From: an uncultured Verrucomicrobiae bacterium
GTDB lineage: Bacteria > Verrucomicrobiota > Verrucomicrobiia > Limisphaerales > JAFGQR01
Direction of reading: 5' to 3'
Length of the DNA stretch: 64,000 nucleotides
Assembly (NCBI GenBank): GCA_963788655.1
Contig: CAWBHS010000087.1
Span: 64,001 to 128,000 of the forward strand
Part shown: positions 1 to 64,000 of the stretch, piece by piece
Position numbering within the stretch: the first letter of the stretch is position 1
Layout: every line of letters starts with the position of its first letter
Notes under the pieces: model-generated
Seen by the model: only the letters and a program-made list of their open reading frames with translations
Database searches by the model: none
Told to the model about the DNA's origin: nothing
Translations under genes and position numbers: made by a program

Positions 1-1
1 C

Positions 2-3000
2 GTTTATCTCTACGACTCCGTGGTCGAGGGCGGCGCGTTGCTCGACTCGGTGACGTTCGGTGTGCAATTGACCGATCTCTCGATTGGCCGACTGATCGAC
101 GGCTCTTGGGGCTTGACGACGCCTACCTTCGGGTCGGTCAACCACGCCGCGCCTACGAGCGATGCGTCGCCACTCAAGCTCAATGAATGGTTGGCCATCG
201 GGCAATCGTTGTTCGCGAATGACTTCATCGAATTGTATAATCCGAACACCTTGCCGGTGAGTCTGGGCGGGCTCTATTTGAGCGATGAAACGATGGGGTG
301 GCCCGATCGGCACGCCATTGCTCCGCTCACGTTCATTTCGGGATATGGCTACCTCCGGTTCTTGGCGGACAGCGATCCCGGGCAGGGACCGTTGCATTTG
401 GACTTCACGCTCTCGGCGGACCAGGGCTCGATTGGCTTGTTCGATGCGAGCCTCACGCCCATCGACTTGGTCACCTACCAGGCCCAACAGCCGGATATTT
501 CCCAAGGCCGAAGTCCAAATGGATCGAGTACCATTGTTTTCTTCACCCAACCGACCCCGGGTGGTCCCAATCCTCGCACCAGCACGGCGCCCCAGGCACA
601 GGTTATCCCGATCCTGTCGATGGATCACGTCTGGCGCTACGACCAATCCGGGGCCGATCTGGGTACGGCCTGGCGGGAGTCTGGCTACGATGACAATTCA
701 TGGTCTTCGGGACCGGCCTTGTTGGGTTACGAAACCACCACACTGACCGAGCCCATCCGGACGCAGCTTTCCGTGAGCAGCGCCCAACTCACTTACTACT
801 TCCGCACGGTGTTCGTGGCACCGACGAATGGCAATCTCGTGGGATTGCAGATCACGCACTACCTCGATGACGGCGCGATCTTTTACCTCAATGGCCAGGA
901 ATTGCTCCGCGTCAACATGCCGGCGGGGATCGTGAATTCCAGCACGCTTGCGCCCAATAGCGTGGGTGACGCGGTTATACAAGGACCGGAAGCGGTTTCG
1001 ACGACCGCGCTGCAACCGGGCAACAACGTGCTGGCGGTGGAAGTTCACCAGAGCAGCACCAGCAGTTCGGACGTGATCTTTGGCCTGTCGTTGGACGCCC
1101 TGGCCATCACCAACAGTTCCGCCGGCGGCTCCGTCGTGCTCAACGAAGTCCTGGCCGTCAATTCCAATCTGACCGAAGCCGACGGTTCCACGCCGGACTG
1201 GATTGAACTTTACAACCAGTCCGCCGGCCCCGTGGACTTGGGCGACCTGAGTCTTACGGACGATACGACCCTGCCGCGGCGCTGGGTTTTTTCGACGGGT
1301 ACCATTGTAGCGCCGGGCGGCTATTTCCGCGTTCGGTGCAACAGTAGTCAACCGGTCAGCAGCACCAACACCGGCTTCGGTCTCAAAGGCACCGGTGGCG
1401 CTGTGTATCTTTTTGACAACCTAGCCAGCGGCGGCGGGCTGCTGGATTCCATCGCATACGGCCTTCAGATTCCGGATCTGTCAGTCGGCCGCTCTCCGAA
1501 CGGCGTCGGCACAAATTGGGTGCTCGGCATTCCGTCGCCTACGGCGGCCAACCTGCCGGTCACTTCGCTGGGCAGCGCAACCGATCTTAAGATCAACGAG
1601 TGGATGGCTGCTCCGGGTTCCGGCGATGATTGGTTCGAACTGTTCAATCCTGGAACTCAACCCGTGGCGATTGGCGGATTGCATCTCACCGATGATTTGA
1701 CTGATCCGCTCAAGCAACCCATCTCCCCGCTATCTTTCATCGGCGCCGGCACGAACGCCTGGTTGCAATTTCATGCCGACGGCAACATCGGCGCCGGCGC
1801 GGACCACGTCAGCTTCGGTCTGAAAGCTGGCGGCGAAGCGCTTGGACTCTACACCGCCGACGGCGCCCAAATTGATGGTCACGTCTTTGGACCGCAATTG
1901 ACCGGTGTTTCTGAAGGCCGGTTCCCGGACGGCGCCCCTGACGTGGTCAGCTTCCCGCGCACTGATTCGCCGGGCGCGTCCAACTTCCGGTTGCTTACGT
2001 CCGTGGTGATCAATGAAGCACTCCCCCATACTGATCCGCCGCTCGAAGACGCCATCGAGTTATTCAACACCACCGACCAAGCGATTGACGTGGGCGGTTG
2101 GTGGCTCAGCGATGATCCGGGCACGATTCAAAAATATCAAATCCCCTCGCCCACCATCATTACCGCGCACGGCTATGCGGTGTTCTACCAAACCACCTTC
2201 AGCAACCGGGATGACGTGGGCACGGCCATACCGTTCTCCCTGAGTTCGAAGGGCGACGAAGTGGTGCTGTCGGCCACCGCCGGCAATGTCCTCACCGGCT
2301 ACCGGACTTCCGTGAAATACGGGGCTTCGGAAAACGGCGTGTCGTTTGGCCGCTACGTGACCAGCACCGGCGAGGAGGCATTTGTGGCCATGAGCGCGCG
2401 GTCATTGGGACAGGATGATCCGGGAACGGTGGCGGAGTTCCGATTGGGCACCGGCGCGCCCAACCCCTATCCGCGCATTGGCCCGGTGGTGATCAGCGAA
2501 ATCATGTACCATCCGCCCGATCTGGGCACCAACGACAATGTGCGCGACGAGTTCATTGAGTTGCACAACCTCACCACCGTGCCGGTGCCGCTCTATGATC
2601 CGGCCGCGCCTACCAACACGTGGCACTTGCGCGACGCGGTGGATTTCGAATTCCCCGCCGGCACGGCCATCTACCCGGGTGATTACCTACTGGTCGTCAG
2701 CTTCAATCCGGATACTGATCCTGGGGCGCTGGCGGCGTTCCGGCAAACCTACCAACTGAACGCGGGGGTGGCCATCGTGGGCCCTTACCGTGGCAAACTC
2801 GCCAACAGCACCGACGAGATTGAATTGCGCAAGCCCGACGCGCCCGACACCAATGGCGTCGCCTACATTTTGGTGGAGAGTGTGCGTTACAGCGACACCG
2901 CCCCCTGGCCGGCTCTGGCCGACGGCACCGGGTTGTCCCTCCAGCGCCTGGCCGATGCTGAATTTGGGAATGACCCAGCCAATTGGACCGCCGCCACCCC

Positions 3001-3676
3001 CACCCCCGGCCCCCAGGCCGCACCGTTGGATTCCGACGGTGATGGGTTGCCCGACTCCTGGGAGAATGCCTACGGCTTGAATCCTGCCAATCCGGCGGAT
3101 GCGAACTTCGATTCCGACGGAGACGGATTGACCAATCTCGAGGAATTTCACATTGGCACCAGCCCGCGCGACGACCAGAGCGTGCTCAAGCTGGAACTGG
3201 CCGCGTCCCCGGATCAGACTGAGCTTTCCTTCCTGGGCATCACCGGTCATTCCTACACGATTCAATTCAAGGAATCAGTGAACTCGCCCACGTGGTACAA
3301 CCTTTCCACCTCGGAAGTCACCGGTGCGAACGGAACGGTCTCGTTGTTGGATCCCAATCCCATGACACACCAACGCATCTATCGCATCATCACGCCGGCG
3401 GTGGCCAGTCTGCCCGCGGGTCCAATCATTCTCGAAAGCCCGAGTGGGCAGCAAACCAGCATTGGGGGCAGCGCCTGGTTCCAGGTTGTTGCCGTTGGCA
3501 TCGGCGAGTTGGAATACCAATGGCTGCACAACGGCGTCCCCATCGCCGGTGCCGTGAGCTCATCATTGGCATTGCCGTTGGCAACGGTTCAGGACGCCGG
3601 CGAGTATTCGGTCCAAATCACCGACACTTTGGGCACCTCCACAAGCCAAGCCGCAACGCTGATGGTCAAACCTTGA
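2..3676 (+). CDS. Large multi-lamin-tail-domain (LTD) surface/secreted protein with a galactose-binding-like domain, DxDxDG repeats and a C-terminal Ig-like domain; 5' end outside the window
   Basis: Frame is open from base 2. Five LTD-like starts (LKLNEWLA, VVLNEVLA, LKINEWMA, VVINEALP, VVISEIMY), each followed by an (I/F)EL(Y/F/H)N motif. Also DDGAIFYLNG, two DSDGDGL repeats and an Ig motif YQWLHNG...DAGEYSV. Confidence 0.85.
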   Translation, partial: VYLYDSVVEGGALLDSVTFGVQLTDLSIGRLIDGSWGLTTPTFGSVNHAAPTSDASPLKLNEWLAIGQSLFANDFIELYNPNTLPVSLGGLYLSDETMGWPDRHAIAPLTFISGYGYLRFLADSDPGQGPLHLDFTLSADQGSIGLFDASLTPIDLVTYQAQQPDISQGRSPNGSSTIVFFTQPTPGGPNPRTSTAPQAQVIPILSMDHVWRYDQSGADLGTAWRESGYDDNSWSSGPALLGYETTTLTEPIRTQLSVSSAQLTYYFRTVFVAPTNGNLVGLQITHYLDDGAIFYLNGQELLRVNMPAGIVNSSTLAPNSVGDAVIQGPEAVSTTALQPGNNVLAVEVHQSSTSSSDVIFGLSLDALAITNSSAGGSVVLNEVLAVNSNLTEADGSTPDWIELYNQSAGPVDLGDLSLTDDTTLPRRWVFSTGTIVAPGGYFRVRCNSSQPVSSTNTGFGLKGTGGAVYLFDNLASGGGLLDSIAYGLQIPDLSVGRSPNGVGTNWVLGIPSPTAANLPVTSLGSATDLKINEWMAAPGSGDDWFELFNPGTQPVAIGGLHLTDDLTDPLKQPISPLSFIGAGTNAWLQFHADGNIGAGADHVSFGLKAGGEALGLYTADGAQIDGHVFGPQLTGVSEGRFPDGAPDVVSFPRTDSPGASNFRLLTSVVINEALPHTDPPLEDAIELFNTTDQAIDVGGWWLSDDPGTIQKYQIPSPTIITAHGYAVFYQTTFSNRDDVGTAIPFSLSSKGDEVVLSATAGNVLTGYRTSVKYGASENGVSFGRYVTSTGEEAFVAMSARSLGQDDPGTVAEFRLGTGAPNPYPRIGPVVISEIMYHPPDLGTNDNVRDEFIELHNLTTVPVPLYDPAAPTNTWHLRDAVDFEFPAGTAIYPGDYLLVVSFNPDTDPGALAAFRQTYQLNAGVAIVGPYRGKLANSTDEIELRKPDAPDTNGVAYILVESVRYSDTAPWPALADGTGLSLQRLADAEFGNDPANWTAATPTPGPQAAPLDSDGDGLPDSWENAYGLNPANPADANFDSDGDGLTNLEEFHIGTSPRDDQSVLKLELAASPDQTELSFLGITGHSYTIQFKESVNSPTWYNLSTSEVTGANGTVSLLDPNPMTHQRIYRIITPAVASLPAGPIILESPSGQQTSIGGSAWFQVVAVGIGELEYQWLHNGVPIAGAVSSSLALPLATVQDAGEYSVQITDTLGTSTSQAATLMVKP

Positions 3677-4136
3677 GGGTTAAGCGGGCCACCGGTAATT
3701 GGGTTTCTGAAGATTCCGGTCGGGTTGTTTAGGCGGCGCAAGTTCTCACAGGGAATTGCGTTCGACCTCGCCGATAATCGTGAGTGCTTGTCTGCTGAGA
3801 TGGTGCCTTTTGTGGCTGAATCCGGCTTTCGCGGCCTCAAAGGTTATTCACCATCGCCGCACAACCAAACAGCAGGAAATCCGTGCTGAACGATTTCGAC
3901 GGGAGGTGTGGTATCGGGCGTGTCTGGCGGCGGACGAAGAGTTAAGACGCAGATAATATGTGCCGCTTGCCAATCATTTCGAATGTTGCGGGACAGACGT
4001 GCCAATTGTCTCACCGCAACGACACGAGGCGCAAAAATTTTCAGCCTCAGACTTTGACTCTTCTTCTCATTGCGGTGAAATCGCCAGGTTCGCAATTTTC
4101 ACGGCAGTCCTCGATTCTCAGCCGGAAGACCTGCGC

Positions 4137-5765
4137 TTATTCCCGAAAAGCATAGCAGTGTTTTTTCGTTCTGACGTAGAGCGCGTCGTCCACGATCGCC
4201 GGCGTGGCCAGCACTTCTTCGCCAAGTTTATTGCGGGCCAGGACTTCCAGCGTGTCGCCGCTGCGGATCACCACGGCCATGCCCTGCTGCGAAATGACGC
4301 AGATCTTCCCGCCGTCGGCGACCGGGGAAGCGTAGTAGTTCCCCAATGCTCCCAGGCGTTCTTCCCGATAAAACACATGCCCGGTTCTCGCCTCCAGGCA
4401 GGTGAGCATGCCGCCATTTTTCACCAGGTAAACGCGACCATCGTAATTGAGCGGGGAAGGCACGTAGGGCAACCCGCGAGTCTGCTTCCAGACCACATGA
4501 GTTTGCGTGACGTTGCCATGACCGTCGGGCCGCACCGCAAACGCGACGTTTTGGGATTGTTGGAAAATCGCCGCAATCGACTCCCATTCGACGCGAGAGA
4601 TCGCTTCGTCCTTGTCGGCATCAATGTATTGAAAATGCTGGCGCGCCGGACCGGACGTGGCTTCGCCGCGGGCAATCTTGTCGTCATGGTTGGCATCCGA
4701 TTGAGCGAGCAAATTGTCATAGGACGGCAACCTTCCCGGTCCCGACCCGTACGTCCAGCCAGCGGCATAAACCAGGTCACCGTCCGTTATCGGAGAGGAC
4801 ACCATTTCGTTGGGCAAGCCGCTGACGCTCCAGCGTTCGCTTCCATCCTTTAAGTTGTAGGCCATGAGCCGCAACGTGCCAGTGGCGATGACCATCTCGG
4901 GAGCGGCGGGCGGGTAGGCCAGGGGAGTGGAGAAGCTCCGACGGAACGCGGTGCGATCAGCTTTCCAGACGGTGTTGCCCGTGTGCTTGTCCACCGCCAG
5001 CAAATAGGAGCCCACGTCCTGGTCGCACAACAACAATGCCAAACCGCCGGCCAGGATCGGGGATGTGCCGGCGCCGTGCTGCGTGATAGGGATCGGGAGT
5101 GGCTTACGCCAAAGTTCCTGGCCCTCGAGCTGGTAAGCGGCCAAGCCATACGAGCCAAAATAGACGCAAACGATTTGCCCGTCGGTGGCTGGAGTGGAAT
5201 TGGCCAGGCTGCCCAAGCCGGAGTTGGATTCGGTTTTCTCAGGACTCAGTTCCCGTTGCCACAAAATCGCGCCGGTGCGCCGGTCCAGGCAAAGCGTCAG
5301 CAATTTGCCAGCAGCGGAACCGGTCAGGAAAATACGGTTCTCCCATACACACGGCGAGCCGTTGCCGGAAGGCAGGACCGTTTTCCAAACGACGTTCGAA
5401 TCGGGGCCGAACTGCGTGGGGAAACGGCTGTTATCAGCGATACCGGAACCGTGTGGCCCGCGAAATTGCGGCCACCAGGCCGGGGCGCTCCCAGCGACGT
5501 TTTGGCCAAACGCAATCAACAGAAGGACGCACAGACAATGTCCAACTGCAGAGGAAATGGCGCGTCGGAATGCCCACCGCCTGGAGGTTTCGAAGCCACT
5601 GTAGCCGCCGACGTGAGGCGGCGGAATCGAGGCGCCATGCCCGTGCTCCGCCTTCTCACGTCGGCGGCCACCACTACGCGATATTTTAGGCGGGGCGGGA
5701 AACGTCCGGGCGAGCATGTGCGCGGAATTCTTATGCACAAATGTCGTTCGCTTTTCGCCCCTCAT
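4137..5765 (-). CDS. PQQ-like beta-propeller (BamB-like) repeat protein with an EF-hand insertion
   Basis: WPQFRGPHGSG N-terminus, repeated SP/TP...W propeller motifs, DANHDDKI and DADKDEAISRVEW EF-hand-like loops. Start is 5765 or 5717. Confidence 0.85.
   Translation of the reverse strand: MRGEKRTTFVHKNSAHMLARTFPAPPKISRSGGRRREKAEHGHGASIPPPHVGGYSGFETSRRWAFRRAISSAVGHCLCVLLLIAFGQNVAGSAPAWWPQFRGPHGSGIADNSRFPTQFGPDSNVVWKTVLPSGNGSPCVWENRIFLTGSAAGKLLTLCLDRRTGAILWQRELSPEKTESNSGLGSLANSTPATDGQIVCVYFGSYGLAAYQLEGQELWRKPLPIPITQHGAGTSPILAGGLALLLCDQDVGSYLLAVDKHTGNTVWKADRTAFRRSFSTPLAYPPAAPEMVIATGTLRLMAYNLKDGSERWSVSGLPNEMVSSPITDGDLVYAAGWTYGSGPGRLPSYDNLLAQSDANHDDKIARGEATSGPARQHFQYIDADKDEAISRVEWESIAAIFQQSQNVAFAVRPDGHGNVTQTHVVWKQTRGLPYVPSPLNYDGRVYLVKNGGMLTCLEARTGHVFYREERLGALGNYYASPVADGGKICVISQQGMAVVIRSGDTLEVLARNKLGEEVLATPAIVDDALYVRTKKHCYAFRE
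5601..5671. repeat. Family A GTAG-type REP doublet (inverted pair)
   Basis: gtagccgccgacgtgaggcggc ... cttctcacgtcggcggccac; the same core occurs at 9171, 25.3k, 42.4k, 47.2k and 57.2k. Confidence 0.85.
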
Positions 5766-5819
5766 GGTTGCTGGTGGTGAATGGTGGTGGTAACGAATGT
5801 CCTGTTCTGCGGTCCAGGG

Positions 5820-6791
5820 TCAGCCAAAACTCAGACCCAGATTTTTGCCGGTTTCCAAGATGTAGCTGGCCGCCTGATCATACGCATCAGCGGAGGGCAG
5901 ATGTTCAAGCATGAGCGGCGGCGGATTGGGTAGCGCGGCCAGGCGTTTCAAGTAAGTCGCGTAGTCAATGGAGCCGGTGCCCGGGCGGACCTCGCGGAAG
6001 TGGACATTCATTTCCACGTCCCAGGTCAGGTCTTTGGCGTGACAACTGACAATCCACTGGCCGAGCTTGTCGAAGCATTCATTGAGCAGGTCGGTGTTCC
6101 GATAGAACTTTTCCGGTGAATTCACCAGATTACAGGGATCCAGGTGTACGCCAAACGCGGGCCGGTCCACAGCCTTGATCATTTGCCGGTAGCGATCCGG
6201 ACTTTCGGGCATGGCCCAGCCCATCATTTCGTAGCAGAACTTGGCGCGTTTCGGTTTCACGGCGTCGATGATCTTGCGGGCATTCTCGACCGCGCCATCA
6301 AAGAAAGCCGGGGAGAAATTCTTTGGATCCGGGCCAAACCAGGATTGGGGATTGAACGAGCCGGCAATGTCCACACAGCAAAGCGCGCCGATGGCGTCGG
6401 CCAGCGCGAGGCCGTCGGTCACATTGTTCAAATTCGCTTTTCGCTTGTCCGCGTCCGGGTCCAGCAGATTGCACCACCGACCCACTTCGGACAGGACGAC
6501 GTCTTCCTTCTTAAACGCGCTGGCAATGGCCTTGATCCGATCCGCTTCGTGCAAACCCACATTGGGGCAATAAGCCGCACGGTAGCCTTTTTGGCGATGC
6601 CATTGAGCCAAGGCTTCCGGATCGTTGGCGCTGGTGAATGCCGGTCCGCCGAGACGGAGCGGGTGGACGGAAGCCTGGTTGATTGGTTGGGCCGCCTGGA
6701 GCAGGGAGCGCGGTCGCAGCAGACTGGCGGTTGCGGCCAATGCCAAAGAGTTTCTCAAGAAATGCCGGCGATTGGATGTGCGGGTGTTCAT
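5820..6791 (-). CDS. Sugar phosphate isomerase/epimerase (xylose-isomerase-like TIM barrel), Tat signal
   Basis: MNTRTSNRRHFL Tat-like leader; E, D-P-x-N, HAKD, PGTGSIDY and LEH motifs. Confidence 0.85.
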   Translation of the reverse strand: MNTRTSNRRHFLRNSLALAATASLLRPRSLLQAAQPINQASVHPLRLGGPAFTSANDPEALAQWHRQKGYRAAYCPNVGLHEADRIKAIASAFKKEDVVLSEVGRWCNLLDPDADKRKANLNNVTDGLALADAIGALCCVDIAGSFNPQSWFGPDPKNFSPAFFDGAVENARKIIDAVKPKRAKFCYEMMGWAMPESPDRYRQMIKAVDRPAFGVHLDPCNLVNSPEKFYRNTDLLNECFDKLGQWIVSCHAKDLTWDVEMNVHFREVRPGTGSIDYATYLKRLAALPNPPPLMLEHLPSADAYDQAASYILETGKNLGLSFG

Positions 6792-6990
6792 GGCTACTTT
6801 GAAACCGGTTTTGGGAATTCTGGCAAGCAAACATTCGATAATGACCAATGCCCAATGATCCAATGGCCAGAGAACGACCAAGCCCCACTGCCCATCCCGG
6901 CTGCTGACCAAGCACGATCTGGCTGGCAATTGGCTTTGGGAATTGGTCATTCTGCGGGTGCCTGTTCACTGGCGCGATTTGCCGGCCTCC

Positions 6991-7317
6991 GTTTCTGCCG
7001 GCAGGATGCTGCGACAACGTGCTGCCGGCGTCCCGCCGGCAGAACCGATTGCAGGCACAGCCATCGAATCTCGCACCGCCGGCTCGCTGGCAATGGGCGT
7101 TGGTCCTTGGTCGATCTCTGGTCATTGGATCATTGAACATTGGTTATTTATTTGTAACCTCCGCTCCAAATCTGCCGGCAGGATGCCGGCAGCACACTGG
7201 TAATGTGCTGCCCGTCCCGCTGGCCGTTTGGCAAGGACTATTCGAAGATCAGCCCTCTAAAACATTTGGGTGTGACATCAGCGTCCGTTTCTGCCGGCGG
7301 GACGCCGGCAGCACGTT
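6991..7317. repeat. Family C palindromic repeats (CTGCCGGCAGGATGCCGGCAGCAC), about 4 copies, mixed with TGGTCAT-like heptamers
   Basis: Copies at about 6991-7046 (pair), 7170-7197 and 7288-7317; the same motif occurs at 40918-41180. Confidence 0.8.
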
Positions 7318-7370
7318 GATGCACGCTGGTATTGACAAGCGTCCGGCAATCTGGTCTAACCACGCCATCC

Positions 7371-8792
7371 ATGAAACATGTCAGTGGTTCCAGATGGCGA
7401 CCTCACACGCTGTTCATCCTCATTGGCCTTGTTCTTCTGACGGGCGTGCTCTTGCCGGCAGGAGCGGCTACGATGGAGGAACGAATGGCGATCCTGGAGT
7501 CGGCCGCGAAGGCCGGATCGTCCATCAGTGCGGGCGACAACGCCTGGCTGCTGGTCAGTTCCGCGCTGGTGCTGATGATGACCGCGCCGGGGTTGATTCT
7601 GTTTTATGGCGGCCTGGTGCGCAGCAAGAACGTGCTCTCCACGATGATGCACAGCCTGATTTTGATGGGCGTGGTGTCGCTGCTTTGGATGGTGTACGGC
7701 TACAGCATGGCGTTTGGCGAAGGGAACGCGTTCTTCGGAAATCCGTTCCAATATTTCATGCTGCACGGCGTGGGGCTCGAACCGAATCCGGACTACGCCG
7801 GCACCGATTCCGCAGCAGAGCTTCATGCTGTTTCAAATGATGTTCGCCATCATCACTCCCGCGCTGATCAGCGGCGCCATCGCGGAGCGCATGAAGTTCA
7901 GCGCTTATTTGCTGTTCATGGTGCTGTGGGTGACGATCGTTTATTTTCCGTTGTGCCACATGGTGTGGGGCAAGGGCGGCTGTTTAACTGGGCCTCGGGC
8001 GGGAAGCCTTCCCGTGCTGGATTTCGCCGGCGGCACGGTGGTGCATATCAGTTCCGGCGTTTCGGCGCTCGTTTGCGCGATGGTGTTGGGCAGGCGCGCT
8101 GGGATTTCCGCATGGAGCCGATGATGCCGCACAACGTGGTGCTGAGTTTGATCGGCACCGGTTTGCTGTGGGTGGGCTGGTTCGGCTTCAACGCGGGCAG
8201 CGCCTTGGGCGCCGGGGCGCTGGCCACCAGCGCGTTTGCCGCCACGCACTTCTCAGCCGCTGCGGCCGCTTTGGGTTGGGCGGGAATGGAATGGTTGCTC
8301 AAAGGCAAACCCAGCGTGCTGGGTGCTGCCTCGGGGATGGTGGCGGGTCTGGCAACCATCACGCCGGCTTCCGGTTTTGTCACCATTCCGGCGGCGCTGC
8401 TGCATTGGATTGACCGGGGGCGTTGTCTGTTATCTGGCGGTGACCAAACTGAAAAGTGCGTTGCGTTACGATGATTCGCTCGACGTATTCGGGGTCCACG
8501 GCGTTGGCAGTACGGTCGGCATGTTATGCTGGGAGTGTTGGCCAGTGCGACGGTTAATCCCGCCATTGCCGACACCTTCAAAATGGGGACCAACACGGTT
8601 TCGCTGGCCGGTAGTGCGGGCCAGTTTTTCAACCAGGTGGTGGGCGTGCTGTTCACCGCCGGTTTCGCGGCCGTGGCGACGATCGTTATCCTCTACCTCG
8701 TCAAAGCTCTGGTCGGCCTGCGGGTGTCGAATGAGGACGAAGATACCGGGTTGGATTTGACGCAGCACGGCGAAAGCGCCTACAACGATTGA
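7371..8792 (+). CDS. amtB: Ammonium transporter AmtB (several frameshifts in this sequence)
   Basis: Motifs spread over three frames: [99 protein letters not shown]. Confidence 0.95.
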
Positions 8793-8807
8793 CGCGAACA
8801 GAATTAA

Positions 8808-9152
<345 letters not shown>

Positions 9153-9170
9153 TTGGGAGATTTCCTTGCC

Positions 9171-9197
9171 GTAGCCGCCGACGTAAGGAGGCGGACC
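9171..9197 (+). repeat. Single family A REP
   Basis: gtagccgccgacgtaaggaggcgg just after the glnK stop. Confidence 0.8.
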
Positions 9198-9454
9198 CAA
9201 AGCACCCCGACCGCGTTCCGCAGTCTATCGGCAAGTAAACAGGGGGCGAAATATCCGGGTCAAGTCCCCACGAACGCTGTTGATTTCGTCGCTTGGTTCC
9301 CAGTAGTAGCGGCTGGTTTGGAGGTGTCCAATTCGAAGCCCGTGGCCCTGGTGAGTTCATTGGCTTCGGTTTCGCCCGCTTGTTCATTATCGCCTTCCAC
9401 CCCGACCGGCCAGTTATCGGCCTTCGGCGTTCGGTCTTTGTTTTGGCTTTGGGA

Positions 9455-9483
9455 TTGCCACTCCCGCTGGCGCGGCCTACTTT
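9455..9483 (+). promoter_or_regulatory. Putative sigma70-type promoter of the GH42 gene
   Basis: TTGCCA-17 nt-TACTTT, 25 nt before ATG 9509. Confidence 0.5.
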
Positions 9484-9508
9484 GCGGCAAAACTCGTCGC
9501 GGCCCATT

Positions 9509-11566
9509 ATGTATTTCGGCGTCGATTATTATCCTGAACATTGGGTTTACCCGTTGGGGGGCACCCCGGAGCAACCGGAAGCCCGCTGGCAGAGTGACGT
9601 GGAATTGATGGCCGAAGTCGGGGTCAATGTCGTCCGGATGGGCGAATTTGCCTGGGGGCTGTACGAACCGGAGGAGGGCCAATACGATTTCGATTGGATG
9701 CGCCGGGCCATGGACTTGTGCGGGCAGGCCAAGATCAAAGTCGTTCTCGGCACGCCCACCGCTGCGCCGCCAATCTGGCTCGCCCGCCAGCATCCGGAAA
9801 TTCTGCCCCTCGACGAACACGGCCATCAGCGCAGTGAGGGCACCCGCCGGGCCTATTGCGTGAACAGCGACGTGTACTGGGATTATTCTCAACGCATCAT
9901 TCGGGCGCTGGTCGGCGCCCTGGGTGATCACCCGCAACTGATTGCCTGGCAAATCGACAATGGGCTGGGCGCGTACGATACTGCCGCGTCGTTCAACGAG
10001 GAAACCCGGCGGGATTGGCACGCCTGGCTGCAGGCCAAATATCAAACCGTGGCGCGCCTGAATGACCTGATGGGAAACCGTTTTTGGGCGCAGACCGTTA
10101 CCCAATGGGAGCACGTGCCGATGCCCCGAACCACGACGGCGCCGCACAATCCGGCGTTGATTGTGGACTGGATGCGCTTTTGCAGTGACACGCTGGTGGC
10201 CTACGCGCGCATGCAGGCTGAGCTGCTGCACGAACTCACGCCCAACCTGCCGGTGACCCACAACATGCGCGCGCTTAGTAGCAACTACGATTACTTTGAT
10301 CTGGCCGAAGTGCTGGATTTCGTGGCGGTGGACAGCAATGCCACGATCAAGGAGCGTTCCGCGGAACTGGCCTGCGAAATTGACCTGATGCGTTCACTGA
10401 AGAAGAGCGATATCCGCAGTCCCGACGGGGAGGCGGGTTTCTGGATTATCGAACAAAAAGCCGGGCATGTCGATTGGCAGGAGGTCAACTCCCTGGTGCG
10501 GCCCGGCGTGGTGCGGTTGTTCACGTATCAACTGGTTTCGCGCGGGGCGACGGGCGTGTTGTATTTCCTGTGGCGGCAACCGCGAATTGGCGCCGAGAAA
10601 TTCTACGGCGGCGTCCTGAACCATGATGGCCGGGCCGACAACCGGGTCTTCCAGGAAATTAAACAAATTGGTCAGGAATTGGCTTTGCTCACGCCGGCCC
10701 TCAAAGGCACCCGGGTGGCGGCGGACACGTGCATTGTTTACAGCCACGAAAACGAGTGGAGCCTGAAATACACGCGCCAGCCGAACGAGCACTTCGACTA
10801 TCGCCGGCACCTGCAACTGTTCTACAACGCGCTGCACGACCGCAATATCCCGGTGGATTTCGCGCGGCCCACGGAAGACTTGTCGAAATACAAGCTGGTG
10901 TTCGCGCCCTCGCTGCAATTGCTGGCGGGCGGTGAGGCGGATTTGCTCAAGCTTTATGTCCACAACGGCGGCACACTTGTGGGCACGTTCAATACGGGAC
11001 TGGTGGACGAACATCACATCGCGCCGGACACCGGTTTTCCCCACGATCTGACCGACCTCTTTGGCCTGGAGGTACTCGAGTTTGACGCGCTGCCGCCAGG
11101 CCAGGAGAATCATCTGACGTTCAAAGGCACGTTTCCCGCCACGCACTTGCATCCCGCGCAGGTTTGGTGCGACATCATCGAACCCCAAGGTTGCCAGGTG
11201 GTCGCCACGTATGCCGAAGACTTTTACTCGGGGCGGCCGGCGATGACCATCAATGAGTTCGGCGACGGCAAAGCCATTTACCTCGGGACCATGAGCCACC
11301 AGCATTTCTATTACGACCTGGTGGTGTGGCTTCGGCAGATGTGCAATTTGCACCCGCTGATCAAAGTGCCGGATACCATCGAGGTGAGCCTGCGACAAAA
11401 GGAGGACCGGAAAATATTCTTCCTGTTGAATCACCAAAACTCGCCCGTCCGAATCACCTTTTACAAACCGATGCACGATTTTCTGACGGGCCAGACCTTC
11501 ACGGGCAATTACGATCTACCGCCGCACGGCGTGCTGGTATTGGATGAAACCACGGCGAAAGCGTGA
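9509..11566 (+). CDS. GH42 beta-galactosidase-like protein with a non-canonical active site
   Basis: MYFGVDYYPEHW, NVVRMGEFAW..EP, LGTPTAAPPIWL, FWIIEQ and a trimerisation domain; WQIDNG where the family has W..DNE. Confidence 0.9.
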   Translation: MYFGVDYYPEHWVYPLGGTPEQPEARWQSDVELMAEVGVNVVRMGEFAWGLYEPEEGQYDFDWMRRAMDLCGQAKIKVVLGTPTAAPPIWLARQHPEILPLDEHGHQRSEGTRRAYCVNSDVYWDYSQRIIRALVGALGDHPQLIAWQIDNGLGAYDTAASFNEETRRDWHAWLQAKYQTVARLNDLMGNRFWAQTVTQWEHVPMPRTTTAPHNPALIVDWMRFCSDTLVAYARMQAELLHELTPNLPVTHNMRALSSNYDYFDLAEVLDFVAVDSNATIKERSAELACEIDLMRSLKKSDIRSPDGEAGFWIIEQKAGHVDWQEVNSLVRPGVVRLFTYQLVSRGATGVLYFLWRQPRIGAEKFYGGVLNHDGRADNRVFQEIKQIGQELALLTPALKGTRVAADTCIVYSHENEWSLKYTRQPNEHFDYRRHLQLFYNALHDRNIPVDFARPTEDLSKYKLVFAPSLQLLAGGEADLLKLYVHNGGTLVGTFNTGLVDEHHIAPDTGFPHDLTDLFGLEVLEFDALPPGQENHLTFKGTFPATHLHPAQVWCDIIEPQGCQVVATYAEDFYSGRPAMTINEFGDGKAIYLGTMSHQHFYYDLVVWLRQMCNLHPLIKVPDTIEVSLRQKEDRKIFFLLNHQNSPVRITFYKPMHDFLTGQTFTGNYDLPPHGVLVLDETTAKA

Positions 11567-11820
11567 GCTGCAATGGACCGGGGAGCGCGACGGCAAAGTT
11601 ATTGAGTGAACCGGTGCGACGCTCGAAGGCTGATTGGCGAGGCGCCAACCGCAGCACCCGGGGCGGGCGCACTCCCCTTCCAGCCACCGCAGCCTCAACT
11701 TTCAAACGGGAGGTTCCGTTCTTGCGCGCGCGCCGGTTCTGGCGCTTAATGCTGGCGGAACGCAACCAAGCACCAAAGCACGATCGAGACAGGCATCCAA
11801 AACGGACCACTGCAACCAAC

Positions 11821-12234
11821 ATGCGCATGCGACCGCCCTTTCAGTTTATGCCGCCGCTGGGGCCGCCCAAGCCCAGCGCGCGCCAACGGGTACTGGCCGA
11901 TTGGCGGGGTGTCGATTTGACTCCCCGGGAAAAGGAGAACGAGCATTCGGCGCAAGCGGTGAAGAATGTCATGACGCACGTGCTCAAGTCGCTGCGTATG
12001 GATCAACGGCGGGCAGAAGCGGAAATTGTCCGCGTCTGGAATCACCTGATCGACCCCCTCATCACCGCGCACGCGCAGCCCGTCGGCTTGGCCAAAGGCA
12101 CCTTGTTCGTCAATGTGGACAGTAATGTCTGGCTGGCGGAGATTGTGCAGTATCGCCGGCGTGAAATTTTGGACCGGCTGAAAAACAGCTTCGGGCGCGA
12201 ACTGATCCGGAAGATTTCTTTCCGCGTGGGCTGA
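11821..12234 (+). CDS. dciA: DUF721 / DciA family protein
   Basis: W..LIDPLITAHAQPVGLAKGTLFVNVDSNVWLAEI...IRKISFRVG. Start uncertain. Confidence 0.75.
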   Translation: MRMRPPFQFMPPLGPPKPSARQRVLADWRGVDLTPREKENEHSAQAVKNVMTHVLKSLRMDQRRAEAEIVRVWNHLIDPLITAHAQPVGLAKGTLFVNVDSNVWLAEIVQYRRREILDRLKNSFGRELIRKISFRVG

Positions 12235-12236
12235 AG

Positions 12237-12420
12237 AAAATCCGAAATCCGAGGACCGAAATCCGAGCGAAGACCGAAGGCCGTATTGAACCGCAGAGAG
12301 CGCACAGAACGCAGAAAAGAGTGGGCGTTGGGCGGCGGGAATGTCTTCGTTCGTGAATTGAAATCCTGGAGCTTATCCAATTCCGTTTTTTGTGATCTTG
12401 ACGTTCTTTGCGGCTGATCA
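12237..12420. repeat. AAATCCG-type heptamer array followed by a nonamer-type (CGCAGAGAG) inverted pair
   Basis: aaatccgaaatccgaggaccgaaatccgag; ccgcagagagcgcacagaacgca ... tgtgatcttgacgttctttgcgg. Confidence 0.7.
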
Positions 12421-12640
12421 ACTTCGTTGCCCGCACAAAGCCGGGAAGCGTGGAAGCGACGGAGAAGTTGCTGCTCCGCTGGGTTTGGAATTGACATTGT
12501 CATCCTGTTCGTTTTTTCTCGTTCACGTTATGGGAAGATACTTTCTGGCGATTGGCGTGAGGGCTAAGTTGAATTCTGCCTGACTCCATTAATCGACCGG
12601 TGGTTCCGCTGACAGAGTGTCAAGTGAGCGTCCGAACATT

Positions 12641-13123
12641 ATGAAAACGTGCAGCTATTGCAGCCTGGAGAATCCCGACGATCAAACTCAGTGCATAACT
12701 TGTCACACCGCTTTGGACGCGCCATCATCAGCGCGGCGGGAATTGATGATCCAATTTCAAAGTCAATCCTTTGCCCTGGCGATCTTCCATTTGGTTTGCC
12801 AGACCATCATTGCCCTCTTCGTTTCTTGGCTCCATGGATACTATTGGTATTGGATTATTCCGTTGTGCCAATTACTTGTGCTTCCTCGCGTCAATAAGCA
12901 ATCTTGGGTGATTATCGACGAGGCCGGAGTTAAAGAGGGAGACCGGATTCACGTTTTGTGGACTGAGATCGAGTCGTTGGCCAAACGAGGTTGGACTCGC
13001 GCAGTGTTTAACATGCGAGATGGTCGGAGAAAGAGCCTATCCACGTTTGACTGGCCGGCCGAGAAGAGAGATCAATTCTACGAGTTCCTGGAACACAAAA
13101 TATCGATGGGCTGCAGGTTATGA
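12641..13123 (+). CDS. Hypothetical membrane protein with an N-terminal zinc ribbon
   Basis: MKTCSYCSLENPDDQTQCITC (CxxC-x10-CxxC) followed by two hydrophobic segments. Confidence 0.65.
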   Translation: MKTCSYCSLENPDDQTQCITCHTALDAPSSARRELMIQFQSQSFALAIFHLVCQTIIALFVSWLHGYYWYWIIPLCQLLVLPRVNKQSWVIIDEAGVKEGDRIHVLWTEIESLAKRGWTRAVFNMRDGRRKSLSTFDWPAEKRDQFYEFLEHKISMGCRL

Positions 13124-13453
13124 AAAAGTACCTGGGGAACCATCCTATTGACAGCGCTTGCCTCTAACCTGATCTGGTTTGGGGTTGTGGCTTGCTGGGT
13201 CTGTTTTCAAGGCGCATCGACAGTTACCAAGGAATCAGAGTCCAACAGTGCCGCACTCGATGCCGACGTTCGCGCTCTGGAATCAAACAATTGGGGACTG
13301 TTTGTGGTGCGGGGCGCCAGTACGCAGAGTTTCATGTTCACGTATCGAGAAACGGGATCGACGCCCACCAACTTTGTGGCCACCAACCGGATCATGCAAA
13401 CGTTGCAACTTCATGACGGACAGGAGTTCAGCGTCACCGTCAAAAAGCTTTGA
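13120..13453 (+). CDS. Small hypothetical exported protein (probable 1-nt frameshift in a G-run near the 5' end)
   Basis: ATGA overlap with the previous stop; removing one G gives MKKYLGTILLTALASNLIWFGVVACW, joining ORF 13148-13453. Confidence 0.5.
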
Positions 13454-13620
13454 GCCCAATGCATGGCAAGGGAATGGAGGCAAGGGAATCAGAACTGTGG
13501 ATTAACCTTTTGGCCCTGCAAAACCCCGTTAGCCCGAGGAGTCCGGCTACGTGAGCTAATCTTGAAAAAACGTTAGTGAACAGACGACGTCTCTCACTTT
13601 GCCCAACCGTCCGCAACATT

Positions 13621-13664
13621 TCGCATCCGGCATCCGGCATCGGGCATCAGGCATCCAGTATCTG
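13621..13664. repeat. GCATCCG-type tandem repeat
   Basis: gcatccggcatccggcatcgggcatcaggcatccagtatc; the complement occurs at 29471 and 55641. Confidence 0.7.
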
Positions 13665-13678
13665 TAATCCCTTCCGCC

Positions 13679-15379
13679 TCACGCCCGAAACAACTGCCCC
13701 ATCTTCCTGCCCAAAATCCGGCCCGCCACCAGGAGGCTGACCACCAGAATGATCATACCCACAACGCCCAGGGCACACGCCACGCTGGGCGCGTTGGGCT
13801 CGATGCGGCCCATGAGTTGGTAAATCATTTTGGTGATCGGGAAATACTGTTCTTTCATGGCCAGGATGAGTCCATCGCTGACTTCGAGCATGGCAAACGA
13901 AAAGGTCAGGATGGTGCCGGCGATGAGATTGGCCATCACCAGCGGGAGGGTGATGCGCCACAATGTTCGGAGCGGCGAGGCTCCCAGATTGGCCGAGGCT
14001 TCCTCCAACGTCACACTGGTTTGTTGGAATCCTGCGTAGGCGGAGCGGACAATATACGGCAAGCGCCGCACGCTGTAACTGACGATGAGCAGCAGTGTGG
14101 GGTTGTCCCGGGGATTGAGCCAGGCGAGATCAAAGTCAAACGCCGCCACGTAGCCAAAGGCCAGCACGATGCCCGGCAACGCCAGCGGTAGCATGGCCAA
14201 TGCATCCAATAGGTTGGCGAAGGGAATCCGCCGACGCGTCAGCAACCAGGCGATCACCACACCGAGCCCCAAATCCAGCAGCGCGCTGAAGCTCGAGTAG
14301 AACAGACTGTTGCGCACGCTCGAAGCCGTCAAACCGTGCCCCACCACCTCGCCGTAATAGGCGGTGGTCCATTGCGTGGGCAAAATGCTGAAGAACCAAT
14401 GGGCCGAAAACGATTGCACGATCACCATGAAATGCGGCAGCAAGGCCACGGTGATGATCGCCAACAGGAACGCCCAAATCGCGAAGGTTTGACCACGGCT
14501 GGCCGGAGCTTCAGTCCCCAACGTGTGGCCGCGCGCCAACATCTCGTAGCGTTTGCCGGCCAGAAATTTTTTGCTCACCAGGAACAACGCCACCGTCAGC
14601 ACCAGCACAAATACCACAAGGGCATACCCCATGGGATTGGTGTTCATCGCGTTTACGGCATCGAAGATTTGCACCGGCACCACGCGCGAAAAACCGAAGA
14701 TCAGCGGTGTCCCCAAATCCGTGAACGCCCAGATGAACACGATGATGGCCCCGGCAAAGTAACCGGGCAGGATCAGCGGCAGGGTGATGGTTCGGAACAG
14801 CCGCCAACTACCGGCCCCCAGGTTTTGCGCCGCCTCGCGCAGGGCTGGATCGACGTTGGCCATGGCGGCGGACAAGTTCAGGAACATGATGGGATAGAGG
14901 TTAAGCACCTGCAGCATCACAATGCCCCAGAACCCGCCTTGTCCCAGCCAGTCGATAGGCTGGTTTTCTGGCAGCAGGCCGAGCTTCATCAACCACAAAT
15001 TGGCCGAGCCGAACCGCGCGAACAATTGACGCAAACCAATGGCGCCCACAAACGGCGGCATGATCATCGGGACGAGCAGCAGACTGCTCAGCAGCGCTTT
15101 ACCGCGGAAATTGAACCGCGTGAGCAACTGGGCCATGGGCAACGCCAGCAGCGTCGTGAACCCCGTGGTCAGCGTGGCGATCAGGAAACTATTCAACAGC
15201 GCTTCGCGCTGCAGCGGGCTGGTAAGCAGCAATTGGAAGTATTGCAGGCTGAAGCGCCCGTTGTTGACGAACGCTCCCTTGAGCAGCAAACCCACCGGGT
15301 AAAACAGGAACGTGCCAAAGAACAACACCAAGCCGCCCAGGAACAGCCAGGTTCTGAAATTCAGGTCATAGCGCTTCAT
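13679..15379 (-). CDS. Fe3+/thiamine-type ABC transporter permease (FbpB-like)
   Basis: Two EAA motifs (LREAAQNLGA, LEEASANLGA), PPFVGA and about 12 TM segments. Confidence 0.9.
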   Translation of the reverse strand: MKRYDLNFRTWLFLGGLVLFFGTFLFYPVGLLLKGAFVNNGRFSLQYFQLLLTSPLQREALLNSFLIATLTTGFTTLLALPMAQLLTRFNFRGKALLSSLLLVPMIMPPFVGAIGLRQLFARFGSANLWLMKLGLLPENQPIDWLGQGGFWGIVMLQVLNLYPIMFLNLSAAMANVDPALREAAQNLGAGSWRLFRTITLPLILPGYFAGAIIVFIWAFTDLGTPLIFGFSRVVPVQIFDAVNAMNTNPMGYALVVFVLVLTVALFLVSKKFLAGKRYEMLARGHTLGTEAPASRGQTFAIWAFLLAIITVALLPHFMVIVQSFSAHWFFSILPTQWTTAYYGEVVGHGLTASSVRNSLFYSSFSALLDLGLGVVIAWLLTRRRIPFANLLDALAMLPLALPGIVLAFGYVAAFDFDLAWLNPRDNPTLLLIVSYSVRRLPYIVRSAYAGFQQTSVTLEEASANLGASPLRTLWRITLPLVMANLIAGTILTFSFAMLEVSDGLILAMKEQYFPITKMIYQLMGRIEPNAPSVACALGVVGMIILVVSLLVAGRILGRKMGQLFRA

Positions 15380-15458
15380 CAGGTCGTGCGTCGGCGGTCC
15401 GAATTGTGTCGCGGTCAGTTCACCGGTTTGGCGCCGGCCTGGCAATCGGAAAGGGAGA

Positions 15459-15720
15459 CAAAATCCGAAGGCCGAAATCCGAGATCCGAAAGAGGCCCCT
15501 TAGCTTATATCTGAACCAGAGCGCACCATGCAGCATTGGGAAAGCTACCATTCACCGCAAAGACACGAAGGGCGCCAAGGTTGTGAAGGCAGAACCATTG
15601 CGCCCTTCCTGTCTTTGCGGTGAAAAGGAGCCTACGATGTGCAGGGGCCGGACCCCCTTGGATTTCAGGTCTTCGGTCTTAGGGCCTCTTTCGGATCTGG
15701 ATTTCGGTCTGCGGATTTTC
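15459..15720. repeat. Nested inverted repeat: outer heptamer arms, inner nonamer-type hairpin
   Basis: Outer aaatccgaaggccgaaatccgagatccgaaagaggcccct / agggcctctttcggatctggatttcggtctgcggattt; inner ttcaccgcaaagacacgaagggcgc / gcgcccttcctgtctttgcggtgaa. Confidence 0.8.
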
Positions 15721-15804
15721 AGCCGTTCTTGGATTGTCAGCCCAGGCTCAATTGATAACCTCCCAGCCGATGCACAACGAATTCAACCTTCCATTCCCAA
15801 ACGT

Positions 15805-16512
15805 ATGAAACGAACCATTCCATCCTCTTCGGTAACGGCGCTGCGGGTGTTTGTCCTCGTCGCGGCGACAGTGTGGGTGCAAGCTCCAGCCTGGGGCGGT
15901 TCCCCGGCGCGCGAGCACGTGCGCGAGATGCTGCACAACGCCGACCAGCAACTGCTCCTGGCCCAATACCAGGAATTGCGCATGTCGATCTTCCATCATG
16001 AAATCGATCTGGACACCGCACGAATCAAGATGCAGTTCACCGCCAACCCGGAACAAAAAGCGCAAATCGACAAGGAAGCTGCCATGACCCACGAGGGCGT
16101 CCGATTGTTACACAACCGGCTGGAAGAGATTCGCCGACAATTGCTTGAACAGTCCGATCAGAGCCAGTTGCAGGGCAAATGGGCCGGCAAAGAATGGGTG
16201 AGCAAGGAACAGCCCTCTTCAGACGCGGTGCAACTGGCAGTTGAAGGCGAGCGGGCCGAAGTTCGCATTCCGTCGCGGGATGAATGGTTCCGGGGAACCA
16301 TCAAACTTGGCGAAGCCCGCGGACAACCGTCGCTCGCCTTTCACATCGAAGAGTCCTCGGTACCCGATACCGTTGGGCAAACGGTGAATGCCCTATTCAA
16401 ATTGGAAGGGAACCAGTTGGTTCTCGCGGCCAATAAGCCGGGCATGCCCGAGCCACCGGAACAACTCGAGCCGTCCGGAGCGACACGGCTGTTTGTGTTC
16501 GAGAGGCAATAG
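15805..16512 (+). CDS. Exported hypothetical protein, coiled coil plus a TIGR03067-like C-terminal domain
   Basis: Signal peptide MKRTIPSS...APAWG; LQGKW...ALFKLEGNQLVLA...P..P. Confidence 0.6.
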   Translation: MKRTIPSSSVTALRVFVLVAATVWVQAPAWGGSPAREHVREMLHNADQQLLLAQYQELRMSIFHHEIDLDTARIKMQFTANPEQKAQIDKEAAMTHEGVRLLHNRLEEIRRQLLEQSDQSQLQGKWAGKEWVSKEQPSSDAVQLAVEGERAEVRIPSRDEWFRGTIKLGEARGQPSLAFHIEESSVPDTVGQTVNALFKLEGNQLVLAANKPGMPEPPEQLEPSGATRLFVFERQ

Positions 16513-16560
16513 GCTGGCCAGAGCAAGCCCCTCATTCATCGAATCAAGCTGCGGTCGGCT

Positions 16561-16633
16561 CTGCCTGCTCCTGCTCATACTCTTGCTCCTGCTCTTATCG
16601 GTCGTTTGAGTAAGAGCAAGAGCAGGAGCAAGT
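16561..16633. repeat. Hexamer (CTGCTC/GAGCAG) inverted array between convergent genes; possible bidirectional terminator
   Basis: ctgctcctgctcatactcttgctcctgctctta ... gagtaagagcaagagcaggagcaag. Confidence 0.7.
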
Positions 16634-16683
16634 TCTCAACGGATCATGCGGCGCCTACCACGCCAGATAAACGGACGCGCCGC

Positions 16684-18034
16684 TCAAGCTTCCGGATACT
16701 CCCAGCCTTGGCGATAGGTGCGGCGGAGCAATTGGTTGGCGGCGGCATCGTTTACGCACTCTTCCTTCGCGCCGTCCCATTGAATGCTGCGGCCCAGTTT
16801 GTAGCTCAGCATGCCGAGCAGACTCAGGTTCGTGGAGTAGTGAATCTCCTCGATGTCGCACACAGGCTTGGCCCCAGTAGGAATGCACTTCAGGAAGTCC
16901 GCCCAAAGTTCTTTGATGTTTTGCTGATCGGGCTCGTGCAACGTGGGTTCCTCGTGCAACTCGGATTGTCCTCGGCCGACCGGATAAAACGTCCAGCCCT
17001 TGCGCCAGCCGATGTGCATCGTGCCTTTCTCGCCGTAGAACAGGCAGCCCACGTTCTCGTTCTTCTCGGAGTTGTTGCCGGCAAATTGGCGGTGTTCCCA
17101 GGTGACGTCGAAGCCGTCAAATTTGTAGGTGGCAAGCTGGTGATCCGGCGCGTCGGTGGTTTGCTCGGTGGCGGTCAGGATCGGGCGGACCTTTGATCGG
17201 ACGGCCGCCGGTGGAAAACACTGCCTGGGGCCATTTCACGTCCATGATCCACAGGATCTGGTCCAGCCAGTGAACGCCCCAGTCGCCCAGCGTGCCGTTG
17301 GCGTAATCCAGGTACATCCGGAAACCGCGCGGATGAATAGCGCCACTCCAGGGATTGGCCGGATCGCCGTTAAACGGGCGTAGGGGGGCTGGTCCGCACC
17401 AAAGGTCCCAATTCAGTTCCTTGGGCGGTTCCTGGTTCTTTTTGGGCGTCTCGGGACCGCCGCCGTAATGCACGAAGGCGCGGATCATGCCCACCTTGCC
17501 GAGCTTGCCGGAGCGGATGAATTCGCGCCCGCTGATGTTGTGCGGCGACACGCGGCGATGCGTGCCCACCTGCACGACTTTGCCCGTGGTGCGCGCGGCC
17601 TTCACCATCGCGCGACCTTCCTTGATGGTATGACCGACGGGCTTCTCCACATACACGTGTGCTCCCGCCTTGACGGCCGCGATGGTGATCAACGGGTGCC
17701 AGTGGTCCGGCGTGGCGACGATGGCGATGTCCGGTTTAATCTTGTCAAGCAATTCGCGGTAATCCTGGAAAACCTGCGGGTCGGCGCCGGAGTCTTTCTT
17801 CACCCGCGCGCGCGTCTTGTTGAGGAATCGTTGGTCCACGTCGCACAAGGCAACAATCGGACAGACGCCGCTCGCCATGGCTTCACCCAGGATGTTGTTT
17901 CCCCACCACCCGCAACCAATCAGCGCGGTGCGATATTTCCGTGCTGGCGCCTCCGCCCCCAAAATGGGCAGGCCTGAAAACGCAAGGCCGGCGGCAGCGG
18001 TGGATTTGAGGAAATTGCGGCGGTTCATGTTCAT
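16684..18034 (-). CDS. Gfo/Idh/MocA oxidoreductase, Tat signal (frameshifted near 17.05-17.18 kb)
   Basis: MNRRNFLK, IGCGWWG, ATPDHWH, YVEKP, DWGVHWLD; the C-terminus is in ORF 16684-17052. Confidence 0.9.
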
Positions 18035-18180
18035 AACAGCTTGGATTGTTAGGACGACGCCTCCAAATGGCAATGGAAAACCAAAAGGCGCCAATAGGCC
18101 ACGACATCAGGATCATAACGGATGGATTCAATCGGCGTCGCTCGGCATGTGAATGCGGCTTTTGGGTTCGGGGTGATTCG

Positions 18181-18220
18181 AAAGCGGCAGAGGACTGCCG
18201 CACTCCAAGACTTGGCGGAA
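18181..18220. repeat. Family B REP (AAAGCG...GCACTCCA), single copy
   Basis: aaagcggcagaggactgccgcactccaagacttggcgg. Confidence 0.7.
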
Positions 18221-18294
18221 ATTCGGCCCGTTCGGCAGTGGCGCCAGCCCTTGCGCGGATTTCCAAGCTGCTGTATCGCCAGCCGCAAAAACTC

Positions 18295-18576
18295 CTAAAA
18301 GTACCGCTCCACAATCCAACGGGCCAGACTGGTGCCCAGCAGCGTGCCAAACGCGCCGGTAGCGGCGAGTCCGAACCACGACAGGAGGTATCCCAGCACC
18401 AGGTAACGGTGGGCCGCATTCCATTCGTCGCCGGCCTGCCGCCGGGTGCGGGCGTGTTCTTGCCAGGCGAGCATCGCCGCCGGCAAACCTAACAACGGCA
18501 CCAGACTCAGCACCCCGAGGGCAAAACAGCGGAGCGAGCCTTCAATCAAACGGATGCGGTGCTGAGGTCCACTCAT
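18295..18576 (-). CDS. Small membrane protein (DUF4190-like)
   Basis: CFALGVLSLVPLLG...YLVLGYLLSWFG; last gene of the pilin operon. Confidence 0.6.
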   Translation of the reverse strand: MSGPQHRIRLIEGSLRCFALGVLSLVPLLGLPAAMLAWQEHARTRRQAGDEWNAAHRYLVLGYLLSWFGLAATGAFGTLLGTSLARWIVERYF

Positions 18577-18591
18577 TTTGGTTCGGTTGCG

Positions 18592-18858
18592 TTACCGGGC
18601 CAACCCGTAAACCGCGAAAGACGTTTCCGGCATTTGATAGCCAGGGTTGCTTCCGACTGCGTTCGCGACGGCATTGGTGGTCGCAAATTTTCGGAGCTGC
18701 TTTTGTTCGATCAGCTTCAATTCCTGTTTCAACGAGTAAAGAATCCGGTTGTTGACGACGATGAACACACCCATTACCGCCAACAGCATGAAAACAATCA
18801 ATACCGCCGAACCGGCTTGGCGGCGGGGGGAATGGGGAGATGCGATTTGTAGTTTCAT
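18592..18858 (-). CDS. Minor pilin/PilX-GspK-like protein
   Basis: MKLQIASPHSPRRQAG|SAVLIVFMLLAVMG, lacking E5; ATGA overlap with the upstream gene. Confidence 0.6.
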   Translation of the reverse strand: MKLQIASPHSPRRQAGSAVLIVFMLLAVMGVFIVVNNRILYSLKQELKLIEQKQLRKFATTNAVANAVGSNPGYQMPETSFAVYGLAR

Positions 18859-19562
18859 GGTTTTGCTGACGTTGCGGGCACGGCCAGGAAGCTGAAGACC
18901 GGTTTCACCCGTGCGACTTTTTGGGCGCGCTGCAATTGGACTTCCCAACGCCAGGCAGTCACGTGGTGGCGGGAGTCTTTGACCATTTCCGATTTGGCGA
19001 CGCGCGTCAGGAATTCCACCCAGGGACGCTGCTCCCCGGCGCTCCGCCAAACCGTGTCGTCAAGCAGCACATAAGCGATTTCGTTATCCGTGTGCGGGAC
19101 GTGAAGTTCCGGACCGTTTGGCGTCTGGACCCATCGCATCGGCCCAGTCGCCTGGCGAATATCCTCACGCCACAGTTCGCCGGCTTCCATTGTGCGGGTG
19201 ATGTCTTCAGCGTTTCGTTCGAGGTAGGTATTTTGTTTATAGACTCGATAAAAGGCGGCGAAGGCCAGCCCCAGCAGGACCAACAACGCCGCGATATAGA
19301 CCAGGCATTCGATCAGTAAAAAACCGCGAGCCGTTCTGGTTCTGCCAGGCCGTAACGATTCAGTAGGACTGGCGTCCCGCCTGTCTCGAATGGAAGTAAA
19401 CCAACCAATTGCATTAGGTCGCCGAGACTTTTGCAGCGTCACCAAAAAGTGAGGCAAGCCCTGGGCTTTTCGGGACAGGCGAGACGCTTGTCCTACCTGA
19501 CCCAGTCGTCCCGTCCCTGGTCCTCGCACCGAATCGTTACGACCAGGAGAGTTCCTCCTCAT
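18855..19562 (-). CDS. Prepilin-type (PulJ/PilW-like) protein with an 80-aa leader containing a MITE
   Basis: RTARG|FLLIECLVYIAALLVLLGLA; ATG 19562 overlaps the upstream TGA. Confidence 0.8.
   Translation of the reverse strand: MRRNSPGRNDSVRGPGTGRLGQVGQASRLSRKAQGLPHFLVTLQKSRRPNAIGWFTSIRDRRDASPTESLRPGRTRTARGFLLIECLVYIAALLVLLGLAFAAFYRVYKQNTYLERNAEDITRTMEAGELWREDIRQATGPMRWVQTPNGPELHVPHTDNEIAYVLLDDTVWRSAGEQRPWVEFLTRVAKSEMVKDSRHHVTAWRWEVQLQRAQKVARVKPVFSFLAVPATSAKP
19350..19542. mobile_element. MITE/REPIN-like element (family F) inside the prepilin leader
   Basis: TIRs CCGTAACGATTC / GAATCGTTACGA (11 of 12 match), flanking CCAGG direct repeats 198 bp apart, and an inner 134-bp GTAGGAC...GTCCTAC inverted pair; homolog at 36032-36165. 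Confidence 0.85.
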
Positions 19563-19993
19563 CGGATCCTCCATTCCCGTTGGACGCCGCGGCCCTTGCC
19601 TTTTTGCGCCGGACGCCACTCCAAGCGGACGAGCTGTTTGGTGCGCGTCAACACCAACTGGCCGGGCGGCAGATTGGTCGCCGCGGCGCTCGTGGTGTGA
19701 TACACGTGTTCCCCATCGTCAAATGCCTGCCATTCGCCGGCGGCCAGGATTTCCATCTCGCCATCGACAATCTCCATGGCCACCGCGTCGTAGTAGTACG
19801 CCCGGCACATTTTCATTTCCTGGAAAAAGATGAACGACATCGGAATCAGCGCCAGGGCGATGATGCCCATGGCAATGATGAGTTCGGTAATCAAGAGCCC
19901 GCGTTGCCGGAGGTTGCAACGGCGGCTTTGGCGACTGAAGTCGAGAATGTTACTGGTCTTCGGGACGATCATGGATGGAATTGAAATGTGCAT
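19559..19993 (-). CDS. Prepilin-type (PilV/GspI-like) protein
   Basis: RQRG|LLITELIIAMGIIALALI; TAATG overlap with the upstream gene. Confidence 0.8.
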   Translation of the reverse strand: MHISIPSMIVPKTSNILDFSRQSRRCNLRQRGLLITELIIAMGIIALALIPMSFIFFQEMKMCRAYYYDAVAMEIVDGEMEILAAGEWQAFDDGEHVYHTTSAAATNLPPGQLVLTRTKQLVRLEWRPAQKGKGRGVQREWRIR

Positions 19994-21189
19994 TACCACA
20001 AAACAGCTTGTTGGAGCAGGTCCACAAAGGTGCCGAACAGGCCCAGGGCCATGAAGCCAACCAGAATCCCGTTGAACACGATTAATCCGGTCGTGAGCAG
20101 TTGCGTGGCCGCCTGTTCCTGCTGGAAGGCTTTGGCTTCGAGGTTTTCCAACCAACCGGACAAAGCGGCCAGGAATCCGGTTTGGCCGTGACGGGCATTG
20201 CGCACCCGCCATTGGAGTTCCTGCGCACGGTCCAGAGACTGGAGGGCCTCGAGCAACGAAGCACCTTCCTCCAGGCGGCGCGTGGCGGTGGCGGCTTGCT
20301 GGATCATCACCCGGTTGTCCGTACATTCGGCAGCCAGGCCGATGGCGGTGCTTTCCGGCACCCCGGCATCCAGCAACGTGGCCAGCATGGCGGCGAAGTC
20401 CCGCTGCAATCGTTTTCGTCGCCACGGCATGCGGATCGCGCCCCAATCCATGATCGGTTGGAGGAAATCGTCGCCCCAGTGCTTCAACCGGGGCCCGATC
20501 GCAAACACGAAGATCAGCAACCACAGGAGCAATGTAAGGCCGATCTCGATCGCGGCCCCCCAAGTGGTCCCGCGGACGACAAAATCCAGGAAAGTAGTTT
20601 CTTCCAAACCCATTTCGTGAGCGATCATCAGGAACTGCGGAAAGATGAAGATCTTCAGGAAAATGAACATGATCGGCAATACCGGCATCACAAAAACCAG
20701 CAGTAATAACAAGTAATTGAGTGCGCTGCGGGTTTGGGAAACCCCGTCGTGGAGCAAGCGCCGGCAGGCCGGCAGGATCTTGCGCAAGTCGCCCAATTGC
20801 GCGCCGGCTTTCAACATGGCAACGATCTGCGGCGGCAGGAGGGATGGCACGCGAACCAGGGCTTCCTCGAACCGCAGTCCGCTTTCAAGGTGCGCCGCCA
20901 GTAAATGGAATCGCGGGCCCACACTCCGCTCGCGGCTGAGCGAAATGCTGACAATCGTTTGCTCGGGCGTGGTTCCGGACTTGAGCCCGATTTCCAACAG
21001 GTCCAACAACAGTCGCGCCCGTTCTTTGCGCCGCAGCGGCAAACTGACGACGTAAAAAACGCCGTAGGGCAACGCCAGCACAAACAGCGAGACGATCAAC
21101 AGGCAAACTGCCAGCAGCCAAAACGCCGCACTGTTGAAGGCTGTCTCGAAGAAGTAGTCCATGTTCGCCAAGTAATCGTTATTGGCCAA
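19993..21189 (-). CDS. Type II secretion system F family protein
   Basis: Two GspF-type domains (LESGLRFEEAL...AMLKAG; FAAMLATLLDAGVP). Start uncertain. Confidence 0.85.
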   Translation of the reverse strand: MANNDYLANMDYFFETAFNSAAFWLLAVCLLIVSLFVLALPYGVFYVVSLPLRRKERARLLLDLLEIGLKSGTTPEQTIVSISLSRERSVGPRFHLLAAHLESGLRFEEALVRVPSLLPPQIVAMLKAGAQLGDLRKILPACRRLLHDGVSQTRSALNYLLLLLVFVMPVLPIMFIFLKIFIFPQFLMIAHEMGLEETTFLDFVVRGTTWGAAIEIGLTLLLWLLIFVFAIGPRLKHWGDDFLQPIMDWGAIRMPWRRKRLQRDFAAMLATLLDAGVPESTAIGLAAECTDNRVMIQQAATATRRLEEGASLLEALQSLDRAQELQWRVRNARHGQTGFLAALSGWLENLEAKAFQQEQAATQLLTTGLIVFNGILVGFMALGLFGTFVDLLQQAVLW

Positions 21190-21237
21190 TCCAGTTCATA
21201 GTCCAGCAACGCCGGTGATGAAAAAGTTCGTTCCCAT

Positions 21238-22248
21238 TTAAAACATTGGCATCAGCAGCATATTCAGCGTCTGCACGAAACCCATAACGAACGGCAGCAT
21301 CTGCGCGACGATCAACAGCCCCAGCGCGAGGATCGATACGGGCAAGGCCGCGTACAACGCCATTTCGATATGATGCATGGCCCGGCGATAATAAATCTCC
21401 GCGGCGTTGCGCAGTCCGCCGACCCAGTCTTCGCCCGCGCTGGCCACCAGCCACACAAACAGTGGCGGAACGACCTTGCCGCCGGCGGCCAGATCCGGGA
21501 ACCGCGCTTGCCCGGCCGCCAACCGTTCCTGCCAGCGGGCCAGTTCCGGCTCCAACGGTTGTTTGGCTTCGAGGTGCCGCAATAGTTCAAGTGCCTCCCG
21601 GGGTTGGCATCCCTGGCTTAGCAGTAACGCAAAAGCCGCTGCGAATTGAGAAAGGCTGGCTTCCCGAAAGGCCGGGATTCTCCACCGCAACCATCGCCGG
21701 CACGGAGGCACCAACAAGGCCACGAGCAGTCCGACGGTGATTAAGGCAATCAGGGACACCGGCACCCATTGGGCCAGGGGAAACATCAGTTCACTGACGC
21801 TGGATGAGCCTCCCGCATTGAACAGATCGCTCATTACGCCCGGCTCGCCATAGTACAACGCCGTGAACAGGCTCGCCAGGGCGATGGACAGGATTAATGA
21901 AGTCACAAAGACAATCACCGGATAGACCATCAAACCTTTGAGCCGGGTCCAGACCGAATTGACCTGCTGATAGTAATCGCCCAGGAGTAGCAGGACGCCC
22001 GGCAGGTTGTTGCTCGCGATGCCCACGCGCAGCATGGCCACGTAAAACTCCGGCAGCCGCCGCGCCCCCAGCGCCTGTTCCGCCGGCGTGCCTTGAGCCA
22101 GATCGGCTTCGAGTTTTTCCAACTCGGTGCGTAGCGTGCCATGCCGCATGGTCGCGCAGAGCTGTTTCAACGCACCCTCCAGCGGCAGCCCGGACTTGAG
22201 CATGCCGGCCAACTGCTGATTCACAAACGCCAGTTCGTCATATTTCAT
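21238..22248 (-). CDS. Second type II secretion system F family protein
   Basis: ELAFVNQQLAGMLKSGLPLEGAL...FYVAMLRVG...LMVYP. Confidence 0.85.
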   Translation of the reverse strand: MKYDELAFVNQQLAGMLKSGLPLEGALKQLCATMRHGTLRTELEKLEADLAQGTPAEQALGARRLPEFYVAMLRVGIASNNLPGVLLLLGDYYQQVNSVWTRLKGLMVYPVIVFVTSLILSIALASLFTALYYGEPGVMSDLFNAGGSSSVSELMFPLAQWVPVSLIALITVGLLVALLVPPCRRWLRWRIPAFREASLSQFAAAFALLLSQGCQPREALELLRHLEAKQPLEPELARWQERLAAGQARFPDLAAGGKVVPPLFVWLVASAGEDWVGGLRNAAEIYYRRAMHHIEMALYAALPVSILALGLLIVAQMLPFVMGFVQTLNMLLMPMF

Positions 22249-23330
22249 TCGCCCAATACCCTTTCGCATTCCCGCAGATCCGTTACTCCGTCCCGTACCA
22301 TTTCCTGCGCCGCCGTTTTCAAGGTGTGCGTCGGTTGAATGGCCGGTGGCCCATGAACGCGCATTTGGCCCCGGCTGGTTTCATCGGCGCGAAACCATTC
22401 CACCAAGGGCAGGCGGCCCCGGTAGCCGGTTTTCAAACAGGTATCGCAGCCCACGCCGGCACAGTCCGGACACAACCGCCGCACCAATCGCTGGTTCAAA
22501 ATCAATTCCAACGCCGAGACAACTGCATGCGCGTCGGGACACAGTACCAACAGCCGTTCCAACACGCCCCGGCAGGATCCGGCGTGCAGCGTGGTAATGA
22601 CCAAGTGCCCCGTCGAAGCCGCGCGCACAACAATGCCTGCCGTTTCTTCATCGCGGATTTCGCCTATGATCAGCACTTGCGGATCCTGACGCAACAAATG
22701 CCGCGCGGCTTTCGCGAACGTCAAGCCGCGCGCTTCGTTGACTTCGGTCTGCATCGTGCCCGGGATGATCTGCTCCACCGGGTCTTCGACCGTGATAATA
22801 TGCTTTCCGCCCAATGCGGTCATGCAGGTTAGACAGGCGTGGATGGTAGTCGTTTTGCCGCTGCCCGCCGGTCCAGTCAACAGGATCAGGCCGGACGGCC
22901 GTCGCAGACACTGCTCCAGTTCGGCGCAGCTTCTGCCGGCAATTGAAGGTCGGACAGCGATTGGGCCGCCGTTTCGTGAAACAGTCGCAGCACAATTTTC
23001 TCGCCCGTGACCGTGGGATACGTGGACACGCGCAAATCATGATGCGTTCCGAGGTCCACCCGGTCAATGCGCCCGTCCTGCGGCAGCGACTCCTGGTAGG
23101 TTTTCAGTCGGGCCAGATATTTAATGCGGCCAAAGACTCGTTCCGCCAGATGCTTCCGGAATCGGTTGGGTGGGTGTCATGACGCCATCAAGGCGAAAGG
23201 CGACTTCGGCAATCTTGCCGACCATCTGCAAATGCACGTCGCTGGCGCCCGCGCGTTCCGCGGTGCGCACGAGTATCTCGAGATGTTCCGGGGCCGAGGC
23301 TGACGGTGATTTTGATGACTTGGCGTTCAT
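22245..23330 (-). CDS. Short GspE/PulE-family ATPase (frameshifted)
   Basis: ASDVHL..FRLDG, PQDG, GEKIVLRL, GPAGSGKTTT, TVEDPVE, LRQDP..IIGEIRD, TGHLVITTLH and CxxC..CxxC across frames. Confidence 0.9.
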
Positions 23331-23544
23331 GGTTGTGCGCGATGTAAGTGTCAATCAACATGTCGGGCGGGTCGCGAAAGGACAAGCCAAAGAATGCGCT
23401 TTGCGCTTGTGCCACCGGATTCTGGAGGCGCATGTTGAGGTCAATGAAACCAGTCTTCATTTGGCCTGCCAGTGACATAATCCAGACCTCGGGCGGGAAA
23501 GCCATCAGGCGTCATTCAAACGTCGTGAACCAGTCGTGCTGGCG

Positions 23545-23748
23545 AAAGCGGGAGCAAGCTCCACGCACTCCAAACGCTGCGCGAGGTTTGACCGGGTTGG
23601 TTGGCAAGGTCGCGCCAGCGTTTGGAGTGCGTCCAGCTTGCCGGCGCTTTCGCATGCAGGACGGTCGTGTGTGGTTGCAGGCCACGGCTTTTAGCCTCGG
23701 GCTGAAGAAGTCTCATGAATGCGGCAAAGCACCGCACGCACTCCATGA
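23545..23748. repeat. Family B REP cluster (3 copies)
   Basis: aaagcgggagcaagctccacgcactccaaacgct; cgccagcgtttggagtgcgtccagcttgccggcgcttt; a degenerate copy at about 23720. Confidence 0.85.
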
Positions 23749-25201
23749 TACGGAAGTTCTAAAGCGCAGGTCGGCTTGCCTCTTCCTCATCGTTGCCAAT
23801 TGTCTTTGGGGCACCTTTGAACCTTCAGCAACCGTCGCGGCGCCCGCCGCTTCCGAAACCGTCTGGAGCGCTGGCCCGCACTTGTTCCTCGACGCGTCAA
23901 TGGTTGTGGCTTCGTCAAACTTGCAGCGATCATTTTGCCCGCCCTCCCGGTTGCCCGATCCTGTGGTCACCGGCTACGAAGATGGCAATTTCCAACCTTA
24001 CGTGACCGTGATTCAAGACGCCGCAACCGGCCGGTTTCGGATGTGGTACAACACGCCGCGCACACCACACAACGCCGGCGAATCAAGCCTCGCCCACCTC
24101 GAATCCAAGGATGGCATACACTGGCTGCGTCCCGCCCGGGTGCTCCGCGATCCGGCACCAATCCAATTTGGCGCCAGCATCATTGACGACGGTCCCAATG
24201 CCAAACCGCCCAAGCAACGATTCAAGTTCGCCTGGTGGAAGTCCGGCGGTCTGCAGATCGCCACCTCGCCCGATGGCCTCGCTTGGACCCCGCTCGTCTC
24301 CGGGGTGGTGCTGCCCGCCAATCACGACATCACCAGCATTCATTGGGATCCCTTGCGTCGTCGTTATCTGACGTTGTTGTCGTTTGTTTTGAATGACGGT
24401 CCCTGGCCTGGCCGACGGATTCCTTATGAGAGTGTCAGCAGCGACTTGGTTCATTGGCGCAAGCCGTGGCCGATTATCGCGCCGGAACCGAATGTTCCCC
24501 GCGAAAAAGGCCGGACTGAGTTCTACAGCATGAGCGCGGTGTTGGCTCGCGGCAATCTGCTGGTCGCCATGGTAAAAGTTTTGCGCGACGACCTGAACTG
24601 CGAACCGGATAAGACTGCCGCCGAACTCCATGATCCCGGTCGGCCACACGCGGGCATTGGCTACACCGTGGTTGCCTGGAGCCGGGACGGCGAGCATTGG
24701 GAGCGTGGCACGGAACCATTCCTGGATCGCAATCCGCAATCGGGAACGTGGGACCGTGCCATGGCCTGGATCGACGATCAGGTGTTAGTGGACGACTTCA
24801 CTTATTTCTACTACGGCGGTTACCGCTGGGGCCACAAGGCCGACCGTTTCACCGGGCGTCAAATTGGCTTCGCCCAAATGCGGCGTGACCGTTACTTGGC
24901 TTATGTCGCCGGGGAGGAAAGCGGTTGGTTGCGCACCCAACCGGCGCGAATACACCAAGCGCTTCAAATGACGGTGAATGCCCAAGTCGATCCCGAGCAG
25001 GGCGAACTCCGGGTGCGGGTGGTCGAAGCCGGTGGCCGCGCTTTGGTGGGATTCGATTGGGAGGATTGCCGCCCTGTCCGCGGCGACCGGATCAACCATC
25101 CGATTGCCTGGAAGGGGCGCAACGCCACTTTGGAAGGCAAGCCGGTCCGATTCGAATTTCGCCTCAGCCACGGAAAGATGTTCGCCTTCGAGCTTCAGTG
25201 A
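23654..25201 (+). CDS. Exported five-bladed beta-propeller glycoside-hydrolase-like protein
   Basis: HLFLD, FRMWY, Asp-box-like SKDGIHW/SPDGLAW/SSDLVHW/SRDGEHW, and a C-terminal beta-sandwich (VRFEFRL...FAF). Start uncertain. Confidence 0.7.
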   Translation: MQDGRVWLQATAFSLGLKKSHECGKAPHALHDTEVLKRRSACLFLIVANCLWGTFEPSATVAAPAASETVWSAGPHLFLDASMVVASSNLQRSFCPPSRLPDPVVTGYEDGNFQPYVTVIQDAATGRFRMWYNTPRTPHNAGESSLAHLESKDGIHWLRPARVLRDPAPIQFGASIIDDGPNAKPPKQRFKFAWWKSGGLQIATSPDGLAWTPLVSGVVLPANHDITSIHWDPLRRRYLTLLSFVLNDGPWPGRRIPYESVSSDLVHWRKPWPIIAPEPNVPREKGRTEFYSMSAVLARGNLLVAMVKVLRDDLNCEPDKTAAELHDPGRPHAGIGYTVVAWSRDGEHWERGTEPFLDRNPQSGTWDRAMAWIDDQVLVDDFTYFYYGGYRWGHKADRFTGRQIGFAQMRRDRYLAYVAGEESGWLRTQPARIHQALQMTVNAQVDPEQGELRVRVVEAGGRALVGFDWEDCRPVRGDRINHPIAWKGRNATLEGKPVRFEFRLSHGKMFAFELQ

Positions 25202-25267
25202 TCATTGCCTACACGAAAAGTGGTGGCAAAGCATGTTGGCTCGCTTTCGTCGTCCAATCATCATTTA

Positions 25268-25399
25268 GCGCCTCTTTTAAAACTCCAGCCGGTCCGTAGC
25301 AACCGACGTGAGGAGGCGCATTTTTCCTCGGAAAACCGCGATGCATCCGAGATGAATGAGCCTCCTTACGTCGGCTGCTACCATTTTTCAAACAGGCTT
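25268..25399 (-). mobile_element. About 130-bp MITE: family A REP doublet inside (GA)GCCTGTTT(G/T)AAAA TIRs
   Basis: The reverse complement aligns end to end with 47168-47299. Confidence 0.85.
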
Positions 25400-25602
25400 T
25401 TAGGGGCTGACTTTAGCGAAGTGAGATTGTTTCTGAGGTCGGGTTTTCGCGAGCTTCGCATACTTTGCGGTTAACTCACCGAGTCATTTCTTCAGCAAAG
25501 CAATCCGGTTCCGAAACCTTAGCTGCCTTCGGATTCTGGCCTTCGGTTTTCTACTCCGCTTTGTTGTCGCGCAAATTAGCCGAGGCCCTAAGATAGCGTC
25601 CG

Positions 25603-26241
25603 ATGAACCAACGTCGGCGCGCCATTTTGATTGCGGGAATTGTCATCGGGGCCATCTGGCTGATGGCCTGGATTGGGCATCGCCTTGCGCTCAATTCCCG
25701 GATGACCGCGGAGAAGGTACGCCAGTACGTGCATTCGGTGGACTTCGGGAGGTTGTCCGGAAAGGAACGCGCCCGCGCGTTGACCGAGCTGGCCGACAAG
25801 TTGAATGCCTTGCCGTACGACGAACGACGGCGGGTGCGCATGCGGCGCGAATGGGAAGGCTGGTTTCCCCTGATGACCGAAAGCGAAAAGGATCAATTCA
25901 TCGAAGCCACTTTTCCTGCGGGCATCAAACAGATGATCACGGCGTTCGAGCGCCTGCCCGAGGATCGGCGCCGTCGGGCTATTGACGAGTCACTGCGTCG
26001 GTTGCGCGAGGCCCAAGCGCAGGACGCCGAGCAGGCTGGACAGCCACCCGAGGCTGGTGGGCGAACCAAAGAGCCGCCGCCGATCAGCCCGGAACTGGAA
26101 CAGAAGATCCGCACGTTGGGGCTGAAGACATTTTTTGCCGAGAGTTCGGCCCAAACGAAGGCGGAGGTGGCGCCGCTCCTCGAGGAAATCCAGCGGATCA
26201 TCGAGTCGGGTGGTCGGATTCATCGGAGGCCGTTTAAGTGA
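25603..26241 (+). CDS. Hypothetical membrane-anchored helical protein
   Basis: N-terminal TM segment and charged helical body; GTGA-coupled to the following prepilin; TAAGAT 8 nt upstream of ATG. Confidence 0.75.
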
Positions 26242-27068
26242 GAGCCGAACAAACATTCCGGCATCGCGAAACGGCACGTGCCCCGTCGCGCCAGCGTTTG
26301 GAGTGCGTCCGGCTTGCCGGCGCTTGCGAATCGGAGCGCGCCGTTATCGAAGAATCTGCCGGGCGATTTGCTGACCGACGCCAAACCCGTAACGCAGAGT
26401 TGCACTCGGCTGACTCTGCTCGGCCAGTCTCACCACGAAAGCGGGAGCAAGCTCCGCGCACTCCAGACGCTGCGCGAGCTGCGAATGCCAACGATGCTGC
26501 GCTCACACGCAAAAGTTCGAACCCCACCGTGCCCGGCTTCACCCTGATTGAGTTGCTCCTGGTGATTGGGATTATTGCCATCCTGGCCGCGTTGTTGTTG
26601 CCCGTCATCAGCCGGGTCAAGGAACAGGGGCGGGCTACGGCGTGCTTGAGCAACTTGCACCAGGTGGGCATCGCGCTGCAATTGTATGTGCAGGACAATG
26701 ATAACCGGCTGCCGGTGATGTACGACGCCTTGCTGAGCACCAACGCGCCGGCCACCACCAACCGCGCGACCATCGATTTGGTGCTCACCAATTACCTGGG
26801 TGCCCCCGGCATTCTGCGCTGCCCGTCCGACGACAAACAGTTGTTCGCGCAAACCGGCTCGAGCTACGCCTGGAACGTGCTGGTGAATGGACAGAATGCG
26901 GATCACTTGCACGTGATGGACCTGGATTTTGATCCGCATAACATCCCCTTGGTGTTCGACAAGGAAGGCTTCCACCGCGCCCGCGGCCAAGGGAAAGAGC
27001 TGAATTATCTTTACGCCGACGGACGCATCCAAAACCTGCTGGTCCTCGAAGGAACCCGCCGGCCATGA
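26238..27068 (+). CDS. Prepilin-type N-methylation / H-X9-DG (DUF1559-like) protein with a 100-aa leader containing a REP doublet
   Basis: [42 protein letters not shown]...NYLYADG. Confidence 0.9.
26286..26477. repeat. Family B REP doublet within the prepilin leader
   Basis: Same two arms and order as the reverse complement of intergenic 55748-55894. Confidence 0.85.
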
Positions 27069-27997
27069 TTGAATTGCGTCAAGTCACCAAGCGTTTTGGC
27101 CAGCGGTTGGCCGTGGACAACCTGTCGGTGCATGTGCCGACGGGGGAAATCTATGGATTACTCGGCCACAACGGTGCCGGCAAAAGTACGGCCATCGGCA
27201 TGATGCTGGGCCAGGTCTGGCCGACGCAGGGCGAAGTGCGGCTGTGCGGTTTTGGCGTCACGACGCAGCGGCAGCGCGCCTTGCAGCAGGTGGGTGCCAT
27301 CTTTGAAACCCCGGCGTTTTACGATTACCTCAGCGGTTGGCGGAACCTCGAAATTCTCAGCACTTACACCGCCCGGACGCCGCCGCAGCGGATTCGTGAA
27401 GTCATCGAGTGGGTGGGACTGACGGGACGGGCGGAGTCCAAGGTCAAGACCTATTCGCACGGCATGCGGGCGCGGTTGGCCATTGCGCAAGCCTTGCTGC
27501 CGGAGCCCAAACTGTTGATCCTGGACGAACCGGGCGATGGACTTGATCCCGAGGGTATCCATGAAATGCGGCAAACGATTCTACGGTTGCACCGCGAACT
27601 GGGGCTGACGCTCCTGCTGTCTTCGCATTTGTTGGTGGAAGTGGAACAATTGTGTACGCGCATTGCCGTGTTGAACCAGGGCCGGTTGGTGTTCGAAGGA
27701 ACCCTGGCACAGGCGCAGCAGACGCAGCATTGGGTGCGGCTCGTTACCAACGACTTTGCCGCGGCGAGCGCGCAGTTGCGGCAGGCGGGTTTGATCGAAG
27801 CGGCACGAGACGACCAACGGGTGCGGTTGGCGGCTGGCGTGGGCGTCGATCAACTGGTGCGGCAGTTGGTGGAATGGGACTTTTCGATTTTTGAAGTGGC
27901 ACCGGAGAAGCACACGCTCGAGGATTTTTACCTGGACTTGATGAAGCAACCTTCCACCGCTTCCAAACGCGACATGCCGGCAGGTGTGCAAACGTGA
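27065..27997 (+). CDS. ABC transporter ATP-binding protein (ABC-2 exporter type)
   Basis: [27 protein letters not shown]. Confidence 0.95.
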
Positions 27998-28030
27998 ATC
28001 CAAACTCAACCATGAAGAAAGGCGTATCCC

Positions 28031-28604
28031 ATGCCCACAGAACCCAGATTTGAAGCCAACGAAAACCATATCGTGCCGTCCCTGCGTGAAGTCGCACAGG
28101 CCAAAGGCATGAATTTCGCCGAAGTTGGTGGTCGCCATCCCAGTTGAGAACAATCGCTGGGTGGGCACCGACCGCCACCACGTGCTGGTGAGCGATGCCG
28201 CCGAGGTGGTGGAATGGCGCGTCGAAACGCTGAGCGAATTGTGTCGCGGCGACCATCAACCGCCGCCCCACCTGGACCGGTTTCCGCCGGAATATGTACC
28301 GCTCTTCTTTTACCTCGAGTCGCAAATCATCACGTTCTGCAAGGCCTTCGGCGATAAAAGCGATCAGGAATTCGAGGAAATCTATGGTAGTTTGCGGCGG
28401 CGTCCGGAAGGCCGCAGCCTGGGGCCATTGCACGATTTTCTCTGGCAGGTTTGCGCGGTGATGCTGGCCACCCGCATCGTCAGCCAGGCGGAGTTCGAAG
28501 GTGTGATTGGGGCTTTGTTGCGGTCGGCGAAACGCTGGGCCGTGCGCCCAATTTCGCGCAACTACATGAATTACCTGCACCAGACGGTGGAACGTGGTTT
28601 ATGA
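28031..28604 (+). CDS. Hypothetical protein (probable frameshift near 28122)
   Basis: MPTEPRFEANENHIVPSLREV... joins ORF 28125-28604; ATGA-coupled to the permease. Confidence 0.6.
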
Positions 28605-29464
28605 CGGGCGCGGAGACATCGAACGGGCGGCCGCGGATCGGGGTCATGTTCTGGCTCCAATTGCGCAACGAGTTGTGGAAGCTCTTCGGCAAGAAGCGCA
28701 CTTACATCGGCTTCGGGATGTTCCTCGCGGCGCAACTGACCATCGTGCTCATCTTTTATTACAATGACAGCGCGCGGCGGCATTTGACGGCAGCCGGCGA
28801 AGAGTTCTTTTCCAGTCTCACCTGCGCCACGGTGATGATCCTGCCACTGGCCTTTATCCTCCTGCCGCTTTACGTGGCGTTGGTGGGCGGCGACCTGGTG
28901 GCCAAGGAAGCGGAGGACGGCACCTTGCGAATGATCCTCGCCCGACCCGTCTCACGCGTGCGGTTGCTGCTGTTGAAATGGTTCGCCGGGGTGATCTTTT
29001 CCGCCGGGCTGGTCGTGGCGCTGGGTGGCCTCGCGCTCTTGTTTGCGTCGATCTGGTTTCCGTGGAGCGATATGTATGTGCTGATTCCGGGCGAAATGAT
29101 TTCCGCGTTCGATCCGGCTACCGGCTGGCAGCGTTACGTGAGCGCGCACTTGTTCATGATCATCAAGGCGGCCACGATCATTTCGCTGGCCTTCATGTTT
29201 TCCTGCTTCAACGTCAAACCCGCGGCGGCCACCATTCTGGCACTCTCATTTATTTTTGCCGACCACATCCTGCGGAGCATTCCCTATTTCGCAGACCTCA
29301 AACATTGGTTCATCACCTACCATCTCAACGTCTGGCAATACCTGCTGGCCCAGCCCATCCCGTGGTGGCGCGTGGGCGAATCGATGTGCATTCTTTTGGG
29401 ATTTAACGTGACCTTCCTGGTCATCGGCTGCACCGCGTTTCACGTGCGGGACATTAAGTCGTGA
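28601..29464 (+). CDS. ABC-2 transporter permease
   Basis: LRNELWKLF, GGDLVAKEAEDGTLRMILARPVSR..LLLLK, FHVRDI. Confidence 0.9.
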   Translation: MTGAETSNGRPRIGVMFWLQLRNELWKLFGKKRTYIGFGMFLAAQLTIVLIFYYNDSARRHLTAAGEEFFSSLTCATVMILPLAFILLPLYVALVGGDLVAKEAEDGTLRMILARPVSRVRLLLLKWFAGVIFSAGLVVALGGLALLFASIWFPWSDMYVLIPGEMISAFDPATGWQRYVSAHLFMIIKAATIISLAFMFSCFNVKPAAATILALSFIFADHILRSIPYFADLKHWFITYHLNVWQYLLAQPIPWWRVGESMCILLGFNVTFLVIGCTAFHVRDIKS

Positions 29465-30073
29465 GGGAGGGGATGCCGGATACCAGATGCCAGATACCAG
29501 ATGCCGGATTGGGAAGGGTAGCTCCCAATGTCCGGTAGGATTCGGCGGAATATCGTCCGACCAGGCTGGTGCCGCCCTCTTGGTGGCGTTGCGGTTCATC
29601 AGGCCATTGGCCCGCCGCCATTACGCTTGAAATCTATTCGTGTCGCGTGGATTACCGTTCGCTGATCCGCAGTGCTATCGCGGGTCGTACTTTCAATTAA
29701 GGATCTTCACCGAGCCGCCGACGGACCCCGTGCCATACGATTTGCCATCGATCTCGAGGGTGGGTTGGACATTGGGGATTGGCCATTCTCTGGTCCTTGG
29801 ATATTGGTCATTGGTCATTTCCCTGTCGCTGCTTTGCGGCATTTGTCATCGGCAAGGCAAGGGATGTTGTTACTTTGGCAAAATAGGTGAGGGCACTTCG
29901 GGGACGGAAAACCTAGTTTGGAACCACGATGACCGGTGGAGTTTTCCGGGTGTTGTTTTCTGCTCCCGCGGAGGGTTCGAAACGAACCAACTCAGCCCGA
30001 GACGGGCATTCGGCCCGGCAATCATCGTGATGCTGGAAGGCATCGTTCGCAGTGGTTGACTGATTTTTACTGA

Positions 30074-33782
<3,709 letters not shown>

Positions 33783-33792
33783 TGATTAGACC

Positions 33793-34797
33793 ATGGACCT
33801 GACAACTACTTATCTAGGGCTCAAGTTACGCAACCCGCTGGTGCTTTCCGCATCGCCGCTGTCCGAAAATATGGACAACCTCAAGCGGGCCGAAGAAGCC
33901 GGCGCCGCCGCGGTGGTGCTGCAATCCTTGTTCGAGGAACAACTCAAGTTTGAGAGCGAGGAATTGGATTATCACCTGTCGCACGGCACGGAAAGCTTCG
34001 CCGAGGCGCTCAGTTATTTTCCGGAACCCACCGAGTATCACCTGGGACCTGAGGCTTATCTCGAACACATCGCCAAGGCGAAAGCCACGGTGCAAATTCC
34101 CGTTATTGCCAGCCTCAACGGAGCGTCCGCGGGCGGTTGGACGGAGTATGCCCGGAAGATCGAACAAGCCGGCGCCGACGCCCTGGAACTGAACATTTAT
34201 TACATCCCCACGGACTTGAATTTGTCCGCCGCCGAAGTCGAGCAAACCTACCTCGACATTCTCAAGGCGGTAAAATCGGCGGTCACCATCCCCGTGGCGG
34301 TGAAGTTGAGTCCGTTCTTCAGCAGCATGGGCAACATGGCCAAGCGCCTGGATGAAGCCGGCGCCAACGGCTTGGTTCTGTTCAACCGGTTTTACCAACC
34401 GGACATCAATCTCGAGACGCTCGAAATCGAGCACTCCATTTTGTTGAGCACCCCGCAAGCCCGCCGGTTGCCGTTGCGTTGGATCGCCATGCTTCATGGA
34501 CGCATCCAGGCGGACATGGCGGCCACCAGTGGAATTCACAATGCCCAGGACGTGCTCAAGGTGCTCATGGCAGGAGCCAGCGCCACGATGCTCTGTTCAG
34601 TTATCTACAAACATGGCGTGGAGTACCCGAAAGTCATCGAACGCGAACTGAGCAAATGGATGGAGGAGCACGAGTATGAATCGGTGCAACAACTCCAGGG
34701 CAGCTTGAGTCAGAAGAATTGTCCGGACCCGAGCGCCTTCGAGCGCGCGCAGTACATGCGAATCCTTACCACTTGGCGACCGGCCCAAGTGGTTTGA
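33793..34797 (+). CDS. Dihydroorotate dehydrogenase-like flavoprotein
   Basis: MDLTTTYLGLKLRNP, SLFEEQ, ADALELNIY, PVAVKLSP, LFNRFYQPD, FERAQY. Confidence 0.92.
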   Translation: MDLTTTYLGLKLRNPLVLSASPLSENMDNLKRAEEAGAAAVVLQSLFEEQLKFESEELDYHLSHGTESFAEALSYFPEPTEYHLGPEAYLEHIAKAKATVQIPVIASLNGASAGGWTEYARKIEQAGADALELNIYYIPTDLNLSAAEVEQTYLDILKAVKSAVTIPVAVKLSPFFSSMGNMAKRLDEAGANGLVLFNRFYQPDINLETLEIEHSILLSTPQARRLPLRWIAMLHGRIQADMAATSGIHNAQDVLKVLMAGASATMLCSVIYKHGVEYPKVIERELSKWMEEHEYESVQQLQGSLSQKNCPDPSAFERAQYMRILTTWRPAQVV

Positions 34798-35142
34798 GCA
34801 GCTTTCAATGCCGGGCAGGTCTGGGAATTCGCGTGATGAGTGCGACGCAGGCTTGCCCGGCTCGATCCTGGACACGGCAAGCTCCGCTTGAAATCCTGGC
34901 AGGCTTTAGCCGCTGCCGAAGATCATTGAAAGCACAAGGAGACGGCATTACTGGAGACGCATCGAAATAAGCGGAACTATTTTGGTACGTCCCCAGTCGA
35001 TTTTGGGTGCGACAATTTCCGTAAAGCCTTTCACAAATTGGGCAAAGCCATCGGCCCCGCGGGATGTTTTATTCCCTTACCTAACTGAGTGAGTTTAACC
35101 AAGTCATTCATCGTGAACCAAACCGTCGAAACAGAGCGGGAA

Positions 35143-36018
35143 ATGAAGAAGTCGGACTCCGGCGCCGCCCCGGAAAACCGCGAGACGGCCTTTGGCTTTC
35201 CGCGCAACTTCCTCGATAACCACTTCGTATATGTTGTGGTTTCGCCGCGCGCCCGTGGATTATCCATCGGCATCAACATGAATCCCGACAAACGCTGCGA
35301 TTTCAGTTGCGTTTATTGTGAAGTCAATCGGGACGCACCGGGCCGCGATCCCCAATTGGACGTGACGCTCATGGAATCCGAACTGGAGCACACGCTCAAA
35401 CGTGCCTACCAGGGCAAATTGCAGGATCTGCCGCTTTACCGGAATCTTCCCGTGGACCTGCTCGAGTTGCGTCACGTGGCGCTCAGCGGCGACGGCGAAC
35501 CGACGCTCTGTCCCCATTTTGCCGAGGCGGTCCATGCCGTGGTGCATGTGCGCGCCCGCGGCCAGTTTCCCTTCTTCAAAATGGTGTTGATCACCAATTG
35601 CACCTGGCTGGATTTGCCGGCGGTGCAGCAGGGACTGAAGTCATTTACGCGGCAGGACGAAGTCTGGTGCAAGCTCGATGCCGGCACGCAGGAGTATATG
35701 AACAAGGTAAACCGGCCCGGGGTGACCTTGGAAAAAATCCTGAGTAACATCCTCCTGCTCGGTCGGCAACGGTCACTGGTCATCCAAAGCCTCTTCCAAT
35801 CGCACGATGGTGAAGAACCACCCGATTACGAAATCCAGCAATACGCCTTGCGGTTGAAAGAACTGAAAGACCAAGGCGCGGATATTTCATTGGTTCAGAT
35901 TTACTCCGCCACTCGCCCGGTGTCGCACGCCCTCTGCGATCATTTGCCGCTCAAGACCCTGTCCCGAATTGCCCAGACCGTTCGCACCGTCGCCGGCCTG
36001 AACGCGGAAGTGTTTTAG
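35143..36018 (+). CDS. Radical SAM protein
   Basis: SPRARGLSIGINMNPDKRCDFSCVYC, SGDGEPT, LITN, KLDAGT. Start could be 35113. Confidence 0.9.
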   Translation: MKKSDSGAAPENRETAFGFPRNFLDNHFVYVVVSPRARGLSIGINMNPDKRCDFSCVYCEVNRDAPGRDPQLDVTLMESELEHTLKRAYQGKLQDLPLYRNLPVDLLELRHVALSGDGEPTLCPHFAEAVHAVVHVRARGQFPFFKMVLITNCTWLDLPAVQQGLKSFTRQDEVWCKLDAGTQEYMNKVNRPGVTLEKILSNILLLGRQRSLVIQSLFQSHDGEEPPDYEIQQYALRLKELKDQGADISLVQIYSATRPVSHALCDHLPLKTLSRIAQTVRTVAGLNAEVF

Positions 36019-36165
36019 GCGTGACCATTCAGTAGGACAGACGTCCCGCCGGTCTCGAACGGCCGCCAGCCAGGGATTTGGGTTACAGCGGCCAAACGTT
36101 CTCAACGTTACCAAACAGTGACGAAAGCCCTCGGCTATTCGAGACCGGCGAGACGCCTGTCCTAC
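36016..36165. mobile_element. Intergenic copy of the family F element
   Basis: gtaggacagacgtcccgccggtctcgaa ... ttcgagaccggcgagacgcctgtcctac, 134 bp, with a spacer similar to 19363-19496. Confidence 0.8.
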
Positions 36166-36208
36166 AACTCGGAACCGCTTCATTGATACTCCGGCCGCTG
36201 GATACAGC

Positions 36209-37387
36209 CTACAGATTGCGGTCGATCATCTCCAGCGTAAGAGCCACGTAGCAGGTGACGAGCACGGGATCTTTTTCCCACCACCGGCCATTTTCGTTGA
36301 CCCACGAGCCGTCCTTCTGCTGGAGATTGAGCAACCGCATGGCCAGGTCTTTGCGCCAGTCGATGGTGCGGCCATCGGCCAGCTTCAAGTCCTTAACCCC
36401 GTAGGCGGTCAAGGCTTTGGTCATGGTGTGAAAATAGTAGAACAATCCTTGCATTCCCATTCCGGGATTTTCTGCGAGCGTATAATTCTGCCGCAGCCAA
36501 TCGAACACTGCCTGCACGCGCGGGTCGTCCGGTTTGAATTGGGCGTAAATGTAGCTCAACAATCCCGCGTAACTGATGCTGCCATAGGACCGCAACGCCA
36601 CGCGCCCGGTGACAGCGTTCGTGACTTCTCCGGCTTTGCTGTTGCCGGGGTAATAGACGAAGCCGCCTTTGTTCGCGGGATCGTCCGAAGCCCATTTCTC
36701 CGGGTTGTAGCCGGGTAGGTTTTGGCAGCGTTGCAGGAAATGGATGGCGGCCGCCCAATTGAGGTCCTTGGCTTCCGCCGGATTTTGATCGGCCACCAGG
36801 CGGCGGCTGTAATAGAGCGCCTCGAGTGCTTGCAGCGTGTTGCTCATGTCGGAGTGTTCGTAGGAACTCCCATAGCCGACCCCGCCATCGAAGGGCGTGT
36901 CAATCTTGCCCTGCTCGCCGAAATCCCGTTGCAGGCCCACCAGGAATTGCCGCGCCCGGCGCAGGATGGAATCATACTTGTCATTTCCCGTGGCCAGCAA
37001 CGCCATCATGCTGAGCGCGGTGTTGTAGGTCACCAGTTGGCCGCGGTGAATGCTGCCATCCGGCTGCACACTGGCCAGCACGTAGGCGAATCCCCGTTGC
37101 AACCACGGCGGTTCCTCCCGCTTGAACTTTTGGTCCGGCGCCCCTTCGAATGCCATCAGCGCCAGACTGGTCACTGCCGGATGGTCCGGCGTGGACCACC
37201 AGCCGTTCGTGTTTTGATTGGCCTGAAGCCAGGCCAGTCCCCGGTCAACCGCATGTTGGAGTTCGTTCTTGAACGAAACATCATGCGTGAACACGGGAGG
37301 GGAGGGTTGGGTTTCGGCGGCGGTGCCAGCCAGTGAAGCAACACCGGCAAGCAGGCAGGCGCCGGCAATTAGTCGAAAGGTGTTCAT
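36209..37387 (-). CDS. Exported prenyltransferase/squalene-oxidase-repeat (terpene cyclase-like) protein
   Basis: Signal peptide; QW-like repeats (WLQANQNTNGWW, VQPDGS, QQKDGSW); GGFVY. Confidence 0.85.
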   Translation of the reverse strand: MNTFRLIAGACLLAGVASLAGTAAETQPSPPVFTHDVSFKNELQHAVDRGLAWLQANQNTNGWWSTPDHPAVTSLALMAFEGAPDQKFKREEPPWLQRGFAYVLASVQPDGSIHRGQLVTYNTALSMMALLATGNDKYDSILRRARQFLVGLQRDFGEQGKIDTPFDGGVGYGSSYEHSDMSNTLQALEALYYSRRLVADQNPAEAKDLNWAAAIHFLQRCQNLPGYNPEKWASDDPANKGGFVYYPGNSKAGEVTNAVTGRVALRSYGSISYAGLLSYIYAQFKPDDPRVQAVFDWLRQNYTLAENPGMGMQGLFYYFHTMTKALTAYGVKDLKLADGRTIDWRKDLAMRLLNLQQKDGSWVNENGRWWEKDPVLVTCYVALTLEMIDRNL

Positions 37388-37461
37388 CGATTGCATTGGG
37401 ACCATTGTTAGCGGTTAACGTTGATTGAAGCAATGGACGGGGGAGCATTGGCAGATGTTCA

Positions 37462-38293
37462 TCACTGGTCTTTGGCGGGTGATCGCGGCGAGGCCGCCGG
37501 CACGGCTGGCAGTGTTGGCGGGACATTGGTGGCCAGCAATCGAATCGTCACCGTGATCGGCGTCTCCAACGCCGGCAGGCCATTGGACCGCACCATCCAT
37601 AGTTCATCGTCATCGTGACCGGGCCGGGGATTGTTGATGATGGCGTTCGGATCGGTGATCAACGAGACGATCGAACCGTCGAGCTGGGCGACGAACGAGC
37701 CTTCGAACATTCGCGAGCCGATTGTACACCCACGGGCCAGGGCTCAAGCGTGACCGGGTCTTGCGGTTCCACACCATGGTTTCACCGGATTGCCGGTGTG
37801 GCTTGTCCGCGCGCGCCCAACTTGTTTCGATTTGCACCGCGTCCCCTGGCAACGGACGGTCTGGCTCCTGCGGAAACGCATTGGTACCGGCGCCCTTGGC
37901 CCCCAGCAGCAGCATCGCCAGGTGGATTTGATAAGGATCGACATCCGTGCGCAACACGCTCTCGTGTGTTTTGCCGAAAGTAGCCACCAGAAAATATTCC
38001 ACGATGCCCTCGTTCATGTTCAAAACGCTGGGAAACGTGATCGAACGCTGCCGTTTGTCCAGACGAACCATCCCAATTTCAAACGTGTCCGGTCCCACCT
38101 GCCGGAGGGGGGCATTGGTCGGCAATGCGGCAAGTGCCGGGGGCGAAGAATCTGCCGGTTCCGGCGCGTCGGCGCCCAAGCCAGGAGGCGTGGCCGCGAA
38201 CACAAAAATATAAATGCCCACGGCCAACGGCCAGGTTGGGTGCTTAAGAATGATGGCCATGCGTCTCAAATCGTCATCGATTGGTTGAGTCAA
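37462..38293 (-). CDS. YdjY-domain protein (frameshift near 37715)
   Basis: VRLDKRQRSITFP..LNM..G.VEYFLV...GKTHESVL; GSIVSLITDPNAIINNP. Confidence 0.75.
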
Positions 38294-38697
38294 ACCATCG
38301 GGGAACCGAAGCCGTTGTCAAGGCTGGAGCATGTCGGCCAGTGCATGTCGGGCGAACCGGCGGCGCTTCGGTTTCCAAAGGTAAGTGAGCCCGCCGCAGG
38401 CATCGTCGAAAGCCGTCTGTACATTGCTATTATCCGCGTTGCGGCCTTGGGGAGCCACAGACAATCCGCTCACGCCAACAGCTTACCGATGTCCACTCGT
38501 TTTCGCGCCGGCGCGGAGCCTCGCCAGTCCAAGATCCAGCCTTGTCCTCACCTTCATTGATGGCCATCTGCACTCGGGACGGCGCGGTTCCCGGCTTCCC
38601 ACCGTTTCGCGGATTTTTATTTGCGGTGCTTTATGCGGGCCAGTAGGCTGCCCCCGTTTTGGCGGTGGCATCGACGCTGCTGCGAGCTTGGCAAATT

Positions 38698-40911
38698 ATG
38701 AGAAATGAGCCCCTCTCTGGTAAGGAAGTGTCGGAGTTGGTCACTGGTTTGCACCGGCTGGCCCACAATTTATGGTGGACCTGGGATCAGGAAGCGCAGG
38801 AGATTTTCCAGGAACTCTCCCCGCGCTGTTGGCAGAACCTCTACCACAACGCCGTGGCCGTGCTGCACGAGGTCTCCGACTACGAGCTGCGCGTGCGGCT
38901 CCAGGACCCGGTTTTCAGTGACCGCGTCCGCGAGGTGCTGAAGGCATTCGAGGAGTATCTGGCGAGCCCGAACACGTGGTGTCAGGCCAATGCCCCGGCC
39001 CTGGGCAAGAATCCCGTGGCCTATTTCTCCGCCGAGTTTGGTTTTCACGAAACCCTGCCGATCGCGGCCGGCGGACTGGGCGTGCTGGCGGGCGATCATG
39101 CCAAATCGGCCAGCGATCTGGGCCTGGGCTTCGCCGGCATCAGCCTGTTTTACCGCGAAGGCTACTTCATGCAGGCGATCGACCATGACAATTGGCAGAC
39201 CGAGTATTACACGCTGCTGAATCCCGCCGAACCTGCCCGATCGAACCGGTGCTGAATGGCAAGGGCGAACCGGTGGTTTGCGACGTGGAAATCGGGCTGA
39301 ACAAAGTCTTTTTCCGGGCCTGGCGGGTCAATGTGGGGCGCGTGCCGGTGTATCTGCTGGACGCGAACCTGCCCGAAAACGAACAGCATTTCCGCGATCT
39401 GACCCTGCGCGTGTATGGCGGCGACAGCACCACGCGCATCATGCAGGAAATTCTGCTGGGCGTCGGCGGCGTGCGCCTGCTGCGCGCGCTGGGGTGAGCC
39501 TCGGTGTTCCACATGAACGAAGGGCATGCCGCGTTTCTCACGCTCGAATTGATCCGCGAAAAGATGGCCGGCGGCGAAGCCTTTCCAAGACGCCATCGAG
39601 CAAACCACGGCAACGAATGCATCTTCACCACGCACACGCCGGTGGAGGCGGGCCACGACCGTTTCGGGGCCAACTTGATGCATTACGCGCTGCAACCGGT
39701 TCATCGAAACCGTCGAAGCTCGGTTTGCAGGAAATCATGCCGACTGGGACGCGTGACCCGGAGAACGCGGACGAACCGTTCTGCATGACCGTGCTGGCGC
39801 TGAAACTGTCGCGGGCCGCCAACGGCGTCAGCGAATTGCACGGCCGGTCAGCCGGCACATGTGGCACGTCGCCTGTACCCGGACCGGCCCGTCGAGCAAG
39901 TCCCCATTGGCCACATCACCAATGGCATTCACCTGCTGGCTGGATGAAGGGCACGGTGCGGCGGTTCTGGCGGCGCAAGTTGAGCCCTCGAGGAACGGAA
40001 CCTGTAGCCCCCGCGCAAGCCAGCGAAGAATCGACCTTTTGGCAGCACAAACCGATCGAGCATTGGGAAACCGAAGTCAATGCGCCGGAATTCTGGAAGC
40101 GCATGGCCGATCCGAATTTCATCACCGACGAGGAAATCTGGGCGTTGCGCTATCAAGCTGCGGCGCGAACTGATCGAGTTTGCCCGCCGCCGGCTGCTGT
40201 TTCAGGGCCAGCGCATGCAGCCAGCGGCGACTTCATCGCGTTTGACCAACTGCTGAATCCCGACGCGTTGACCATCGGTTTTGGCCGGCGGTTTGCCACT
40301 TACAAACGCGCTCCGCTGATCTTCCAGCAGTTCGACAACATCGTGAGACTGGCCCGCGACAAGGAGCGTCCGATCCAGTTCATCTTTGCCGGCAAGGCGC
40401 ATCCGCGCGATGACGACGGCAAACGGTTCATCCAGCACATCATTCACCTCAGCAAATACAGCGAACTGCAAGGGCACCTCGTGTTCCTCGAGAACTACGA
40501 TGTCCACGTGGCGCGCCAGATGGTTTCCGGCTGCGACGTGTGGCTGAACAACCCGCGCCGTCCGCTGGAAGCCTCGGGCACCAGCGGCATGAAATCCGGC
40601 TGCCACGGCTGTCTGAACATGAGCATTCTCGACGGCTGGTGGCGCGAAGGCTACGACGGCGAAAACGGTTTTGCCATCGGTGACGACGCGCACCCGGACA
40701 ACGTCGAGGAACAGGACCGGCGCGACAGTGCCAATCTGTACCGGGTGCTCACTGAAGAAGTCATCCCGCTGCTTCTATGACCGCGACGAACAGGGCATTC
40801 CGCGGAAGTGGATTCAGAAAATCCGGCACGCCATGGTGACGCTGGTGCCGCAAGTTCACCACGTGGCGCATGGTGCAGGAATACACCCAGAAGTATTATC
40901 TGCCGAAGTAG
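38698..40911 (+). CDS. glgP: Alpha-glucan phosphorylase (many frameshifts)
   Basis: LAHNLWWTW, AYFSAEFG, GGLGVLAGDH.KSASDLG, HMNEGHAAF, FTTHTPV.AGHD, RRFATYKR, GKAHPRD, DVWLNNPRRPLEASGTSGMK. Confidence 0.95.
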
Positions 40912-40917
40912 GCGGCA

Positions 40918-41180
40918 GCGTGCTGCCGGCATCTTGCCGGCAGATCGAACGGAAGAAGACGCCCAGAATTGCCAAGAAACGCTGAGCGCATCAGACGCCT
41001 CAGCGGGGTGGCATCGGTTCGGATGTTGCTGGTGCTTTCGTTTATGCCAGTGGGACGCCAGCAACGTGTTGCCAGCATCCTGCCGGCAGTTGGGAGCGGC
41101 CCGTTCCGAATTATAGTCCGCCAGTCGCTTGCACGCCGCCCGGGCACTCGTTCCTTCCGGCGAGACGCCAGCAGCACGTT
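40918..41180. repeat. Family C palindromic repeat cluster between convergent glgP and apaG
   Basis: gtgctgccggcatcttgccggcag; gtgttgccagcatcctgccggcag; ccggcgagacgccagcagcacg. Confidence 0.8.
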
Positions 41181-41192
41181 GCCAGGGCGGCC

Positions 41193-41594
41193 TTAAACGA
41201 AGAATCCGTCCGGCACCACCATCTTGAACTTCGGGATACGGGCGATCACCGTTTGGCCTTGGTCGTCGATTCCCAAATAACTGCCTTCCGCCTCGGCCCA
41301 ACGAGAGTTCAACAAATGAAAACTGTTGTAACTGAATTTCTCGCCGGGCGGAATCACCGGGAACTGGCCCACCACCCCGTCGCCTTCAACGGCAGTGGTT
41401 TCCCCTTGATCGCTGTTTACCACCCATTTCCGTCCTTTGATGGTCACGGCGGATGGGGTGCCATTGTGAATGCTGACAAAATACACAAAGCAATACGGCC
41501 GCTCCGCCGGCGTCTGTGCCTCGGGGTGATACTCAACCCGGTCCACGGTTACCCGCAGCCCTTCCGGTTCAAAGACCGCTTTCTCGTTGTTCAT
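41193..41594 (-). CDS. apaG: ApaG domain protein
   Basis: YCFVYFVSIHN, RKWVV, VEGDGVVGQFPVIPPGEKFSYNS, EGSY, IPKF. Confidence 0.9.
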   Translation of the reverse strand: MNNEKAVFEPEGLRVTVDRVEYHPEAQTPAERPYCFVYFVSIHNGTPSAVTIKGRKWVVNSDQGETTAVEGDGVVGQFPVIPPGEKFSYNSFHLLNSRWAEAEGSYLGIDDQGQTVIARIPKFKMVVPDGFFV

Positions 41595-41847
41595 GCGAAT
41601 GCCTTCGGGATTGCGACAAAAAACTTGCTCCGAAACACGCCCCCGCGACCGCCAGTCCAGCCACGAGAAAATCGGTACCGGGCCGAAAGCGGTATTCCCA
41701 CACCTGGCGTACCCGGCCCGTCGCCGCATCTTCCACAGCCAGCGCTTCGCGCATCCGGCTGGTGCCCCAATTGGGACCTCCAAAAAACCAGAGCGCCAAC
41801 GTCCCCACGGCGATGGCCAGGGCCAGCAGTCGCAATTTCGTCACCAT
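41569..41847 (-). CDS. Small two-TM hypothetical protein
   Basis: MVTKLRLLALAIAVGTLALWFFGG...FRPGTDFLVAGL. Confidence 0.6.
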   Translation of the reverse strand: MVTKLRLLALAIAVGTLALWFFGGPNWGTSRMREALAVEDAATGRVRQVWEYRFRPGTDFLVAGLAVAGACFGASFLSQSRRHSHEQRESGL

Positions 41848-42347
41848 GCAAACAAAATAGCAAGTTGGTCCCAAAAGACACGCGGAAATCACAGCCGGAG
41901 AAAGTCATGGGAAAAATTTCGTGCAGCTTGGTTGGCCACCGTTCGTGGAATCTTGAAGGCCGCTGAACGTCATTCGGAGCAAGCTCAATTCCCCCGGCAT
42001 ACCGGAACTCAACGGGTCTGCCTGGCCAACCTGACCGGATCGTCTGGACAAACCACATCTCACGATCCGCGGACCTTTAACCAAATGCTGATCACGCTGT
42101 CTTTAGCGTCCACGGCTACCGAGATTGGATCGAAGGCTCATCGGGGAACAAGCATTGACTTTCGACAAGAACCGCAAATGATCACTGTCGATGAAGCGAG
42201 TGGGAAAACATCTCAAGGTGAAGTCGCAATGGGTCAGAAGTTCATCTCCCCTCAGTTCGCTGGTCAACCACATGAATCTGTCTGGCAGCCATCTTTCGCC
42301 CCTTTTCCCCTGGCGCAAGTACACAACCAGGACGGCGGAACCTTGGT

Positions 42348-42477
42348 GCCTGTTTGAATAGTAGCAGCCGACGTAAGGAGGCTCTGACTTCTAAGTTCCG
42401 GCGCCAGCGAAAATCCACGCAGTGTGAGCCTCTTTACGTCGGCTGCTACAACCGGAATGGATGTTTTCAAACAGGCT
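42348..42477 (+). mobile_element. About 130-bp MITE (family A doublet inside GCCTGTTTGAA TIRs)
   Basis: gcctgtttgaata gtagcagccgacgtaaggaggctc ... gagcctctttacgtcggctgctac ... ttttcaaacaggc. Confidence 0.85.
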
Positions 42478-43863
42478 TTTCGAACCCTGACAGTTCTGAC
42501 ACTGATCGTTGTTTGTCTGAGCCTCAGCGTTGTTGCCTCAAGCGCCGCGTCCAGTCTTGAGGTCAGCTCGAATGGACGGTTTCTGATCCGCCAAGGAGGC
42601 GCGCCCTTATTTCTGGCAAGGCGACACGGGCTGGGGATTGTTCAACCTGGTGGGCTTGAGCGCGGCGCAGGATTATCTCGAAGACCGAAAGTCGAAAGGA
42701 TTCAATGTCATCCAGGTGTTCCTGACTTCCAAATGGATGCCGACGAACATCCTTGGCCAAGCCCCGTTTGTGAACAATAACCTGAGCCAGCTTGACTCCG
42801 GGTTCTTTGACCACGTGGAAGCGGTCCTGCGAAAGAGCGAATCGCTCGGATTGTTTATTTGCCTGGGAGTCGGTGAACCGTTCCGGCCCGATGCGCTGTA
42901 CCGCGTCACCACTCCGGCGCAGGCCTACGATTACGGCTGGACGCTCGGCCACCGCCTGGGGAGCTATACAAATCTGATTTGGAATCTCGGGCAGGATTGG
43001 TACGCGGTCCGCGATGGGGTCGATAGCCGTCCGCTGATTCGTGCGACCGCCGAGGGCATCGCCGATGCGGTGAATGGCGAGCGGGGCTTTGATGGTCGTG
43101 CGGATTACTCGACCACACTTATGAGCTTATCACGCTTCCACCTCGTCGTCGCAATGGTTTCAAAAGGATGATTGGCTCGACTTCAACATGGTCCAGACCT
43201 GGAAGTTCGTTCACCGAATCGTGAACGCGATCACTCACGATTACGGTTTAAAGCCCGTGAAACCAACGCTCTTCGCCGAAGGCGCTTATGAAGATGGCGA
43301 ACTACGGTAACGGCGCGCACTGGGTCAGGCCGCAACTGGAGCGGATTCAAGCCTACTTGGGTGTCTTCGCGGGCAGCTTTGGTTACACTTACGGCGCCAA
43401 TGGGCTTTGGTCATTTTACGAACCGGGACGCAAACCAGTCGAGAAGTGGTCTTCACCGCCGTGGCGAGCAGCCTTGAAATTCGAGGCGGGCGGCCAGATG
43501 CAATATGTGCGCCGCCTGATCGAGTCGAGGCCCATGCTGGTTCGCATCCCTGATCCGATACTGATTGCCAGCGATGGGAACGGCCAGAACGAGTTTCCAG
43601 CCCAAGCCACTCGCGGGGAAGATGGCAGTTACGCGTTTGTGTATCTGCCGAGTTCGCGCCCAGTGACGATCCGAACGCAACGGCTTGCCGGCACTACGCT
43701 CAAGGCCTATTGGTTCAGCCCGCGCGACGGGAAGTCCCAGTTGATTGGCACCTTTTCTAAATCGAACCAGCGAAAGTTTGTGCCCCTGTCGAACGGCGGC
43801 ACCAGTAACGACGATTTGGTGCTGGTGCTGGACGATGCGGCCCGCCGCTTCCCACCACCTTGA
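42457..43863 (+). CDS. DUF4038 / apiosidase-like (GH140-like) protein with a C-terminal collagen-binding-like domain (frameshifted)
   Basis: LEVSSNGRFL, YLEDRKSKGFNVIQ, NLIWNLGQD, GYTYGANGLW, AYWFSPRDG, DLVLVL. Confidence 0.8.
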
Positions 43864-43871
43864 ACCAGCCT

Positions 43872-44925
43872 ATGAACTTCATCAAATTGCTTTCCATTCC
43901 GACCGTCCTACTCACGAGTTTCGCTGCTCCCGGGGCGGAGTCCAACGCTCCCTATCCGCGCAGCGAAGTATTTTCCGGCCTCACGTTTCATCGCGAGACA
44001 CAGCAGCGACTGGCGGAAGGCAGCGATATCTGGAACTGCACTTGGGCCGCCGACGGGAACCTCTACGCCACGTGGGGCGACGGCGGAGGATTTGGCGGCA
44101 CCGACAGCAAGGGGCGGGCTTCGCTGGGCGTCGCGTCGATCCGCGGGATTCCACCGGAGTGGCAAGGCATCAACGTTTGGGGCGGCGTCGATCCGCTTTC
44201 GCCTCAACCTCCGACCATCGGCAAAGCCTCGATCATTGCCGTAGGGGACGCGATCTACTTGTTTGCCAGCGAGCAGGGCGTTTGGAACCGTGCTCGTTTG
44301 TGGAAGTCGGCCGCTCACGGGCGGACGTGGCTGGACCGCGGCTGGATCTTCCCCAAGTCGCACAAGGTGTTTGCCTTTCCCGGTTTGGTTCAATTCGGTC
44401 AAGGCAACCGACTGAGTCCCGAGGGCTATGTGTATGGCTTTTCGGACAACGATCCCCAGCGGGTACATGACAACAATCTCTATCTCGTTCCGGGTCAAGG
44501 CCCAACAGATCGAGAACCTCGCCGATTACGAGTTCTTCTCGGGCACCGAGCAATCACCGCAATGGTCGCGGAAACTCGACGATCTGAAACCCGTCTTCAC
44601 CAACCCGGCTGGGATTAGTTGGGGCACCACCTGTGTCTATCATCCGGCGACTGGGCGTTTCCTGTTGAGCGTGGGCGTTCACACGGAAAAGGGCGATTGG
44701 GGACTTTATGAAAGCCAACATCTTTGGGGACCGTGGCGGACGGTGGGATATGGCGCTGACTTCCCCGAGTGGACCTACACGCCGGCGGAGAAAGACCGCC
44801 CGGCCTACGTGCATTCGTTTCCGGCCAAGTGGATCAGTGCCGATGGCAAAACACTGTGGTGCGTCTTCGACCGCGGCGACCATTTCAACCTGGCCCGCTG
44901 CACTTTGAGCATCAAGGCGCGTTAA
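43872..44925 (+). CDS. Exported hypothetical protein (DUF4185-like; frameshift near 44490)
   Basis: SDIWNCTWAADGNLYATWGDGGG, LVQFGQ, YVYGFS, PAKWISADGKT. Confidence 0.7.
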
Positions 44926-45037
44926 CGGGCGGTTGTAATTGGGACGACGAGGGTGTGGCTTCAAATATGGGATGTTGAGATGTGCCCCAGGAGAAAGGGC
45001 TTGCGACCCACACCGTAGCGCCGGAAGGTCGTCGGTG

Positions 45038-46635
45038 ATGAACCTGATGAAAACTCGAATCGGTCTGCGGCGGCGCCTCGCTGTGTTTCTCAACATCGTG
45101 GCCGTAGCTCTCGTAGCAAGCATGTCTGTCGCTTACTCCGTTGCTCGCGGCCACGGCTCAGGACACGCCCCGGCGGCCCAATGTGATCGTCGTGTTCGAT
45201 GATCAGTTTCGTCCGGACTTGTGCGGGGCCTATGGCGGTGGTCAGAACATCACCACCCCGAACATCGATCGGCTGGCCCGTGAAGGAATCACCTTGGACA
45301 ACGCCGTCTCGACGTGCCCGCTCTGCACGCCGTTCCGGGCGATGTTGATGTCAGGGCGTTACGGCACCCACACCGCCTCGGTCCTGAACTTCACCCAGTT
45401 CAACCCGAACCAGCCCACCATCGCCAAGGCTTTTCAACAGGGCGGCTACCGCACCGGCTTCATTGGCAAATGGCACCTGGCGGCCGGTTATTTGAAAAAG
45501 GCCGGCAAGTTCAAACCCAATCAAACGGCGATCCGCGCCTATCGCGAGCAGCATCCCACTTGCGATTTTGTGCCGCCCGGCCCGGAGCGGTTGGGCTTTG
45601 AATTCTGGGCGGGGTACAATTTCCACGCCAATTTCCGCCAGGCACCGTATTACCGCGACCAACCGGAATTGCTCATCATGAACGGCTACGAAACCGACGC
45701 GGAATTCGACATGGCCATGGACTTCCTGCGGGCGCAATCCCGCGCGAAGGAGCCTTGCTTCCTGGTGGTGGCGCCGCATCCGCCGCATCCGCCATTCACG
45801 CCCGCGGCGTGTCCTCCCGGTTACCTGGAGAAAATCCCCACCCACCTCGTCTGAGTCGCCGAACGTGCCGATCAATCATCCCCGGCGCGCGCACCCCCTG
45901 CAAATGCGCTGTTACCTGGCGATGGCAAAAAACTTCGATGACAACCTGGGGCGCCTGCTCCGGTTCCTCGACGAGTCGCGCCTGGCGGGCAATACCATCC
46001 TGGTGTTCACATCCGACCACGGCGAAATGCACGGCAGCCACGGGCGAACCGACAAAATGGTGCCTTATGCCGAGGCGGTAAACATTCCGTTGATCATCCG
46101 TTGGCCGGGACACATCGCCGCCGGCACGCGCACCCCCACGCTCGCGACGCCGATGGATCACCTGCCTACGCTGTGCGCCCTCGCGGGCCTGCCCATTCCG
46201 AATGGCATCGATGGCCTGGACCTCAGCCGCGAGATTCTTGGTCAAGGCACGGTGTCACGCGACACCGTGTTGATGATGAACTACAGCTCGCACTGGGACT
46301 ACTTTCAGTCCGGAACCAGTTGGCCGGAGTGGCGCGGCGTTAAGACCCAACAATACACCTACGCCAAGTGGCTCACCGGCCAGGAGGAACTTTACGACAA
46401 CCTGGCTGATCGCTACCAAATGACCAATCTCGTTGCCTCGCCCGACCATCAAGACATCCTCCGTCGGCTTCAGTCCCAACTGCAAGAGCTGCTGGCCCAG
46501 GCGGATGACCGGTTCTTGCCAGGCACTGCCTACGCCGATTGGTTCGACGACGAGCGCAACGTGATCCGCACGGCCTTGGGACCAGTCACCCGAACCACGC
46601 CAAACCCGCCCAAGGCTTCGCTCGAATCAAAATAG
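45038..46635 (+). CDS. Sulfatase (S1; frameshifted)
   Basis: RPNVIVVFDDQ, TPNIDRLA.EG, CTPFRAMLMSG (CxPxR), GKWHL, FTSDHG. Confidence 0.92.
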
Positions 46636-46752
46636 GATTACTGGCTTTTGTTGGGTTTGCTGGCGAGAGAAATGATCCGATGCCCGGAGGACTTTTGGCG
46701 GCGGCGCGCGTCGTCCAGAATCGTTCCCAGCCGCCTGGCACGCCAAGCGTGC

Positions 46753-46769
46753 TTGCCAATCATTGGCAA
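46753..46769. promoter_or_regulatory. Perfect palindrome upstream of the RHH antitoxin; candidate auto-operator
   Basis: TTGCCAAT-C-ATTGGCAA about 20 nt before the ATG. Confidence 0.5.
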
Positions 46770-46788
46770 TAGATATTTTCCATGGCGC

Positions 46789-47051
46789 ATGAAGATGGAT
46801 ACCATGAATATTTCACTCCCCGGACCGATGGCGGAGTTTGTGCCGGCAACCGTGGAACGTGACTACGGCAACGCCAGCGAATTCTTTCGCGACCTGGTGC
46901 GGGAAAAGATCCGCAAGGAAGTCGAGGCCGATGTGCGCTTTTTGAAGGCAGCCACCCGTGGTGCGCCGGCGGGACCGGAGGACGCGGACATCGAGAAATC
47001 CTTCGAATCCAAAAACAGGTGCGAAAGGAAATCCGTGCGCGTCGTCATTGA
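46789..47051 (+). CDS. Ribbon-helix-helix (ParD/CC2985-like) antitoxin (apparent 1-nt frameshift near the 3' end)
   Basis: TMNISLPGPMAEFV...YGNASEFFRDLVR. Confidence 0.75.
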
Positions 47052-47148
47052 CGCCAATGTCGCTGCGGCGGGACTGCTCGTCCTGAGTAAACCGTTCGGT
47101 GTTGAGATTCTTCGGCCCGCAGCCTTTTTGAGGCGCATTACCGCTTGA
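47035..47148 (+). pseudogene. PIN-domain toxin remnant with a large internal deletion
   Basis: MRVVIDANVAAAG is joined directly to the PIN-like C-terminal LLVLSKPFGVEILRPAAFL; only 37 aa. Confidence 0.7.
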
Positions 47149-47167
47149 GGCGGTCGCGTTCGGTTTA

Positions 47168-47299
47168 GAGCCTGTTTGAAAAATGGTAGCAGCCGACGTA
47201 AGGAGGCTCATTCATTTCGGGCGTGGCACGGTTTTCCGAGGAAAAATGAGCCTCCTCACGTCGGCGGCTTCGGACCGGTTAGAGTTTTAAAACAGGCTG
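47168..47299 (+). mobile_element. About 130-bp MITE (family A doublet inside TIRs)
   Basis: gagcctgtttgaaaa ... ttttaaaacaggct; close copy of 25268-25399. Confidence 0.88.
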
Positions 47300-47686
47300 C
47301 TAACGATTCTCCCTCTTACAGGTCAACTGGCCTCGGGTTCGAACAGATCCCAAACTTGATTCTCAATGGTGATGCCCACCAGTTTGTCGATGACGAACTG
47401 ACCTTCCCGCGAGCCATTGAGTCGAGCAGCCAGCATCAGCCCCATGTTGGCCCCGGCCCCGGTCGATTCGGGATCGCCCATGGCAACGGCAGCTAAACCA
47501 GCATGAGGTTCCACGTGAGAGTGCATAAGGCGCCTCGGGTAAGCTTCAAACAACGTTTGCCAGATCCAGGCCTGGTTACCTGCACTGAAACTGACCGGGG
47601 GGCCATCTGAATTTCTGCACAACAGTCGGTGAGTCAAATTGCCGCGGCTTGCTTTCAATCTGGTCGTGGCCTACCCTGGCCGCGTT

Positions 47687-47920
47687 GTGAAACTGCCGTT
47701 CATCAATGTTGAAGAAGACATCGGCAAGGTCGTCGGGCGACGTACGAAAGCGCCGGATGCCTTCGAAAGCGGCATGAAGTTGCAGACGCTGGCGGCGCAG
47801 TTGCACACCTCTTTCAAGCATCGCTGGGCGCCAAAGGGTGTTTACCGTTTTAAAACCCATGAGGAAGCGGACGAATGGATGAACCGAATGCTGGCGCGAA
47901 GCCAGATCCCAAGGAGCTAG
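47687..47920 (+). CDS. Small hypothetical partner of the nucleotidyltransferase
   Basis: PKGVYRFKTHEEADEW; TTGCTT-17-TACCCT 9 nt upstream; overlaps the next gene. Confidence 0.65.
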   Translation: MKLPFINVEEDIGKVVGRRTKAPDAFESGMKLQTLAAQLHTSFKHRWAPKGVYRFKTHEEADEWMNRMLARSQIPRS

Positions 47921-48406
47921 AGCCGCGCCCGCCAGTCGAGGCCGACCTCGTGGCCCTTGGCCGCGAATTAAATCAGCGTGGTGCTCGCTACGTCGTGGTG
48001 GGCGGCTTCGCGGTCATTGCCGCCGGCTTGCCCCGGATGACCGGGGACATTGACCTGATGGTGGCCGCGGACCGCGAGAATGAAGCCAAGATCTTCTCCG
48101 CGCTTTCCACCCTCCCCGACAACGCCGTCCGGGAGCTGCAACCAGGGGAGCTGCCAGCAATACCACGTTATCCGCGTGGCGGATGAAATTCTGGTGGATT
48201 TGATGTGCTCGGCTGGAGGTATTGACTACGAGGAAGCGGCCAAAGACGTGGTCGTGCGCGAGATTCAAGGCGTGCCCATTCCTTTCGCGTCGCCGCGTTT
48301 GCTGTGGCGCATGAAGGCGGTCACCCATCGCGAGAAGGACGCGGCGGACCTGGTCTTCCTTCGCTACTGGTTTGCGGAACGCGGGGAAAAGCCGCCGTGC
48401 GTTTGA
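47875..48406 (+). CDS. Pol-beta-fold nucleotidyltransferase (frameshift near 48155)
   Basis: YVVVGGFAV...PRMTGDIDL; LLWRMK...REKDAADL. Confidence 0.8.
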
Positions 48407-48470
48407 TGAAGAAGGGAGAAATCTGGCTTTCCTGTCGTCCGGCTGGAGGTAAAGTTGCGGTTAACGGATT

Positions 48471-49433
48471 ATGAAAACCTATGCTGTCGCTTGGTGGAAC
48501 TTGGAGAATTATTTCGATGTCGAAAATTCTGCGAATCGAACGGACAAACTGCAGCGCACGTTGAAGGGCGAGCTCAAGGGCTGGACCGAGGCCATCCTGG
48601 AACGTAAGACCCAGCAACTCGCCCGCATCATCCGCCAATTGAACGGCGGCCGGGGGCCGGATCTGATGGGTGTGTGCGAAGTGGAAAACCCGGCGGTGGT
48701 GCAACGCCTGGTTGGGGCGCTGGCCGACTTGGGCCGCCCGTACCAGATTGCGCATCACGATACTTCCGACGAGCGGGGCATTGACGTGGCGTTCCTTTAT
48801 GATTCGAGCCTGTTCACGGCCGAGGAACAATTCTCCCACGTCATCGTCAAACGGTCGGCCACGCGCGAACTGTTCCAAGTCAACTTTCGCACCGCGGCCC
48901 AGCGGATGCTTGTGGTCGTGGGTAATCATTGGCCCTCCCGCTCGGCCGGCATTTATGAGAGCGAACCTTACCGCATCCTGGCCGGGGAAACGCTCAGCTA
49001 TTTCTGTGAGCGCATCGAAGAGGTGCTCGGCGACGACACCCCGATCCTGGCCCTGGGCGATTTCAACGACGAACCCTCCAACCGTTCGCTGACCGATTAC
49101 GCGCTAAGCGAGCGCAACCGCACCAAAGTGGTCTATGCCAATTCGCCCAAATTCCTGAACCTGATGTGGCCCCTCATGGCCCAGGGATTGGGCACGCATT
49201 ACTACAACAACGACCCGACCCTGCTGGATCAATTCCTCGTCTCGGGCGGTTTTTTGAAATCGAAGGCAAAAGTGAAAGTCGTGGAGGACTCGGCCTCTGT
49301 CGTGCAACTCCCGGAAATGACCTCCACCAAACGTTACCCGGCGCCCATTCGCTTCGGACGGCCCTCGTCGGGGCTCGACCTGAATGGCTTCAGCGATCAT
49401 TTCCCCATCGCTCTGATACTGCAGGAGAGCTAA
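48471..49433 (+). CDS. Endonuclease/exonuclease/phosphatase family protein
   Basis: WNLENYFD, CEVEN, DERGIDVA, NHWPSR, GDFND, LDQ, SDHFP. Confidence 0.92.
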   Translation: MKTYAVAWWNLENYFDVENSANRTDKLQRTLKGELKGWTEAILERKTQQLARIIRQLNGGRGPDLMGVCEVENPAVVQRLVGALADLGRPYQIAHHDTSDERGIDVAFLYDSSLFTAEEQFSHVIVKRSATRELFQVNFRTAAQRMLVVVGNHWPSRSAGIYESEPYRILAGETLSYFCERIEEVLGDDTPILALGDFNDEPSNRSLTDYALSERNRTKVVYANSPKFLNLMWPLMAQGLGTHYYNNDPTLLDQFLVSGGFLKSKAKVKVVEDSASVVQLPEMTSTKRYPAPIRFGRPSSGLDLNGFSDHFPIALILQES

Positions 49434-49436
49434 CCC

Positions 49437-52400
49437 ATGTATTCGGGCATGAAGCGATTTGCTTGGGCCGGCTTATGGAGCAATCCCCGGCGGCGAAAAT
49501 GGCTGCTCTGGAGCGGGGGCGCGTTCCTGCTTTATACCCTCGGGGGTTTCCTGCTCGTGCCGGCGCTCGTCAAATGGCAACTGCTCAAGCAACTTCCCCC
49601 GGCCACCCATCGCCTCGCCTCCGTGCGCGAGGTGAAGTGTAATCCGTTCGCACTGTCACTCACCGTGCGCGGGTTGGCGCTGACGGAGACAAATGGCGCG
49701 CCTTTCGCGGGCTTCGAGGAATTTTACGCGAACTTCCAACTCTCCTCGATTTTCCGGCTCGCTTGGACGTTTGACGCGCTTCGTTTGCAGGAGCCGCGCG
49801 CGGAAATCGTGCTGGCGAAGGATGGACAATTCAACTTCGCCAACCTGTTCGTCAACACCAACGCCCCGCCACCGTCTAAGACCGAGCAGCCAGCGGGGCT
49901 GCCGAGTTTGCTGATCTTTAACCTCGTCGTCACCAACGGCTACGTGGGCTTCGTGGACCTCACACGCCAGACGCCCTTTCATACAGCCTACGAGCCGATC
50001 AATCTTCACCTAACCCACTTCACGACGGAGCCGGATCGGCGCAGCCCGTATTCCTTCAAAGCCACGGGCGACAGTGGACGTTTGATCGCGTGGACCGGAA
50101 CCATCACCGCGCAGCCGTCCGCATCGAGCGGCACGCTGCAAATCGAGGGCATCGCATTGCCGAAGTTTGCTCCGTACCTAGCCGACTTCACGCGCGCCCA
50201 ACTCACGGCGGGGACGTTGGACGTGGAAGGCGACTACCACTTCGCGTCGGACACGAACGGCCTGGACTTGGCGGTGTCGAATCTTGCGGCCACGGTGACC
50301 GGCTTTGCGCTCAAGGATCCGGATTCCGGGGAGAAGATAGTGGCACTGTCCGCTTATGAACTGCGTGACGGCTCGTTCGACTGGCGGACGCGGCAAGTGC
50401 GGATTGGCTCGTTGGCGGTGAAGGATCCATCGGTGCTGGTGCGGCGGCGGGCCGACGGCACGATCAACCTGCCTTCGCTGGTTTTGCCACGGGCCACCCC
50501 GGCCAACGCCCCGGCCATCGCGCCAACGAATCCGCCCCCCGCAGATTCGCCCTGGGTTTTCACGTTGGACGATTACCGGCTCGAACGCGGCACGGTGCAG
50601 TTCGTGGACGCCATGGTGCCGGGGCCGTTCCGCACGACGCTCCAGCCGGTCAGCGTGCGCCTCGAGCATTTCACCACTGCGCCCAACACCGGCGCCGCGC
50701 TTCACGCTGACGTCACTACCGAAGCCGCCGAAACCATCAGCCTCGCGGCGGACTGCTCGATCAATCCCATCCAGGCCACGGGCCAGCTCAAGCTGGGGGC
50801 CATCGACTTGAAGAAATACCAGCCGTATCTCGCGCCGTTCTTCCGCGGGCAGGTCGTGGCGGGCAAGACGGATTGCACGGTGGAGTTCAGCGAAAGACAC
50901 CAAACAAATTCGGATGACATGACAGTTTCAAACGCCGTCGTGCGCGTGTCGGATTTGCAGATCAAGTCTCCCGATGGCGGCGAAACCGTGGTGAAGGTGC
51001 CCAGTTTCGCAGTGGAGAGCGTTACTGCCAGCCTGGCGGCAAAAGCGGTTCACGTTGGCGCGATCCAGTCCAGCGGCGCGACTATTCTCGCGCGCCGCGA
51101 CGCCAACGGGGCCATAAATCTTCTCGATTTGCTCGCCACCAATGCGCCTTCCGCGAACACGACGAACGCCTCTCCGCCTCCCGCTGCCGGCGCGCCTTGG
51201 CGCATTGTTTTGGACGAACTGGCGCTCCGCGATTATGCGCTGCATCTCGAAGACCGGCAGACGCCCAAGCCCGGCGTGCTCGACGTGGATCAGCTCGCAC
51301 TGAAGCTGAGCGGTGTCCATTACCCCAGCAATGCACCGGTGCAACTGGATTTCACCACGCGCGTGAATGCCGCCGGGAGCGTGACAGTGCGCAGTTTGGT
51401 CTGGCCATATTCGCCCGCGACGGACGCGGAGCTGGAGATTGCCGGTCTGGATCTGCGCGGGTTCCAACCGTGGATCGAGCCGATGGTCAAGCTCAGCATT
51501 AACCGCGGCGCGCTGAACACGAAGGGGCGGGTCCGGTTCGCTCCAGGAGATGGCCCTGGACCGACGCTGCACTTTACGGGCGACCTGGACGTGACGAATC
51601 TCCTGACTTCGGACCAGGTGCTCTTCAAGGAATTTGTGCGCTGGGACGAACTGACGGTCAACGGCATTGACCTCGGCTTGCAGCCCAACCAGGCGAAGGT
51701 GGCGCAGGTCCGATTTGCCGGGTTGAAGACCAGCGTCATCATCGGACCGGACAAGCGTCCAAACTTCCTGGCAATCCTGCCCGCCGCCACTGAGACGAAC
51801 ACGACGCCCGCCCCCGCGACGACGGCGGCGGAGCCGTTCCCGATACAACTGGGCGAATTGAAGTTCGAGAATGCGTCGATCCATTTTGGCGACCAATCGA
51901 TTCAGCCGCCGTGCTCGTTCGACTTGAAACAATTCGCGGGCACCATCCAGGGACTTTCCACGAAAAAGGATTCGCAAGCGGAAGTGGCGTTGGCCGGCAA
52001 AGTGGACGATTCGTCGCCGTTCGGGTTGCACGGCACGGTGCATCCGCTGGCGAACGAACTCGCGCTGGATTCAGTCTTCACGAACCGCAACTTGCAGCTC
52101 ACGCCCTTCGCTCCTTACATGGCGAAATACGTCGGCCATCCGTTGAACAAAGGGCGCCTCTCGCTTAATCTCGATTACTCGATCCACACCAACGCCCTCA
52201 AAGCCGAGAACCAGGTGCGCATCGACCAACTCATGCTCGGCCCGCGCAACGACAGTCCCGACGCGCCCAAGCTGCCCATCAAGCTCGCCGTGGCCTTGCT
52301 CAAGGACAACGACGGACGCATCGAACTCGATCTCCCACTCTCGAACCGGATCGATGATCCGAACTTCAACCTCTTGCCGATCATTGGCAAGGTCATCGGC

Positions 52401-53196
52401 AACGTCATCGTGAAAGCCGCGGCTTCGCCCTTCAAGCTGCTGGGTGCGCTGGTGGGCGGTGGCGAGGAAATGAGCTATGTGGATTTCGCTCCCGGTCAGG
52501 CGCAACTGATGGGAAGCGAAACCAACAAGCTCGACAAGCTGGTTCGCGCCCTCGAAAAACGGCCTGCCCTGAATCTCGAAATTGAAGGTTCCTTCAACCC
52601 GGCTGCCGACCGCGACGCGCTGGCCCGTGACCTCGTCCAGGAACAGATTAAGGCCGCGCGGTTGAAGGAGCTTTCCGCCATCGGACAAACCCCGCCCGCG
52701 GGCGAGAGTTTTCAGATCGGATCCCGCCGAAGCCGAACGCCTCCTGCGAGCGAGCGTGACCAAGAATTTCGGCACCAACCTCACCACCGCCATTCAAGCG
52801 CTGGCGGCCCGGGCAGCGAACACCAACAACATTGCCGCCCGCCCGGCAACCCGCAGTCCGGGACTGTTCAAACGAATCCTGAGTCTGTTCCGGTCACGGA
52901 AGAAACGCGCCGCCATTTCCCTGGCCCATCGCAACGCCAAGACGGACGAGCTGCTGCTCAAACAGAACCCCGAACTGGCCTCACTGACCATCGACGACAT
53001 GGAATTGCTGCTGGCCGCGAAAACTGAAGTGCCGCCGGATCGCCTGCAACAGTTGATGCAGGACCGCGCCAAGGCGGTGCAGGCTTACTTGCTCTCCGTG
53101 GGCAACGTTGCGGCGGACCGCCTCTTCCTCGTTGCTGCTCCCAAACCTGACGCCTCCTTCAAAGGCGATGCCCGAGTGAACCTTTCCATCAACTGA
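49437..53196 (+). CDS. DUF748 domain protein (frameshift near 52725)
   Basis: N-terminal TM, repeated DG.(F/I)N motifs, LPIKLAVALLKDNDGRIELDLP, ASPFKLLG, RAKAVQAYL. Confidence 0.88.
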
Positions 53197-53260
53197 CGGC
53201 TTCCCGAAGGAAACGCTGCTGGTTGGGGGGTAAACTCAAACGGTTGCTACAATCTACAAT

Positions 53261-53302
53261 GTCGGCGGCGGCTACGACGTGGCGGGATTTTAAAACAGGC
53301 TC
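53261..53302 (+). mobile_element. Right half of the family A MITE
   Basis: gtcggcggcggctac ... ttttaaaacaggctc. Confidence 0.65.
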
Positions 53303-53383
53303 TTACGCGCTGTCCTAATCGCTTCCCCTTGAAACTTGAGCCCGAGCAGAGTTGGACCCGGAATGCTAACTTAATTTCTGCGT

Positions 53384-53614
53384 TTGGTGGTCCAAACGTT
53401 GGGGTCCACCTCTGGCCATTGGTCAGCGAAATCCAACAAGACCTACCAAGTTGTCAAGAGCCTTGACCTTCTCGGGTGGACCAACGCCCTAGCCGGTGCC
53501 GGCGCTTGCCAGCAGAGCCGCCAAACGGTTTCCACGAACGGGGTGCTGAAGTACATCGACCCGGCTTCTTCATCCAACACAAAAGCATTCTACCGCCTCG
53601 ACCTAGCGGAATAG
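53384..53614 (+). pseudogene. Orphan C-terminal module of a surface protein
   Basis: WSAKSNKTYQV.KS.DL..W...Y.DP....KAFYRL resembles the SYTIQFKES...W...RIYRI module in the LTD protein. Confidence 0.5.
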
Positions 53615-53790
53615 CAGCAATTTTGTACGCCTTGCAGACGGCACTTCCGCGACACAGCAGATTACCAATGTGCGCTACGCTTTCGGGCTACGCGCGCATA
53701 CAAATATCCGACCAATGGGTAGTTTAAGATTTCACTTCTTCGAGTTTCGGCCTTCGGATTTCTTTCGACCTTCGGCTTCGTTCCCACCCT

Positions 53791-55098
53791 TCATTTCAGT
53801 CCCGTGAGCGCCGGCAGCCACAAGGAAATGGCCGGTATGTAAGTCACCAGTAGCAAGGCGACAATCAGCGCTACGAAGAACGGGATCAACGCCGGGGTTA
53901 CTTTGGCCAGGGTTGTCTTGCCGACGCCGCAGCCAACAAATAAGCAGGTGCCGACCGGGGGCGTACACAAGCCGATGCAAAGATTGGCAATCATCATGAT
54001 GCCGAAATGCACCGGGTCCATTCCGAATTGCTTCACCACCGGCCAGAAGATGGGCGTGAAAATCAGCAGCGCCGGGGTCATGTCCATAAAGGTGCCCACC
54101 GCCAGCAGCAGCACATTGATCAACAGCAGCAGCACGATCTTGTTGTCCGAAATACCGAGCAGGAAGGCACTGACCTGTTGGGGAATTTCCTGGACCGTCA
54201 GAATCCACGACATCGCCATCGAGGTCGCGATCAGCAAGAAAACCACCGCCGTGGTGATGCCGGCTTGCAGGAGAATGTCGGGCAGATCCCGGATTTTGAC
54301 TTCGCGGTAAACGACCACCGACAGCACGAATGCGTACGCCACCGCCACCGCGGCGGCTTCCGTGGCGGTGAACACGCCATTCATGATGCCGCCCAGCACC
54401 ACCACGACCAGCATGAGGCTCCAAAACGCCCGGCGCAGCGCCTTCCCCACGCTCCGCCAGGACACGGCTTGGCCCGTACCGCGATGACGCCGGACGCACA
54501 ACAAGCCGGCGGCCAACATCAACAGCAAACCAAAAACCACGCCCGGCAGGATGCCCGCCACGAAGAGTGTGGCGATGGAAACCGCCCCGCCGGAAACCAG
54601 CGCATAGACAATCATGATGTTGCTGGGCGGAATGAGCAGACCCGTCGTGGCCGCCGTGGTGGTGATCGCCACGCTGAATTCCCGGTCATAGCCCTTGCGG
54701 TTCATTTCCGGGATCATGAAGCCGCCCACCGAACTGACCGCCGCCGTGGCCGAACCGCTGACCGCGCCAAAGAGCATGCACGTAAGCACGTTCACGTAGC
54801 TCAAACCGCCCGGCAACCGGCCCACCAGCGCGTTCGCCAGATCCATCAACCGGCGCGCAATCCCGCCCTGCCCCATCAGCGAGCCGGAAAGGATGAAAAA
54901 CGGAATGGCCAACAGGGAAAAGCTGTTGATCCCGGTGGCCATTCGTTGCGCAATGGTGGCCGCGGCTATTTCCCACGAGCCCATCGCCAGGATCGCCGTG
55001 AAAAACGTGGAAAGACAAATCGCCACCGCCACGGGCACATTGAACGCCAGCAGGACAACAAACGTCGCCACCAGAATGAGCACGGGCGCATCCATCAA
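53791..55098 (-). CDS. dctM: TRAP transporter large permease
   Basis: LLAIPFFIL, FGAVSGS, LIPPS, FTATEAA, DPVHFG, TPPVG. Confidence 0.95.
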   Translation of the reverse strand: MMDAPVLILVATFVVLLAFNVPVAVAICLSTFFTAILAMGSWEIAAATIAQRMATGINSFSLLAIPFFILSGSLMGQGGIARRLMDLANALVGRLPGGLSYVNVLTCMLFGAVSGSATAAVSSVGGFMIPEMNRKGYDREFSVAITTTAATTGLLIPPSNIMIVYALVSGGAVSIATLFVAGILPGVVFGLLLMLAAGLLCVRRHRGTGQAVSWRSVGKALRRAFWSLMLVVVVLGGIMNGVFTATEAAAVAVAYAFVLSVVVYREVKIRDLPDILLQAGITTAVVFLLIATSMAMSWILTVQEIPQQVSAFLLGISDNKIVLLLLINVLLLAVGTFMDMTPALLIFTPIFWPVVKQFGMDPVHFGIMMIANLCIGLCTPPVGTCLFVGCGVGKTTLAKVTPALIPFFVALIVALLLVTYIPAISLWLPALTGLK

Positions 55099-55604
55099 TC
55101 GTTCTCCTTTCTTCGCCCACGCAGAACCGCAATCCGCTCGGCGATCGTTTCGAGCGCGAACACGAGAATAAAGAATCCGCTGATCGGCAACGCCAGATAG
55201 ACATGCCCCATCTTCACACCCAGCGCCGGCGACACCTGATTGGTGAGCAGCGCCAGGGAAATCAGCTTGATGCCGCCCAGAATCAGAATGGCGCCCGCGA
55301 AGAAACCGATCAAGCCATAGACGCCGATCTCGATCCCCAACTGGCCGCGCCTTGGGAACTTCTCCACGAGCACGTCCACGCCCAAATGGCTCTTGCGAAT
55401 GAAGGCGATACTGCTGCCCAGCAAGGCCACCCAGATGATCAGCAGCGTGGCCAGTTCATCGGTCCACGAACTGGGACTGCGCAGCGCGTACCGCGTGAAT
55501 ACCTGCCAAAGTACGTCCAGTACCAGGCCGCCCATCAGCAATATGACGCCGATTTCCAGACCGCGAACCAGAATCTTTTTTAGATTGATGAGGAACGGTA
55601 ACAT
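55095..55604 (-). CDS. dctQ: TRAP transporter small permease
   Basis: QVFTRY...WTDELA...HLGVD...SPALG; 4 TM segments. Confidence 0.93.
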   Translation of the reverse strand: MLPFLINLKKILVRGLEIGVILLMGGLVLDVLWQVFTRYALRSPSSWTDELATLLIIWVALLGSSIAFIRKSHLGVDVLVEKFPRRGQLGIEIGVYGLIGFFAGAILILGGIKLISLALLTNQVSPALGVKMGHVYLALPISGFFILVFALETIAERIAVLRGRRKEND

Positions 55605-55640
55605 GCGGAGATGCAGGGACAGAGTGATGCTTTAGAATGA

Positions 55641-56160
55641 CCGGATGCCAGATGCCGGATGCTGGATTTGGGATTGAAATACATTGGTGGTTTTGGGAGA
55701 GATCGCCACCCAGTTGGCGTGAGCGGTTTGCAATTGAGCTCGGTAAGTCGCGAAGCGTTTGGAGTGCGTGGAGCTTGCTCCCGCTTTCGTCGGCTGTGCG
55801 ACGTGCAAAACTGCAGACCGCGCGTCCAACAATTCGGTCGGCTTTCCCATCCGAAAGCGCCGGCAAGCCGGACGCACTCCCAACGCTGGCGCGATGGTTG
55901 AACGGACTCCGAACTTCGCGAAGCGTCTTGAAGTGCGGCCGCCCTCTGCCGTTTTTGAACGCAGTGCCGCCCATCGAAAGCGACAAGACTGCCGCGCTCC
56001 AAAACCTGGCGGCTGGCCGAGTGGTTTCATTGACTCCGAGGGCAACCTCTGGCTTTGTCGGAGGACTCGGCGAGCTTGACAGTTCTGGGAAGATCGACCG
56101 CCGTCGACTGGTTGGCGCCGACGTTTCCCCTCACCCTGACCCTCTCCCCCAGGAGAGGGA
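55641..56160. repeat. Repeat mosaic between dctP and dctQ
   Basis: GGATGCC-type array at 55641-55672; four family B REPs at 55748-56012; cccctcaccctgaccctctcccccaggagaggga at 56127-56160. Confidence 0.85.
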
Positions 56161-56203
56161 AAAGCTGCGGATCCTGCCATGTTCTTTGGATGCATCGTGG
56201 TCT

Positions 56204-57196
56204 TCACCGCCTGTTTTTATCAGTTTCCACTGCCAGTATCTCGTCCATGAAACGACCGGCGGCGGTGCCTTCGTAGTTCGCCTGCAATGAACGGACCGCT
56301 GCCTGGAACGGCTTTTTGTCCGGTCGCAGGATCTGCATTCCGGCGGCTTCGAGTTTGGCGAGCGTTTCCTTGGTTTTCTGCGCCCACAGCTCGCGCTGAA
56401 ATTTCTCGGACGCATCAGCCGCTTCTTGCAGCCATTGCCGGACCTGCGGAGTCAGCCGGTTCCAGGTCTCGGTGCCAATGAGAATCACGTCCGGCACGCG
56501 GGTGTGTTCATCGAGCGAATAGAACTTGCACACCTCGTAATGCCGCGACGTGAGCACGCTGGGCGGATTGTTCTCGGCTCCGTTCACGACGCCCTGATCG
56601 AGCGCCGTGTAGAGTTCGCCAAACGGGATCGGCGTGGCCGCGCCGCCCATCGCTTCGATCATGCGAATCGCGGTGCGACTGTTTTGGACGCGTATCTTCA
56701 GACCATGCAAGTCGGCCGGCGTGCGAATGGGGTGGTCCTTCGTGTAAAAGCTCCGGCTGCCGGCGTCGTAATAGCAGAGGCCCTTGAGCTTCTTGGGAAT
56801 GCCGAGGTCGAGCAACTCGCGGCCGATCGGCCCGTCCAACACCCGCCAGTATTGGTCCTCATCGCGGAACACGTACGGAATGCTGAACACCGCCATGCCC
56901 GGCACGAATCCTTCCAACGGTGAAGTGGAGGTCTTGACCATGTCTATCGCGCCCAGTTGCACCAGCTCGATCATGTCGCGCTCCGATCCGAGCAGGCTGT
57001 TGGGATAAATCTTCAACTCCACGCGACCGCCGGATTTCTTCGCCAGTTGATCCGCCATAAATTCCATGGCCTGATGCACCGGATGCGACGTGTCCAGCGA
57101 ATGGCCCAACCGCAAAACAAGATGTTCCGAACGCCGATGGCAGCCCGTTACCAGTATTACAGCCGCCAAAAGAAATCCAACGTGGGAAAATCTCAC
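56204..57196 (-). CDS. dctP: TRAP substrate-binding lipoprotein
   Basis: GTG start gives MRFSHVGFLLAAVILVTGC (lipobox-like); GLKIRVQ, FGELYTALDQGVVNGAENN. The ORF extends to 57373. Confidence 0.93.
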   Translation of the reverse strand: MRFSHVGFLLAAVILVTGCHRRSEHLVLRLGHSLDTSHPVHQAMEFMADQLAKKSGGRVELKIYPNSLLGSERDMIELVQLGAIDMVKTSTSPLEGFVPGMAVFSIPYVFRDEDQYWRVLDGPIGRELLDLGIPKKLKGLCYYDAGSRSFYTKDHPIRTPADLHGLKIRVQNSRTAIRMIEAMGGAATPIPFGELYTALDQGVVNGAENNPPSVLTSRHYEVCKFYSLDEHTRVPDVILIGTETWNRLTPQVRQWLQEAADASEKFQRELWAQKTKETLAKLEAAGMQILRPDKKPFQAAVRSLQANYEGTAAGRFMDEILAVETDKNRR

Positions 57197-57203
57197 CGCC
57201 GCG

Positions 57204-57406
57204 GTAGCCGCCGACGTAAGGAGGCGGAGCGCAAGCCGAGGCAACGGGTCCGCCTCCACCCGTCGGCGGCTACGGTCGGTCGGTGTTTCAAACGGGCAAC
57301 GCCCTGTCGCGAAAGCCCAGAGAATTCCCCAACCGGAAGGACCAAACAGCGTTCGAGATTCGGGCTTCGACATTCTTTCGGATTTGGGCCTTCAGATTTC
57401 GGATTT
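57204..57406. repeat. Family A doublet with one degenerate TIR, plus a CGGATTT-type heptamer array
   Basis: gtagccgccgacgtaaggaggcgga ... tccgcctccacccgtcggcggctac ... tttcaaacgggc; ttcggatttgggccttcagatttcggattt. Confidence 0.8.
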
Positions 57407-58783
57407 CTAAACCTCCCACCCCGGGCGATGCTCGCGATGCAAGGCGGCATTGGCTTGCTCGTGGTTGGTGATTCGGCAGGCCAGCGGATCGAACACGAGC
57501 GGTTCCGGAAACTGCGTGGCCACGTTGCCCAACAAACACAGCTCGGCCAGCGGTCCGGCATAGTTGAAATTGGACATGGCCGGCGGCCCACCTTTGCAGG
57601 CAAGGGTCCATTCCTTCTCGTGCCCCGGTGAACGCGGCAAAGTCCGCGGCGGCCCCTCGAAATCCTTGAATTGATCTTCTGGTAACAGCGTGAACGTCGT
57701 GTTGTGCGCATTGGCGTACAACCTAGCTTTGGTGCCGACGATCAACACGCCCGCCCAATCCGCCCATTTCTTCTCGCCGGTGTCACCCCAGTCGAGCTTG
57801 CGCCCCAATCGCTCCTCGACCTCGGGACGCCAATTGCCCCCACCGCCATTGTACCAACCTACGGTCACGGGTGGCTGAGCCCCGCGCGCCGGAAACTCGT
57901 AGCGCACGACTTCCCATTTGGGGACGGAATCCGTGTCCACTTCCGACACTTCAGCCTTTACCCGCACGAATGTTTTTTGATCCGATGCGACGGAGGCATC
58001 GCTCGGCCACAGCGTGTTCAACCGCAAGGCTCGGAACGGCAGGTTGAGAATGTGCGGGGCCCAGTTGCCCAAGTTGCCGGTGCCGAATTCGCGCCAGGGA
58101 TGCCAGTTCAACCAGTCGCGGTGATAAGGCCGCTGCGAGCGCGGACCGAGCCACAAGTCCCACTTTAGAAAATCAGGAATCGGTTGAGTGCCGCTGGGAC
58201 GCGGACGATGCCCTGGCCCGCCCTGGTCCGTCCAGCCAAGCACTTCACGTATGTCGCCCAGCACCCCTGCCTGGATCAGTTCAACGGCTCGACGATAGGC
58301 CTCGCTGGCCGTGCCCTGGTTGCCCATTTGCGTGGCCACCTTGCTCTCGCGGGCGACGGCTCGCATCCGACGCGATTCGTTGACGGTGTTCGTGAGCGGT
58401 TTCTCGCAATAGACATGCTTCCCGGCTTGCATGGCGCGGATCGACGCGGGCGCATGAATGTGATCGGGCGCGGCCACCACGATGGCGTCCAGTTCTTTGT
58501 CCATTTCATCCAGCATTTTGCGGTAATCGTGATACCGCGGGATCTGGGGGAACCGCTCGTAGGCGGACGGATTCTTCACCTCATTGACGTCGCAAAACAC
58601 CGCCAGGTTTTCGCCGGTGTTGGGGATCGCGCTGACGAACCAATTGCCGCGGCCCCCGATCCCCACCAAGCCAATGTTAAGTTTCTCATTGGCCTGCGCG
58701 CTCCACACCGACGCACTGTTGCGCAAAATCAGCACGCCCGCGCCAGCCAAAGCCGAGCGCCGCAGGAAGGCGCGCCGGTTCAT
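57407..58783 (-). CDS. Gfo/Idh/MocA oxidoreductase, Tat signal
   Basis: MNRRAFLRR, VGIGGRG, APDHIH, YCEKPL, TQMGNQG, WDLWLGP. Confidence 0.92.
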   Translation of the reverse strand: MNRRAFLRRSALAGAGVLILRNSASVWSAQANEKLNIGLVGIGGRGNWFVSAIPNTGENLAVFCDVNEVKNPSAYERFPQIPRYHDYRKMLDEMDKELDAIVVAAPDHIHAPASIRAMQAGKHVYCEKPLTNTVNESRRMRAVARESKVATQMGNQGTASEAYRRAVELIQAGVLGDIREVLGWTDQGGPGHRPRPSGTQPIPDFLKWDLWLGPRSQRPYHRDWLNWHPWREFGTGNLGNWAPHILNLPFRALRLNTLWPSDASVASDQKTFVRVKAEVSEVDTDSVPKWEVVRYEFPARGAQPPVTVGWYNGGGGNWRPEVEERLGRKLDWGDTGEKKWADWAGVLIVGTKARLYANAHNTTFTLLPEDQFKDFEGPPRTLPRSPGHEKEWTLACKGGPPAMSNFNYAGPLAELCLLGNVATQFPEPLVFDPLACRITNHEQANAALHREHRPGWEV

Positions 58784-58914
58784 AGTGGACGCGTTGAACT
58801 TGGGGGATGGAACGAATGATCGAAGCCCGGAGGAGCCACCGGAGGATGATAGGGAGCCGTTCATGAGATACATGCTTCATGAACTCGGAGGCGGATGTCA
58901 ATCGGGTTCTCACC

Positions 58915-58943
58915 TTGCCAGAGAACCCCGCCAAAGTTAACCT
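58915..58943 (+). promoter_or_regulatory. Putative sigma70 promoter, leaderless geometry
   Basis: TTGCCA-17-TAACCT-6 nt-ATG. Confidence 0.55.
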
Positions 58944-58949
58944 GCCGCC

Positions 58950-59183
58950 ATGAGCAAAGCAGACATTCTTGCCGAGTTACCGAAACTGGAGCCGGGAGAA
59001 CGCCGGGAAATCCTGGACCGGATTTGGGAACTGGAGGAGCAGGATTTGTTGCACGGCGGTGAACCCACTCCGGAAGAGAAGGCGATGCTTGAGCGAGAAT
59101 TGGAGGATTACCGGCTGAATCCGGACGCCGGCTCACCCTGGGAAGAAGTCGAATCCCGAGCCCGCAAATCATCCTCGCCGTGA
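58950..59183 (+). CDS. Addiction-module antitoxin (TIGR02574-like)
   Basis: L.PGERREILDRIW...E.ELEDYRLNPDAGSPWEEV. Confidence 0.8.
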   Translation: MSKADILAELPKLEPGERREILDRIWELEEQDLLHGGEPTPEEKAMLERELEDYRLNPDAGSPWEEVESRARKSSSP

Positions 59184-59227
59184 GCTTCCCGGTCCTCATC
59201 CGACCGCGGGCCGAGGCGGATCTGCAT
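59180..59227 (+). pseudogene. RelE/ParE toxin 5' remnant
   Basis: GTGA-coupled MSFPVLIRPRAEADL, then unrelated sequence. Confidence 0.6.
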
Positions 59228-59440
59228 GCTGAACCAATCACTTTCGTATTCCCACCTCCACACAAGGCGTCACAAAAAACCTTGAACCCCCGGAGGTTCG
59301 CCTTACCCTCGGCGCATGTTCCATACGAACAACGGTCAGCGGATCCTTTTGCTTTACCGCAAGGATTCCGGGACCGCTGTTGCCGCAATTTCTGCAATCT
59401 GTTTTGAATCGTTCCAACCGTTTCCTTCGTCAATCCAACT

Positions 59441-60739
59441 ATGAATACTCAGTTTCCCACCAATCGTCGTGAGTTTCTCAAGCGCACCGCGCTCGCCGGT
59501 GCGGCCCTGGCGCTGCCTACCGTGGTGCCGTCCAGCGTCTTCGGCCAGAATGCACCCAGCAACCGGATCAACATGGGCCTGATCGGCATGGGCTTGATGA
59601 TGGGCGGACATCGTGGGCACATGACTGGTCGCCGGGATGTGCAGGTGCTGGCCGTTTGCGATGTCAACCGGGGCAAACGCGAAGCAGCCAAAGCCTTCGT
59701 CGAGCGCGCCTATGCCCGGCAACGCGCCAGCGGCACCTACACCGGCTGCGATGCCTACAACGAATTCGAACGCATCATCGAGCGTAAAGACATTGATGCC
59801 GTGATGGTCATTACCCCCGATCATTGGCACTCCCCCATTTCCGTTATGGCCATGCGCAGCGGTAAGGATGTTTACGTGCAAAAACCAATGACACTGGTCA
59901 TCAAGGAAGGCCGCATCATGAGCGACGTGTCCAAGCAATACGGCGCGATTCTCCAAGTGGGTTCGCAGCAACGGTCGGAGCGTGCTTTCCGCAAGGCTTG
60001 CGAAATCGTGCGCAACGGTTGGATTGGCAAAGTCCACACGATCTACGCCCAACTCGGCCGGTTCGCCCCGCCGGCCACGCTGCCCGAACAGCCGATTCCC
60101 GACGGGTTCGATTATGACCGCTGGCTGGGGCCCACGCCCTGGTACGCCTACAACGAAGAGCGCGTGAAAGGCAACTACGGCGGCGGCTGGCGCCGTTTCT
60201 TTGACTACGGTTCCCGGAAAAACGGCGACTGGGGAGCGCACCATTTCGACATCATCCAATGGGCGCTCGGCATGGACGACTCCGGGCCGGTCGAGTTCTA
60301 TCCTAAGGGTTACGATGGCCACGAATATCAGACGCACGTTTATGCGAACGGCGCCCAGGTGTTGCGGGACCATCCGACCAAGCACGGCCAAATGATCCAG
60401 TTCATCGGCGACAAGGGCGAAGTGCTCGTCAGCCGTGGCGGACGCTTGGAAACGACGCCGGAAGACCTGAAGGACCGTCCCTTGGCTCCAGGCGAAACAC
60501 ACCTCTACGTTTCGAACCAGCACGAGGACAATTGGCTTGAGTGCGTCAAGACCCGCAAGACGAACATTTGCACCGCCGAGATCGGCCATCGCACGGCCAC
60601 CATCTGTCACCTCAACGGCATTGCCGAACGACTCCAACGCCCCATCAAGTGGGATCCGGTGAAGGAAGAAATCATCGGCGATCCTGAAGCCAGCCGCTGG
60701 ATGGACCGCCCACGGCGCGCCCCGTACACTTACATTTAA
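59441..60739 (+). CDS. Gfo/Idh/MocA oxidoreductase, Tat signal
   Basis: NRREFLK, ITPDHWH, YVQKP, QVGSQQRS, DWGAHHFD. Confidence 0.92.
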   Translation: MNTQFPTNRREFLKRTALAGAALALPTVVPSSVFGQNAPSNRINMGLIGMGLMMGGHRGHMTGRRDVQVLAVCDVNRGKREAAKAFVERAYARQRASGTYTGCDAYNEFERIIERKDIDAVMVITPDHWHSPISVMAMRSGKDVYVQKPMTLVIKEGRIMSDVSKQYGAILQVGSQQRSERAFRKACEIVRNGWIGKVHTIYAQLGRFAPPATLPEQPIPDGFDYDRWLGPTPWYAYNEERVKGNYGGGWRRFFDYGSRKNGDWGAHHFDIIQWALGMDDSGPVEFYPKGYDGHEYQTHVYANGAQVLRDHPTKHGQMIQFIGDKGEVLVSRGGRLETTPEDLKDRPLAPGETHLYVSNQHEDNWLECVKTRKTNICTAEIGHRTATICHLNGIAERLQRPIKWDPVKEEIIGDPEASRWMDRPRRAPYTYI

Positions 60740-60762
60740 CCGGCAACAGAGACTTTTCCCCA

Positions 60763-62817
60763 ATGATGAACTCAAACCGAATTTGCTCGCTCATGAAACC
60801 CTTGCTCTCCCTTCTCGTTCTGACTGGTCTGGCTTTGGCCAGTCACGCCGCCGACTTCGAACAGGCGGTCAACGATCTCATTCCCAAGCTCGCGAACGCG
60901 GACGTGCCCAAACGTTACAACGCCCAGATGCAACTCCAGGAATTAGCCTCCGATTCTTCCAAGCCGGGCAATGACGCCGATCGTACCGCGCTGGGAAAGG
61001 TTCTTGCCGCCAAAGTGGCGGATGAATCCGTCCCGCAACCCGCTCGCGTGTGGATGGTGCGCCAACTTGAATATATGGGTCGCGAAGAAGCCGTCGAGGC
61101 GCTCACGCAATTGCTCAAAAGCGAGGATGGCGAATTGCGCGAGTGTGCCCGGCGTGCGCTCGAAAAGAATCCGGCCCCGGCGGCCGTGGCAAATCTATGG
61201 GCCGCCTTTGAAAAGGCTGCGAAAGACCAATCGCCGGAGGGCGCTCGTTGGAAGATCGGTCTGATGCACTCGCTGGCGCAGCGCGGTGACACTTCGGCCG
61301 TGCGGCTGATCATCCCGTGCCTGCAAGTAGAAGCCACCGCCAGCGCCGCGGCCGTGGCGCTCGGCCAGATTGCCAACGACAGCGCCGTGGAGGCCTTGTG
61401 GTCGGCGTTCCCTGACAACCGTTTTGCCGGTGAGTCCCTGATCAATGCCGCCAATCTGCGGCTGGCGAATGGCGACCAAGACGCCGCCAAAGCCATTTAT
61501 GCGAAGCTCGATACCACGAACAATCCGGTTGCACTCCGAGCCGCGGCCTTGTTTGGTCTGATCAAGAGCGATCCCGCCAACGCCGAGGCAGTGATTACCG
61601 AGGGCCTCACCAGTTCTGAACCCAAGCTGCAACAGGCAGTCGTCAGCGCCGCCGGAATCCCCATGCGGGCGGAGGCCGCGCCGATCCTGGCACGGTTGTT
61701 GCCCAAGATTTCGCCGGATGCCAAACTCCAAGTGTTGCCCGTTCTCGGTGCGTCGGCGGAGCCGGCCGTCATCGATGCGGCGGCGGACTCCGATCCAGCC
61801 GTGCGCGCCGCCGCTTTGGAAGCCTTGGGGCGCCTGGGCGGGGCCGCCAGCATTCCCGTTTTGCTCAAGGCCGCCAGCAGCGAGGACCGAGCGGAACAGA
61901 ATGCGGCCAATACCGCCCTGGGATGCATCTCCGGCTCGGACGTTGGAAACGCCATTATTGAAGCGGCCGCCCAAGGCGATTCGAAGGTGCGCGTGGTCGC
62001 CATTGATGCCCTCACGGCGCGCCACGTGGTATCGGCGCTTCCATCCCTGCTCAAATACGCTACCGAAACCGATGCCACCGTGCGCAAAGCAGCCTTGAAA
62101 GGGCTCGGCCGCCTGGGTGGGGACCAGGAAATCGAACCGCTGGGCAAACTCGTGCTGGCCACCAAAGACGCGGACACCGTGGCCGCGCTGGAAGCCGTGG
62201 CCGAACGCGTCACGGACAAACCGGCCGCCGCCCAAAAACTGCTGGTCTTGGCTGGCAACAACGAAGCCGCCAAAGCCACCCTCGTCAAAGCACTCGCCAC
62301 GCTGGGCGGTGCGGACGCAGTGGCAACCGTGTCGCAGTTGATGGCCAGCACTGATGCGCAAACGCAGGAAGCCGCCGTGCGGGCGCTCGTAGATTCCACC
62401 GACTTCGCGGCGACCAAACCGTTGCTGGCGGTGGCCGCCAATCCGCAAACCGGCACCACGCAATACATCCTCTCGCTCGCCGCCGTGGTGCGCTTGGTCA
62501 AGACCTCGGAAACTCAACCCGCCGCGGATCGGGCCGCCACTGCGGTTGCCGCGATGAAGGCCGCCCGGCGCGACCAGGACAAGAAGATGGTGCTGTCGGC
62601 TTTTGGCACCATTCCGCACGCGGATGCGGCGGCGGCCGTAAAAGTCTGGCTGGCCAATCCGGCCTTGAAAGCCGAAGCCGCCCAAGCGGGCATAAGCCTG
62701 GCGGAACTGCTCGTCAAAACCAACCCGACCGTCGCCAAGGATCTGGCGCAAGCAATCAAGACCGCCAACGTGTCGCGAAACCTCACCAGCCGAGCGAACA
62801 AGATTATCGCCAATTAG
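60763..62817 (+). CDS. Exported HEAT-repeat protein
   Basis: Signal peptide; repeated D..VR.AAL.ALG.LG units. Confidence 0.85.
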   Translation: MMNSNRICSLMKPLLSLLVLTGLALASHAADFEQAVNDLIPKLANADVPKRYNAQMQLQELASDSSKPGNDADRTALGKVLAAKVADESVPQPARVWMVRQLEYMGREEAVEALTQLLKSEDGELRECARRALEKNPAPAAVANLWAAFEKAAKDQSPEGARWKIGLMHSLAQRGDTSAVRLIIPCLQVEATASAAAVALGQIANDSAVEALWSAFPDNRFAGESLINAANLRLANGDQDAAKAIYAKLDTTNNPVALRAAALFGLIKSDPANAEAVITEGLTSSEPKLQQAVVSAAGIPMRAEAAPILARLLPKISPDAKLQVLPVLGASAEPAVIDAAADSDPAVRAAALEALGRLGGAASIPVLLKAASSEDRAEQNAANTALGCISGSDVGNAIIEAAAQGDSKVRVVAIDALTARHVVSALPSLLKYATETDATVRKAALKGLGRLGGDQEIEPLGKLVLATKDADTVAALEAVAERVTDKPAAAQKLLVLAGNNEAAKATLVKALATLGGADAVATVSQLMASTDAQTQEAAVRALVDSTDFAATKPLLAVAANPQTGTTQYILSLAAVVRLVKTSETQPAADRAATAVAAMKAARRDQDKKMVLSAFGTIPHADAAAAVKVWLANPALKAEAAQAGISLAELLVKTNPTVAKDLAQAIKTANVSRNLTSRANKIIAN

Positions 62818-62983
62818 GCGCATGGATGCAGTGACTGTGGCCGCGTTCGTGAGAACGCGGCTGACTTTGAAGGAAACCGCGCCGTCATGAGGCGGGATTG
62901 CCGCCCGGTCACAAACCCCAATCCGTCCATTTACCCGGAAACTGCCCGTCCCTGCGAAACCGATGTAGGCCGAGGCTAAACGC

Positions 62984-63011
62984 TTGCCTGCCGTGGGCGG
63001 CCCCTTACACT
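62984..63011 (+). promoter_or_regulatory. Putative sigma70 promoter, leaderless geometry
   Basis: TTGCCT-16-TACACT-7 nt-GTG. Confidence 0.5.
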
Positions 63012-63018
63012 TCGCCGG

Positions 63019-64000
63019 GTGTTGAATCTCCATTCGCTCAATCCGCAGCAGCGTCAGGCCGTTGAAACCATCAACGGTCCCGTGTTGATTCTGGCCGGCG
63101 CCGGCACCGGGAAAACCCGCGTGATCACGTATCGGATTGCCAACATGATTCAACACGGCATCGCCCCGGGCCATATCCTGGCGGTGACATTTACCAACAA
63201 GGCTGCCCGGGAAATGAAAGCGCGCGTCGCCAAACTGGTTCCGCGACGCAAAACGGCCAAAGCGGAAAAGCCGGCGGAGGCCCCGACCATCTCCACGTTT
63301 CACTCCCTCGGCGCGCGCATCCTGCGGCAGCACATTGAACTGCTGGGTTACAAGAAGAACTTCACGATCTACAACGAGTCCGAACAACTGGGCGCCATCA
63401 AAAAAATCCTGAGCCACCTTTCGGCCAAAGGGGAGAAAACCGATCCCAAGGTTGTGCTCAATTTCCTCAGCCGCTACAAGAACGGGTCCATCAATGCGGG
63501 CAACCTTTCCCACGAGAGCGGCGCCGCCCTGGCCCAGCACATCCGCTCGCGCTACGAAAGCGCCTTGCACGCCTGCAACGCCGTCGATTTTGACGACCTG
63601 CTGTTGCTGACCCTCAAGCTGTTCGAGGAACATCCCAAGGTCCTGGACGCCTGCCGGAACCGGTTCCGCTACGTCATGGTGGACGAGTACCAGGACACCA
63701 ACGGCGTGCAGTTTCAGATGGTGCAACGCCTCACCGAACAACATCGCAACTTGTGCGTGGTGGGCGACGATGACCAGAGCATTTACGGTTGGCGCGGGGC
63801 GGAGATCGCCAATCTCCTCGACTTGGACAAGCACTTCCGTGAGGTCCGCATTATCAAGCTCGAACAAAACTACCGCTCGACCAACTCGATTCTCAACGCC
63901 GCCAACGCGGTCATTCGGAACAACACCCGCCGCCGGGGCAAGCAGCTTTGGTCCCAACAAGGCGAAGGCTCGAAAATTCGGCTGTATGGTTTCGAAACCG
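63019..64000 (+). CDS. UvrD/PcrA/Rep helicase, runs off the window
   Basis: Manual translation: MLNLHSLNPQQRQAV...LILAGAGTGKTRVITYRIA, VTFTNKAA.EM, VDEYQDTN, VVGDDDQSIYGWRGA, LEQNYRS. Confidence 0.95.
   Translation, partial: MLNLHSLNPQQRQAVETINGPVLILAGAGTGKTRVITYRIANMIQHGIAPGHILAVTFTNKAAREMKARVAKLVPRRKTAKAEKPAEAPTISTFHSLGARILRQHIELLGYKKNFTIYNESEQLGAIKKILSHLSAKGEKTDPKVVLNFLSRYKNGSINAGNLSHESGAALAQHIRSRYESALHACNAVDFDDLLLLTLKLFEEHPKVLDACRNRFRYVMVDEYQDTNGVQFQMVQRLTEQHRNLCVVGDDDQSIYGWRGAEIANLLDLDKHFREVRIIKLEQNYRSTNSILNAANAVIRNNTRRRGKQLWSQQGEGSKIRLYGFET

Follow-up and report, generated by a model that had tools for sequence, protein, structure and literature searches.

A palindromic element with IS1380-type ends in a prepilin leader, and export leaders as a likely shelter for selfish DNA

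About fifty exported proteins of an uncultured Verrucomicrobiae bacterium carry in-frame repeats in their export leaders, and these leaders are likely to shelter selfish DNA. One of them is a minor pseudopilin whose leader holds a 198-bp palindromic element, a MITE, within the window (the whole stretch of 64,000 nucleotides that was analysed, to which coordinates without a contig name refer). We consider it probable that the shelter is a passive one, i.e. that the insertion was tolerated in a leader that is discarded and was kept by purifying selection, the element likely surviving because the mature protein is unchanged.

In this scenario, an IS1380-type transposase acting in trans, the putative mover, would have inserted a copy from an old subfamily whose length of 198 bp, together with a TCG that replaces a common in-frame TAG, would leave the frame open. 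Translation from a coupled ATG would add 66 residues to a long basic leader that stays cytoplasmic, and the A24 peptidase of the genome would cut at G|F, removing the element-derived residues. Insertion would be broad, with purifying selection leaving frame-preserving copies in the discarded parts of proteins.

The element and its host leader

The comparisons of ends, transposase and REP described below identify the unit as a MITE that combines IS1380-type ends with a REP core. Its parts, and a second copy, are as follows.

19350–19542, minus strand: MITE body, 193 bp (198 bp with one duplication), old subfamily, from 88 long genome copies and a tree of 71 bounded copies
19543–19547, minus strand: 5-bp target duplication, 5' copy
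19345–19349, minus strand: 5-bp target duplication, 3' copy
19350–19366, plus strand: terminal inverted repeat of 17 bp, perfect, with the IS1380-family end pattern; its last four bases are the GTAG tag of the REP arm
19526–19542, minus strand: partner terminal inverted repeat, decayed (13/17)
19363–19390, plus strand: GTAG-tagged REP arm 1; the same REP flanks the RAYT-like gene on C75
19469–19496, minus strand: GTAG-tagged REP arm 2, inverted partner
19438–19452, plus strand: 15-bp internal motif, 14/15 like positions 93–107 of IS1380 elements, weak alone
36015–36203, minus strand: second, decayed MITE copy between convergent genes (inner pair of 134 bp)

What an earlier, sequence-only reading had said of the anatomy of this unit stands, with refinements. 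The 5-bp direct repeats at 19345–19349 and 19543–19547 are identical, lie exactly 198 bp apart and are a variant of the usual CTNAG, and the GTAG-type inverted pair (arms of 28 nt each, together spanning 134 bp) does recur at 36032–36165. The terminal inverted repeats, given as 12 bp, are present but measure 17 bp. The element enters six codons past the start of the pseudopilin gene, in frame, and deletion of one unit restores a short leader, as had been proposed, with 14 residues against a homologue median of 15 (78 proteins, query excluded). The predicted RNA fold has an energy of −102.8 kcal/mol (z −4.99), which none of 200 shuffles equalled. The internal motif occurs in 74 of the 88 long copies, its score being matched by 3–7 of 60 shuffles. 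An Rfam search over 18500–37000 gave no significant family and one weak match elsewhere (E 0.76).

The element lies in an operon with the following features.

19560–19562, minus strand: pilin start codon ATG, overlapping the stop of the upstream pilin (ATGA coupling) at a position, −4, shared with orthologous loci
19323–19562, minus strand: prepilin leader, 80 residues by translation, 66 of them element-derived
18855–19322, minus strand: mature GspJ/EpsJ/XcpW-like minor pseudopilin, 155 aa, from the structure model, PDB fold matches and matches of its family to PF07963
19559–19972, minus strand: upstream pseudopilin-like gene (G|LLITE), with a normal leader in this genome
18592–18858, minus strand: downstream small pseudopilin-like gene, without Glu5, with a coupled start
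19993–22248, minus strand: two GspF/PilC platform genes (PF00482)
22245–23290, minus strand: GspE/PilB-type ATPase (PF00437), with two frameshifts in this assembly

The host gene combines a pilin fold with a T2SS/T4P gene context, as judged from the Pfam families of its neighbours, the structure model and the fold search, and it displays the features of a prepilin class III signal, namely a hydrophilic leader ending in Gly/Ala, Glu at +5 and 20–25 hydrophobic residues. In the model, the mature pseudopilin consists of a long helix (77–136, 60 residues) and a beta sheet, and the leader is predicted to be disordered (pLDDT about 50). The best 10 PDB matches are EpsI:EpsJ or XcpV:XcpW pseudopilin chains, with a Foldseek probability of 1.00 and E-values (0.002–0.016) above 0.001. 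PF07963 (N_methyl) matches 24 of the 63 members of the host pilin's family, the Pfam search giving no match for the host protein itself. The motif was found in 88 of 92 homologous proteins and a leader could be called in 79, all of which have G or A at −1 (79/79) and most E at +5 (68/79); homologue leaders range from 5 to 97 residues (median 15 without the query), and mature parts never exceed 164. A search for a promoter and a terminator returned 0 and 0. An A24 prepilin peptidase gene is present on C24 of the assembly (8.96 Mb, 86% complete). Prepilin leaders are described, in the part of the source drawn on here, as variable in length, staying in the cytoplasm and cut there after Gly or Ala (PMC10191384).

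Were the operon dead, the insertion could be unselected and in frame by luck. The ATPase gene with its two frameshifts, which is open in 5/5 relatives (362–1008 aa), would fit. Sequencing or assembly error is nevertheless the likelier cause, because the assembly has at least 160 frameshift-like joints and the tested operon proteins do not evolve faster. There is no excess of private changes in the C-terminal part of the ATPase, both platform proteins and two pilins, and the mature pilin shows no rate acceleration in comparison with a same-genus genome (private changes 17/19, 17/15, 15/10 and 8/15). The pattern recurs in a sister copy and in dozens of genes besides (see below), and we hold relaxed selection in a dead operon to be very unlikely. 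Elsewhere in the window, a gene at 30074–33785 (plus strand), which we take to be pyruvate:ferredoxin oxidoreductase-like, is broken into many frames, through assembly error or as a pseudogene.

The site is empty in most relatives. The 40 orthologous loci compared come from two sets (19 + 21) and are related by kinship, not independent; 19 of the 21 relatives' records in the second set are labelled Verrucomicrobiota or Limisphaerales. Two loci labelled Bifidobacteriaceae (L034 and L035) carry an operon like the verrucomicrobial ones and are probably mis-binned or mislabelled. From the upstream stop to the G codon there are at most 60 nt in 33/40 loci (median 36.5 nt; 35 nt in the empty site here), so it does not hold that all orthologues have the long leader, which would have told against the sequence-only reading. 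The other seven measure 98–421 nt, and in all of them the frame is open from a start close to the upstream stop; 3/7 contain recognisable palindromes of other families and 4/7 no recognised hairpin. L002, L029 and L041 have different repeats in this orthologous leader. The two neighbouring pilin leaders are also inflated in further loci, that of the upstream pilin exceeding 100 nt in 5/40 (one of these five is not open from the upstream stop). As a cross-species control, the uncleaved GspF starts show no large inflation (offsets −88 to +67 in 20 loci), although the alignments start too deep in the gene for a firm result. Heptamer-type tandem repeats are frequent in the window (13617–13670, 29471–29509, 55640–55667 and 15461–15493), and similar ones lengthen the pilin leaders of homologues P0012, P0038 and P0070.

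The ATG at 19562 overlaps the upstream TGA (19559–19561), as first read, and the G of G|FLLIE (codon 19323–19325) is reached after 80 codons; at 38 of the 40 loci the start has this −4 position (37 ATG, 1 GTG). GGAGGA precedes the pilin ATG, which is weak evidence, such a motif standing before only 13% of called ATG starts, and an in-frame ATG also occurs at 19574, four codons upstream. A start downstream of the element would leave the repeat untranslated, and no in-frame ATG, GTG or TTG was found between the element and G|F. If translation instead began at one of the element's own codons (GTG at 12, TTG at 36 or 40, GTG at 41) or at a non-standard codon, much of it would serve as untranslated spacer and the long leader would be misannotated. 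Other starts are in use, since 118 of 1,038 repeat-free signal-class genes lack an ATG within 50 codons, and N-terminal REPs have been flagged as probable misannotation by Di Nocera et al. (PMC3733652). However, nearly all orthologues start at the stop-overlapping ATG, the inner codons, placed within the hairpin or next to it, would leave a leader of about 40 residues or more, and the frame is open up to the ATG far above chance in the genome-wide test. Of all the readings weighed here, an inner start is the one to which we give least credence, and the 80-residue leader is presumably translated and cleaved as a whole.

Copies and parentage of the element

BLAST in the genome returned 271 matches, and because 88 of these are at least 100 bp long the element is not a product of chance. 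For 71 of the 88 (the bounded copies) the position of both ends could be determined; the unit measures 197 bp in 49 of them and 198 bp in 7. The 5-bp flanks are identical in 28 of the 71 and differ by one base in 22 more, the usual duplication being CTNAG (CTTAG 12 and CTAAG 7 among the 28 exact pairs). At the right end, 58/83 copies have an in-frame TAG and seven, including the pilin copy, TCG. Only three bounded copies are both a multiple of three in length and open in a frame that can be joined to a gene: two of 198 bp, both in pseudopilin leaders and in the same frame, and one of 189 bp that is intergenic. A further two bounded copies (195 and 198 bp) have an open frame on the opposite strand; they are extragenic or could not be placed.

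The sister 198-bp copy (C38:6316) sits in another pseudopilin leader, in the same orientation and frame, and aligns with the pilin copy without gaps, which led to the rejection of assembly error as the origin of the 198 bp. In the tree the two pair as sisters, with weak support (97/25), inside an old six-member clade (96/98). They differ at 14/9/15 sites by codon position, in 9 synonymous and 20 non-synonymous codons, and their leader peptides appear to be under no clear protein-level selection. A retention ratchet, in which leader copies would be older than intergenic ones, was not supported (median percentile 0.46, 60/64 intervals, p 0.25); despite the lack of a general age excess, the two pilin copies sit in an old subclade. 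No whole element was found in relatives, where only pieces of 27–39 bp occur, in 4/60 genomes. The window also has a second family of elements flanked by CTNAG (25265–25402, 42348–42477 and 47165–47303), in which different ends enclose another REP doublet, and no parent transposase for it was found in the genome.

A metagenome scan with the end motif pointed to the parent. It returned 119 stretches, of which 80 were examined and 34 carry one transposase, and the paired ends enclose either 1,635–1,678 bp or 155–278 bp. The transposase of the full-length elements scores 210.8 bits against NF033539 (cut-off 180) and matches PF13701, and the MITE's 17-bp ends and 5-bp CTNAG duplication are those of these 1.64–1.68-kb IS1380-transposase elements. 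An IS5-type parent with a 3-bp duplication was dropped, the full-length IS1380 elements having shown the 5-bp rule. The 86%-complete assembly yielded no intact cognate transposase: the MITE's ends are absent from all 12 DDE loci examined, the three intact PF13701 genes have other ends, and an IS relic at C58:68302 retains the last 27 codons and the right end. In L111, L123, L132, L151, L156, L158 and L177, metagenome MITEs of 155–278 bp combine these IS1380-type ends with other hairpins; three of the seven measure 195–199 bp.

As for the core, a RAYT-like Y1 transposase gene on C75 is flanked by the element's REP, and its protein scores above the cut-off of PF01797 and below that of the RAYT model NF047646 (72.8 versus 80). 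The RAYT-like ORF itself (L056:870–1688, minus strand) has REP-derived sequence at both its start and its end. Several Y1 transposase genes (C50:3810, C60:344808, C62:173255 and C49:85140) are preceded, at about 100–130 bp, by a 22-bp motif with 11 copies, which could be the end of a TIR-type element. Members of the IS1380 family such as ISEcp1 and ISPme1 are described, in the part of the source drawn on here, as capturing adjacent DNA via end misrecognition (PMC9330008), which is a possible route to hybrids of IS ends and REPs.

Leaders and other sites across the genome

The genome-wide comparison rests on a repeat library (2,660 intervals), gene calls and signal classes that are our own heuristics, the classes being set by a hydrophobicity rule; the signal-like class includes some uncleaved anchors and false positives. 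Among 54 prepilins, seven have a repeat in the leader and none in the mature part, and two more pseudopilins outside the 54 also carry a leader repeat. A repeat at most 150 nt away, with no intervening ATG but an in-frame ATG reached, was found in 6/52 pilin and 41/1,220 signal-like genes, as against 4/524 genes for polytopic membrane proteins and 19/4,040 other genes. The 41 signal-like extensions add 7–149 residues and belong to many repeat families.

Frames were compared, under a null that starts at the repeat, for genes that have a repeat no more than 150 nt away and no intervening ATG. In signal-like genes the frame runs open through the repeat in 53/56 cases, against 72/112 shifted frames (p 9e-6), and an ATG is reached in 43/56 against 17/112 (p 5e-15). 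Pilins reach an ATG in 6/7 against 3/14 (p 0.016), the open-frame test for pilins alone being not significant under the same null (7/7 against 10/14, p 0.25). The other genes are at chance in both respects (open 64/94 against 133/188; ATG reached 31/94 against 65/188). The check proposed with the sequence-only reading thus came out in its favour, genic copies being biased to frame-preserving leader positions.

Three further cases lie in the window.

26238–27068, plus strand: second prepilin, with a different REP doublet (26283–26331 and 26435–26484) in frame ahead of G|F; the start is ambiguous owing to a GTG two codons upstream of the G
56204–57373, minus strand: DctP lipoprotein, with a REP doublet (57200–57275) in frame before the signal h-region
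4137–5765, minus strand: PQQ-type beta-propeller protein, with a REP doublet (5599–5672) in frame before the signal h-region

Homologous loci have short signals in 2/2 cases for DctP, and most of 13 beta-propeller loci have a short signal with a Met just before the hydrophobic core, at least two being without a nearby Met. A protein without a Pfam match (23348–25201, plus strand) has a repeat (23542–23656) in frame before a signal-like segment. At C38:6300–9765 (L054), three successive pseudopilin genes each have a different in-frame leader repeat, one of them an array of several REP doublets, and at C3:1500–6100 (L055) there are prepilins with leaders of 106 and 169 residues, the latter holding 3–4 repeat families. 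At C72:232291 (minus strand), a REP doublet lengthens the N-terminal tail before an apparent uncleaved membrane anchor.

Leaders are not the only places where repeats are tolerated. Repeat density per kb is 2.5 in pilin leaders, 0.9 in signal n-regions and 0.007 inside genes, as against 0.74 in non-coding DNA before frame filtering, and 47 internal in-frame insertion sites exist in 40 genes, so that discarding is not required for tolerance. The proposal that a cleaved leader is a haven for a selfish palindrome is supported, with the qualification that leaders are the densest, not the sole, tolerated sites. It also understated the scope, since many repeat families and the n-regions of Sec-type and lipoprotein signals are involved, and it had not identified the parents.

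A passive filter does not explain everything. Neutral insertion followed by the frame filter predicts 0.5–1.2 leader repeats in pilins, where 7 are observed, and 7–19 in signals, where 41 are observed, and this excess is unexplained by such a filter. Leader repeats might then be favoured rather than just tolerated, if a hairpin or a basic leader tunes translation, stoichiometry or targeting, or if the elements aim at 5' ends. Leader and n-region densities above the non-coding one, the stability of the hairpin and leaders of up to 169 residues with several families would all agree with this. However, the insert is absent from 33/40 orthologues, inserts vary in family, length and structure, and there is no clear amino-acid constraint. 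The baseline is moreover lowered by a non-coding total that includes uncalled genes and constrained DNA, and half of the signal-class excess may be regional, because untranslated upstream repeats are about twice as frequent in that class (126/1220 versus 213/4040). We thus find it unlikely that leader repeats are favoured, and retain passive shelter as the working explanation.

Significance and comparison with known systems

The literature's warning about N-terminal repeats becomes a testable rule, according to which repeats stay in frame in N-termini that are removed and are at chance in others. On this rule, leaders of 57–169 residues should be processed by prepilin peptidase, and Sec-type signals should accommodate n-regions as long as about 150 residues. 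Because leaders of this length exceed the assumptions of gene callers and signal predictors, it is probable that exported proteins are mis-called in Verrucomicrobiota rich in repeats. An IS1380 parent (CTNAG target) can be named for a MITE in which IS ends and a REP doublet are fused in one element, and a transposition assay is therefore possible. More tentatively, and we regard this as rather doubtful, signal and prepilin peptidases might serve as protein-level excision of selfish DNA, with the export leaders of repeat-rich Verrucomicrobiota filled by mobile palindromes at or above intergenic density, through targeting or through a benefit of the added hairpin and basic tail, and the IS1380/RAYT hybrid might be movable by either enzyme; if excision by peptidases were true, leaders of 50–170 residues would be borne by dozens of exported proteins.

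In REPIN/RAYT systems, two inverted GTAG REPs lie about 80 nt apart. The element resembles them in this spacing and in the RAYT-like gene with the same flanking REP in the genome, but its doublet lies inside DDE-type ends with a target duplication, and the RAYT-like protein falls short of the model. With IS1380-family IS it shares the 17-bp ends and the 5-bp CTNAG duplication, but it has no transposase, its interior being swapped for the REP doublet.

In-frame palindromic repeats in genes are already known from Rickettsia palindromic elements (RPEs), according to the parts of PMC2229807 and PMC10969869 drawn on here. What is added is the parent IS, the contrast between 197 and 198 bp and between stop and open codon, and a class-by-class frame test with a negative control. 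The likeness to RPEs, which is one of description and not an assignment to RPE families, is that palindromes of 100–200 bp are fused in frame and are neutral or slightly harmful, the element working like an RPE if it is translated as proposed. RPE peptides, however, stay in mature, mostly metabolic proteins, whereas here repeats are densest in leaders, which are normally removed, and an IS parent and a 5-bp duplication have been identified.

Within the material of PMC3733652 covered, GTAG REPs in genes are most numerous in Opitutus terrae, and N-terminal cases are read as probably extragenic. The likeness lies in doublets inside ORFs of a verrucomicrobium, and the O. terrae GTAG-19 peptides look similar, by eye, to those of this REP; the rows covered are mostly internal, which is a difference, and the word 'pilin' occurs in none of the four supplementary files. 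Against the misannotation reading, start coupling and the frame test argue that N-terminal REPs are translated. In the literature covered, outside which subscription journals mostly fall, we found neither a description of repeats that cluster in prepilin leaders or signal n-regions nor one of REP doublets with IS1380 ends. A related case is the YPAL/RU-2 fusion YPO1552, where, in the portion of the source drawn on here, a MITE contributes to a predicted signal peptide (PMC2229807, Delihas). In YPO1552 the MITE would itself form part of the signal, whereas here the repeats lengthen an existing leader upstream of the hydrophobic core, and do so in dozens of genes.
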